Below, piece by piece: positions 1 to 64,000 of a stretch of DNA of 64,000 bases. The DNA lies in NCBI RefSeq assembly GCF_902713615.1, contig NC_052158.1:32467990-32531989 (forward strand), in the 5' to 3' direction. Every line of letters begins with the position of its first letter. Position 1 is the stretch's first letter. Under the pieces are notes generated by a model. The model was not told where the DNA came from and did not search any database. It saw nothing but the letters and a program-made list of their open reading frames with translations. This stretch comes from Scyliorhinus canicula. Its lineage: Eukaryota. Position numbers and translations under genes: made by a program.

Positions 1-168
1 CCCGCACATCTTTGGACTGTGGGAGGAAACCGGAGCACCCGGAGGAAACCCACGCACACACGGGGAGGACGTGCAGACTCCGCACAGACAGTGACCCAGC
101 CGGGAATCGAACCTGGGATCATGGAGCTGTGAAGCATTTATGCTAACCACCATGCTACCGTGCTGCCC
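1..168 (-). mobile_element. tRNA-derived SINE (HE1-like), 5' part; truncated by window edge
   Basis: Minus strand reads GGGCAGCACGGTAGCATGGTGGTTAGC (A-box-like) ... GGTTCGATTCCCGG (B-box), then GGGTTTCCTCCGGGTGCTCCGGTTTCCTCCC; near-identical to the copy at 42472-42805. Confidence 0.85.
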
Positions 169-320
169 TCAGTTACACTGTCTCCTGCCAAAGCAACATG
201 GCCATCTGTGTATGCTCACTGATCAGCCCACACTTCACTCTTTTAAACCCAGCCTGCCAGAATGTCTTTAAGTGGAATCATGTTTATCCTTCAGTAACAA
301 CATCCCACTCTCTTCTACTG

Positions 321-1143
321 TGTGGTGAATAAGATTCACACGGTATTATAATCTGTTCCAAGTATATATACATATCAATATTGTAAGTGCAATTGCACTA
401 CCTGACCACCAGGGGGAGTAGCTCTGGGAGTACTCGAGAGTTTGTATTGGGCTATGACCTTGGCTCCGCCCAGAACTCCTCCCCCTGGAGCGGCTGTATA
501 AAGATCCGTGCCACAGGGACAGCCAGCCAGTTCACTGAAAGTTCAACGGCTAACAGGCTGGCTCTGTTGTAAGTATATTAAAACCGGTATGCTAATCCGA
601 CAAGCATGTGTCAGTAGAATTGATGGTTCCATCAATTTAATATACTTACGAAACAGTCAAAGTAAATCATGGAAGCAGCCATCGTACCCCAGCTCTCAAC
701 ACCCACCCAGCCACCGCAAGAGGCTGGAACCCCGGTGCTCCGCAGATCGAAACAAACAATTTGTCCACCGGACAGACTAACTCTGTGAGCCACCACCCCT
801 GCCGGACTCTATTTTTTTCAAAGGGGGTGAATGTGTTGAATAAGATTCACACGGTATTATAATCTGTTCCAAGTATATATATATGTATCAAAATTGTAAG
901 TGCAGTTGCACTACCTGACTACCAGGGAGAGCTCTGGGAGTACTCGAGAGTTTGAGAGGGCTCCCTCCTTAGCTCCGCCCAGAACTCCTCCCCCTGGAGC
1001 TGCTGTATAAAGATCCGTGCCACAGGGTCAGCCAGCCAGTTCACCGAAAGTTCAACGGCTAACAGGCTGGCTCTGTTGTAAGTATATTAAAAGCGCTATT
1101 CTAATCCTACAAGCACGTGTCAGTAGAATTGATGGTTCCATCA
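321..1143 (+). mobile_element. Miniature (TRIM-like) Gypsy-derived LTR element: LTR 321-634, 197-bp internal part, LTR 832-1143
   Basis: Two ~313-bp direct repeats with TG...CA ends; 5-bp TSD TACTG (316-320, 1144-1148); PPT AAAGGGGGTGAA directly before the second LTR; TATA-like TATAAA and ATTAAA in each LTR. Confidence 0.92.
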
Positions 1144-1507
1144 TACTGTACAAAGGAGAAATAGAGGGCAAAATGAGGGGAAAACTCATTGTGACTTAGG
1201 GCTGTGAGACACAGGTGGTCAAATAAAGTATTGGTTCCAGGAAAACTTGTAAAGTCTGTTTCTTACCTGGAAAATTTATATAAAAGAGGCAGGAGATGCA
1301 GTCCCGTTCCTCATTGACATTGTATCAGAGACAAACACTGTATTAATCTCACACTCAACCATACTTAATCCTCCCTTGCCTGATGTAATCTCTGCAGATT
1401 TGAGACAGAAATGTTTTTAGAAATGAATGGCTTTGTGTAATTGTATTTCTAAGACCAGGGTCCATTTCTTTATATATTAATACAGATGAGATGAAGTGAG
1501 ACAGTCC

Positions 1508-4500
1508 TGTCTGTGAGCTCAGTGAATGCACATTGCACAATGTCTGTGTCTGTGAACTCTGCGAATGCACACTGCACAATGTCTGTGAGCTCGGTGAATA
1601 CACACTGCACAATGTCTGTGAAAGTGAGCGCGGTGAATGCACACTGCACAATGTCTGTGTCTGTGAACTCATTGAATGCACACTGCACAATGTCTGTGAG
1701 CTCGGTGAATGCACACTGCACAATGTCTATGAGCTCGGTGAATATATACCGCACAATGTCTATGTCTATGAGCTCGGTGAATACATACTGCACAATGTCT
1801 GTGAGTTTGGTGAATGCACACTGCACAATGTCTGTGAGCTTGGTGAATACACACTGCACGATGTCTGTGTCTGCGAGCTCGGTGAATACACACTGCACAA
1901 TGTCAGTGAGTTCCGTGAATGCACACTGCACAATGTCTGTGAGCTCGGTGAATGCACATTGCACAATGTCTGTGTCTTTGAGCTTGCTGAATGCACACTG
2001 CACAGTGTCTGTGCCTGTGAAGTCGGTGAATGCACACTGCACAGTGTCTGTGCCTGTGAAGTCGGTGAATACACATTGCGCAATGTCTGTGTCTGTGAAG
2101 TCGGTGAATGCAGACTGCACAATGTCTGCGTCTGAGCTCGGTGAATGCAGACTGCACAATGTGTGTGTCTGTGAGCTCGGTGAATGCACACTGCACAATG
2201 TCTGTGTCTGTGCGCTCGGTGAATCCATATTGCACAATTTCTGTGAGCTCGTTGAATGCACACAGCAGAATGTCTGTCTGTGTGCTCGGTGAATCCATAT
2301 TGCACAATGTCTGTGAGCTTGTTGAATGCACACTGCAAAATGTCTGTGTCTGTGAGCTTGGTGAATGCAAACTGCACAATGTGAGCTTGGTGAATGCACA
2401 CTCTGTCTGTGAACTCGGTGAATGCACACTGCACAGTGTCTGTGCCTGTGAGCTCGGTGAATGCACACTGCACAGTGTCTGTGCCTGTGAGCTCGGTGAA
2501 TGCACACTGCACAGTGTCTGTGCCTGTGAGCTCGGTGAATGCACACTGCACAGTGTCTGTGCCTGTGAGCTCGGTGAATGCACACTGTACAATGTCTGTG
2601 TCTGTGAGCTCGGTGAATGCACACTGCACAGTGTCTGTGCCTGTGAGCTCGGTGAATGCACACTGTACAATGTCTGTGTCTGTGAGCTCGGTGAATGCAC
2701 ACTGCACAGTGTCTGTGCCTGTGAGCTCGGTGAATGCACACTGTACAATGTCTGTGAGCTCGGTGAATGCACACTGTACAATGTCTGTGTCTGTGAGCTC
2801 AGTGAATGCAGACTGTACAATGTCTGTGAAGTTGGTGAATGCACACTGCACAATGTCTGTGAGCTGGGTGAATCCATATTGCACAATGTCTGTGAGCTCG
2901 TTGAATGCACACTGCACAATGTCTGTGTCTGTGAGCTCGGTGAATGCACACTGCACAATGTCTGTGAATGTGAGCTGGGTGAATGCACACTGCACATTGT
3001 CTGTGCCTGTGAGCTCGGTGAATGCACACTGTACAATGTCTGTGAAGTTGGTGAATGCACACTGCACAGTGTCTGTGAGCTCGGTGAATGCACACTGTAC
3101 AATGTCTGTGTCTGTGAGCTCAGTGAATGCACACTGTACAACGTCTGTGAAGTTGGTGAATGCACACTGCACAATGTCTGTGAGCTGGGTGAATCCATAT
3201 TGCACAATGTCTGTGAGCTCGTTGAATGCACACTGCACAATGTCTGTGTCTGTGAGCTCGGTGAATGCACACTGCACAATGTCTGTGAATGTGAGCTGGG
3301 TGAATGCACACTGCACATTGTCTGTGCCTGTGAGCTCGGTGAATGCACACTGTACAATGTCTGTGAAGTTGGTGAATGCACACTGCACAGTGTCTGTGAG
3401 CTCGGTGAATGCACACTGTACAATGTCTGTGTCTGTGAGCTCAGTGAATGCACACTGTACAATGTCTGTGAAGTTGGTGAATGCACACTGCACAATGTGA
3501 GCTGGGTGAATCCATATTGCACAATGTCTGTGTCTGTGAGCTTGGTGAATGCACATTGTACAGTGTCTGTGCCTGTGAGCTCGGTGAATGCACACTGCAC
3601 AGTGTCTGTCTGTGAGCTGGGTGAATGCACACTGTACAATGTCTGTGAAGTTGGTGAATGCACACTGCACAGTGTCTGTGCCTGTGAGCTCGGTGAATGC
3701 ACACTGTACAATGTCTGTGAGCTCGGTGAATGCACACTGTACAATGTCTGTGTCTGTGAGCTCAGTGAATGCAGACTGTACAATGTCTGTGAAGTTGGTG
3801 AATGCACACTGCACAATGTCTGTGAGCTGGGTGAATCCATATTGCACAATGTCTGTGAGCTCGTTGAATGCACACTGCACAATGTCTGTGTCTGTGAGCT
3901 CGGTGAATGCACACTGCACAATGTCTGTGAATGTGAGCTGGGTGAATGCACACTGCACATTGTCTGTGCCTGTGAGCTCGGTGAATGCACACTGTACAAT
4001 GTCTGTGAAGTTGGTGAATGCACACTGCACAGTGTCTGTGAGCTCGGTGAATGCACACTGTACAATGTCTGTGTCTGTGAGCTCAGTGAATGCACACTGT
4101 ACAATGTCTGTGAAGTTGGTGAATGCACACTGCACAATGTGAGCTGGGTGAATCCATATTGCACAATGTCTGTGTCTGTGAGCTTGGTGAATGCACATTG
4201 TACAGTGTCTGTGCCTGTGAGCTCGGTGAATGCACACTGCACAGTGTCTGTCTGTGAGCTGGGTGAATGCACACTGTACAATGTCTGTGAAGTTGGTGAA
4301 TGCACATTGCACAATGTCTGTGTCTGTGAGCTCGGTGAATGCACACTGTACAATGCCTGTGAAGTTAGTGAATGCATACTGCAAAATGTCTGTGTCTGTG
4401 AGTTCGGTGAATCCATATTGCACAATGTCTGTGAGCTCGTTGAATGCGCAAAGCACAATGTCTGTGTCTGTGAGCTCGGTGAATGCAGACTGCACAATGT

Positions 4501-4600
4501 CTGTGTCTGTGAGATCGGTGAATGTACACTGCACAATGTCTGTGAGCTTGGTGAGTGCAGACTGCACAATGCCTGTGTCTGTGAGCTTTGTGCAATGTGC
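1508..4600. repeat. Minisatellite, 33/39-bp unit TGTCTG(TGTCTG)TGAGCTCGGTGAATGCACACTGCACAA, with a 321-bp higher-order period
   Basis: Unit read directly; variant CTCAGTG recurs at 2798, 3119, 3440, 3761, 4082. Confidence 0.97.
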
Positions 4601-4605
4601 ATTCA

Positions 4606-5784
4606 TAAGAACTAGGAGCAGGAGTAGGCCATCTGGCCCCTCGAGCCTGCTCCGCCATTCAATGAGATCATGGCTGATCTTTTGTGGACTCAGCTCCACT
4701 TTCCGGCCCGAACACCATGACCCTTAATCCCTTTATTCTTCAAAAAACTATCTATCTTTACCTTAAAAACATGTAATGAAGGAGCCTCAACTGCTTCACT
4801 GGGCAAGGAATTCCATAGATTCACAACACTTTGGGTGAAGAAGTTCCTCCTAAACTCAGTCCTAAATCTACTTCCCCTTATTTTGAGGCTATGTCCCCTG
4901 GTTCTGCTTTCACCCGCCAGTGGAAACAACCTGCCCGCATCTATCCTATCTATTCCCTTCATAATTTTAAATGTTTCTATAAGATCCCTCCTCATCCTTC
5001 AAAATTCCAACGAGTACAGACCCAGTCTACTCAACCTCTCCTCATAATCCAACCCCTTCAGCTCTGGGATTAACCTAGTGAATCTCCTCTGCACACCCTC
5101 CAGTGCCAGTACGTCCTTTCTCAAGTAAGGAGACCAAAACTGAACACAATACTCCAGGTGTCGCCTCACTAACACCTTATACAATTGCAACATAACCTCC
5201 CTAGTCTTAAACTCCATCCTTCTAGCAATGAAGGACAAAATTCCATTTGCCTTCTTAATCACCTGTTGCACCTGTAAACCAACCTTCTGTGACTCATGCA
5301 CTAGCACACCCAAGTCTCTCTGAACAGCGGCATGCTTTAATATTTTATCGTTTATATAATAATCCTGTTTGCTGTTATTCCTACCAAAATGGATAACCTC
5401 ACATTTGTCAACATTGTATTCCATCTGCCAGACCCTAGCCCATTCACTTAACCTATCCAAATCCCTCTGCAGACTTCCAGTATCCTCTGCACTTTTCGCT
5501 TTACCACTCATCTTAGTGTCATCTGAAAACTTGGACACATTGCCCTTGGTCCCCAACTCCAAATAATCTATGTAAATTGTGAACATTTGTGGGCCCAACA
5601 CGGATCCCTGAGGGACACCACTAGCTACTGATTGCCAACCAGAGAAACACCCATTTATCCCAACTCTTTGCTTTCTATTAATTAACCAATCCTCTATCCA
5701 TGCTACTACTTTACCCTTAATGTCATGCATCTTTATCTTATGCAGCAACCTTTTGTGTGGCACCTTGTCAAAGGCTTTCTGGAA
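4606..5784 (-). mobile_element. CR1-clade LINE, 3' part of ORF2 (RT C-terminal half) and 3' tail
   Basis: ORFs 4999-6000 and 4690-4995 contain KAFDKVPH, SGVPQGSVLGP, SKFSDDTK, YCVQFWSPY, RRDLIETFKI; continues at 11746 after the L1 insertion. Confidence 0.95.
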
Positions 5785-6228
5785 GGACTTCCGGTGTGCA
5801 GCATGGAGTGAGTGTGCACACAGAGACAGCTCCTGCCCAAGGTTACAGAAAAGAGCTCTTTTTTGGGCGGCATGGGTTGGAATTTCGATGAAAAGGCGTA
5901 GGTGAAGGTTCGAGGAGTACTTTCCCCCAGGAATAGTATGTTTCTTGGTTATCAGACCCTCAGAAACAGTGCAAGATTGGGCGGAAGCAGCAGCAAACAA
6001 AAGCCTCTGCAGCAGGCAAGCGGGGGAAGGGCCAGCTTATAGGTCTCAAGCTGACTTGAGGGCCTTTATGAAAGCTGGATTCTAGCAGCAGTCGACGCTG
6101 TCCCGACGAATCCCAGTGGGGGAAGGTGTCTAGAGGAGCATTCCCCATAATTTATGGTGCTCACCCGGAGTGGGGCAAAGGAAAAAGCTGCAGCAGCTCC
6201 CCAAGAAAAGCAGGGGAAGAAAGACAAA

Positions 6229-6999
6229 ATGGCGGCCGGCGGAACACCCGAGGACTGATGGAAGTGGGCGCAGGAGCAGCAAGCCTCTCTTCTGCGCTAT
6301 TTTGCGGAGCTGAAGGCTGAGTTGCTGGACTCCCTGAATGCGACTACCAACAAGCTGCTTGGGGCCCAGGCGGCCCAGGAGGTGTCCATTCGGGAGTTGC
6401 AGGAGCAGGCCGCTGAGCGGGAGGAGGAGGCCGTGGTCCTCGTGGGGAAGGTGGAGTTGCACGAGGCACTTCACAAAAAGTGGCAAGACCGCTTGGAGGA
6501 GCTGGACGTTCGCCCGAGGCGAAAGAATTTGAGGATCCTGGGCCTGGCGGAGGGGCTGGAGGGGTCGGATCTCCCGTCGTACGTGATCACGATGTTGAGC
6601 TCGTTGATGGGAGCGGGGTCCTTCCATTTGCCCCTGGAGCTTGAGGGAGCTCACAGAGTGCTGGCCAGGAGGCCTACGGCAAATGAACCCCCGCGGGTGG
6701 TGCTGGTGCGGTTCCATCGATTTAGTGACCGGGAGTGTGTTCTGCGCTGGGCCAAGGAAGAGAGGAGCAGCAAGTGGGAGAATTCGGTGGTGCGAATCTA
6801 CCAGGACTGGAGTGCGGAGGTGGCAAAGCGGCGGGCCGGGTTCAACCGGACGAAGGCGGTGCTGCATGCCAAGCTGGTCAGATTTGGAATGCTGCAGCCT
6901 GCACGTCTGTGGGTGACATATAAGGACCGGCACCACTACTTAGAGTCCCCGGAGGAGGCATGGGCCTTTGTACAGGCGGAGAAGCTGGACTCGAACTAG
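6229..6999 (+). pseudogene. L1 ORF1 (coiled coil, RRM and CTD type) with one early in-frame TGA
   Basis: ATG 6229 is in frame with track ORF 6322-6999; motifs RRKNLRILGL, LELEGAHR, PRVVLVRFHRF, RIYQD, RFGMLQPARLWV, LESPEEA. Confidence 0.9.
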
Positions 7000-7647
7000 G
7001 GTCTGGGGACACACTATGGCCGTTGCTGTTTTCGCTGTTGCTGTTCTTCAATTTTGACAGGTGTTATTTTTATGCTGGTTTTCATTTTGCTCTGTTTCCG
7101 GGTGGGTTTGTTTGTCGGGTATGGGTGTGGGGTATGTGGGGAACGTTGGGGGTATGTATTTTATATGTTCTCTTCTGTACGGGACTGGGGGTTGGGGTGA
7201 AACTGGATTTTGAGGAGCTGCGTCAGAAGGGTGGGGTGTGGCAGTGTGAAAGTGCGGGCCTTCCTCTGGATGTCCGCGCTGCTGGGCAGGAGGGGGGCGG
7301 AGCTGGAGGCGTGGCCTTCATTGGTTTTCTTTCCCCTACTGAAGCGGTGCCAAGGAGGTGTGGCAAGAGGGGGATGACCCCATGCCGGGAGGGGATGGGT
7401 TTTGGCGGGAGCTGCCGGGTCAGCAGAAGTCAGCTGACTCACAGAAGTACCATGGAGGGTGCGTCGCGGCTAGGAGGGGTCCTAGACTGGGGTGGTGGTG
7501 GTGGGGGGGGTGGGGGGGGATACCGGGTTGCTGCTGGAATGGCCAGGAAGGAGCTGGTGTGGGCCGGGGTGGTAGAGGAGAGGCGTTATCGCCATGGGGA
7601 ACAGGTCAGGCGGGGCGAGCTGGCCTGGGGCGAGCAGTCAATAAGCT

Positions 7648-10600
7648 ATGGCTAGCCGGCGGGGGAGAGGGGCAGGTTGCCCTCTGATCCGGCTGATTAC
7701 CTGGAACGTGAGGGGGCTGAATGGGCCGGTTAAGAGAACTAGGGTATTTTCTCATCTGAAGGGGCTGAAGGCGGACGTGGCTATGCTCCAGGAGACCCAC
7801 TTGAAGGTGGCGGACCAGGTTCATCTGAGGAAGGGGTGGGTGGGGCAGGTTTTTCACTCATGATTGGACGCGAAGAACCGGGGGTTGGCGATTCTGGTGG
7901 GGAAGAGAATGGCGTTCGAGGCGGCTGAGGTGGTGTCGGACAAGGAGGGCAGATATATTATGGTGAAGGGTAGGCTGCAGGGAGAGAAGGTGGTGCTGGT
8001 TAATGTATATGCCCCGAATTGGGATGATGCCGGCTTCATGAGGCGCTTGTTGGGCCGCATTCCGGATCTGGAGGCGGGGGGCCTGATCATGGGGGGAGAC
8101 TTTAACACAGTGCTGGATCCCCCACTGGACCGGTCCAGTTCAAGGACGGGTAGGAGACCGGCGGCAGCCAAAGTGCTGAGGGGGTTTATGGACCAGATGG
8201 GAGGGGTGGATCCCTGGAGGTTTGGGAGGCCGAGGGCGCGGGAGTATTCCTTTTTCTCCCATGTCCATAGGGTCTATTCCCGAATAGATTTTTTCGTCCT
8301 GAGCAGGGGATTGATCCCGAAGGTGCAGGATGCAGAGTATTCGGCCATAGCGATTTCAGACCATGCTTCGCACTGGGTTGATCTGGAGATGGGGGAGGCG
8401 CGGGACCAGCGCCCACTCTGGCGCCTGGATGTGGGGATGCTGGCTGATGAGGAGGTGTGTAGGAGGGTCCGGGGAAGTATTGAGGGGTATCTGGATACCA
8501 ACGACACGGGGGAGGTCCGGGTGGGGATGGTCTGGGAGGATCTGAAAGCAGTGATCCGGGGGGAGCTGATCTCCATCCGGGCCCATAGGGAAAGGAGGGA
8601 GAGGAAGGAGAGGGAGAGACTGGTGAGGGAGCTCCTGGATGTGGACAGGAGATATGCGGAGGCACCGGAGGAGGGGTTGCTGGGGGAACGGCGTAGTTTG
8701 CAGGCCAAATTTGACTTGTTGACCACCAGAAAGGCGGAGACACAGTGGAGGAGGTCGCAGGGCGCGGTATATGAGTATGGGGAGAAGGCGAGCAGGATGT
8801 TGGCGCATCAGCTCCGTAGGCGAGATGCGGCCAGGGAAATTGGTGGAGTGACGGATAGGGGTGGGAATGTAGTGCAGAAGGGGACAGAAGTAAATGGGGT
8901 CTTTAGGGACTTCTACGAGGAACTGTACCGGTCAGAACCTCTGATGGGGAGAGGGGGGATGGAGAGCTTCATGAACAGGCTATGTTTCCCAAGGGTTCAA
9001 GAGGAGCTGGTAAAGGGGCTGGGGGCGCCGATAGAGTTGGCAGAGCTAGTCAGGGGGATTGGACAAATGAAGTCAGGTAAGGCGCCGGGGCCGGACGGGT
9101 TCCCGGTGGAATTTTATAAAATGTATGCGGATCTGGTGGGCCCCCTGCTAGTGCGAGCCTTCAATGAGGCATGGGAGGGGGGGGGCTTTGCCCCCGACGA
9201 TGTCGCGGGCACTGATCTCTCTGATCCTAAAGCGGGATAAGGATCCCTTGCAGTGTGGATCATACAGGCCTATCTCGCTCCTCAATGTTGACGCTAAGTT
9301 GCTGGCGAAGATCCTGGCCACCAGGATACAGGACTGTGTGCCAGGGGTGATATACGAGGATCAGACAGGATTTGTCAAGGGACGGCAGCTCAACACGAAT
9401 GTGCGGAGACTGCTAAATGTTATTATGATGCTGGCAGTGGAGGGGGAGGCTGAGATAGTGGTGGCGCTGGATGCGGAGAAAGCGTTTGATAGAGTTGAGT
9501 GGGGGTACCTGTGGGAGGTGCTGGAGCGTTTCGGATTCGGGGAGGGATTCATCAAATGGGTGAGGCTGCTCGACGCGGCTCCGATGGCAAGTGTAGTTAC
9601 CAATGGAAGGAGATCGGAGTACTTTAGGCTCTACTGTGGGACCAGGCAGGGGTGCCCCCTGCCCCCCTTGCTCTTTGCACTGGCGATTGAACCTTTGGCT
9701 ATGGCGTTGATGGAGTCAGGGAGATGGAGGGGTCTGGTGCGGGGTGGGGAGGAACATCTTGTATCGCTGTATGCGGACGACCTGCTGTTGTATGTGGCGG
9801 ATCCAGAAGGGGGAATGCCGGGGGTGATGGAGCTGTTAGCGGAATTTGGGGGCTTCTCGGGCTATAAGTTAAATTTAGGCAAGAGTGAGGTATTTGTAGT
9901 ACACCCCGGTGATCAGGAGGAGGGAATTGGGAGACTCTCATTCAAGAGGGCAGTGAAGAGTTTCAGATACCTGGAGGTGCAGGTGGCCAGGGGTTGGGGG
10001 ACTCTCCATAAGCTTAATTTTACCAGGCTGGTGGAGCAGATGGAGGAGGAATTTAAAAGGTGGGACATGATGCCGCTATCGTTGGCGGGTAGAGTGCAGT
10101 CCGTCAAAATGTCGGTTCTCCCGAGGTTCTTGTTCCTTTTTCAGTGTTTGCCCATCTTTATCCCTAGGGCCTTTTTGAGAAGGGTGACTAGCAGCATCAT
10201 GAGCTTTATTTGGGCGCATGGGACCCCGAGGGTGAAGAGTGTCTTCTTGGAGCGGGGTAGAGATGGAGGGGGGGCTGGCGTTACCCAATCTCTCAGGGTA
10301 TTATTGGGCGGCCAATGTGTCGATGGTGCGCAAGTGGGTAATGGAGGGGGAGGGGGCAGCATGGAAACGGATGGAGAGGGCGTCCTGTGGAGATACAAGC
10401 CTGGGGGCCCTGGTAACGGCGCCGTGGCCGCTCCCTCCTACGAGGTATACCACGTGTCCGGTGGTGGTGGCTACCCTCAAGATTTGGGGCTACCCTCAAG
10501 ATTTGGGGGCAGTGGAGGCGACATTGGGGAGAAGTGGGGGGCTCGATGGAGGCTCCGTTAAGGGGGAACCATAGGTTCGTCCCGGGGAACATTGATGGGG

Positions 10601-11461
10601 GATTTCAGGGTTGGCACAGAGCGGGCATCAGACAGCTGAGGGACCTGTTTATTGATGGGAGGTTTGCGAGTCTGGGGGAGTTGGAGGAGAAATTTGGGCT
10701 CCCCCCGGGGAACATGTTCAGGTATCTGCAGGTAAAGGCATTTGCCAGGCGGCAGGTGGAGGGATTCCCTTCGCTTCCCGCGAGGGGGGTGAGTGACAGG
10801 GTGCTTTCGGGGGTCTGGGTCGGAGAGGGGAAGATATCTGATATCTACAATGTTATGCAGGAGGCGGAGGAGGTGTCAGAAGAGGAGCTGAAAGCTAAGT
10901 GGGAGGGGGACCTGGGGGAACAGATCGAAGACGGGACATGGGCTGATGCTCTGTAGAGGGTTAATTCTTCCTCCTCGTGTGCGCAGCTTAGCCTCATCCA
11001 ATTCAAGATGCTGCATAGTGCCCACATGACTGGGACGAGGATGAGTAGGTTCTTTGGGGGTGAAGACAGGTGTGTCAGGTGCTCGGGGAGTCCAGCGAAC
11101 CATGCCCATATGTTCTGGGCATGCCGGCACTGGAGGAGTTCTGGAAGGGGGTGGCTAGGCGGTGTCGAGGGTGGTGGGATCCAGGGTCAAGCCAGGATGG
11201 GGACTCGCGATTTTTGGGGTTGGGGTGGAGCCGGGAGTGCAGGAGGCGAAAGAGGCCGGTGTGCTGGCCTTTGCGTCCCTAGTAGCCCGGCGAAGGATCT
11301 TGCTACAATGGAAGGATGCGAGGCCCCCAAGCGTGGAGACCTGGATCAATGACAGGGCAGGTTTCATTGAGCTAGAGAAGGTCAAATTCGCCCTGAGAGG
11401 GTCGGTACAAGTGTTCTTTAGGCGGTGGCAACCTTTTCTTGACTTTCTGGCTCAACGATAG
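7648..11461 (+). pseudogene. L1 ORF2 (AP endonuclease, RT, Cys-rich C-terminus), broken by stops and frameshifts
   Basis: LITWNVRGLNG/LQETH, GGDFN, SRIDFF, SDH (EN); PGPDG, RPISLLNVD, DAEKAFDRV, RQGCPL, YADD (RT); CxRC...HMFWAC; TGA at 7861, frameshifts near 9180 and 10260. Confidence 0.93.
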
Positions 11462-11745
11462 GGTACAGGGACAGTAGCAGCAGCAACCTGGGGGGGGGGG
11501 GGGAGGGGAGGAAGGGGGAGGGAAAAGGGGGGGGGGGCGGACAATGACTATGTTTGTTTATTTAATTTTAATATATTTTTAAGTTCTTTTGTTGTTCATT
11601 GGGGTTGGGGGGTGGGGGGATGTGACACATGCGTCGATACAGTCTGGGGGTGTCACAGTTATTATGGGTTATTTTGTTGCATTTCATTGTTTGTCGTTAT
11701 GTTTTATATTTTCTGTAAAAAATTCCAATAAAAATTATATTAAAA

Positions 11746-12631
11746 AAAGGCTTTCTGGAAATCCAGATATACCACATCCATTGGCTCCCTGGTAATGTCC
11801 TCAAAAAATTCCACTAAATTAGTTAGGCATGACCTGCCCTTTATGAACCCATGCTGCGTCTGCCCAATGGGATAATTTCTATCCAGATGCCTCGCTATTT
11901 CTTCCTTGATGATAGATTCCAGCATCTTCCCTACTACCGAAGTTAAGCTCACTGGCCTATAATTTCCTGCTTTCTGCCTACCTCCTTTTTTAAACAGTGG
12001 TGTCACGTTTGCTAATTTCCCATCCACCGGGACCACCCCAGAGTCTAGTGAATTTCGATAAATTATCACTAGTGCATCTGCAATTTCCCTAGCCATCTCT
12101 TTTAGCACTCTGGGATGCATTTCATCAGGGCCAGGAGACTTTTCTACCTTTAGCCCCATTAGCTTGCCCATCACTACCTCCTTAGTGATAACAATCCTCT
12201 CAAGGTCCTCACCTGTCAGAGCCTCATTTCTATCAGTTGCTGGCATGTTATTTGTGTCTTCCACTGTGAAGACCGACCCAAAAAACATGTTCAGTTCCTC
12301 AGCCATTTCCTCATTTCCCATTATTAAAACTCCCTTCTCATTCTCTAAAGGACCAATATTTACCTTAGCCACTCTTTTTTGTTTTATATATTTGTAAAAA
12401 CGTTTACTGTCTGTTCTTATATTCTGAGCAAGTTTACTCTCATACTCTATCCTACTCTTTATAGCTTTTTTAGTAGCTTTCTGTTGCCCTCTAAAGATTT
12501 CCCAGTCCTCTAATCTCCCACCAATCTTTGCCACTTCATATGCTTTTTCCTTCAATTTGATACTCTCCCTAATTTCCCTAGATATCCATGGTCGATTTTC
12601 CCTCTTTGTACCGTCCTTCCTTTTTGTTGGT
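11746..12631 (-). mobile_element. CR1-clade LINE, upstream part of ORF2 (5'-truncated); same element as 4606-5784
   Basis: ORF 11740-12555: KSPGPDEMHPRVLKE, ANVTPLFKKG, NYRPVSLTSVVGK, QHGFIKGRSCLTNL, VYLDFQKAF joins exactly to the TSD. Confidence 0.95.
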
Positions 12632-12636
12632 ATTCA

Positions 12637-13330
12637 CTATGTCTGTGAGATTGGTGAATGCACACTGCACAATGTCTGTGAGCTCGGTGAATGCACACTG
12701 CACAATGTCAATATGTGTGAGCTCGGTGAATGCACAATGTCAATGTCTGTGAGCTCGGTGAATGCACACTGCACAATGTCAATGTCTGTGAGCTCGGTGA
12801 ATGCACACTGCACAATGTCAATATGTGTGAGCTCGGTGAATGCACAATGTCAATGTCTGTGAGCTCGGTGAATGCACACTGCACAATGTCAATGTCTGTG
12901 AGCTCGGTGAATGCAGACTGCACAATGTCAATGTCTGTGAGCTCGGTGAATGCAGACTGCACAATGTCACTGTCTGTGAGCTCGGTGAATGCACGATGTC
13001 TGTGTCTGTGAGCTCGGTGAATGCACACTGCACAATGTCTGTGAGCTCGGTGAATGCACACTGCACAATGTCAATGTCTGGAGCTCGGTGAATGCACACT
13101 GCACAATGTCTGTGAGCTGGGTGAATGCACACTGCACAATGTCTGTGAGCTCGGTGAATGCACACTGCACAATGTCTGTGAGCTCGGTGAATGCACACTG
13201 CACAATGTCTATGTCTGGAGCTCGGTGAATGCACAATGTCAATGTCTGTGAGCTTGGTGAATGCACAATGTCAATGTCTGGAGCTCGGTGAATGCACACT
13301 GCACAATGTCTGTGAGCTCGGTGAATGCAT
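12637..13330. repeat. Continuation of the 33/39-bp minisatellite of 1508-4600
   Basis: Same GAGCTCGGTGAATGCACACTGCACAATGTC unit, with a TCAATG variant module. Confidence 0.95.
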
Positions 13331-13489
13331 AATATCTGTGTTTGTGGTAAAATATGGTTTCCTGTTTCACATGATGGAAAAACACTAGAACTGCTCTTAC
13401 GTGGCATTGGCAGCAAACACAGCTGTGGGGGTTATCCGACATTGATAGTAATTGTCGGAAAATAGAATATTCCTTTTAAAAAGTTGTTA

Positions 13490-14310
13490 AATGTATAAAT
13501 GTTGATGTTCGGAGAGACTTGTGTGCACTTGCACAAGGAACTCAGGAATTAATGCAGATACAAAAAGGTATTATGAAAACAATTGGCCTGTTGGTCTTCA
13601 TTGCAAAGGGGATTGGAGAACAGAATAAAGAACTTTTGTTACAAATGTTGGTGATACCACACCTATAAATCTGAATGGAAATTTTGGCGACATAGGGACA
13701 GAAGGAGGCCCCAATTCAGCCCCTCGACTCTGTCCCGCCATTCATTGGGACCATGGCTGACCTGTGATCTAACTCCATATCCCTGCCTTGGGCCCATATC
13801 CCTTCAGTTTGACAAAAATCAATCTGTCTGAGATTTAAAATTAACAACTGATCTTGCTTCAACTGCTGTTCGTGGGAGGAAGTTCCAAACCTCTATTACC
13901 CTTTGAGCGAAGAGGTTCTTTCTAACATCGCTCCTGAATAGTCAAGCCCTAATTTTCTTGAAGACAAAGAGATGGTTTGCTCGGCTAAATCTTGGAAGAA
14001 CCGGCATTTGCCTTATGGGGAAAGGTTGAGTAGTTTGGGCCTTTATCCAGTGGAATTTAGAAAAATTATCTCTCTGAAACATGTTAGATTCTGACAGGGC
14101 TTGATGGGGTCCAGACTGAAAGATTGTTTCTGCTGTTTGGAGAATGTAAAATATACAGTTGTGAATCAGAGGAATCCTCTATGCAAGAGAATTGTGGCTG
14201 CTTCATTCCTGAATATATTAAAGAGGCCAATTTGTGGTCTCTCAGGTAATCAAGGGGCACAGAGAACAGGCCTGAAAGTAGAGTTGAGGTAGGTTAGCTC
14301 TCATTGTGTT
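13490..14310. mobile_element. Old degenerate CR1-like fragments in both orientations
   Basis: CR1-like pieces such as CCATTCATTGGGACCATGGCTGACCTG, GAGGAAGTTCCAAACCTCT and TATGGGGAAAGGTTGAGTAG; no intact ORF. Confidence 0.5.
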
Positions 14311-14324
14311 GAATGGAGAGGTGT

Positions 14325-16870
14325 ACTCTACTGATACTGTCCCTCTCAGTCTGTGAGCTGTGTGCTATCCAGATACTGTCCCTCTCAGCCTGTGAGCTGT
14401 GTGCTGTACAGATACTGTCCCTCTCAGTCTGTGACCTGTGTCTGTACTGATACTGTCCCTCTCAGTCTGTGAGCTGTGTCTGTACTGATACAGTCTCTCT
14501 CAGTCTGTGAGCTGTGTGCTATCCAGATACTGTCCCTCTCAGTATGTGAGCTGTGTCTTGTACAGATAATGTCCCTCTCAGTCTGTGACCTGTGTCTGTA
14601 CTAATACTGTCCCTCTCAGTCTGTGAGCAGTGTCTGTACTGATACTGTCCCTCTCAGTCTGTGAGCTGTGTCCTCTAATGATACTGTCCCTCTCAGTCTG
14701 TGAGCTGTGTCCTGTACTGATACTGTCCCTCTGAGTCTGTGAGCTGTGTGCTGTACTGATACTGTCCCTCTCAGTCTGTGAGCTGTGTGCTGTTCTGATA
14801 CTGTCCCTCTGAGTCTGTGAGCTGTGTGCTGTACTGATACTGTCCCTCTCAGTCTGTGAGCTGGGTCCTGTACTGATACTGTCCCTCTCAGTCTGTCAGC
14901 TGTGTCTGTACTGATACTGTCCCTTCAGTCTGTGAGCTGTGTGCTGTACAGATCCTGTCCCTCTCATTCTGTGAGCTGTGTGCTGTACAGATACTGTCCC
15001 TCTGAGTCTGTGAACTGTGTCCTGTACTGATACTGTCCCTCTCAGTCTGTGAGCTGTGTGCTGTACTGATACTGTCCCTCTCAGTCTGTGAGCTGTGTGC
15101 TGTACTGATTCTGTCCCTCTCAGTCTGTGAGCTGTGTGCTGTACTGATACTGTCCCTTCAGTCTGTGAGCTGTGTGCTGCACTGATACTGTCCCTGTCAG
15201 TCTGTGAGCTGTGTGCTGTTCTGATACTGTCCCTCTCAGTCTGTGATCTGTGTGCTGTACAGATACTGTCCCTCTCAGTCTGTGACCTGTGTCTGTACTG
15301 ATACTGTCCCTTCAGTCTGTGAGCTGTGTGCTGTACTGATACTGTCCCTCTCAGTCTGAGCTGTGTGCTGTTCTGATACTGTCCCTCTGACTCTGTGAGC
15401 TGTGTGCTGTACAGATCCTGTCCCTCTCATTCTGTGAGCTGTGTGCTGTACAGATACTGTCCCTCTGAGTCTGTGAACTGTGTCCTGTACTGATACTGTC
15501 CCTCTCAGTCTGTGAGCTGTGCCCTGTACTGATACTGTCCCTGTCAGTCTGTGAGCTGTGTGCTGTACTGATACTGTCCCTCTCAGTCTGTGAGCTGTGA
15601 TCTGTACTGATACTGTCCCTCTCAGTCTGGGAGCTGTGTGTTGTACTGATACTGTCCCTCTCAGTATGTGAGCTGTGTCCTGTACAGATAATGTCCCTCT
15701 CAGTCTGTGACCTGTGTCTGTACTAATACTGTCCCTCTCAGTCTGTGAGCAGTGTCTGTACTGATACTGTCCCTCTCAGTCTGTGAGCTGTGTCCTCTAA
15801 TGATACTGTCCCTCTCAGTCTGTGAGCTGTGTGCTGTACTGATACTGTCCCTCTCAGTCTGTGAGCTGTGTGCTGTTCTGATACTGTCCCTCTGAGTCTG
15901 TGAGCTGTGTGCTGTACTGATACTGTCCCTCTCAGTCTGTCAGCTGTGTCTGTACTGATACTGTCCCTTCAGTCTGTGAGCTGTGTGCTGTACAGATCCT
16001 GTCCCTCTCATTCTGTGAGCTGTGTGCTGTACAGATACTGTCCCTCTGAGTCTGTGAACTGTGTCCTGTACTGATACTGTCCCTCTCAGTCTGTGAGCTG
16101 TGTGCTGTTCTGATACTGTCCCTCTCAGTCTGTGAGCTGTGTGCTGTACTGATTCTGTCCCTCTCAGTCTGTGAGCTGTGTGCTGTACTGATACTGTCCC
16201 TTCAGTCTGTGAGCTGTGTGCTGCACTGATACTGTCCCTGTCAGTCTGTGAGCTGTGTGCTGTTCTGATACTGTCCCTCTCAGTCTGTGATCTGTGTGCT
16301 GTACAGATACTGTCCCTCTCAGTCTGTGACCTGTGTCTGTACTGATACTGTCCCTTCAGTCTGTGAGCTGTGTGCTGTACTGATACTGTCCCTCTCAGTC
16401 TGAGCTGTGTGCTGTTCTGATACTGTCCCTCTGACTCTGTGAGCTGTGTGCTGTACAGATCCTGTCCCTCTCATTCTGTGAGCTGTGTGCTGTACAGATA
16501 CTGTCCCTCTGAGTCTTTGAACTGTGTCCTGTACTGATACTGTCCCTCTCAGTCTGTGAGCTGTGCCCTGTACTGATACTGTCCCTGTCAGTCTGTGAGC
16601 TGTGTGCTGTACTGATACTGTCCCTCTCAGTCTGTGAGCTGTGATCTGTACTGATACTGTCCCTCTCAGTCTGGGAGCTGTGTGCTGTACTGATACTGTC
16701 CCTCTCAGTCTGGGAGCTGTGTGCTGTTCTGATACTGTCTCTCTGAGCCTGTGAGCTGTGTGCTGTACTGATACTGTCCCTCTCAGTCTGTGTCCTGTAC
16801 TGATACTGTCCCTCTTAGTCCGTGAGTTGTGTGCTGTACAGATACTGTCCCTCTCAGTCTGTGAGCTTAT
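14325..16870. repeat. Minisatellite, ~39-bp unit GTACTGATACTGTCCCTCTCAGTCTGTGAGCTGTGTGCT, with an internal ~1.04-kb duplication
   Basis: Unit read directly; rare variant GATCCTGTCCCTCTCATTC at 14951/15995 and 15414/16458. Confidence 0.97.
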
Positions 16871-16974
16871 CCTGTACTTACAAAGAAAATTCTAGCACAG
16901 GAACAGGCGCTTTGGCCCTCCAAACGTGCGCCGACCGTTCTGCTTGTCTAATCTAAAACCTTTGGCCACCTGCA

Positions 16975-19379
16975 TGGGAGAACCATTGAATAACTCAGGT
17001 GCGACTATGACCCCCGTCATTTATGAGCACCGGTTGGCGTGCTTCCCGCTCATCCTGGCTCAGCCTGTGTGGCCGTGACTGGCTGCGCCACCTGCAGCAG
17101 CAGCATGTATTCCAAATGTGTTTTGGTGGTTTGGGCGAGGTGTTGGGCAAATTCCCCAAAGTTTTCCAACCCGGATTGGGGAAAATAAAAGGGGTCATAG
17201 CCCACATACAGGTCGACCCGGAAGACAAGCCACGATTTATCCGGGCCTACCCGGTTCCCTATGGCTTCCTGGAAAAGGTGGAGACTCAATTGGCCGATTG
17301 CAGTTTGGCGATCATCAGCCCCGTCCGATTCGCACATTGGACAGCCGCAGTTGTACTGGTCACAAAGCCGGACAAAATGGTTTATGCGGTCTATAAATTA
17401 ACTGTGAACATGGCTTCTCGGTTAGACAGTGACCCAATGCCCCACATTGAGGATGTCTACATGAGGCTTGCAGGCAGGCATTCATTCACGAAGCCCGATC
17501 TGAGCCACGCCAATTTACAGTTGGAGTTGGATGCGGCCTCCCGCAAACATGTCACCATCAATACGCACAGGGGCCTGTAAGAGTATCCGTGGCTGCCTTT
17601 CGGAGTGTCCTCTGCCTGTGCTATTTTTCAGCGTGTAATGGAGAACATCCTGCAAGGGATCCCATGTGTAGCTGTTTGTTTTGATGACGTACTGGCCATG
17701 GGAGCCTCCGAGCACTTGGATAACCTGGAATCTGTATTGAAGCACTCACCGCCTATGGTGAGCAAAGTGCATATTCCATGAGAGGGAGGTTGTTTACCTT
17801 GGCTATCGGGTGGACTGCGAAGGTCTACACCCTGTCGTGGAAAATAATAATCGCTTATTGTCACAAGTAGGCTTCAATGAAGTTACTGTGAAAAGCCCCT
17901 AGTCGCAACATTCCGGCGCCTGTTCGGGGAGGCTGGTACGGGAGCTGAATCTGCGCTGGCATACGGTTACATATAGTGCCCGGGCTTCAACACGGGCATT
18001 GATTAAAAAAGCCCAGCAATGCTTCATTTGCCAAGAGCATCAGAAACTCCTGCTAGCCGTGCCCCTGCATAATTGGGAATGGCCATGCCAGCCGTGGGCA
18101 CAGTTCCATGCCAATTATGGTGGTCCATTTCAGGGGTCCATGTTCCTCTAATTGACTGACACTCATTCAAAGAGGCTTGAAGTACATCTCGATGGTGGGA
18201 TCCACGTCCCGCGCAACTACCGAGAAATTACATTTATCGTTTTGGACACATCGTCGCCCTGAAGTACTTGTCACTGATAAAGGCACATCTTTCACAAGTG
18301 AGTTCTCTGGGTTGCTGAAGGTAAATAGGGTGCGGCATAGTCGCACCGCACCATACCACACATCTTCTAATGGTTTAGCAGAGAGAGTGATGCAAACATA
18401 ACCGGGCTAAGAAAAAATCTTTGGGATCGATGGACACAGGCTGGCTTGTTTCTTGTTTTGCTGCAGGACTGCCCAACATGCAGTGATGGGGGTCGCCTCT
18501 GCGGAGCTACTGATGGGCCAGAGACTTAGTGCCCACCTTAGCATGGTTTTTGCAGACATAGGTGCAAAAGTGCGCCACAACCAGGAGCAGCAAGGGCATT
18601 GCCCCACTCGCCCTTGACTTTCCAGCCACTTGTACCAGGTGACTGGGTCTTTGTTCAGAACTTTGTTGTTGGCACCCATTGGACCTCCTGTGTTACCCTT
18701 CACCAGACAGTCTGGTCTTCTTGCCAGGTGCAAGCCGAGGGTCGTACTGTGCGAAAGCACCTTGTTCACAATAGGTCCAGGCAACCGCTTCTTCAGAAAG
18801 TTCCTTGTCCTCGGAAACCTCTTCGGAAACCGCATCTGCTTCCTGCTTCAACCATAGCAGGACCCCAAAGGGGTCAAGGCGCTGAGATGACTGAGGTTCT
18901 GACTTGGAGATGGAAATACAGGAGGAGATCCATAGCCTCTGGAATGACAGACACCAGGGCGTTCATGTCAGAAGCTGCATTCTCCTCCTAGATACTTGCC
19001 GCCCGATCCAGCACCTCGGCTGCACGACGTCCAGCCAGACACCAAAAGACGTCCAGCCAGATGCCCTCCTTTGCCATGGTCCTTCGAGGATTCTTCAGAC
19101 TTTGAGGGGGAGGGGGGGTGAATGTTATAACCCACACGGGTCTTACGAGGTAGGGGTGATTAACTACCGTGTGGATCTTGCAGAATAAAAGCTTTCTCAG
19201 AGGGTGTGGGGACCTTTAATAATATTCGCTTTGTATAAATAGAGTCAGCCAGTAAGGCACCAACCAGAGGAGACCCAGGAGGAAAATACTGGAGCTGGAC
19301 ATAATAATAATTGTAAAAATAAAGTCAGTTTTTGGTTTCCACCAAAGCGGTGTGGACTCTTAGTGCCCCTTGCAAAACA
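16975..19379 (+). mobile_element. Decayed Gypsy (Mag-like) LTR retrotransposon: pol fragments plus 3' LTR (19123-19379)
   Basis: SLCGRDWL, PRFIRAYPVPY, TINTHRGL, LPFGVSSACAIFQ (RT); TDKGTSFTS, APYHTSSNGLAER (IN); PPT GGGGAGGGGGGGTGAA, then TG...CA repeat with AATAAA. Confidence 0.85.
17843..17960 (-). mobile_element. Short SINE with (ATT)n tail, inserted in the Gypsy relic
   Basis: Reverse complement matches 23070-23178 (CGACTAGGGGCTTTTCACAGTAACTTC..GAAGCCTAC..GTGACAA..ATTATTATT). Confidence 0.7.
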
Positions 19380-19659
19380 TGGCTTTTAATCACCAGAGTT
19401 TAGACTATTGAGGGGCAATCTGAGCGATCTATTCACAATGTTAAAATCAGTCAGGAATTGTAGAATCCACATCCACTCCTCAGATTGTGAATTCCGGACA
19501 ATTGGAACTGTTAAATCTAAGCTTGTTGGATTTTTATTGTGTAATGATATTTGAGGATATGGAGCAATGTCAGATACTGGAGTTCAGATCAGCAGTGATC
19601 TGACTGAATGGTTCGCACAGATCTGTTTCTAATGTCCTTCCAACTGTCACTGTATCAAA

Positions 19660-20278
19660 CTCCTTTCAGCTCTGATGTGGAGATGTCGGCGTTGGACTGG
19701 GGTGAGGACAGTAAGAAGTCTTACAACACCAGGTTAAAGTCCAACAGGTTTGTTACAAATCACTGGCTTTCGGAGCACTGCTCCTTCCTCAGATGAATGG
19801 AGAGGTATGTTCCAGAAACATATATATAGACAAATTCAAAGATGCCAGACAATGCTTAGACTGCGAGCATTTGCAGGTAATCAAATCTTTACAGATCCAG
19901 AGATAGAGGCAACCCCAGGTTAAAGAGGCGTGAATTGTCTCAAGCCAGGATAGTTGTTGGATTTTGCAAGCCCAGGCTGGATGGTGGGGGATGAATGTAA
20001 TAACATAGAACATATGGACGACGAAGGGTACTCTGTCGGTTGTGTCCCGTGTTTGTCTTCTGAGGAGGTCGGTGCGGTTTTTTGCTATGGCACGTTGGAA
20101 CTGTCGATCGATGAGTCGAGCGCCATATCCCGTTCATATGAGGGCAACTTTCAGCGTCTGTAGATGTCTGTTATCCCCCTTCTCGTCTGAGAAGATCCTG
20201 TATATACGGAGGGCTTGTCCATAGGGGATGGCTTCTTAAATGTGTTTAGGGTGGAGGCTGGAGACGTGGAGCATGCAC
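19660..20278 (-). mobile_element. Penelope-like element fragment (RT C-terminal region and terminal sequence)
   Basis: Minus strand translates as AIPYGQALRIYRIFSDE..RHLQTLKVALI*TGYGARLIDRQFQRAIAKNRTDLLRRQ..RVPFVV, resembling Penelope RT thumb regions as I recall them. Confidence 0.75.
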
Positions 20279-20279
20279 A

Positions 20280-20500
20280 TGAGTCAGTGAGTGATGGGGT
20301 GTGAGAGGGGCCGAGCCAGACTGGGTATTGGGGCATTAACCCTGGGTCAGTGAGTAATGGGGTGTGAGAGGGTCAGAGCCAGGCTGGGTACTGGGGCATT
20401 AACCCTGGGTCAGTGAGTGATGGGGTGTGAGAGGGGCAGAGCCAGACTGGGTAATGGGGCATTAACCCTGGGTCAGTGAGTGATGGGCTGTGAGAGGGGA
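20280..20500 (+). repeat. 63-bp tandem repeat (~3.5 units), same family as 44816-45330
   Basis: GTGAGTGATGGGGTGTGAGAGGGGCAGAGCCAGACTGGGTACTGGGGCATTAACCCTGGGTCA. Confidence 0.9.
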
Positions 20501-20554
20501 CCTTGGGTACAAAGATCCCTGATATCAAGGCAGCAGGACCGATAGCAAAGGTGA

Positions 20555-20780
20555 TTAAGATTAGATTTGTTTATTGTCACGTGTACCGAGGTACAGTGAA
20601 AAGCATTTTTCCGTGAGCAGCTCAAACAGATCATTTAGTACATGAAAGGAAAATAAAATAAAAATAAAATACGTAATAGGGCAACACAAAGTACACTATG
20701 CATATACATCGACACCGGCATCGGGTGCAGCATACAGGAGTGTTGTATTTATCAGGTTAGTCCATAAGAAGGTTGCTTAG
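20555..20780 (-). mobile_element. Short 3'-end LINE/SINE fragment with AATAAACAAATC tail; second copy at ~42990-43235
   Basis: The two copies share GATTTGTTTATTGTCACGTGT..GCAGCTCAAACAGATCATTTAGTACATGA..AGTCCATAAGA; family not identified. Confidence 0.6.
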
Positions 20781-22422
20781 GAGTCTTAATTAACTTTATT
20801 AGCTGAGGCATAGAATATAAGAGCAGGAAACCTATGATGGAGCTGTATAAAATGCTCGTGAGGCTGCAGCTGTGTGCAGTTTTTGCTGCCACAGTACAGG
20901 AAGGATGTGGTTGTGGTTGAGAGGGTGCAGAGCAGATTCACTAAGGTGAAATGTTTCACCTGTGACGAGAGGCAGTTTAGTCTGCGTTTGTTTTCTTTCG
21001 ATCAGAGAGGGCTGAGGGAGGGTTCTGATTGAGGTACACAAAAATTATGAGGGAGACAGATAGGGTTTCATTATCAGGTCAGGAAAGGAGTCCACACTGA
21101 GCCGAACATGTTGAGTCAAAGGAAGAAGGTTTAATACAACTGAGCAAGAGCTGTTACTCTACGACAGGGGACAGCCCCCAGTTCATGGCTCTCCAGTATT
21201 ATACAGGACGCAGAAGGGTCACCACCCCTCAGTGGGGGGGAGTGTGTATTCCCCACTGGATCTTATTGTGTTGATCAAATTAGCAAAATAAGGGAAACAA
21301 ATTCAGGGACAAATTAAAAGGGGCAGCTCCAAGTAGGGGCACTGCCCCAAAATAACTAAGAACAACTGAACCATATCAACATCAAATAATAATGTGAGAA
21401 GAGGAGATGATCAAGCAGTCCACGCTCTGCGGTGCCCACAGGGCACAGAAGGCCTTGGTTGCCCGTGGATACCACATTCCCAGGGACACCTGGTCGCAAA
21501 TGAAGCCACTGAAGAGGGGCAGGCTGTCCGGCTGGACAACCTCCTCCGTTGCTCAACATCTGGACCTGTTAATGGCGAGTTTAGCCACGTCCAGGTTCCC
21601 AAGGAGGTTCTCTGCATCCCCCCCCCCCCCCCCCTCCCCTCCCCCCTCCCCCCATCTCCGCACCGGAGCGTGGGGTTGAAGTGCAAACAAAACTTTAACA
21701 ACAACATTGGCAAAAAAACAAAAAGGGAGTGCTGCCTAGGACACTGAACATAGACATGGCTCACGGACTCCACAGGACCGCAAAATGGCAGTGGGTTCTT
21801 GGGCGTCCATGAATCGGAGTGACCGATGATTGCACAGCACTGTTGTATGCATCGTCCTACACCCCAGGTCCCAGAGATTTAGGGGAGTACGCCTCCATAG
21901 AGGAACCTCCACCGACGGATGGCAACAAGTTACGCCAAGGAGTTTCTGGACGGCGGGCAAGGAGGTGGAAGGTTTGCAGCAGCAGCCCGTACAGTAAACC
22001 ATTCCATACAGTGTGAAAGGGCATGGGGGGCATTTCCAGGAGGCATCTGGGGTTATTGGGCACCGACATCTGAGGGAGGATTCAGGGTCTGGGGCCAATG
22101 TGGAATTCTATCCGAGCGGGGGTTCGCGTGGACAGGATACCACCGTGCAACTGCGCAGCCTTGTGACCACGAGTGCCTTTGGAACCAAGCATGCCGCTTT
22201 GAGGCCTTGGACAACATTGGCCGTGTACCAAATGGACACCTCCGCGTGCTCGGCCATCCAACACACTCCTCCAACACCCCTATCCTGGTCACCCTGGCAG
22301 CCACAGCCCACCGCTTTGCCAGCCACCGGAATGGATATTGACAGAGGTGCGGATTCCTGAGCAGCGGCTCCCTAACGACATCCACTGCTCTTGACGAAGC
22401 AGAGCAACAGCAAGTGTGATGA

Positions 22423-23025
22423 GGGGCGGATCCACGCTACCGGGCCATGCCGCCCCGACGCCGGCACGCGATTCTCTGCAGAGTGGAGAATCGGCGCCAT
22501 TGGCACCGGCGTGGTTGGCACAGCGCCAGTTGCGAGCCGCTTTATGCAGCCGGCCCGCCGATTCTCCGGCCTGAATGGGCCAAGCGGCCGTAAGTAAAAA
22601 TGGCTGGCGCCATTCTAACCTGCTCTGAGCCAGCTGGACCTCGGCATTGAAGGGTCAGGTGGCGGTCTGTTAGTGGGGGGGAGGAGGGTCCGATCCTGGG
22701 GGGTGGGGGGTGCTCCGATGTGGCCTGACCGGCGATTGGTAACCACCGATCGGCGGGCTGGCCTCTCTGGCTGGGGGACTCCTTGTTGCGCCATGTTGCG
22801 TCGGGGCTGGCGTGCTGAAGGAGTCCACTGCGCATGTGCGGATCCCATGACACACAGTTCATGCCGGGACTGGCAGGTGGAGTGGCGTGAACCGCTCCAG
22901 TGCCATGCAGGCCCCCTGTAGGGGCCAGAAATACTCCTGGCAGTGGCTCGTTGACGCCGTTGTAAAACGCAACGGCGTTTATGGCGGCATGGACACTCTG
23001 CTGCGGGATTAGAGAATCCCGCCCC
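22423..23025. mobile_element. GC-rich MITE-like element (TIR GGGGCGGAT../GAGAATCCCGCCCC)
   Basis: Terminal inverted repeats; internal GATTCTC..GAGAATC hairpins; similar to 24453-25122 and 37405-38071; no clean TSD seen. Confidence 0.65.
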
Positions 23026-23029
23026 ATGT

Positions 23030-23178
23030 TAAACAGCTGGCTTGTAATGCAGAACAAAACCAGCAGCGTGGGTTCAATTCCCATACCGACCTCTCCAAAC
23101 AGGTGCCGTAATATGCCGACTAGGGGCTTTTCACAGTAACTTCCTTGAAGCCTACGTGTGACAAGTGATTATTATTAT
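23030..23178 (+). mobile_element. tRNA-derived SINE with (ATT)n tail (second family)
   Basis: B-box-like GGGTTCAATTCCC at ~23071, body shared with 17843-17960, ends GATTATTATTAT. Confidence 0.7.
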
Positions 23179-24019
23179 GTTCCAGAATTTCAGAGTTGGG
23201 GGAAGGAGGAATTCTGTGGGGAGGTAGGCGAGATGTTCGATGGTATAATGTAATCGTCAGTGGCCTCCAGAGGGTGCAACGCCATGTGAATCCCGCCCAC
23301 TGTCAGCCACTTTTCCAGGGCGAGGTGGACCGCTTGCTTGGCCTGGAGAAAGAGCACGGCCTTGCCGTACATCCTTCAGGCGGCGACAATGGATAAGGGG
23401 CCGATGACTCCGGCCATTGCGCAGACGCATGTCTCAATGGTCATGGTGGGGTGGGCGTAACTCTTGACGTCCAGCTGCCGGGTGAGCAGCCTGAAAGGGT
23501 CATGGGGCTGCGGAGCCAGAGGAAGGTTTGGTGGCAGCCACCATTGCGTAGTTGGCCTTGGATTGCTGTGCCACCGATTTCGACGAGGATGCCACTTGTG
23601 TTACTGTCATGTCCACCCTGATGTGACTTTGGCCATGTTCAGAGTGATGAATGGGGGGCGGGGGGCGGGGGTTGGGCTGAGTCTTCAGCCCTGGAGGGGC
23701 CCAGCAGAAAAGTCCAGATCTACCCCAGCTCCCTTTCCCGACTGCAGATGTTTACATGGGTGGGTCAATGTCTTCAGTCCTGGAGGGGCCCAAGAAAACT
23801 CCTCCGGGAGTCCCATCCCCACCTCGAGTTCTGAGAGGGGAGGACAGTGGGCGGGGCAGATGTCTTCAGCCCTGGTGGGGCCTAGGAGCAAAAGGCAGAC
23901 AGACAGGTTGGAGGGGCGGCAGCACTTTTGCCTCTCCCCTCTTGGAGGCAGCAGGGCCTCCCTCAGCTCTTCCTCCCTCTGTCTCTCTCTATCTCTTGCC
24001 GAAGCAGGTAGATGGGAGG

Positions 24020-24313
24020 TGTGGTGAACGTAACTTGGTAATTCACACTGTACCTTTGTAAGTGCAGTAGCATTATCCGACCATGAGGGGGAGTAGCTCT
24101 GGGAATGCTCAAGAGTTTGTACAGGGCTCCACCCTTGGCTCCGCCCATATCTCTTCCCCCTCCCCCGTGCTGCTGTATAAATACCCTTGTCCAGAGTCAG
24201 CCTGCAGTTCACCGAGAGTTCATCAACGGGTAACAGGCTGGCTCTGTAGTAAGTAGAATAAAACCACTGTTCATATCGGAAAGCACGTGTCTGGTGAATT
24301 GATAGTTCCATCA
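24020..24313 (+). mobile_element. Solo LTR related to the LTRs of the 321-1143 mini-element
   Basis: TG...CA ends; 5-bp TSD GGAGG (24015-24019, 24314-24318); shares GGGGAGTAGCTCTGGGA, TAACAGGCTGGCTCTGT and GAATTGAT.GTTCCATCA with 321-634. Confidence 0.92.
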
Positions 24314-24452
24314 GGAGGTCCAGAGGAAAACAGCAAGGAAACGAGCAGCAAACAGCAAGTCACAAGATCAGCAACAGTACCACAAAATGAGTTGAACAGG
24401 TTGAATCAATAAGGAAATTAGACACACAGCAAGAGCAGAGAGAAAGAACTAT

Positions 24453-25122
24453 GGCCGGGATTCTCCGATCCTGCGCCGGGTCGGAGAATTGTTGGGGGGT
24501 AACGCGCGAAACCCGACACGCCGCTCCGATGCCAGCCCGCCGATTCTCTGGCGCCCGGAGAATCGGTGGCAATCGCGTTGCCGTGTCGCCGGTCGGGGGC
24601 CGTTGAACGCGACCCTCCCCCCCCCCGGGTGATTCTCCGAGCTCGACGGGCCAAGTGCCCACCAAGTTCGGCCGAGTCCCGGCGGCGTCAGTTATGCATG
24701 GTCCTATCCGGCCGGACCTCGGACTTCTGGCTGCGGGGGCCATCCTGGTGGAGGGAGGTGGGGGGCGGGGGTAGCTGACTCCGGGGGAGTCCTCATTGGT
24801 GGCCAGGCCCGCGATCGGGGGCAACCGATCGGCAGGCGGGCCCATTCCGGGGAGGCCTTGTTCCTCCGCGCCGGGCTCCTGTAGGGCTCCGCCATATTGC
24901 CCGGGCGCCTATGCAGAGACAGCCTAGGCGAGCATGTGTGAACAGCCCCGGCCGTGGCAAGCCGGCTTTTGGCACTGGAGCTGCGGACACCACTCCGCTG
25001 CCGTTCTATCGCCATAGGAAGGAGTGAATGCCTGGGCCTGGGGGCCCGTTAACGCAGAAGTCACTCGCGCCGATTTTGACACTGGCGTCAACACTTTGCC
25101 AGGATTTCAGAGAATCCTGGCC
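24453..25122. mobile_element. MITE, probably PIF/Harbinger-type
   Basis: TIR GGCCGGGATTCTC / GAGAATCCTGGCC; 3-bp TSD TAT on both sides; no coding capacity. Confidence 0.8.
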
Positions 25123-25319
25123 TATATAACCAGAGACTGAATACAGGGGCCCCAGACCAAGAGGATAGAGCAGTTACTCATCTGCAGGAGCCAGCTCACA
25201 GCTCACCGGTATAATACAGGATGTAGAAGAGTCACCACACCTCATGGGGGAGTGTGTATTCCCCATTTGGGAATATCAATCCCCTAGTCTCACGAGTGTC
25301 CTATTTCCTGCGTAACCTG

Positions 25320-25655
25320 GAAGATAGACAGGAAGAAATTTTTCCCCTGAGCAGAGGAGGTCAGTGCACATTGATTTAAAGTAAGGGATAGGAAATTTCC
25401 AGGTGATTGGAGGAAAACTGTTCCACCCAGAGGGTGGTGGGAATCTGGAACCCACTTCCTGAAAGGATGGTAGAAGTGGGAACCCTCACAACATTTAAGA
25501 AGCATTTAGATGAGCACTTGAAACGCCAGAGCAGACAGGGCTACAGCCCAAGTGCTGGAAAATGGGATTAAAGCAGATAGTGGCTTGATGGCCGGTGCAG
25601 ACACGATGGGCTGAAGGGCCTCCTTCTGTGCTGTAAAACTCTATGATTCTATGAG
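25320..25655 (+). mobile_element. CR1 3'-end fragment
   Basis: CACCCAGAGGGTGGTGGGAATCTGGAAC..ACATTTAAGAAGCATTTAGATGAG..GGGCTGAAGGGCC, ending CTATGATTCTATGA. Confidence 0.8.
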
Positions 25656-26192
25656 GGGCAATGCCAGGCTGAGTACTGGGGCATTAACCCTGGGTAAGTG
25701 ATTAATGGGTTACAAACAGAAAAACATGAGAGATGGCAGTGTGAATAGATAATTTAACCTCTCGATCCTGCTCCATCAATTAATAATGTCTGGTCTTCTG
25801 CCTCAACTCCACTTTCAGGCCTGCTCCCATACACCTCTATTCCCTGAGAGAGCAAAGCTAAGTCTATCCCGGCCTTGCATTTCTTCAGTGATGGAACATC
25901 CACAACCCTCAGGGATAGAGAATTTCAGAGATTCACAATCTTTTGATGAGGAAGTTCAAAACTGTCTTTGTCACAGAATACAATACTTTGAGTTTCATAT
26001 CATCTGCTAACTTTGAAACTTTCCTGAACACCTAGATCTAGATTATTAATTTATCACGAAGAGCAAGGTCCCAATACCGATCCCTGGGGAACACCATGAC
26101 AGGCCTTCCTCCAGCCCGAAAAATAACCCTAACCCTAACCCTAATTTGACCATGACACTCTGCTTCCTATTATTCAGAATGACAGGCTCCCT

Positions 26193-26380
26193 TGTATCCT
26201 GGGATAATACACAACAACTGGTCCCGGTGAATCCTGGGATAATACAGGACAACAGGTCCCGGTGTATCCTGGGACAATACAGGACAACAGGACCTGGTGT
26301 CTGGGACAATACAGGACAACAGTTCCCGGTGTATCCTGGGATAATACAGGACAACAGTTCCCAGTATATCCTGGAATAAT
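26193..26380. repeat. 35-bp tandem repeat (~5 units) GTATCCTGGGATAATACAGGACAACAGGTCCCGGT
   Basis: Read directly. Confidence 0.9.
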
Positions 26381-26381
26381 A

Positions 26382-28345
26382 CGGGGGGGGGGGGGTAGTG
26401 GGAAGGGGGTAGTAGGGAGTAGGGGGTGGAGGGGGTAGGGTAGAGGGGGTAGGGGGAGAAGGGTAGGGGAGGGGGAGAGGGGAGGGGGATGGGGTGAGGC
26501 GGAGGGGGAGGGGGAGTGGGAGATGAGAAGAGCGGAAGGCGGATGGGGCTGAGGCGGAGGGGAGGGGGGCCGGGGGAGAGGGGTGGAGGGGGGACAAGGT
26601 GGGGGGGAGGGGGTGCGTGGGGTACAGGGGAGGGGGATGTGGGAGTGGGAGGGGAACCAGGGGAGGGTGGGGGAGGGGGAGCTGGGGAGGGGAAGGGAGG
26701 GGGAGTGGGGAGAGGGTGGGGTGGGGGACGGGGAGATGGAAGTGATGGGGGATGGGGGCAAGGGGGGTGTGGGAGGGGGAAAGGGGGAGGGGGAAAGGGG
26801 AAGTGGGGGCGGGGGGGATGGGGAGGGGGTGGAGAGGGGCAGGGAGGGAGGGGTAGGAGGAGGGGGAGGGGAGGGGGGAGGGGGTGGAGAGGGGCAGGGA
26901 GGGAGGGGTAGGAGGAGGGGGAGGGGAGGGGGGAGGGAATGGAGGGGGTGGGGGAGGAGGGGGAGGATAGGGGGACGGGGTGGAGGGGGAGATGGAGTGG
27001 GTGGGGGGTGTGGGGGGGAGGGTAGGGGGTAGAGGGAGGAGGGGGGAAGGGGGGAGGGGGAGTGGTGGAGAAAGGGGTAGGGTAAAGGGGTGGCGGGGGG
27101 AGGGTGGGAGGCATGGGGGAGGGGGTGTCATAATTATCAGACGTATATGATGGTGCACAGACAGGCAGTGATGGACACACAGAATGACCAGTGAAGACAC
27201 AGAACACAGCAGCCAATCACCAGACAGGACACAACCACTATAAAGCCAGAGGCACTAGTCTTCCCGCTCTCTTGGGATCCAGCCTCTGAGACAGTCAGAG
27301 CTCGTGAGCAGCAGCTATAACACACACCATGTGGTAGTAAGATAGTCTGGTCACGTTAGCCTCAGGTCTCCAGTCAAGTCAGCATAGTGTCAGCCCACAG
27401 TTAAAGTATGTATGATAATTAGTTCAATGAGTTCAATAAAATCTAGTTACATTTCTTCAAGTGTTGGAAGCCTGTCTCTCTCACTGCTACCGTAAACGCA
27501 GTCCTCGCAGACCCAGCTTACCCAACACATCTGCGGGGGGACGGGAGGTGAGGGGGGAGGTGGGGGGCAGGTGGGGGTGAGGAGGGGGAGGGGAGGGGTG
27601 AGGAGGGGGTCAAGGGGGGAGGGGAGGGGGAGGATGGGGGGAGGGGGAGGAGGGGAAGGAGGGGATGGGGGGAGGGGGTGAGGAGGGGTAGTGGGTGACG
27701 GGGAGGGGGAAGGGGGAGAGGATGGGGAGGAGGGGAAGGGGATGGGGGAAGGGGGAGGGGATGGGGAGGGGAAGAGGATAGGGAGGAGGGTGGAGACGTG
27801 AGGAGGGGTGTGAGGGGGAAGGGAGAAAGGGGGAAGGGAAGGGAGAGGAGGGGTGTGAGGGGGAAGGAGGGGGAGGGGAAGAAGAGAGAGGGGAGGTAGG
27901 GGAGGTAGGGGAGGGGAGGTGGGGAAGGTGAGGGGAGGAGGGGTGTGAGGGGAGGGGGGAAGGAGGGGGGAGGGAGGGGGGAAGGAGGGGTGAAGGAGGG
28001 GGAGGAGAAGAGGGGAGATGGGGAGGGGAGGTAGGGGAGGGGAGGTAGGGGGGGAGGTAGGGGGAGGGAGTGGGAGGAGGGGGGATGGGGAAGGAGGTGG
28101 GGGGCGAGGGGAAAATGAGGGGGGTGTGGGGGAGGGAGAGGAGAGGAGCATGAGAGGTGGGGAGGGGGAGGGAGGGGTGGGGAGGGGGAGGAGGACAAGG
28201 GGGAAGGGGGGACGAGGGGGTGCAGGGGACGAGGGGGGCAAGGGGGGGTGGGGAGCGGAGGAGAGGGGAGGGAGGAGGAGTGGGTAGGGGGCGGAAGGGT
28301 GGGTAGGGAGGGGGAGGGGGGTTGGGTGGGAGGGGGAGGGCAGGC
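26382..28345. repeat. ~2-kb G/A-rich low-complexity tract, split by an LTR-like insert
   Basis: Continuous GGGG(A/T)GGGG runs; source of the poly-Pro and poly-Gly ORFs. Confidence 0.95.
27126..27529 (+). mobile_element. LTR-like sequence inside the G-rich tract
   Basis: Begins TGTCA, ends ACACA; CCAAT, TATAAA and AATAAA in LTR order; no TSD identified. Confidence 0.6.
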
Positions 28346-28359
28346 ACTGAGGGAGTACT

Positions 28360-28620
28360 GGTCAGAGGGAAAACACTGAGGGAGTTCTGTCCTGTCTGAG
28401 GGTCAGCACTGAGGGAGTGCTGCACTGTCAGAGGGTCAGTACTGAGGGAGGGCTGCACTGTCAGAGGATCAGCACTGAGGGAGTGCTGCACTGCCAGAGG
28501 GTCAGTACTGAGGGAGGGCTGCACTGTCAGAGGATCAGCACTGAGGGAGTGCTGTACTGTCAGAGGGTCAGTACTGAGAGAGTGCTGCATTGTCAGAGGG
28601 TCAGTACTGAGGGAGTGCTC
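28360..28620. repeat. 33-bp tandem repeat GTACTGAGGGAGTGCTGCACTGTCAGAGGGTCA
   Basis: About 7-8 units read directly. Confidence 0.93.
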
Positions 28621-29251
28621 TAATTTTGAAGAAGAGGTGCTAAGAGTGTCGTATTCAATATTTTCCCCGTTTCTTGACTGTGATAGAGAAATTCAAACAG
28701 CATTCATCAGGTAAGCAAAACTGAACTTTATTTACGAATTAGAACTGCTGGCAGTAATGGCTGAGACTTTTGAAGTCGGAAGGCAGTCAGTACAAACTGC
28801 TGAGTCCGTCCCAAGTCTGCGATATTACAGAAGAATAAGGCGATTTTTATACATTATGGGATCAAGATAACATGAATACAGCTTGGTCAGGAATTTGATC
28901 GAAAGTAAAACATAAGTAATAATCATTACAATGGCGTCTCCTTGTTGACCTTTAGAGGACTCGGGTCTCATGTCATTATCTTGTCTTTGTTTTAAGCGAT
29001 GGACAAATTTGTTTACGTACAGGCAGAGACAGTTTCTTAGCTTATCGTATATATTTAGACTCCTCTGGTCTCACGACGAACGCGTCTTATCAGAGTTATC
29101 TGTGCCTTAGGTTATGTGAAGTCAGTTTAAATTCAATTGTACCAAGAAATCTTGACTAGTTTTCCCATCATGCCATTATTTGCTTCGCACAATACCACAC
29201 TCCCCCCTTTTGTCACATCATGACAACTAGCTAAATAGGTATATCCATGAT

Positions 29252-29674
29252 TCATTTGAAAATGCATTTACACAAGCAGGCAAGCAATCCTATCCCTAGT
29301 AGCATTAGTAGTAGTAGAATAAAGGCCTTAAAGATCCAATCAAATAATCCATGACCCAACCACCCGAGCCAACCCGGCGGGTTATAGTCATGAAATTCAC
29401 TGCCAATTTCTTGAATTTGAGCAGCCTGTCTCTTAATATGGTCGGCCAGGTTAGCGATATTTTCAGAGCCATCTGAAATATAAGTACAGCACTCTTGGCC
29501 TATGATAGCGCACGTTCCTCCCTGCGAGGCTAACAGATAATCCAAAGCCATTCGATTTTGTAATGCCACGGTCCGGACAGCCACTAGCTCAGCTGAGACC
29601 TCGGCCAGTGCCTGTCCAGTGTCCTTGGCTTCTGTTGCCGTTACGTTTGCCAGATGTTCCAATGCTGAGGCCAT
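29252..29674 (-). pseudogene. env: ERV env remnant: transmembrane subunit only (open 140-aa frame)
   Basis: Heptad region, immunosuppressive motif LQNRMALDYLLA, CX6CC (CAIIGQECC), hydrophobic TM FILLLLMLLGIGLLACLC; no SU or furin site upstream. Confidence 0.92.
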
Positions 29675-29789
29675 GTAGATCAGTTCGTTGGATGCCTTGC
29701 CCGTTCCGTTTTAGAAATTGTTCTTTTTGCTCGCGAGGGGGAGTGCTTAAGGGTGGGTCGGTGACGCATTTGGGGTATGACATATCCCA

Positions 29790-32700
29790 AAAAGCAGAAG
29801 TGATAGATGTATCCAACTGGCACGTCCTTCAAGTTTGACCGAAGTTGGCATCGTCAGTAGTACGAGGAAGGGTCCGCTCCAGCGTTGTCCTAGTTTCTTT
29901 CTGTCCCAGTTTTTTCACCAACACGTGGTCTCCGGGTTTGATCACTGGATATCAAGGGACGGCTGTCCCTGTCGTTACTGGGAGATGTGCCTGTTTTACT
30001 TGTGAGTGAAGAAACTTCAAAGAAAGTGTTAATTGATTCAAATAGTTCTGCATTTGTTCCCCCATCACATGGAGGTCTACTCCCTCTAGGGGTTTTTCAT
30101 GGGCATCCCAGGGAGTCCTCATTGGCCGACCATAGACTATCTCTGCAGCTGACAGTCCGGCCTGCGAATGGGGAGTCACTCGCATGTGAAACAGTGCCAA
30201 GGGTTATACTTTTAGCCAATTTAACCCAGTTTCTTCAGTTAATTTAGATAATTTTTCTTTTAAAGTCCCGTTGGCTCTTTCCGTACAATTAGTGGTGGGG
30301 AATCCATTTACTAAACACATCAATTATTACTAAACAATATTTATAGCACTGTGCTTTTGGCAATTCAATAAAATCAAGCTGTCTACAAGCAAAAGGACCA
30401 TCTGGTAATGGGGTGGTTCCCGGAGGGCATTTAATACCTTTACCCTTATTATGTTTCATGCAAATGACGCATCGATCCAGCCGCGTTTGCGCTGCTGTAT
30501 TCAAATCTGGGTGCCACCAAGTTTTTAGGAGTAGCTGTACCACTCCCTCCTTGCCAAGATGGGTTCAAGAATGCAAATAATCAACAAGTAACGGTAATAA
30601 AGAATTCGGAATACAAACTTGACCAACTGGAGTCAGCCAGAGGTCTCGTGTCAAGGAGTGCGAACACCCCATTGACTTCCATAGTGTTCGCTCAGAATCA
30701 GGCGTCCCTCTGTAAATTATGAACTTCAGCTATCTCTGGCATGCCCTTCGTCCTTAATGCAGGTACTTGGTTTAGAGCCTGATTAGCCCCACTGGGAACA
30801 ATTAAAGAGGTTGATGCAGTTTTAGCAGCTGAATCAGCACGGGCATTTCCTAATTGAACAGGAGTGGCACCCTTCGTGTGCGCAACGCATTTAATAACTG
30901 CCAATTGACGGGGAAGCTGAATAGTATCGAGGAGATTTTTAACCCAAAGAGCATTTTGAATGGGAGTTCCCGCAGAGGTGAGAAAATCTCGCTATTGCCA
31001 GAGGTGGCCAAAATCATGGGTCACGCCAAAGGCATACCGAGAATCAGTGTAAACATTAGTACTTTTGTCTGTGGCCAAAATACATGCTTGAGTAAGGGCG
31101 AATAGCTCGGCTTTTTGTGCAGAGAGAGGGGTCTGGAAGGCTGCTGCTTCCTGCACGTCAGTGTCGGTTACCACGGCATATCCCGACTGTGGGACACCAA
31201 ATGGGGAAATGGAAGAACTGCCATCAACATAAAAGATCAGATCTGGATTATCAATAGGCCTGTCTTTTAAATCCGGGCGAGTTGCGGTAAGGAAGTGATT
31301 CCGAAGCAAACAATCGTGTGGTGGGTCCTCAAGGTTATCGGGGGGCTATTAAAAGAACACAGCAGGATTTAAGGTTGAACAATAATGAAAAGAGAGGTAG
31401 GGGTTTTGCAATAGTGAAACCTCATAGCGGCTCAATCGCGCTTGAGTCAGATGCTGGGTTTGCTGAGACGTTAGGAGAGCCACGATAGAGTGTGAAGTAT
31501 GCACTTGTACTGGTTGGTGAAGGGTTAGATTAGAGGCTGCCTGGACTAACAAATGGACAGCAGTAAGAATTTGGGTGCAGGGAGGTAGACAGCAAGCTAC
31601 AGGATCTAATTTGGTAGAATAGTAGGCGACCGGGCGACGCCGGTCACCGTGTTCTTGTGTAAGAACACCAGTGGCGCATTTATCAAGAACATTAACGTAC
31701 AGCTGAAAAGGTCTGTCATACATAGGTCGTCCTAGTGTTGGGGCGGTAGCCAGGACATTTTTCAGAGTAATAAAAGATTGCTTTGCTGAATCAGGTAGAT
31801 CAAACTTAAGAGGAGCATTTTGAGAGGAGAACGGAGTTAATTCTTTAGTATATGCAGTAACATTTGGAATCCATTGTCTACAAAAGTTCACTAATCCTAA
31901 AAAGGCTCGCACCTGCTTGGGCGATGTAGGAAATGGGGTCTGCAGTATAGGAGTAATGCATTCCTGAGTAAGGGAGCGATCAGTAGCACTTATTAGGACC
32001 CCCAAAAATTTGACTTGTCGTTGGCCTTTATGAACTTTAGTGGGCGGGATCACATATCCCCATGAATGGAGACGGATGAGCAGGTAAACGGTGTCACGCT
32101 GGTTTGCGATGAAATCAGGGCTGGCAAGTAGTAAGTCATCAACCTATTGAATGATGGTGGAGCCACCAGGAGGTGCTACTGTCGCTAACTGGGAGTGACC
32201 AAACGCCATTCGGGTGGTCTTGCTATCTTACTAACTGGAAGAACCGGGGTATTACAGGGTGATTGGCATGGTATCAAAATTCCCTGTTGAAGGAACGATT
32301 GAATCATGACCGAGACTCCTTCTTCAGCCTTGGGGCACAAAGGGTACTGTGAAATAGAGGGTAAGGGCATATCAGGTTTGATTCTAATAACAACAGGAGG
32401 GACATTAGTGAGACCAACTTCGTGTTTGGAGGCTGCCCATAAATCTGCGGGTAGTTCAGTAGTCGTGGATTGGGCTGAATGATGATGGTGCAGTGTGCCA
32501 ATGAGGACAAATGGGTGTTTAAAATATTCTAAAGTGCCTGCGGGTAGGGTTTGACTATCATTAAGGAAAGGATCAGCTTGTCCTCTTAGTGCCGCAGCCA
32601 GAAATCCCAAGGACTTGGCACTGTAGCCTTCATTGACAGAAAGGGTCACGTGGGGTGACACAATTCTTGACTGACGCCATCGGATGTGGGGTAAATCGAC

Positions 32701-32980
32701 AAGAAACGCAGACCCTTTTTTTGTCTTGGTAAATGCTCTCCAAATCGGGCGAGCATCCTGTATGATCGTAGCAAAGAGTGACATGTGGATTGGGAATATC
32801 TAAGGGAGGTGAAAAGTGTGAGGGATCAAAATCAATCGGCCACCACTGTGGAGTAGTGAATAGGGGAAAGTTTCGAAGCTGGGCCTGCGGGATAGGTGAT
32901 ATAGTAATGCCGTTATCAAGGCTTGGGTCACTATATTCTCTCATCTGGACTCTATCGGGTGTTTTAATAGCTGTGCCCAA
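29790..32980 (-). pseudogene. pol: ERV pol remnant: 2H-like domain, RT, RNase H, integrase; multiple deletions, stops and frameshifts
   Basis: SQYPL, SPCNTPVLPV, WRLV; Q*VDD (TAG at 32144-32146); VKFLG, RAFLGLVNFCRQWIP; RNase H YVDGSS/SAQKAEL/YTDSRYAF/NARAD; IN CxxC, QLDFIEL, IIDVFSKW, ERANGTLK, WSGPFLV. Confidence 0.93.
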
Positions 32981-35900
32981 GTGTCATTAATCTTTTGTAA
33001 GACTTCTTGCAGTTTTTAGATTTTTATTTTTTTAAACAGTGGTACTCAGGGTTAACATTAGCTGCCAGCATAGAACAGAGAGCAATCAGGCGCAGGCTCA
33101 CAAGTTATTAAATCTTGCAGCTGGTGACTTCGTATTTGAGACAGTTCTATAAACATACCATTATCAATGCGATGTATTACCGCTCTGAATTTTCAGTGTC
33201 TGTCTGCCTAATATGGTCAGGTGTCGCTAGTTGTTGTACATCCTTACTGCGAGAGGGCTATGAGTAGTCAATTTTCAATATTTGCTATTTAACCAGCTTT
33301 TTGGAAAGAGACATTACTGGATGTTTATTATTTCTTTTTATTTCAAATGAACTGAACCACCGCCGAGTCTATCTGGACGGCCTGAAACAATCTGAAGTTA
33401 TTTTAGACAAGAATCCATTGTTAAGTTCCTAACCGTAATCTTGTATTGACTTTGCTCCCCTTTTTTTTTATTTTGGGAGATTTGTCATCTTCAGATATTC
33501 CTGAACAAAAACTAATGGAGTGCTTTAGCCCCTGTCTAATCAAGGTGGATAGCCTAACTTGGTTCTTTTCCCATATGTGCATTCCGTTTTCAAGACCTGT
33601 CAATTCTATACCCAATTTTAATTCTTTATCCTGCCAGCTGGCTAACAAGGAGGCATCCTTCAATTTTGGACAACATTCCCTCCATAGAGCAACTAACTTT
33701 TTAGCAGTTGACCCCCTATTATTTTCCCAAATCACTTGTTGAGTTTCTATCACTGTTGATAGGTCTTTAGTTCCCCCCAGTATTGTTCACACAGCGTTTG
33801 CAGTACGCTGCCATTTTCAAAAGTTGTATCTGAAGTTTTACCCATTGCACCCTTTGTCTGATGCCAGATGGTCCTTCCGATTACAATTTTAACAATTGAT
33901 TAAGGAAATTACGTGTGTGATGTTCTATGTCAGGGTCCGCACGCTTTTTGCCCTGTTTATGTGTTATTAAGCAGAGTTATCCGCATCTGCAGGAGATTAT
34001 AATTTAAATCATGGAGTAATCGCGTTCCGTACAAACCAATTAACAGCTCGAAGATGACACCGTAAAGATTCTATGTCACCCGCCTTACAAGGTTAAGGGG
34101 AACCTTTTATCGCGAAGGTTTCAGGTAATAACAAGGACCATGTTGGCATCGATATCTCTTTACCTCTTTCAAATCATCACAGCTTGAAACATAATTTTTA
34201 AAGTCAAAGTCTGAAAAATGAAATATGAATTATTTCCCTCTCTCTCTTATCTGTCTCTCTCCCTCTCTACGTAACTCTGTCTTTGGAACTCTTATTGCTC
34301 TTTCTCTTTATCTGCCGACCTCTCCATCTCGGCCTCTCCCTGACTCGCTCTCTTTCGCTCTCTCAAACAGTTCCTGTCTATGTCGCTGGCTCTCTCTCTC
34401 TCCTTCAATCTCTTCCTCTGTCTCTCTTTCTCTCTCTTGGATTCAGCCCTTGTCCTTGGGGACAAATTTTGAACAAAAAATGTTTCATTCTCTTTCGAAA
34501 ACTTTAACTGTGTTATTCCATTTAAGTCAATTTGCACTGATTAATTTTAAAGGCATTAGCTATTCAGAGACATATTTCTTCTTTGTCAATTCAAAAAAGA
34601 CCAACTGTCTGCTGAAATGGTTAATGTTTCCTGCAGAATCTAAGGGGCGGAGTACTTGGCGTGATGCCATTTACGTCTTTTCACGCAATCTAAAAACTTA
34701 TTCATATTTAAATTACTCTTATTTGTAAAGTTACTTTCTTTTAAACTGATATAGTGTGAACTGAACAACTTTGGGAACATTTGCAAGAGGAATTATGAAT
34801 GTTTTGCCATTAGTTTAAAAACAATTTAAGTACGCATTTTGTTGTCCTTCAGAAGAACCACTTGTTATCATAATAAGGCCAGTACAACATTCCAAGCAGT
34901 AGTTAGTTTACATTTTCTGATCTACTAAATTTCGTTCAAAAGCAATGTTAAACTTTAGTCATGCCAACATGCTTCTAAATTGGTAACTCATTAACTTCAC
35001 TTCTATAATTCCCTTATTGTGGATCGTTTAATCAACACCTTTTAGTAAATGATCATGTCTTCCGTAGAGAAGGGTTGTTCGATATTTACGGCTTGCGTCT
35101 GTGACCGAGTGCGTGTCGCTAAGGGGGACACGTTAGCGGGAGTTTCATGGGATCAGAAGGGGGAGTCAGGACTTGGGAAAGTGGAATTGTAGGATCGGGG
35201 AGCGCAGAATGAGGGTGGGGTCCAGGGTTCAAATCCTTCTCGTCTTCCATATTGCCTGAATAGGGGAACATCGGCATGCCAGAGCAACTGGGAGGATCCT
35301 CCTTTCCTATAATCTGATTGGCCAGTCCTACTTTTCTGCTAACAGGAGGTTTGTTATTGCCAGATTGCTTTTTTAGTGTTTTGACTGTTTTCTATCCCAA
35401 AGCTCACATTACAATTTTAAAGTCTCCCAATCTTTCGCTTTACCGTTCGCACACTCATTAATCCCTTTTTTTTCCCCAGATTGCTTTTTATCCTGCATCA
35501 ATGCTATTGTCAAAGTTCCAAGATCCCTGTGTTACTTAGTGGCCAGATATCGTTACCTAATTTATTGTTTAAAGCAGCGCTGCAGCCAATCTTCGAATAT
35601 TACGTTCTTGACAAGGGGTTTCTAAACACATGAAAAATAGAGGGGAATTGCCCCTAATTTTGTCTAAAGTTTGTCGCATAATGTCAGTAAAATGTGCCCC
35701 TGGCAAAAAAATGCTCAAAATAAATTTCTGGTACCAAATCAAATTGGAGGGTCCTTGACCCCAAAAGAATTACTGACAGGGTCCCTGACCCCAAAAAATT
35801 ACTGACAGGGTCCCTGACCCCAAAATATTACTGACAGCCTGTATAAATCTGATGCGGATGAAAAACGAGATCAACAAGGTCCCTGACCTGCGGATAATCA

Positions 35901-36131
35901 CAATCGGGTCCCTGACCCTAAAACACTTTACTCACAGTCAAATTTAGACCGTCACCTGTTTAGTACTTCCGTCAGGGATGAGGGGTCGCAGCACAGATCC
36001 GAGAGAGAGAGAGAGAGAGACCAAGGTGAATCATACCTTGTGCTGGTGTCTGTCTCTTTCCTCCTGCTCGTGGCTTCGATCACTTTTTCTCAGTCCCTCA
36101 CGGAAGATCACTCAGGATATTGGATTTTTTG

Positions 36132-36142
36132 TCGCAGCGCCA
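36132..36142 (-). promoter_or_regulatory. ERV primer-binding site TGGCGCTGCGA (tRNA-Ser-like, tentative)
   Basis: Starts with TGG 2 nt after the 5' LTR; resembles recalled tRNA-Ser(CGA/TGA) 3' complements over ~11 nt only. Confidence 0.7.
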
Positions 36143-37404
36143 AATGTCGTAGTCAATATTTTCCCCGCTTCTTGACTGTGATAGAGAAATTCAAACAGCA
36201 TTCATTAGGTAAGCAAAACTGAACTTTATTTACGAATTAGAACTGCTAGCAGTAATGGCTGAGACTTTTGAAGTCGGAAGGCAGTCAGTACAAACTGCTG
36301 AGTCCGTCCCAAGTCTGCGATATTACAGAAGAATAAGGCGATTTTTATACATTATGGGATCAAGATAACATGAATACAGCTTGGTCAGGAATTTGATCGA
36401 AAGTAAAACATAAGTAATAATCATTACAATGGCGTCTCCTTGTTGACCTTTAGAGGACTCTGGTCTCATGTCATTATCTTGTCTTTGTTTTAAGCGATGG
36501 ACAAATTTTTTTACGTACAGGAAGAGACAGTTTCTCAGCTTATCGTATATATTTAGACTCCTCTGGTCTCATGACGAACGCGTCTTATCAGAGTTATCTG
36601 TGCCTTAGGTTATGTGAAGTCAGTTTAAATTCAATTGTACCAAGAAGACTTGACTAGTTTTCCCATCATGCCATTATTTGCTTCGCGCAATACCACAAGA
36701 GCATACTCCACTATTGGGGGATAGGACTGGGGAGTTTTGCAATGTTGAAGGTCATATTGAGTTTGAGGGAGGGAATCCTGGGCCTAAAACTAATGTCAAC
36801 ACATTAACAAAGACCATCATATCCAGGTGAAGACAGTTGTTTAGATAGACTGGGTTAAATGGTAAGACAGTCAATAAGCACTTGTTGGTACAAAAGAAGG
36901 CATTCCATATTCCGTCAAAGATGTATTCCATTGAGAAAGACAGACTCCACGTGTCGGGGCACCACCTGTGTCTAACTAAGCAAGTTATAGATGGTGTCAA
37001 ATTGAAAGCAAATGCATACAGTGCTGCAAAGTTCAGAAGTTTAAAAATAAATCAAGTAGGCCAAAAAATAGAAAAGGGAGAAATTTCATCTCTTGGTGCT
37101 TGGCATTCAACGAATGGGCATGAGGTAATGTGGGTCTGCTAGGGGAAATGGTGAGGGAAATGGAGGAGAATTAATTTGGAGGGTAATGTGGTGAGAGAAA
37201 TGGGAGCGGGGGGGCAATGAAGATGGGGACTGGATAATGGAGGCTGGGGAATTAGGTGGTGTATTGCGGACAGAGTGATGCGTTTGTACATATATTTGTT
37301 TTCTGTTCCAATTACAGATGCAATGGACAATCTGTATTTTCTCTTCCTGCCTGTAATCAGTATATTTTGTATTCAAAGAAGTGTGGCTTTTCTTTTGGCA
37401 TGGA

Positions 37405-38071
37405 GGGCGGGATTCTGTGATCCTGAGGCGAAGTGTTGATGCCGTCGGAAACGCCGTTGCATTTCTCGAAGACGTCAACACAGCCTCCGGATCAGCAATT
37501 CTGGCCCCTGCAGGGTGCCAGCATGACACTGGAGTGGTTCACGCTGCTCCAGCTGCTGATTCTGGTGTCAAATGGGCACCGCGGGATCCGCGCATGCACA
37601 GTGGCACCTGCGCCAGCGCGCACATGCGCAGTAGCTTCCTTCAAAGCTCTAGCCCCGACGCAACGTGGCGCAGGACTACAGGGGCCTGCGCGGAAGAAAG
37701 GAGGCTCCCAGTCAGAGAGGCTGGCCCGCCGATCGGTGGAACCCGATCGCGGGCCAGGCCATATCGGAGGCCCCCCCACCCCGGGTCAGACCCCCCACAG
37801 GCCGCCGCCCAAACCTTCCATGCCGAGTTCCCGTCGGCTGAGAATAGATGTGGATGGCACTGGCAGAACTCGGCTTATTTACGACGGCCCGCTCGGCCCA
37901 TCCCGCGCTGAGAACCGGCGGGCCGGCTGTGTAGAGCGGCCCCCGACCGGCGCCGTGCCAACCACACCTGTGCCGATTGAATCGCGTGCCGGCGTCAGGG
38001 CAGTGTGGCGCGATTCGCGCCAGTGGGGATTCTCAGGCCTGGCCCGACCCTGGGCTGAGAGAATCTCACCC
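37405..38071. mobile_element. GC-rich MITE-like element, same group as 22423-23025
   Basis: GGGCGGGATTCTG / GAGAATCTCACCC termini; shared internal GCGCATGCGC and GATCGGTGG..CCGATC motifs; TSD not matched. Confidence 0.65.
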
Positions 38072-40688
38072 GTGTTTTCCAATTTAGAAATTCAGAGACC
38101 TGAATTCTCCAGTCGGTGGAAATAACTTTTTCCACTGGCAGGGCACCATCGACAGTGGGCTTTGCAGATGTGGGGTGGTCTCAATGGAGTATCCCATTGA
38201 CAAGTGGTGGGAGGATAGAATCCCGACACCAGTAAATGGCGAGTGTCTGAAAAACAGGAGGCTGGGGAACTAGAGAATCCAGCCCATGATCAAAGAATTA
38301 TTAGGGCACAGAAGTAAGCCATTCAGCCCATCATGTCTATACCAGCTCTCCAAATGTCCATCATAACTTACTTTTTCCCCATATCCCTGCGCATTGTTAC
38401 TATTCAAACAATCATCTAATGAGCTCATGCCTCCCACACCTTTAGTATTTTTGGTCTCCCACGTGGCAGATCTATACTTTCCTGAATAGATTTGATAACT
38501 CAAAGTTGAAGTGAATGTCTTGGAAAGCATTTTGCGAGGCTTTTGTAACAGCATAAGGTTGGTTCTCGGGTAAACTTTGAAACTGGAACAGGTTAAATTC
38601 TTTGGCTGCTTCATGACTTGCTTCACAGTGTGATTCTGAGACTGGCTGACAACTGATGGTTCTCTGGATATCCTGGATTAAGAGAGCAGCTCCTGAAACT
38701 GGCTTTGATCACATGACAGTTGTCTCAACAATTCAGAAGCCTCTCAGTCTAGTTTTAATGTAGGAGGCCATCTTGATTGAACGGGAAGTTGATAGTGACC
38801 ATTGAAATTCGAACTTTCCTTTTGTCCAGTATGAAACATGGAAACATGAAGTTTGGAAACTCCATTGACTTTAGTTGTTTCCCATCTTTCAACAATGGGA
38901 TGTGTGAATTCCTCAAATGGATGAGAGGTGTCCTCACCTCTCCATATTAATTTAGGTTTCCATTGGAGACGTGATGTCAATCGCAGAAATGGTAGAAGTC
39001 CCATGATATGAGGCAACCGTCTTACAGCTTGTTTGTGTTCAATTTTATGAAGGTATTAACTGAAAGTTTGTAATATGACACCCCAGTACTGAGCATGACA
39101 TAGAAAACACAACACCGATACGCTGAAAATTATTCTCAAAAGTGTTCATGTCACTTGTAAGGCTGGAAATTATTGCTCACTCCCAGATTCCTTTTGAGAA
39201 GGTGGGGACCAGCTTCCTGATGTGAATGTCATTAGGAAGGATGGCATTTATTGTCCATCCCTCATATCTCTTGAAGTGCTGTAGGATAGGTGGTGAACGT
39301 ACACACACAGCACTGCTAGGGTGTTGAGCTCCTATGAATCAATGTATACAGTGAACTAAAGATGGAAACACACCATAAATGTCTATTTGTTGCTCTGAGG
39401 AGGAGTCAAACTCGATTCATTAACTCTTCTTTTCTCTCCCCACAGAAGCTGTCGGACTGAATTTATCTGTCATCTTTCTGTTTTTGTTTCAGATTCCAGC
39501 ATCTGCAGTATTTGGCTTTTAACAAATATTTATTCACAGTCTCTCATGGGCCCTGGTTGGAAATCCCCATTAAAATCTCCTCAATACCCACTTCCTACAC
39601 TCCTCCCCTTCCCTTTGACCTCTTGAAGACCTTACGTATATTCCTATTTCTATAACCTCCTACAACCGCTGTAACTCCCAACTCTCTGAACTCCTCTTGC
39701 TCTTACCGCCCCTCCAAAATCTGAGTCCTGCTTTATTTCTGGCCTCTTGATCATCCCGGATGTCAGCTCTCCTTGATTGGCAGCCGTGTATTCAGCTTCC
39801 TGACTCCTGAGATCAGAATTCCCTCCTTAAAACCCTCTCCACCTCTTTCCTCCATCCTTTGATTGAAATGAATCTCTTTGACTAAGGTTTTGATCCGTTG
39901 TCCAAATATCACCATCTGGGACTCAGGGTCAAAGTTTGTTGAGAATCACTCAGTTGAATCACCTTGGGATGTTTTACCACATTTATCAAGTTGTTGATTT
40001 CTGGACAGAAATACCTTTGCGTTAAATCTCTGCCCCCTAGTTCCCGATTCGCCCACGGAGGTAACCATGCTCTCAGCATCCACCCTGTCAAGGCCCCCTC
40101 AGAATCTCAAATATTTCAATAAGATCGTCATTCACTCTTTGAAACTCCAGGTGAGTACAGGTGAACGTTACCCTGTAGGATAGATGCCTGCACCCAGAAA
40201 TCAGCCTCCTGAACCTTCTGTAAACTGCCTCCAGTGCAAGTACTGTATGTCCCTCCGTGGGTAAGAAGGTGAATATGTGCCGCCGCCTCAAGGCTCTGTC
40301 ACCGCTGCTGCTGCCGCCACTTTCTCCTGCATCTGGCCACCCGGCCACCCAGCAGCACCATTAGGGCAAGTTCAATGTGGTCGAAAATATCCTCCATTCC
40401 ATTCAATATCTGTAAAGAATTGGGAGAGGGTCTCCACCCCGGGACCTTCTCCCTCCCCCCACCTGGCACGCTCAGCACAAGCAGACACGGCCCCTGCTCA
40501 CTGGACCCCACACCCTGCACCCGGCCACCCACACATAACGTTACCTGGACCAGGTGCAGGTCCCTTCCCCATGGCACTCACCCACCCTCCGGCTGCGGCC
40601 CATGCCATGGGTGTCTAGATATTGGCTGCTGCCTTTGTGGTGTTTCCTTTGTAGCCATTTAAAATGACCACCTGCAAAAGACTATGGG

Positions 40689-41390
40689 AATTGTGGTAAA
40701 TTTGGGACACAGACAGGTGCACAGCCTCTGTGTATTGTGCGGAGAAACCAGACCTGGTAAGAAATCCCCAGTTCATTGAACATCGATCACCATTTTCCCT
40801 CAGACAATAGCATCCGCATTAAGGACCATCAGCAATAGCAGTAGAACTAGCGCCACCCTCCCCACCCTTTATTTGTAAAGGCCTACGTGCCTGGGACAAT
40901 GATAGCTAGGACCAGCCCATCCATCGAGGCACCCACCCCCTATTTGGCTAAGATCGATGAAGGTGATCGAAACCCGATCGATCCATTGGACCTGGAGTAA
41001 GGACTGCCCAAAAGGGTGCGAAAGACACAAGGGATAAAAAGCTCTGTGCACCAGAGATCGGCCTCTTTGGGACTGGGCTGCGCGTGACCAACTATAGCAG
41101 AACAACCAACTTTAAAGACCCGTGACCATTCCTTAAGGAAGAGCCCAGCTGAGCCAACAACTTCCAACTGACCGGGTGGACCCTGATAAAGGCCTTATCT
41201 CGCACAGTGCCCGTCACTCGAAGTTAAGTAAAGGTCACCTTAGTTGTTAGGTGTAGTTTAGTACGGAGCTGCTTGTATTTTTGGATAGAGATACAAGTCC
41301 TGTGTTATTAATAAACTGTGTTTTTGAGCTAACATTCTGGTTGTGTGGTCACTTGGTCAATATAAAAAGCAACTTGTGGTTCACCAAAGG
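40689..41390 (+). mobile_element. Possible solo LTR
   Basis: TG start, CA end, AATAAA near the 3' end; no TSD or partner found. Confidence 0.35.
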
Positions 41391-42471
41391 GTAAAGACAA
41401 AGGCCATACCTTCCGTACTGTACAGGCTCAGTGTCCAGGCATTGCCATCTGATTGTGATGCTGGGCAATAAGCCCCACATGCTACATGGCACGCCTACCC
41501 ATAGGAATCCACTTGGGATGTGTGAAGTGCTGACTTAACAACAATTGCCAATTCCCAAGTAGCAATAGCTTCAGCCGCATGGCCAGAGGCCTCCATGGTC
41601 AGTGGGAGTTATGAGTGGTCAGTGGGTCAGACAGGCAGGAACTAGGGTTGCCCTGGGAATGGACGCACACGCTCCAGGGGTTGGCATGATGCACCCGCTT
41701 GTGGTGTCACACCCCCCCCACCACACAAAGCTGGACCCCTCTCCCTCCCGATTACCCCCCACAGACCTCTGAGCACGGGGGCAGCAAGCTCAGTGCCCCC
41801 GGGCTGACTGCCTGCGAGCGAAGATGACTACTCACCTCCTCGGGTCCCAGCAGCAGCCCATCCACCAGGTACACGTTTTTAAAAACTAAAAAGTACGAAT
41901 CAGCACTCGCGTGATCACTTGCTGGGAATGTGATTAGATCACGGGAGGCCATTAGATATGAGGTGGCTCCTGTTAATTGTATGGAAATAGGCTTAAGTTG
42001 TGATTATTGGTTTCTCGCCACGCTACGGCGGGATCGCCATTTTGCCAGCGGAACCGGGCGGTTTGCGTCGCAAATGGTTTGGCGCCCAGAGCAGTTCTCA
42101 TTGTGGCCTCTCCGGCTATTCACCAGTATCGTCGTGGTCTCGCTTGAAGACAGTGAGGCCACTGAATCGCACCCAATGTCAATGAGGAACGGAACTGCAT
42201 TTTCTGTCTCTTTGGTCGAAATTTTCTGGGCAGAAGATAGACTTTACAAGGTTTGCAGCAGGTCCATAGCTGATTGGTTACCCCATCTATGTCTCACAAT
42301 GGGCTTTCCTCTCACTTTGCCCTCTCTTTTTTCTCCTTGTACAGTATCAGAGAGTGTGATGCTGTTACTGAAGAATAGAAATGATTCCACTTAAAGACCT
42401 TCTGGCAGGCTGGGTTTAACAGAGTGACGTATTGGAGGACCAGTCAGCAGACATAGATGGCCATTTTGCAT

Positions 42472-42805
42472 TAGAACATAGAACATAGAACATAGAACAG
42501 TACAGCACAGAACAGGCCCTTCAGCCCTCGATGTTGTGCCGAGCAATGATCGCCCACATAACCCGCATACCTGTAACCCAACAATCCCCCCATTAACCTT
42601 ACACTACGGGCAATTTAGCATGGCCAATCCACCTAACCCGCACATCTTTGGACTGTGATAGGAAACCGGAGCACCCGGAGGAAACCCACGCACACACAGG
42701 GAGGACGTGCATACTCCACACAGACAGTGACCCAGCCGGGAATCGAACCTGGGACCCTGGAGCTGTGAAGCACTGATGCTAACCACCATGCTACCGTGAG
42801 GCCCC
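42472..42805 (-). mobile_element. Full-length HE1-like SINE with CR1-type (TTCTATG)n tail
   Basis: A/B boxes, body near-identical to 1-168, tail similar to the CR1 tail at 47933. Confidence 0.9.
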
Positions 42806-43679
42806 CATTGACGGGAGGCACAGTGTAAATCCACACTGAACCATGTTATACTTCATCTGCCATCTTGTAGCCCATTCATTTAACTTCTCTAAATCTCTTT
42901 GATGGCTCTCTAGGTCCTCCACACAGTTAGCATTACTACCCAGCTTTGTAGCATCTACAGATTTAGAGACATTTATTGGTCTGAGTCATAAATGGATTGG
43001 ATTTGTTTATTGTCACGTGTGCTGAGATACAGTGAAAAGTATTTTTCTGCGAGCAGCTCAAACAGATCATTTAGTACATGAGAAGGAAAATTTAAAAAAA
43101 TACATAATAGGGCAACACAAGGTCCACAATGTAAATACATAGACACCAGCATCGGGTGAAGCATACACAAGTGTAGTATTAATCAGGTCAGTCCATAAGA
43201 GGGTCGGTTAGGAGTCTGGTAACAGCGGGGAAGAATGGGGATTGTAAATGGCTGAGTTCCCAGCATTGATCCAAGTGTCCGTGAACCAATCCCTCTACAT
43301 GCAAAAATATTACTCCCATCTGTCTGAACAATTATCAGTGCCACACCCACGCACACAAAGAACAAACAGACCTGAGAGAGTGTGTACACAAATCTCTGAA
43401 GGTGGCAGGACAGTTTGATAAGACTGTCACTGAAAATAAAATTTCATTTTATCTGTTGTGTGTCTGCCCATTTCACCGTCTGTCCAATGGAATATTGATC
43501 CTTATCTGGAGGGGGCGGGGATACAAAGTGATGGAAGTAAATCTTCAGTTTCAGACCCCATCTGGAGTAGCTGTTCAGTTCTGGTCACCGCCCCTCAGGA
43601 AGGGGAGGCTGGTCTTGGAAGGGGGGCAAGGCTGATCACCAGAACGATCCCGCAGCTAGAGAGTTTGTATAAACCTGCT

Positions 43680-44400
43680 GTCATGGACTTGTGCAATGGC
43701 CAGCAGGAATGATGCACAATAGAACATCTAGTTCTTGACTAGTTGAAGTAATTTATTATAAAGTAAGTGCATGGTACAGATAACTGGAAGAAATGTATTA
43801 AAAAGTATGAATACTAACACATTATCCCAGAACTACTGCAAGTATGACTATCTATCAACATGACTAATTTGTTCAGATCTTTGGGGTCCATACAGATTCA
43901 TAGGTCGTATTTCTCTTCCTGACAGAAACCATGGAGCTTACCACGTCTGTAAGTTCTTCTAGGCATTTGATTACACCGAAAGCTGTCATTATTTCTAGCT
44001 CAGCCTTCAATTTATCTATCAATGGAGCTGTTACATGTTTCGGTGCGTGAATTACTGGCTTCTCCTTTAACTGGATTTCGTACATTTATGTAAAGCTCCA
44101 AAGCTTTGAAATATCTCAGCATATTCCTTCAGTATGGAACCTATTGATCCATGTTGTCTGGTTGCAGTGCTGTCTGCACTGCAAACCCAGTTAACTAGCT
44201 GAAGTTCCTCACACGCTTCCACTCCTAGTAGAGATTCACGTTCTGCCTCTACAATCGAAAACTTTACTGCGTGAACTCTGTCCCACCTATTTTTGTGGCT
44301 TCTGCAGACTTGGCTAAAAACCTCCTTTCCCTGCATCCAAGTCATTTATATGGATTGTAAATAGCTGGGGTCAAGGACTGAACCCTGTGTCACCCCAGTA
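43680..44400 (-). mobile_element. Gypsy (Mag-like) protease/RT N-terminal fragment with possible LTR remnant
   Basis: VKFSIVEAERESLLGVEACEELQLV; YEIQLKEKPVIHAPKHVTAPLIDKLKAEL..GVIK..VSSMVSVRK. Confidence 0.75.
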
Positions 44401-44494
44401 GTTACATCGTGTGATCTGGAGAAGCACCGATCTCCTCCTGTTCCTAATGGCCTTCCCTCTCAATCTGTTTCAAACTCGTTTCAGCTCATTCTAC

Positions 44495-44634
44495 CCGGCA
44501 ACTGATGATGCCTCAAGTTGTATTTACCTGATTGGATGATTCACAATATTGCAGAAAAGTTTGTTTCTGAACCTGTTTTGTGTCTATTCTGCCGGTAACT
44601 GATGATTCTTACAGCCTCGTTATTCTGATTGGTT
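44495..44634 (+). promoter_or_regulatory. MHC-type promoter: two X-Y modules plus an S-like box
   Basis: CCGGCAACTGATG-20 nt-CTGATTGG (44495-44535) and CCGGTAACTGATG-20 nt-CTGATTGGTT (44592-44634); GAACCT 17 nt before the second X box; 130-270 bp upstream of the leader ATG. Confidence 0.75.
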
Positions 44635-44766
44635 CAATTATATTTTGTGTCCAATCTGATTGATTCACTGTAAACAGGACAAGGCCCAACTTCCGAGTTG
44701 AAAAGTTTACTTTTCTTGGAGAAAGATTTCTTTCAATTTTTTTCCTCCAGCCTGAGGGAAGCAACA

Positions 44767-44815
44767 ATGATTGGACTGATGGCGCTGCTCCTTGTGTGTG
44801 GAGAGGTGTCTGCAG
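44767..44815 (+). CDS. MHC class I heavy chain, exon 1 (signal peptide MIGLMALLLVCGEVSA, phase 1)
   Basis: ATG with A at -3; hydrophobic leader ending VSA; G|GTAAGT donor; phase 1 joins 63344 to give G-S-H-S. Confidence 0.85.
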
Positions 44816-45330
44816 GTAAGTGATGGGGTGTGAGAAGGGCAGAGCCAGACTGGGTACTGGGGCATTAACCCTGGGTCAGTGAGTGATGGGGTGTGAGAGG
44901 GGCAGAGCCAGACTGGGTACTGGGGCATTAACCCTGGGTCAGTGAGTGATGGGGTGTGAGAGGGGCAGAGCCAGGCTGGGTACTGGGGCATTAACCCTGG
45001 GTCAGAGTGATGGGGTGTGAGAGGGGCAGAGGCAGGCTGGGTACTGGGGCATTAACCCTGGATCAGTGAGTGATGGGGTGTGAGAGGGGCAGAGCCAGGC
45101 TGGGTACTGGGGCATTAACCCTGGATCAGTGAGTGATGGGGTGTGAGAAGGGCAGAGCCAGGCTGGGTACTGGGACATTAACCCTGGGTCAGTGAGTAAT
45201 GGGGTGTGAGAAAGGCAGAGCCAGGCTGGGTATTGGGGCATTAACCCTGGGTCAGTGAGTGATGGGGTGTGAGAGGGGCAGAGCCAGGCTGGGTACTGGG
45301 GCATTAACCCTGGGTCAGCGAGTGAAGGGG
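44816..45330 (+). repeat. 63-bp tandem repeat (~8 units) starting at the intron-1 donor
   Basis: Period read directly (44881 to 44944). Confidence 0.95.
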
Positions 45331-45569
45331 TGTACTGGGTACTGGGGCTGTGGATGAGGGAGGTTATGGGTTGTGAGGGAACTGAGGGTAGGGACATGGG
45401 GCAGAAGAGTGGAGGGAGAGAGGGAGCGGATGGTGGAATACAGAAAGCGTGTTCACCCTGAACTTTCTGCAATTAAATCCTGCTTGATGGCTACCTAAAA
45501 TTTCCCCCCATGTGCTCCATATTCCTTCCCCAACAAAAATCAAACTCAATTTTGAAATTTCCAGATGAA

Positions 45570-45747
45570 TATAAATAGGGGGGATGTCAGAGGTAGGTTC
45601 TTTACCCAGAGAGCAGTGAGGGCATGGAATGCACTGCCTGTGGAAGTAGTTGAGTCGGAAACATTAGGGACCTTCAAGCGGCTATTGGATAGGTACATGG
45701 ATTACGGTAGAATGATGGGGTGTAGATTAATTTGTTCATAATCTAGG
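45570..45747 (+). mobile_element. CR1 3'-end fragment; the rest lies at 60718-60810, after the L1 insertion
   Basis: TTCTTTACCCAGAGAGCAGTGAGGGCATGGAATGCACTGCC..; continues GGACAAAAGATCGGCACAACATCG..TTCTATGTTCTA. Confidence 0.85.
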
Positions 45748-48027
45748 GACTTTCGGTTGCGGCTATGCAGAGCTAAGTTGCACGTTCGGCAGCTCCCGCT
45801 TAGAACGGACTTTTGGGCTCTTTTCAGGTCCTCCAATGGCAATTTTTCGACATTTCCCGGTGTGGGAAGGAGTTTGCAGCATTCCCCCGACAGTGTATGG
45901 CTTGGACCAGGAGCGAGGCGACTAAAAATGTGGTGGTGAAGCCAAATAAAGTGTGAGGGAAGAAAAGCAAGATGGCGGCGGGCGGAGACGAAGCAGCGTG
46001 GATGCAGTGGGCGGAGAAGCAACAGGAGGCTCTCCAGCGCTGCTTCAGGGAGCTTAAAGCGGACCTGCTGGAGTCGATGAAGGCTTTCATTGATAACTTG
46101 CTGGAGACCCAGGCGGCCCAGGGGGTGGCAATCCGCGAGGTCCGACAGAAGGTCTCGGAACACGAAGACGAGATCTTGGGCGCTCCACAAGAAATGGCAG
46201 GAGCGGTTCGAGGAGATGGAGAATCGGTCGAGGCGGAAGAATCTGCAGATCCTGGGCCTCTCGGAGAGGCTGGAGGGGTCGGACGTGAGGGCCTATGTGG
46301 TCACTATGTTAAACACGCTGATAGGAGCGGGGTCCTTTCAGGGGCCCCTGGAGCTGGAAGGGGCCCATAGAGTGCTGGAGAGGAGGCCCAAGGCTAACGA
46401 CCTGCCGCGGGTGGTGCTGGTGCAGTTTCACCGATTCGCTGATCGGGAGTATGTCCTCAGGTGGGCCAAGAGAGAGCGGAGCAGCAGGTGGGAGAACACG
46501 GAGGTTCGAATTTATCAGGACTGGAGTGCGGAGGTGGCGAAGAAGCGGGACGGGTACAACTGGACGAAGTCGGTGCTGCACAGGAAGGGGGTGAAGTTCG
46601 GCATGTTGCAGCCGGCGTGTCTGTGGGTCACCTACAACGACCGGCATCATTATTTTGAGTCCCCAGAGGAGGCGTGGGCCTTTGTTCAGGCCGAGAAGTT
46701 GGACAGAAACTGAGGGTCGGCATGGGGGCCATGCATGGGGTAGTCGGGGATTGCTAAGGTTGTGTTACACTTCGATTGGGGGTTCTTTTTGTTGCTGGTA
46801 TGTTCAAGGGGGAGATGGAGTGTGTAGAGGGGGTCGGGACGGGGGTCTGCCGCAGCGGGGAACGGGCCGAGCGTGGGGTGTAGGCGCTTGGCTGGCCACG
46901 GAGGGGTTATGGCTAGTCGGCGGGGGAGGGGGGAGGGCTGCCCCCTGATCCGGCTGATAACCTGGAACATAAGGGGACTGAACGGGCCGATTAAGCGGGC
47001 CTGGGTGTTTGCGCACCTGAAGGGGCTGAAGGCGGATGTGTTCATGCTCCAGGAGACACACCTGAAGGTGGCGGACCAGGTAAGATTGAGGAAGGGGTGG
47101 GTAGGCCAGGTGTTCCATTCAGGGCTAGATGCAAAAACTCAGGTGGTGGCGATTCTGGTGGGAAAGAGGGTTTCGTTCGAGGTGTCGAGCATTGTGGCAG
47201 ATAATGGCGGCAGGTACATAATGGTAAGTGGTAAGTTACAAGGGGTGAGGGTGGTACTGGTTAATGTTTATGCCCCGAACTGGGACGATGCGGGTTTTAT
47301 GCAGCGCACGCTAGGCCGAATCCCGGACCTGGAAGTGGGGGGGTCTAATAATGGGGGGAGACTTCAACACGGTGTTGGATCCAACACTGGATCGCTACGG
47401 GCAGGAGGCCGGCGGCGGCTAGAGTACTGAGTGGGTTTATGGACCAGATGGGAGGGGTAGATCCTTGGAGATTTGCAAGGCCGAGGGCTAGGGAATTCTC
47501 ATTCTTCTCACATGTTCATAAGGCCTATTCCCGGATCAATTTCTTCATTATGAGTCGGGCGCTGATCACGAGGGTAGGGGATACCGAGTACTCAGCGATT
47601 GCCATTTCAGATCATGCCCCGCATTGGGTAGACTTGGAGCTGGGGGAGGAGATAGACCAGCGCCTGCTGTGGCGCTTGGATGAGGAGGTGAGCGAGCAGG
47701 TTCACGGCAGCATTGAGAGATACCTGGGGGCTAACAACAACGGGGAGGTTTGAGTGGGGACAGTCTGGGAGGCGGTGGAGGTGGGGGAGATGGTGACGGT
47801 GGACTGGAGGTACGCGGAGGAGCCGGAGTAGGGACTGTTGAGGGAGAGGCGTAGCCTCCAGGCCAAATTCGACCAGTTGACCACCAGGAAGGCGGAGGTG
47901 CAGTGGAGGAAGGCCCAGGAGGCGATCTATGAACATAGAACATAGAACATAGAACGATACAGCGCAGTACAGGCCCTTCGGCCCTCAATGTTGCACCGAC
48001 ATGGAAAAAAACTAAAGGCCATCTAAC

Positions 48028-50930
48028 CTACACTATGCCCTTATCATCCATATGCTTATCCAATAAACTTTTAAATGCCCTCAATGTTGGCGAGTTCACT
48101 ACTGTTGCAGGTAGGGCATTCCACGGCCTCACCACTCTTTGCGTAAAAAACCCACCTCTGACCTCTGTCCTATATCTATTACCCTTCAATTTAAGGCTAT
48201 GTCCCCTCGTGATAGCCACCTCCATCCGCGGGAGAAGGCTCTCGCTGTCCACCGTATCTAACCCTCTGATCATTTTGTATGCCTCTATTAGGTCACCTCT
48301 TAACCTTCTTCTCTCTAACGAAAACAACCTCAAGTCCATCAGCCTTTCCTCATAAGATTTTCCCTCCATACCAGGCAACATCCTGGTAAATCTCCTCTGC
48401 ACCCGTTCCAAAGCTTCTACGTCCTTCCTATAATGGGGCGACCAGAACTGTACGCAATACTCCAAATGCGGCCGTACTAGAGTTTTGTACAACTGCAACA
48501 TGACCTCATGGTTCCGGAACTCAATCCCTCTACCAATAAAGGCCATCACACCATAGGCCTTCTTCACAACCCTATCAACCTGTGTGGCAACTTTCAGGGA
48601 TCTATGTACATGGACACCGAGATCCCTCTGCTCATCCACACTACCAAGAATTTTACCATTAGCCAAATATTCCGCATTCCTGTTATTCTTTCCAAAGTGA
48701 ATCACCTCACACTTCTCCACATTAAACTCCATTTGCCACCTCTCAGCCCAGCTCTGCAGCTTATCTATGTCCCTCTGTAACCTGCAACATCCTTCCGCAC
48801 TGTCTACAACTCCACCGACTTTAGTGTCGTCTGCAAATTTACTTACCCATCCTTCTGCTCCCTCCTCTAGGTCATTTATAAAAATGACAAACAGCAACGG
48901 CCCCAGAACAGATCCTTGTGGTACGCCACTCGTAACTGAACTCCATTCTGAACATTTCCCATCAACCACCACTCTCTGTCTTCTTTCAACTAGCCAATTT
49001 CCGATCCACATCTCTAAATCACCCTCAATCCCCAGCCTCCGTATTTTCTGCAATAGCCGACCGTGGGGAACCTTATCAAACGCTTTACTGAAATCCATAT
49101 ACACCACATCAACTGCTTTACCCTCGTCCACCTGTTCAGTCACCTTCTCAAAGAACTCGATAAGGTTTGTGAGGCATGACCTACCCTTCACAAAACCATG
49201 CTGACTATCCCTAATCATATTATTCCTATCTAGATGATTATAAATCGTATCTTTTATAATCCTCTCCAAGACTTTACCCACCACAGATGTTAGGCTCACC
49301 GGCCTATAGTTACCGGGGTTATCTCTACTCCCCTTCTTGAACAAAGGGACCACATTTGCTATCCTCCAGTCCTCTGGCACTATTCCTGTAGCCAATGATG
49401 ACCTAAAAATCAAAGCCAAAGGCTCAGCAATCTCTTCCCTGGCTTCCCAGAGAATCCTAGGATAAATCCCATCAGGCCCCGGGGACTTATCTATTTTCAC
49501 CTTGTCCAGAATTGCCAACACTTCTTCCCTACTCACCTCAATGCCATCTATTCTAATAGCCTGGGTCTCAGCATTCTCCTCCACAATATTATCTTTTTCC
49601 TGAGTGAATACTGACAAAAAGTATTCATTTAGTATCTCGCTTATCTCCTCAGCCTCCACACACAACTTTCCACCACTGTCCTTGACTGGCCCTACTCTTA
49701 CCCTAGTCATTCTTTTATTCCTGACATACCTATAGAAAGCTTTTGGGTTTTCCTTGATCCTACCTGCCAAAGTCTTCTCATGTCCCCTCCTTGCTCGTCT
49801 TAGCTCTCTCTTTAGATCCTTCCTCGCTTCCCTGTAACTATCAAGCGCCCCAACTGAAACTTCACGCCTCATCTTCACATAGGCCTCCTTTTTCCTCTTA
49901 ACAAGAGATTCCACTTCTTTGGTAAACCACGGTTCCCTCGCTCTACCCTTTCCTCCCTGTCTGACTGGTACGTACTGATCAAGAACACGCAATAGCTTTT
50001 CCTTGAACAAGCTCCACATATCCAGTGTGCCCAACCCTTGCAGCCTACTTCTCCAACCTACACATCCTAAGTCATGTCTAATGGCATCATAATTGCCCTT
50101 CCCCCAGCTATAACTCTTGCCCTGCGGGGTATACTTATCCCTTTCCATCACTAATGTAAAGGTCACCGAATTGTGGTCACTGTCTCCAAAGTGTTCACTT
50201 ACCTCCAGATCTAACACCTGGCCTGGTTCATTACCCAAAACCAAATCCAAAGTGGCCTCACCTCTTGTTGGCCTGTCAACATATTGTGTCAGAAAACCCT
50301 CCTGCACACATTGTACAAAGAACGACCCATCCAATGTACTCGAACTATATCTTTTCCAGTCAATATTAGGAAAGTTAAAGTCTCCCATAACAACTACCCT
50401 GTTACTTTCGCTCTTTTCCAGAATCATCTTCGCCATCCTTTCCTCTACATCTCTAGAACTATTAGGTGGCCTATAGAAAACTCCCAGCAGGGTGACCTCT
50501 CCTTTCCTGTTTCTAACCTCAGCCCATACTACCTCGGAAGAAGAGTCCCCATCTTGCACCCTTTCTGCCACCGTAATACTGTCCTTGACTAGCAACGCCA
50601 CACCTCCCCCTCTTTTGCCCCCTTCTCTGACTTTACTAAAGCACCTAAACCCCGGAACCTGCACAACCATTCCTGTCCCTGCTCTATCCATGTCTCTGAA
50701 ATGGCCACAACATCGAAGTCCCAGGTACCAACCCATGCTGCCAGTTCCCCTACCTTATTTCGTATACTCCTGGCATTGAAATAGACACACTTCAAACCAC
50801 CTACCTGAACACTGCCGCTTTCCTGCGAAGTCAAATCTGTGCTCCTGACCTCTCTACTCTCAATCTCTCGCACCCCAAAACTACAATCCAGGTTCCCATG
50901 CCCCTGCTGAATTAGTTTAAACCCCCCCAA
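48028..50930 (-). pseudogene. CR1 ORF2 (AP endonuclease plus RT), open except one 1-nt frameshift near 50664
   Basis: YFNARSIRNK/ISETW, YRPPNS, GDFNFP, LDLVL, SDHN; KSPGPDG, NYRPVSLTS, DFSKAFDKVPH, GVPQGSVLGP, KFADDTK; 902-aa open stretch. Confidence 0.95.
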
Positions 50931-51871
50931 AGAGTACTAACAAATCTCCCCCCCAGGATATTGGTGCCCCTTAGGTTCAGATGTAGACCATCCTGTCTAT
51001 AGAGGTCCCACCTTCCCCAGAAAGAGCCCCAGTTATCCAGAAATCTGAATCCCTCCCGCCTGCACCATCCCTGTAGCCACGTGTTTAATTGCTCTCTCTC
51101 CCTATTCCTCGTCTCACTATCACGTGGCACGGGCAACAACCCAGAGATAACAACTCTGTTTGTTCTCGCTCTGAGCTTTCATCCTAGCTCCCTAAAGGCC
51201 TGCCTGACATCCTTGTCCCCTTTCCTACCTATGTCGTTAGTGCCAATGTGGACTACGACTTGGGGCTGCTCCCCCTCCCCCTTAAGGACCCGAAAAACAC
51301 GATCCGAGCCATCACTTACCCTTGCACCTGGGAGGCAACATACCAAACGTGAGTCTCTCTCGCTCCCACAAAATCTCCTATCTGTGCCCCTGACTATTGA
51401 GTCCCCAATTACTAATGCTCTGCTCCTCTCCCCCCTTCCCTTCTGAGCAACAGGGATAGACTCCGTGCTAGAGTTCCGCACCCCATGGCTTACCCCTGGT
51501 AAGTCGTCCCCCCCACAAGTATCCAGAACGGTATACTTGTTACTCAGGGGAACGACCGCAGGGGGTCCCTGCACTGTCTGCTTCTTCCCAGTCCCTCTTA
51601 CAGTTACCCATCTATCTCCAGTCTTTGGTGTAACTACTTCCCTGAAGCTCTTATCTATGACCACCTCTGCCTCCCGAATGATCCGAAGTTCATCCAACTC
51701 CAGCTCCAGTACCATAACTCGGTCTTGTAGGAGCTGGAGCTGGCTGCACTTCCTGCAGGTAAAATCAGCAGGGACACTAACAGCATCCCTCACCTCAAAC
51801 ATCCTGCAGGAGGAACATTGCACTACCTTCCCTGCCATCCCACTTAATTTCAACCAAGTTCTGGTAAACAA
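50912..51871 (-). pseudogene. CR1 ORF1: CxxC..CxxC finger, coiled coil, SGNH/GDSL esterase domain; one in-frame TGA (51179-51181)
   Basis: CSSC..CRKC; VIGDSIV, LPGA, HIGTND, DGLHLN; reading through TGA gives FRELG*KLRARTNRVVISGLLPVP. Confidence 0.92.
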
Positions 51872-52123
51872 ATATAAAACAAATAAAAAAAATAATAATA
51901 TAATATAGCACTTACCTGCTCACCCCAATGGGTCTTATTATTAGGTTAGAGGAGGAGGGCGGGTGGGAGACACTACACGTGTAGTGTCTCGGGTATCCTC
52001 TCCACCACAATTTATTGGCTAGGAGAAAATCCTTCCCAGAAGTCCGCGGGTCGTACTTCCGGTTCCCGCCTTATATTATCTTTGCTCCCACTGGCACCCC
52101 GCCGCTCTCAATGTGTCCCCTCC

Positions 52124-52937
52124 CGCTCTTTTCAATGTCCCGGCTGTCTTACCTCTCGCGCTCTTTTCAATGTCCTGGCTGTCTCTCCTCCCGCGCTGTT
52201 TTCAATGTCCCGGCTGTCTTACCTCTCGCGCTCTTTTCAATGTCCCGGCTGTCTCTCCTCTCGCGCTGTTTTGAATGTCCCGGCTGTCTTGCCTCTCGCG
52301 CTCTTTTCAATGTCCCGACTGTCTCTCCTCTCGCGCTGTTTTGAATGTCCCGGCTGTCTTACCTCTCGCGCTCTTTTCAATGTCCCGGCTGTCTTACCTC
52401 TCGCGCTCTTTTCAATGTCCTGGCTGTCTTACCTCCCGCGCTGTTTTCAATGTCCCGGCTGTCTTACCTCTCGCGCTCTTTTCAATGTCCCGGCTGTCTC
52501 TCCTCTCGCGCTGTTTTCAATGTCCTGGCTGTCTCTCCTCTCGCGCTCCTTTCAATGTCCTGGCTGTCTCTCCTCTCGCGCTGTTTTGAATGTCCCGGCT
52601 GTCTTACCTCTCGCGCTCTTTTCAATGTCCTGGCTGTCTCTCCTCTCGCGCTGTTTTGAATGTCCCGGCTGTCTTGCCTCTCGCGCTCTTTTCAATGTCC
52701 CGACTGTCTCTCCTCTCGCGCTGTTTTGAATGTCCCGGCTGTCTTACCTCTCGCGCTCTTTTCAATGTCCCGGCTGTCTTACCTCTCGCGCTCTTTTCAA
52801 TGTCCTGGCTGTCTTACCTCCCGCGCTGTTTTCAATGTCCCGGCTGTCTTACCTCTCGCGCTCTTTTCAATGTCCCGGCTGTCTCTCCTCTCGCGCTCTT
52901 TTCAATGTCCTCTCGCGCTGTTTTCAATGTCCATTCA
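52124..52937 (-). repeat. 35-bp tandem array (~23 units) at the CR1 5' end; minus-strand unit GAGCGCGAGAGGTAAGACAGCCGGGACATTGAAAA
   Basis: Lies inside the boundaries of the CR1 insertion. Confidence 0.92.
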
Positions 52938-55345
52938 ATGAGTATGGGGAAAAGGCAAGCCGGTTGCTGGCGCATCAGCTTCGGAAGCGGGATGCAGTTT
53001 GGGAGATTGTGGGAGTTAAGGACAGGAGGGGGAGTGTGGCGCGAAGTGGGGTTGACATCAATGGGGTCTTCAGGGACTTTTATGAGGAACTGTATTGGTC
53101 CGTGCCCACACTGGAGGAAGGAGGAATGGGTCGCTTTCTGGACCAACTGAGGTTCCCGAAGGTGGAGGAAGGACTGGTGGTGGGTTTGGGGGCTCCGATT
53201 GGGCTGGAGGAGCTGACCAAAAGGATAGGGAGCATGCAGGGGGGGAAGGCACCGGGGCCGGATGGTTTCCCGGCCGAATTTTACAGAAAGTATGTGGATT
53301 TGCTGGGCCCGTTGTTGGTTAGGACCTTCAATGAGGCAAGGGAGGGTGGGGCTTTGCCCCCGACGATGTCCAGGGCACTTATTTCCTTGATCCTGAAGCG
53401 GGACAAGGACCCCCTGCAGTGTGGGTCTTACAGGCCGATTTCGCTGTTAAATGTGGATGCTAAGATGCTGGCGAAGGTCTTAGCCTCGAGAATTGAGGAT
53501 TGTGTACCGCAGGTCATTCACCAAGACCAGACGGGGTTCGTGAAGGGGAGGCAATTGAATGCGAATGTGCGGAGGCTCCTAAACGACATTATGATGCCGG
53601 CAAGTGAGGGGGAGGCGGAGATAGTGGCGGCGATGGATGCTGAGAAGGTCTTTGATCGGGTAGAGTGGGGGTACTTGTGGGAGGTGGAGGTTCGGGTTTG
53701 GGGAGGGGTTCATCAGGTGGGTCAGATTGTTGTATGAGGCCCCGGTGGCGAGTGTAGCCACAAGCAAGAGGAGGTCTGAGTACTTTCGGCTGTATCGAGG
53801 GACAAGGCAGTGGTCCCCCCTGTCCTCCCTGCTCTTCGCACTGGCGATTGGACCCCTGGCTATGGCACTGAGGGAGTCGAGGAACTAGAGGGGGCTGGTG
53901 CGGGGTGGTGAGGAGCATAGGGTATCGCTCTATGCGGACGACCTGCTACTTTATGTCGCGGACCTGGTGGGGGGGGGGGGATGCCGGAGGTAATGAGGAT
54001 CCTCAGGGAGTTCGGGGAATTTTCAGGGTATAAGCTCAACATGTGGAAGAGCGAGCTGTTCATGGTTCACCCAGGAGACCAGGAGAGGGGGATTGGTGAG
54101 CTCCCACTAAAAAGGGCGGAGAGGAGCTTTAGATATTTGGGGGTCGAGGTAACCAGGAGCTGGGGGCCCCTGCATAGATTTAATTTCACAAGGCTGGTGG
54201 AGCAGATGGAGGAGGAGTTCAAGAGGTGGGATGCGTTACCACTGTCCTTGGCGGGTAGGGTGTAGTCAGTGAAGATGATGGTGAGACGGTGCTCCCGAGG
54301 TTTTTGTTTCTGTTCCTGTGCCACCCCATTTTTATCCTGAAGGCCTTTTTTTAACGGGTCAATGGGAGCATAACAGGGTTTGTATGGGCATGTGGTGCTC
54401 TGATGGTGAGACGAGTTTCCTGGAGCGGAGCAGGGATGGGGGTGGGGGGGGGGGGGGGAGTGGGGGCTGGCGCTGCCTAATCTCTGTGGATACTACTGGG
54501 CCGCTAATGTGGCGATGGTGCGCAAGTGGGTGCTGGAGGGGGCGGCATGGAAGAGGCTGGAAACGGCGTCTTGTGAGGGAACGAGTTTGGAGGCGCTGGC
54601 AATGGTGCCGCTGCCGCTCCCTCCAATGAGGTATACCACGAGCCCGGTGGTGGCGGCTACCCTCAAAATTTGGGGGCAGTGGAGGCGGCACAGGAGGGAG
54701 TTGGGGGCCTCGGTGTGGACCCCGATACAGGGAAACCATTGGATTGTCCCAGGGAGGATAGATGGAGGGTTTGCGGGGTGGCACAGGGCAGGGTTAAGGA
54801 GGTTGGGGGACCTATTCGTGGATGGGAAGTTCGCAAGCCTGGGTGAGCTGGAGGAGAGGTATGGGCTTCACCCCGGGAAACGCCTTTAGGTACCTACAGG
54901 TAAGGGCGTTTGTTAGGCGGCAAGTGGTGGGATTTCCGCTGCTGCCGCCACGCACGGTACAGGATAGGGTGCTCTGGGGGGTGTGGGTTGGAGAGGGGAA
55001 GATTTTGGCAATATACCAGGTGATGCAGGAGGAGGAGGAGGCCTCGGTGGAGGAGCTGAAAGGTAAGTGGGAGGAGGAGCTAGGGGAGGTGATTGAGCAG
55101 GGAACTTGGGAAGATGGCTTAGGGAGAGTCAACTCTTCCTCTTCATGTGCGAGGCTCAGCCTCATACAGTTCAAGGTGATGCATAGGGCACATATGACCA
55201 GGACAAGGATGAGCTGGTTTTTTGGGGGTGAGGACAGGTGTGTTAGGTGCTCGGGGAGCCCAGCAAACCACACCCATATGTTCTGGGTTGCAGAGGAGCT
55301 GGGAGTGCAGGAGGCGAAAGAGGCCGGTACTCTGGCCTTTGCGTC

Positions 55346-58300
55346 TGATGTACCGTCAATTGGACTCGAATCGTGAAGAAGTTCCATATATCAGGCTTTA
55401 ATCAACTAGTTGTGTGCCCGACAATCGACTTACAGAGAAAGGCCGACTGCCGGGTCCTACGGGTTCTTATACCCCGCCTCATAGGCGGGACTACTTGCCT
55501 CTCGGCCAATGGGTGAGCAGTCACATGACCAGCCTCAACCAATCAGCAGAGAGGCACATGACCGACCTGAGGCAATGGGCAGCGGGTGCTCTGCACCAAT
55601 GGCAGATAGGTACCGTAAACCGCCTAGTTATACCACCACGTTCACCCCTTGTGGAGAAAGAAGCCGGGAGAGGTGGGGGGGCAGGAGTAAGAGGGTGGGG
55701 GGGCGTTGATTGACTGGTGGTATGACTAGAGAGAATGAGGTGTACCGAGGTAAATGGCGGCTGCCCACTGGCTCGCGACGACTGTGCAGATACAAGAACA
55801 GCAATGAACAATACATAATTAGAAAACAAATCCAAAAACATGTGCAACTTGTACATTGGAATTCTGAATGACACAAGGAGTCCGATAAAAGTCCAGTGGA
55901 ACATCAGATTGACGCAATCAGTCTGTCGGGCGCCCTCGATGTTCTGCTGTACCGTCGCAGCGGTGCAGGTGACGTCGGGCCGGTGGCCGTCCTTGACTCC
56001 GTGAGCGGCCGTCGTGATCCTGTGTCCGTACCCCTGGTCGGTGCTCGCGAAGCTCTGGCCGGGGGGAGGGGGTTCCTGTGCGCTGGGTTGTGGGGACGCC
56101 GGGGGGGGGGGGGGGAACTGGGCGGAGGGTGTTGATGTGGGGGGTTGGGACCGTACGCCGGCGGGTGCCAGATCTCGAAGGGAGACAGTGTCCTGCCGAC
56201 CGTCGGGATACTCCACGTACGCGTACTGCGGGTTGGCGTGGAGTAACTGGACTCGTTCCACCAATGGGTTGGACTTGTGCACCCGCACATGCTTCCGGAG
56301 CAAGATGGGCCCGGGTGTGGTCAGCCAAGTCGGGAGTGGGGATCCTGCGGACGACTTCCTAGGGGAAAAAAGAAGACGTTTGTGAGGTTTTTGGTTTGTG
56401 GTAGTGCAGAGGAGAGACCGAATTGCATGGAGGGCGTCGGGATGACTTCTTGCCAGTGGGAGATAGGGAGATCTCTGGACCGTAGGGCCAGTAGGACGAT
56501 CTTCCATTCTCCCGCTCGACCTGCCCGTTACCCCAAGGGTTATAACTGGTCGTCCTGCTAGAGGCATTGCACCTGCTGAGCAGGAATTGATGCAGCTCGT
56601 TGCTCATAAAGGAGGTCCCCCGGTTGCTGTGGATGTACGCGGGGTAACCAAACAGGGAGAAAATGGAGAGGAGGGCCTTGATGACGGTTGTCGTGGTCAT
56701 GTCGGGGCAGGGGATGGCGAAAGGGGAGCGGGAGTACTCGTCAATCACACTTAAGAAGTAGGTATTGTGGTTGTTGGAGGGGAGGGGACCCTTGGAGTCC
56801 ATACTAAGACGTTCAAAAGGGCAGGATGCCTTTAACATATGCGCTTACTCGGGGCGGTAAAAGTGCGGTTTGCACTCTGCGCAAATGTGGCAATCCCTGG
56901 TCATGGTCCTGACCTCAATGGAGTAGGGCAGGTTGCGGGTCTTGATGAAGTGATAGAAGCGGGCTACCCCTGGATGGCAGAGGTCCGCATGGAGGGTGCG
57001 GAGGCGGTCAACCTGCGTTCTGGCGCAGGTACCGCGGGACAGGGCATCAGGAGGCTCGTTGAGCTTCCCAGTACGATAGAAGATATCATAGTTGTACGTG
57101 GACAACTCGATCCGCCACCGCAAGATCTTGTCGTTCTTGATCTTGCCCCTCTGTGCATTGTCAAACATTTTTTTTGGAAATGTTTTTTATTGAGTTTTCA
57201 TATTTTATATCCAACAAATTACAAATTATTAGAAAAAAAACACGCAAAAATTAACATGTATATTTACAGGCAAGCATCTTCATAATAACAACTGTGGCCA
57301 CCCCCTTTAACCGGCATACATATTTTACGTTCCCCAATATGGCCGAGGCAAATGTTTATAGGCATTGCATTGTCAAACATGACGGCCACAGACCGCTGGT
57401 CTGTGAGGAGGGTGAACCTCCTGCCGGCCAGATAGTGCCTCCAGTATCGCACAGCTTCAACTACGGCCTGTGCCTCCTTTTCCACCGAGGAATGGCGGAG
57501 TTCAGAAGCGTGGAGGGCCCGGGAGAAGAAGGCCACGGGTCTGCCCGCTTGGTTGAGGGTGGCCGCCAGAGCTACGTCAGACGCGTCGCTCTCGACCTGG
57601 AATGGGAGGGACGCATCGTGGCCTTTGCGATATCCGCTTTGATTCGGCTAAAGGCCTGGCGGGCCTCCATCGACAGTGGAAAAGTGTTGGATTGGATGAG
57701 GGGGCGGGCTTTGTCGGCGTAGTTCGGGACCCACTGGGCCTAATAAGAGAAGAAGCCCAGACAGCGTTTAAGGGATTTGAGGGAGTTGGGGAGAGGGAGT
57801 TCCATCAGGGGGCGCATGCGTTCGGGATCGGGGCCTATCACTCCGTTACGCACTACGTAGCCGAGGATGGCTAGACGGTCCGTGCAAAACACGTACTTAT
57901 CCTTATATGTGAGGTTAAGGAGTTTTGCGGTATGGAGGAATTCTTGGAGGTTGATGTCATGGTCCTGCTGGTCATGGCCGCAGATGGTGACGTTATCAAG
58001 ATACGTAAGCCCATAAACCGTATTGGTCAACCATTCGGTCCGTCTCCCATTGGAAGACCGAGACCCCATTTGTGACACTGAATGGAACTCTTAGAAAGTG
58101 ATAGAGGCGCCCATCTGCCTCGAACGGGGTGTACTTGCGGTCACCCGCACGGTTGGGAAGCTGGTGATAGGCGGACTTAAGGTCCACCGTGGAGAAGACT
58201 TTGTACTTTGCGATCCTGTTAACCAGGTCGCAAATACGTGGGCGAGGGTACGCGTCCAGCTGCGTAAACATGTTGATGGTCTGACTGTAGTCAATGACTA

Positions 58301-60285
58301 TTCGGTTTTTCTCCCCAGTCTGAACTACCAGCACTTGTGCCCGCCAGGGCCTGTTTCTGGCCTCGATGACTCCTTCCTTTAGTAGCCTCTGGATCTCGGG
58401 CCTCATGAAGGTCCAGTCCTGGGCACTGTATCGTCTGCTCCTAGTGGCGATGGGTTTGCAATCTGGGGTGAGGTTCGCAAACAAGGAAGGGGGGTCCACT
58501 TTGAGGGACGCAGACAGTAAGGGGTGGAATTCGGCCGCCGAATAGGGCTGCAGGTTGCACTGAAAATGCAGTCTAAGAGTGCCGGTGCGCAGAGACGGGG
58601 GAGGACGAGCAGTTTGTAATTTTTAAAAACCCTGTCCTGGACCGTGAGGTCTGCTACGCAGCACCCGGTGATGTGGACGGAGTGCGAACCTGAGGCTAGA
58701 GCTATCTTATGCTTAACCGGGTGAACGGGGAGCACGCAGCATCTTACTGTATTGGGGTGGACAAAACTCTCTGTGGTCCCAGAGTCTAGTAGGCAGCTCG
58801 TTTCGTGTCCATTGAGAAGGATCTGTGTCATCGCCGTGGAGAGCGTGTGTGGTCGTGACTGGTCGAGAGTCACTGCAGTGAGTCATGGCAGGAGGTCTGG
58901 GTCGTCTTCGCTTGCGGAGTAGTCGCTGGTGGGGTCCTCTGTATTGGTCCAAAATGGCAGTGCCCATTGGCCGCACGTGGAGTCAGTGCCCCAAGATGGC
59001 GGCGCCCGGGACCCACACGTGGCGTCCGGGACCCAAAATGGCGGAGCCCGTGGGTCACTCATGGTGGCTAGAGGCGGGGCAAAGAGGTCCATGGGTCGCT
59101 CGTGGTGGCCGGGAGCGGGGGCAGGGAGGCCTGTGTGCCACGCGGGGCCCTGGAGGAGCGCGGTGGGTGCGATCCGTGGTTGCTGCATGGAACAGCAGTG
59201 ACCGACTTTGATTGACAGGCCACTGAATAGTGACCTTTCTTAGCACAGCTCTTACATACTGCGGAGTGGGCCGGACAGCGTGGGCGGGGTGTGTGGCCAG
59301 GCCACAGAGGTAAGTGGGGCCCCGTGAGCTTATCGAGGCCCCCCGCAGCGCAGGCCTGGGGCTGGGGGTCAGAGTCGGCAGGGAACAGGGGGGGTTGTGT
59401 GCCACGTTGCCTTAGGGGTTGCCGCGCAGCCGGGGGCCTATGTGCGGGCGTTTCGGTCGGCAACCTCCAAAGAGGATGCGAGGGTCCATGCCTCAGCGAG
59501 GCTTAAAGTGTCCTTTTCTAATAGTCGCTGGCATATTGCAGAAGGTTGCAAGCCTGCAACGAAGGCATCCCGAATTAACAGTTCCGTATGTTCTGCCGCA
59601 GTAACTTGCGGGAAGCACAGTTTCTCCCCAAGACAACGAGGGCCCGATAAAATTCATCAAGGGACTCACCGGGGAACTGCTGCCTTGTAGCTAGAAGATG
59701 CCGTGCGTAGACATGGTGAACAGGCCTGAGAAAATGTCCTTTCAGAAGGTCCATGGCCGCGTCATAGTCTTCTTCATCCTGAATCATCGATTAGACGGCG
59801 GTGCCCACGCACGAGTGGAGGATGTGGAGTTTCTGCTCCTTGGTGGGTTGGCTGCCTGCGGTGGAGAGGTAGCTGTTGAAGCACGCCAGCCAATGTTTAA
59901 AAGTTGCTGACGCGTTTGTAGCATGCGGGCTGATGCGGAGGCAGTCTGGTTTGATCCGAAGCTCCATTTCAAAATTCTAGTTGATTAAATTGATGTACCA
60001 TTAATTGGACTCGAGTCGTGAAGAAGTTCCATATATCAGGCTTTAATCAACTAGTTGTGTGCCCGACAGTCGACTTACAGAGAAAGGCCGACTGCCGGGT
60101 CCTACGGGTTCTTACACCCTGCCTCGAAGGTGGGACTACTTGCCTCTCAGCCAATGGGTGAGCAGTCACATGACTAGCCTCAACCAATCAGCAGAGAGGC
60201 ACATGACCGACCTGAGCCAATGGGCAGCGTGTGCTCTGCACCAATGGCAGATAGGTACCATAAACCTCCTAGTTATACCACCACA
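55346..60285 (-). mobile_element. Gypsy (Mag-like) LTR retrotransposon, 4.94 kb, gag-PR-RT-RH-IN, frameshifted
   Basis: 295-bp LTRs (55346-55640, 59991-60285; ~16 differences by manual count); 5-bp TSD GCGTC; PPT AAGGGGTGAA; gag ATG 59967, CX2CX4HX4C knuckle, LLDSGT protease, YLDNV (RT, normally YLDD), SVEKEA RNase H, DSKGP/YNPWGNGQVER integrase. Confidence 0.96.
57169..57365 (-). mobile_element. 197-bp 5'-truncated retroposed insert (LINE 3'-end-like) inside the Gypsy pol
   Basis: 15-bp TSD TGCATTGTCAAACAT (57154-57168, 57366-57380); AATAAA and poly(A) on the minus strand. Confidence 0.88.
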
Positions 60286-60939
60286 GCGTCCCTGGTAGCC
60301 CGGCGGTGGATTCTTCTTCAATGGAGGGATGCGAGGCCCCTAAACGTTGAGTCCTGGATCAATGACATAGCGGGGTTTATCAAATTGGAAAGGGTGAAAT
60401 TTGCTTTGAGGGGTTCGGTACAGGGGTTTTTCAAGTGGTGGCAACCATACCTAGACTTCCTGGCAGAATGGTAGACAACGATCAGTGGCAGCAGCAAACT
60501 GGGGTGGGGGGGGGGGTTTATTTCAATTTATTTCAGTTTTGTTTCTATATATTTTAAGTTTTGTCTGGGTGTATATATTTGCTATGTGTTTGTGCGGGTG
60601 TTAATTTATTATTTTTGTTGCTGAGTTTCCTTTTCACCTTTTACAATTTGTACTTTATATTTTTGTTGTTGATATTTTGCGAAAGCTTTGACAAAAATTA
60701 TTTTTTTTAAAATTCAAAATTTGTTCTTAATCTAGGACAAAAGATCGGCACAACATCGTTGGCCGAAAGGCCTGTTCTGTGATGTATTTTTCTTTGTTCT
60801 ATGTTCTATTCCCAGCAGTTACTGCTTTTTGAGGGAGTTTCAGATTTCCACCACCGTTTTGGTTGAGGACGTTCATGGTTAAACACCAGACAGCAGCCAA
60901 AACGAAGAGAGAGAGAGTGGAGAATATCACAGACTGGGT

Positions 60940-61340
60940 TAGAGAGTCCGGCAGCCACACAGCACAGACTGGGTTAGAGACTCCAGCAGCCGCATTGCAG
61001 ACTGGGTTAGAGATTCCAGCAGCCACACAGCACAGACTGGGTTAGAGACTCCAGCAGCCACATAGCACAGACTGGGTTAGAGATTCCAGCAGCCACATAG
61101 CACAGACTGGGTTAGAGACACCAGCAGCCACGTAGCACAGACTGGGTTAGAGACTCCAGCAGCCACATAGCACAGACTGGGTTAGAGACTCCAGCAGCCA
61201 CATAGCACAGACTGGGTTAGAGACTCCAGCAGCCACATAGCACAGACTGAGTTAGAGACTCCAGCAGCCACACAGCACAGACTGGGTTAGAGACTCCAGC
61301 AGCACACAGCACAGACTGGGTTTGAGACTCCAGCAGCCAC
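60940..61340. repeat. 35-bp tandem repeat CAGCAGCCACATAGCACAGACTGGGTTAGAGACTC
   Basis: About 11 units read directly. Confidence 0.95.
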
Positions 61341-61844
61341 AGAGGATGAGAGAGAGAAATCAGAGCTGGCTGGAGACTTGTACAATTCCTGATCTGACAT
61401 TCTGAGGAACATTGCAAATGTAGGTGCTGGTGTTTTGCATTCATACCCTGATGTCTCTGTGTGGGTGTTGGTGTTTTGCGTTCATACCCTGATGTCCCTG
61501 TGTGGGTGCTGGTGTTTTGGCATTCATACCCTGGTGTCTCTCTGTGTGGGTGTTGGTGTTTTGGGATTCATACCCTGATGTCTCTCTGTGTGGGTGCTGG
61601 TGTTTTGGCATTCATACCCTGGTGTCTCTCTGTGTGGGTGTTGGTGTTTTGGGATTCATACCCTGATGTCTCTCTGTGTGGGTGTTGGTGTTTTGGGATT
61701 CATACCCTGATGTCTCTCTGTGTGGGTGTTGGTGTTTTGACATTCATACCCTGATGTCTCTGCGTGGGTGTTGGTGTTTTGGCATTCATACCCTGATGTC
61801 TCTCTCTGTGTGTCTCCTGCCACATAAAACTGCTCCTCGACCAG

Positions 61845-62028
61845 CATAGAATTTACAGTGCAGCAGGAGGCCATTCGGCCCATCGATTTCACACCGGCCC
61901 TTGGAAAGAACACTACCTAAGCCCACACCTCCACCCTTTCCCCATAACCTAGTAACCCCAAGTAATCTTTTTGGACACTAAGGGCAATTTAGCATGGCCA
62001 ATCCACCTAACCTGCACATATTTGGATC
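61845..62028 (-). mobile_element. HE1-like SINE 3' half
   Basis: GGGCAATTTAGCATGGCCAATCCACCTAACC shared with 42607-42640; CR1-type tail. Confidence 0.75.
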
Positions 62029-62836
62029 CATGGTTGGGACTTGGACAATGTGGATTACTTCCCGTACCTCGGGAGCCTTCTCCTGTTGCGAGCCAACGTT
62101 GTCAACGATATCCAGAATTGACTGCAATCGCCAGAGCAGTCTTCGGTCGCCTGAGAAAGAGAGTGTTCGAAGACCGAGACCTCAAATCCAGCTCCAAGCT
62201 CATGGTCTACAGAGCAGCCATGGTCACCACCCTCCTGTATGCATCAGGAACATGGAAAATGTACTGCAGACACCTTAAATCATTGGAGAGATATCACCAA
62301 CATTACCTCTGCAAAATCCTGCACGTCCACTGACAGGATAGGCGAACCAACGTGAGCATCCTCTCTCAGGCCAATATCCCCAGCATTGAGGCACTGGTCA
62401 CACTCGACCAGCTGCGATGGGTGGGCCACATTGCCCACATTCCCAATGCACGACTTTCGAAACAAGTGCTCTATTCCGAGCTCCGCAATGGCAAGCGATC
62501 ACTAGGAAGGCAGAGGAAACACAACACGGACACTCAGCTCCTTGAATAAATGCAAATCCCCATCGACACGTGGGAATCGCTTGCCTTAGAACACACAAAC
62601 TGGACAAATATCAACCACAAAGTCACCAATCACCTCGAGTGTTATATTGTGGGGCACACGGAGGCCACGTGTAAACAGCGAAAGGAGAGTGCAGAATCTA
62701 GAGCGTACCACCCACCAACCTGCCAACCCTGTGTCAGAGTCTGCAGATTCAGGATTGGACTGTTCAGCCACCGCAGGACCCACCTACCTGTGGAGTGGAA
62801 GCAAGTCATCCGCGACGCTGAGGGACTGCCAAAGAG
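62029..62836 (+). mobile_element. RTE-clade LINE, 3' fragment
   Basis: AVFGRLRKRVF, KLMVYRAA..TLLYASGTW, LERYHQHYLCKIL, TNVSILSQANIPSIE, QLRWVGH, KQVLYSEL..GKR..GRQRK, TWESLA. Confidence 0.88.
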
Positions 62837-63343
62837 ATTCTCTGATGTCTCTGGGTGGATGTTAGTATTTTGGGGTTAATACCCTGATGTCTCTGTGTGG
62901 GTGTTGGTGTTTTGGGATTCATACCCTGTTGTCTCTGTGTGGGTGTTGGTGTTTTGGGATTCATACCCTGATGTCTCTCTGTGTGGGTGTTGATGTTTTG
63001 GGATTCATACCCTGATGCCTCTCTGTGCGGGTGTTGGTGTTTTGGGGTACACCCTGATGTCTCTCTGTCTGGGTGTTGGTGTTTTGGTGTTCATACCATG
63101 ATGTCTCTCTGTGTGGGTGTTGGTGTTTTGGGGGTCATACTCTGATGTCTCTCTGTGGGTGTTGGTGTTTTGGGGGTTATACTCTGATGTCTCTCTGTCT
63201 GGGTGTTGGTGTTTTGGGATTCATACCCTGATGTGTCTGTGTATGTGTGTATTTTTGTCTTGGGGTTCATACCCCGATATATCTCTCATTGTGGGTGTTG
63301 GTCTTTTGGGGTTCAGACCTTGATATCTCTCTCTATTTTTCAG

Positions 63344-63604
63344 GCTCTCACTCTTTCCGGACTTTCCTCACGGGTATGACTCCAATCCCTGGATTTCCGC
63401 AATTTGTGGCTGTCGGCTACGTGGATGATGTCCAGTTTATTGCGTACGACAGCGATCGGAAGGAGTTGATTGCCCGAGAGAAGTGGATGGTGGACAGTGA
63501 GGGGCCTGAGTTCTGGGAACGGAAGAAGCTTCTTGCACAGGAAGGGGAGGAGAATTTCAAATCTGAAATTCCGATCCTCATGTCTTGGACCAACCAGTCA
63601 GGAG
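63344..63604 (+). CDS. MHC class I heavy chain, exon 2 (alpha-1 domain, 87 codons), UAA-like sequence with non-classical residues
   Basis: TTTTTCAG acceptor, G|GTGAGT donor, phase 1-1; GSHSFRTFLT..PQFVAVGYVDDVQFIAYDSD..WM..EGPEFWER..NQS (N86 glycosylation site). Confidence 0.96.
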
Positions 63605-63709
63605 GTGAGTCCTCAATCTCCCAGCACTCGGTTCCAATGGGGAGTACCTCAGAGTGGATCAATCTGGGAGACAGAGGCTGATGGTTGTGGATGGGGCAGT
63701 AAATTATTA

Positions 63710-63845
63710 GATAAAAGCAAATTACGGCAGATGCTGGAATCTGAAGCCGAAGAGAAAATGCTGCAAAATCTCAGCAGGTCTGGCAGCATCTGTAGGGAGA
63801 GAAAGGAGCTGACGATTCGAGTCCAGATGACCTTTTATCAAATCA
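63710..63845 (-). mobile_element. Penelope-type terminal fragment; related copy at ~39400-39520 (+)
   Basis: GCAGATGCTGGAATCTGAA..CTCAGCAGGTCTGGCAGCATCTG; family assignment from memory. Confidence 0.6.
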
Positions 63846-64000
63846 GTAACTGGGTTGTAGCTGGTTGTAAATTACATCGGCTGGGTTTGTATTGTGGGCA
63901 GGGCCACCCAGTGAACCTGCTTCTGATTGGCTGCTTGCATTGTAAGTGGGGCCTCTGGTAGGACTGCCTCTGATTGGTGGCTTGTGTTTCTGATCTACAG

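What the first reader, a model, noticed from the sequence alone, without database searches (positions are those of the whole stretch)
63344..63604. Class I alpha-1 domain has lost all three alpha-1 peptide-terminus anchors
Seen, aligned by eye to HLA numbering: position 7 T (ACT), 59 F (TTC), 84 W (TGG), 63 K; frame, splice sites, GYVDD, W51, W60 and the N86 glycan site are intact. Known: classical molecules keep Y7, Y59 and Y84 (R84 in non-mammals). R84W is a single CpG-type change and Y59F a single change, while Y7T needs two. Inference: a non-classical class I gene derived from a UAA-like ancestor with an altered groove, or an early pseudogene.
Basis: partly seen in the sequence, partly recalled or inferred. 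Interest (0 to 1): 0.7.

Follow-up and report, generated by a model that had tools for sequence, protein, structure and literature searches.

The report
Catshark UBA nonclassical class I exon
This is the intact, transcribed alpha-1 exon of a publicly unannotated copy of the shark UBA family of nonclassical MHC class I genes; its missing peptide-end anchors are real, but one loss is family-wide and the other two recur in relatives, so it is a new member of a known kind.

Summary
Window 63344-63604 (+) is a 261-nt, phase-1 MHC class I alpha-1 exon with intact AG/GT. It reads T7, F59, K63 and W84 in HLA numbering, with GYVDD, both Trp and the N86 glycan site kept.

It is not a new lineage. In an alpha-1 tree it sits in a supported clade (99/93) with horn shark O19480 and nurse shark O19479, which I take to be the UBA family (named from memory plus a review). 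UBA is multicopy and MHC-linked in catshark (PMC10751288).

- **Y59:** replaced by S/F/A/G/L in all but one of the UBA sequences examined, so this loss is inherited.
- **Y7T and R84W:** private to this gene. Three other UBA genes (basking shark, smooth-hound, horn shark) lost all three anchors too.

Assembled contigs from three studies carry the exon; two leave the genome exactly at both exon borders, so it is spliced. One individual has Leu at position 59.

A matching leader exon and promoter lie 18.5 kb upstream. The alpha-2 exon should begin at 64001, one base past the window, and could not be read. No public protein contains this exon. Working class Ib gene or expressed decaying copy therefore stays open.

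The scan also noted an altered-anchor class I-like gene about 8.5 Mb away on this chromosome.

The parts
44495..44716 (+). Putative class I promoter: two X-box-like elements each followed by CTGATTGG (Y box), then an ISRE-like AGTTTACTTTTC just upstream of the leader exon
Evidence: Read directly. CTGATTGG at 44528 and 44625. Function not tested.
44767..44815 (+). Leader (signal peptide) exon, MIGLMALLLVCGEVSA plus the first base of Gly1; GT donor at 44816
   Evidence: tblastn of catshark UBA proteins: 94% identical to the leader of P0266 and 88% to P0159. Its phase (1) fits exon 2. It is the only class I leader in the window. The RNA contigs carry 'CAG' directly before exon 2, as this exon's end does. 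The join itself was not seen.
44816..63343 (+). Intron 1, 18.5 kb. It opens with 8.2 copies of a 63-bp unit that repeats the start of the intron, with a donor-like GTGAGT in each copy. It holds retroelement ORFs and ends in 35- and 44-bp minisatellites that abut the acceptor.
   Evidence: No other class I exon lies inside it.
63344..63604 (+). Alpha-1 exon (exon 2) of a UBA-family class I gene: T7, F59, K63, W84, N86-Q-S
   Evidence: Spliced contigs in runs X1 and X2 end at exactly these borders.
63361..63363 (+). Codon 7, ACT = Thr. It is Tyr in 32 of the 36 distinct UBA alpha-1 rows, this gene included, and in all UAA.
63511..63513 (+). Codon 59 (HLA numbering), TTC = Phe. The UBA family has S/F/A/G/L here. 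Run X2 reads TTA = Leu.
63586..63588 (+). Codon 84, TGG = Trp. It is Arg in 28 of the 36 distinct UBA alpha-1 rows, this gene included, and in all UAA.
63605..64000 (+). Intron 2, 396 nt, with a high-copy SINE-like insert at about 63708-63827. The last bases, ...tgtttctgatctacag, are the acceptor of the alpha-2 exon, which should start at 64001.
   Evidence: Both ends align to intron 2 of a related shark gene in L001: 72% over the first 100 nt and 86% over the last 37 nt, ending at its CAG|GGATCCAT. The X2 contig continues 213 nt past 63604. The X4 contig retains 63605-63740.

Best explanation
The exon is the alpha-1 domain of one more copy of the shark UBA family. UBA is a multicopy, MHC-linked, nonclassical (class Ib) offshoot of the classical UAA genes.

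Shown: the gene has its own class-I-type promoter region and leader exon 18.5 kb upstream. It is transcribed, and exon 2 is spliced at both borders. An acceptor for alpha-2 sits at the very end of the window.

The UBA ancestor had already given up Tyr59 (and Thr143 in alpha-2). This copy has in addition replaced Tyr7 by Thr and Arg84 by Trp.

Inferred: if the downstream exons are intact, the product is a class I heavy chain that folds normally. The structural core, the Trp residues and the N86 glycan site are kept. But it cannot clamp either end of a peptide in the canonical way. Of the four tyrosines that hold the peptide N-terminus in the A pocket, both alpha-1 ones have lost their hydroxyl here (position 7 is Thr, position 59 is Phe). 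The F-pocket end has lost the Arg that holds the C-terminal carboxylate in non-mammalian class I, and a bulky indole sits there instead. Such a groove would hold ligands by their middle or by hydrophobic contacts (open-ended peptides or non-peptide ligands), or stay empty and act as a recognition or stress-type ligand.

My sub-confidences: UBA membership 0.9; transcribed and spliced 0.85; encodes a working protein about 0.45.
For: - Domain and numbering: PF00129 E 2e-17; gapless alignment to nurse shark UAA 6LUP.
- Family: the closest proteins are catshark, smooth-hound and horn shark class I proteins at 65-81% identity, all gapless over 88 residues. In the alpha-1 tree the exon lies in a clade with support 99/93 that holds O19480 and O19479 and excludes UAA of Triakis and nurse shark.
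- Family signatures are shared: K63 and a non-Tyr residue at 59. The REQW motif reads REKW here.
- Family-wide anchor pattern: Y59 is replaced in all but one UBA row, T143 becomes I/F/V, and K146 varies, while all UAA rows keep every anchor.
- The terminal branch length is ordinary: 0.26 against a median of 0.24.
- Pairwise dN/dS against the relative in L001 is 0.35.
- Expression: the X1 contig (292 nt) and the X2 contig (495 nt) match only 63341-63605/4 and then continue with other letters. The X4 contig is spliced at the 5' border.
- Leader exon and promoter.
- Literature: UBA is multicopy in catshark and forms its own class Ib cluster flanked by C4 and RXRB (PMC10751288). UBA derives from UAA (PMC12562908). 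Arg84 contacts the peptide's C-terminal carboxylate in non-mammalian class I (PMC9372762).
Against: - The alpha-2, alpha-3, transmembrane and tail exons lie outside the window and could not be read, so an intact reading frame is unproven.
- No public protein contains this exon. Searches at full length and at fragment length found only three other catshark UBA genes. The 2023 catshark MHC map flags only three MHC-Ib genes in the UBA cluster. An annotation pipeline may have judged this locus non-coding or a pseudogene.
- One of the three contigs retains intron 2, which would end the protein about 25 residues after alpha-1.
- The exon departs at 5 of 36 family-conserved columns. That puts it third to fifth of 35 family members, which fits relaxed constraint as well as a change of function.
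- Position 59 differs between individuals (Phe/Leu).
- An oligo-dT RNA run showed no reads on the exon (X11).
- The names UBA for O19480/O19479 rest on my memory of Bartl et al. 1997 plus the review's citation. I could not read the primary papers.
Confidence: 0.5

Rival explanations
1. Expressed pseudogene: a decaying copy in a birth-and-death multigene family. It is still transcribed from an intact promoter and still spliced, but it no longer makes a useful heavy chain. Y7T, R84W and the other unusual replacements are then neutral drift.
For: - No protein model with this exon exists in the public collections.
- Only three MHC-Ib genes are flagged in the catshark UBA cluster.
- An intron-2-retaining contig exists.
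- There are 5 departures at conserved family columns plus R84W.
- The 18.5-kb first intron is full of repeats and retroelements.
- The family does contain frameshifted members, for example smooth-hound P0036.
- Position 59 varies between Phe and Leu among individuals.
Against: - Both visible exons, all four visible splice sites, the signal peptide, the structural core and the glycan site are intact.
- The terminal branch is not long.
- The unusual replacements include three groove-floor or groove-end positions (5, 7, 84), not core positions.
- Transcripts were found in three studies.
Confidence: 0.35
2. A 5' cassette rather than a complete gene: leader plus alpha-1 (plus alpha-2) with no alpha-3/TM exons of its own, spliced to the downstream exons of a neighbouring UBA gene.
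For: The public models XP_038673428 and XP_038673429 (P0266, P0159) are 'isoforms' of one catshark gene. They differ throughout leader, alpha-1 and alpha-2 but share identical alpha-3, TM and tail. One isoform's range extends far upstream of the other. Earlier notes place a provirus 14 kb beyond the window's end.
Against: Those models may simply be prediction artefacts in a cluster of near-identical exons. Nothing here shows what lies beyond alpha-2 for this gene.
Confidence: 0.08
3. Assembly or sequencing artefact, or a classical (UAA) gene misread.
For: None beyond the oddity of the residues.
Against: Contigs from three studies reproduce T7 and W84 exactly. The tree separates the exon from UAA with support 99/93.
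Confidence: 0.02

Closest known systems
Shark UBA nonclassical MHC class I family (Bartl et al. 1997: horn shark O19480, nurse shark O19479; catshark XP_038673428-31 and XP_038672762; cloudy catshark P0175, 81% identical in alpha-1)
   Same: Same clade (99/93). Gapless 88-residue alpha-1. Same leader type (MIGLMALLL.C.EVSA). K63, a non-Tyr residue at 59, the ERKK motif, and the N86 glycan site. Intron 2 is homologous at both ends to that of a relative.
   Different: Thr7 and Trp84 instead of Tyr7 and Arg84. Also L5F, E20Q, P44A and Q47K at otherwise conserved columns. No public protein model. Alpha-2 onward unseen.
UBA members that also lack all three alpha-1 anchors: basking shark P0170 (N7, S59, Q84), smooth-hound P0172 (I7, A59, L84), horn shark P0199 (I7, S59, L84)
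   Same: Loss of Tyr7 together with Arg84 on the Tyr59-less family background.
   Different: Different replacement residues and, on the best tree, separate origins. P0172 and P0199 have also lost the N86 glycan site and sit on long branches, whereas this gene keeps the site and has an ordinary branch.
Classical shark class I, UAA (nurse shark Gici-UAA*01, PDB 6LUP; Triakis UAA)
   Same: Same fold and domain length, 56% identity in alpha-1, same exon phases.
   Different: UAA keeps Y7, Y59, R84, T143, K146, W147, Y159 and Y171 in every sequence tabulated. This exon has none of the three alpha-1 anchors.
Other vertebrate class Ib molecules with degenerate terminus anchors (for example Xenopus XNC, teleost L lineage, mammalian CD1/MR1); named from general knowledge
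   Same: Class I fold with the peptide-terminus hydrogen-bond network given up.
   Different: No orthology. Ligand type for UBA is unknown.

Membership tests
MHC class I heavy chain, alpha-1 domain (Pfam PF00129) | Profile match above the curated cut-off, with the correct exon phase and length | tested here: met
   63.7 bits against a cut-off of 28.3, profile positions 2-88. 261-nt phase-1 exon.
Shark UBA nonclassical class I family | Falls in the clade of the founding UBA sequences, apart from UAA | tested here: met
   Clade of 36 rows with support 99/93 that holds O19480 and O19479 and excludes UAA. This uses alpha-1 only, 88 columns. The name UBA for those two entries comes from memory plus PMC12562908.
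Shark UBA nonclassical class I family | Family signature residues in alpha-1: non-Tyr at 59, Lys63, the REQW / ERKK motifs | tested here: met
   F59, K63 and ERKK are present. REQW reads REKW.
Shark UBA nonclassical class I family | Family signature in alpha-2 (T143 replaced by I/F/V; Y159 and Y171 kept; Cys101-Cys164) | not testable with these tools
   The alpha-2 exon starts at 64001, outside the window.
Shark UBA nonclassical class I family | Location in the multicopy UBA cluster flanked by C4 and RXRB | tested here: inconclusive
   Earlier notes place two more class I genes 93 kb and 158 kb upstream, which fits a cluster. The window's chromosomal coordinates are unknown and it holds no flanking marker gene.
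Classical class I (UAA-type, peptide termini clamped) | Y7, Y59 and R84 (Y84 in mammals) in alpha-1 | tested here: not met
   T7, F59 and W84, confirmed in contigs of three studies.
Pseudogene | A disabling change (stop, frameshift, lost splice site or lost start) in a coding exon | tested here: inconclusive
   None in the leader exon, the alpha-1 exon, their splice sites or the intron-2 acceptor. The remaining exons are unseen. No public protein model exists.

The most novel reading that the evidence does not exclude
Within the UBA family, loss of the N-terminal anchor Tyr7 has happened several times, and each time together with loss of the C-terminal anchor Arg84 (4 of 4 cases, against 4 of 32 where Tyr7 is kept). 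This catshark gene would be an expressed, otherwise well-kept example. It would point to a recurrent, selected switch to a groove open or indifferent at both ends (class-II-like overhanging peptides or non-peptide ligands), not to decay.
Probability: 0.15. Interest if true: 0.55.

Novelty: new member of a known kind. Interest (0 to 1): 0.27.

Why it matters
It adds a fourth, apparently unannotated, transcribed UBA copy to the catshark MHC map, which lists three. It also shows that the 'lost anchors' are mostly a family trait.

The one point that could interest comparative immunologists is the repeated joint loss of Tyr7 and Arg84 in UBA genes of four shark orders. If that is selected, it would say something about what these old class Ib molecules bind. 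On present evidence it is a modest annotation-level result.

Tried and rejected
- **Downstream exons.** The look-up of encoding contigs for the neighbouring catshark gene and for a cloudy catshark fragment returned no DNA ('file too large').
- **Fragment search.** A protein search (82-260 aa) meant to catch proteins called on transcript contigs found only three relatives and no exact match.
- **Metagenome scan.** A scan of metagenome contigs with the exon's own peptides found nothing.
- Its table of loose ends did not print the letters beyond 63344/63604, so the 213 nt of alpha-2 in the X2 contig stay unread.
- **Primary papers.** The UBA/UCA/UDA papers (PMC7002201, PMC8454915, PMC7039333) are not held.
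- **Window coordinates.** I tried to place the window on chromosome NC_052158.1 from earlier notes' offsets and the 2023 gene table. The offsets did not fit uniquely, so I claim no coordinates.
- **Coupling of Y7 and R84 loss.** The phylogenetically independent-pairs test had only 2-4 pairs and no power. The raw Fisher p of 0.0012 ignores relatedness and is only suggestive.
- **Structure or complex prediction.** Not run. The groove needs alpha-2, which is unknown, and a chimera with a paralogue's alpha-2 would not answer the question.
- **Rejected readings.** Assembly error and classical gene.

Full report
**1. What is in the sequence**

Window 63344-63604 on the + strand is a 261-nt exon bounded by 'cag' and 'gtgagt', with phase 1 at both ends. 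Read from 63346 it gives 86 codons without a stop. It matches Pfam MHC_I at E 2e-17 over profile positions 2-88, the alpha-1 half.

The best solved structure is 6LUP, aligned without any gap. PMC8236899 identifies 6LUP as nurse shark Gici-UAA*01.

- Thr7 (ACT, 63361-63363)
- Phe59 (TTC, 63511-63513)
- Lys63
- Trp84 (TGG, 63586-63588)
- N86-Q-S, GYVDD and both Trp are present.

The window has no N and no other class I exon except a leader exon at 44767-44815.

**2. Gene anatomy**

The leader exon encodes MIGLMALLLVCGEVSA plus one base of Gly1. It ends in a GT donor and is 94% and 88% identical to the leaders of two annotated catshark relatives.

Upstream of it, 44495-44716 carries two X-like elements, each followed by a CTGATTGG Y box, and an ISRE-like element.

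Intron 1 is 18.5 kb. It opens with 8.2 copies of a 63-bp unit that repeats the start of the intron. It contains retroelement ORFs. It ends in minisatellites that run up to the acceptor.

Intron 2 is only 396 nt. Its first 100 nt and last 37 nt align to intron 2 of a related shark gene on L001, a JGI 'metagenome' contig that is really shark genomic DNA. That intron ends CAG|GGATCCAT at the start of an alpha-2 exon. The window's last letters...tgtttctgatctacag, are therefore the alpha-2 acceptor. Alpha-2 should begin at 64001, one base beyond what I can read.

**3. Is it real and expressed?**

Contigs from three studies were laid on 63300-64000.

|---|---|---|---|---|
| X1 | 292 nt | 63341-63605 | 0 | 11 and 16 further letters that do not fit the genome |
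| X2 | 495 nt | 63341-63604 | 3 | 18 letters before, 213 after |
| X4 | 416 nt | 63341-63740 | 0 | 16 unfitting letters before; runs on into intron 2 |

All three alignments start three bases before the exon. Those bases are CAG, as at the end of the leader exon. This is the pattern of spliced RNA. X1 and X2 have both introns removed. X4 has intron 1 removed and intron 2 retained.

The residues T7 and W84 are reproduced in all three. X2 reads TTA (Leu) at codon 59 and has a synonymous change at 63534. One oligo-dT run (X11) had no reads on the exon. Depths are low (5-18).

**4. Which family**

An exhaustive profile search and a word-indexed search returned shark class I proteins. The closest in alpha-1 are cloudy catshark P0175 (81%), P0160 and catshark P0159 (76%), horn shark O19480 (74%) and smooth-hound P0001 (72%). 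All are gapless over 88 residues.

An alpha-1 tree of 66 rows was built. The exon falls in a clade of 36 rows with support 99/93. That clade contains horn shark O19480 and nurse shark O19479. It excludes UAA of Triakis, dogfish and nurse shark.

From memory of Bartl et al. 1997, those two entries are Hefr-19 and Gici-11, the founders of UBA. The review PMC12562908 cites that paper for UBA, calls UBA an expanded family, and says it derives from UAA. PMC10751288 reports that catshark UBA genes are multicopy. They form a class Ib cluster of their own, flanked by C4 and RXRB. Its supplement flags three MHC-Ib genes there.

Earlier notes of this scan place two more class I genes 93 kb and 158 kb upstream of the window, which fits a cluster.

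**5. The anchors in family context**

I tabulated the canonical anchors over full-length relatives, mapped on 6LUP.

- Every UAA-type row keeps Y7, Y59, R84, T143, K146, W147, Y159 and Y171.
- In the UBA clade, Y59 is S, F, A, G or L in all rows but one.
- T143 is I, F or V, and K146 varies.
- Among the 36 distinct UBA alpha-1 rows, this gene included, Y7 is kept in 32 and R84 in 28.
- W147, Y159 and Y171 are mostly kept.

So the Y59 loss is inherited, while Y7T and R84W are this gene's own. Three other members also lack all three alpha-1 anchors: basking shark P0170 (N, S, Q), smooth-hound P0172 (I, A, L) and horn shark P0199 (I, S, L).

All four Y7 losses come with an R84 loss. Among the 32 distinct sequences that keep Y7, only 4 have lost R84 (raw Fisher p 0.0012). 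On the best tree these are four separate Y7 events. The independent-contrast test has too few pairs to mean anything.

**6. Constraint**

- The exon's terminal branch is 0.26, against a median of 0.24.
- It departs from the family at 5 of 36 columns that are at least 90% conserved: L5F, Y7T, E20Q, P44A and Q47K. That places it third to fifth of 35 members.
- Nei-Gojobori dN/dS against L001 is 0.35 (dS 0.47). This mostly reflects shared history.
- In L001, codon 84 is CGC and codon 7 is TAT. A single CpG step for R84W is possible but not shown.

**7. What is missing**

No protein in the public collections contains this exon.

- The full-length search lists only P0159/P0266, P0161 and P0267/P0192 for this family in catshark.
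- Their 90% clusters have no further members.
- A fragment-length search found no exact match.

Either the locus was called non-coding or a pseudogene, or it was missed. I could not obtain the chromosome beyond 64000.

**8. Verdict**

The thing is a transcribed, apparently unannotated copy of the known UBA nonclassical class I family.

Mechanistically, the two alpha-1 tyrosines that help hold the peptide N-terminus are gone. The arginine that contacts the C-terminal carboxylate in non-mammalian class I (PMC9372762) is replaced by Trp. The family background already lacks T143. Canonical clamping of peptide ends is therefore very unlikely.

Whether the product is a working class Ib molecule with a differently used groove (about 0.45), an expressed decaying copy (about 0.35), or a 5' cassette feeding a neighbour's exons (about 0.08) depends on exons just outside the window. 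The cassette reading is suggested by public 'isoforms' that share alpha-3 to tail but differ in leader, alpha-1 and alpha-2.

It is a new member of a known kind and of modest interest.

Noticed in passing
window 44819-45333: Intron 1 opens with 8.2 tandem copies (95% alike) of a 63-bp unit that repeats the first bases of the intron. Each copy carries a donor-like CA|GTGAGT. Earlier notes describe similar splice-donor minisatellites in introns of neighbouring class I genes and just beyond this window.
   Followed up: partly
window 60924-61341, 61419-61810, 62842-63332: There are three minisatellites in the 3' part of intron 1, one with a 35-bp unit and two with 44-bp units. The last one abuts the polypyrimidine tract and acceptor of the alpha-1 exon, and its unit resembles that tract.
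   Followed up: no
window 63708-63827: A SINE-like insert in intron 2 draws summed contig depths in the thousands up to about 100,000 in runs X1, X2 and X4. It also draws oligo-dT reads, almost all on one strand. It is a very abundant transcribed repeat of this genome.
   Followed up: no
window 63923-63977 and L001 about 560-670: Intron 2 carries repeated CTGATTGG(C)TG motifs (inverted CCAAT / Y-box-like) shortly before the alpha-2 acceptor. The related shark gene in L001 has three of them at the matching place. This may be a conserved intronic element.
   Followed up: no
window 63513: Run X2 reads A instead of C, which turns Phe59 into Leu. A synonymous T>G lies at 63534. This is either an allele or a very recent duplicate.
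   Followed up: partly
proteins P0266 / P0159 (XP_038673428 / XP_038673429): Two public 'isoforms' of one catshark UBA gene differ throughout leader, alpha-1 and alpha-2. They share identical alpha-3, TM and tail. This is either read-through splicing between tandem units or a modelling artefact.
   Followed up: partly
L001 (JGI metagenome 3300026616, contig Ga0262470_19638), 1-1005: A 'metagenome' contig is shark genomic DNA. It carries a complete UBA-type alpha-1 exon (Gly at position 59), a 198-nt intron 2 and an alpha-2 exon. The host species is unknown.
   Followed up: partly
window 7864-9237 and 58406-58882: Long retroelement ORFs are present: a LINE endonuclease/RT-like ORF on the + strand, and a Gypsy-like protease region on the - strand inside intron 1.
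   Followed up: no
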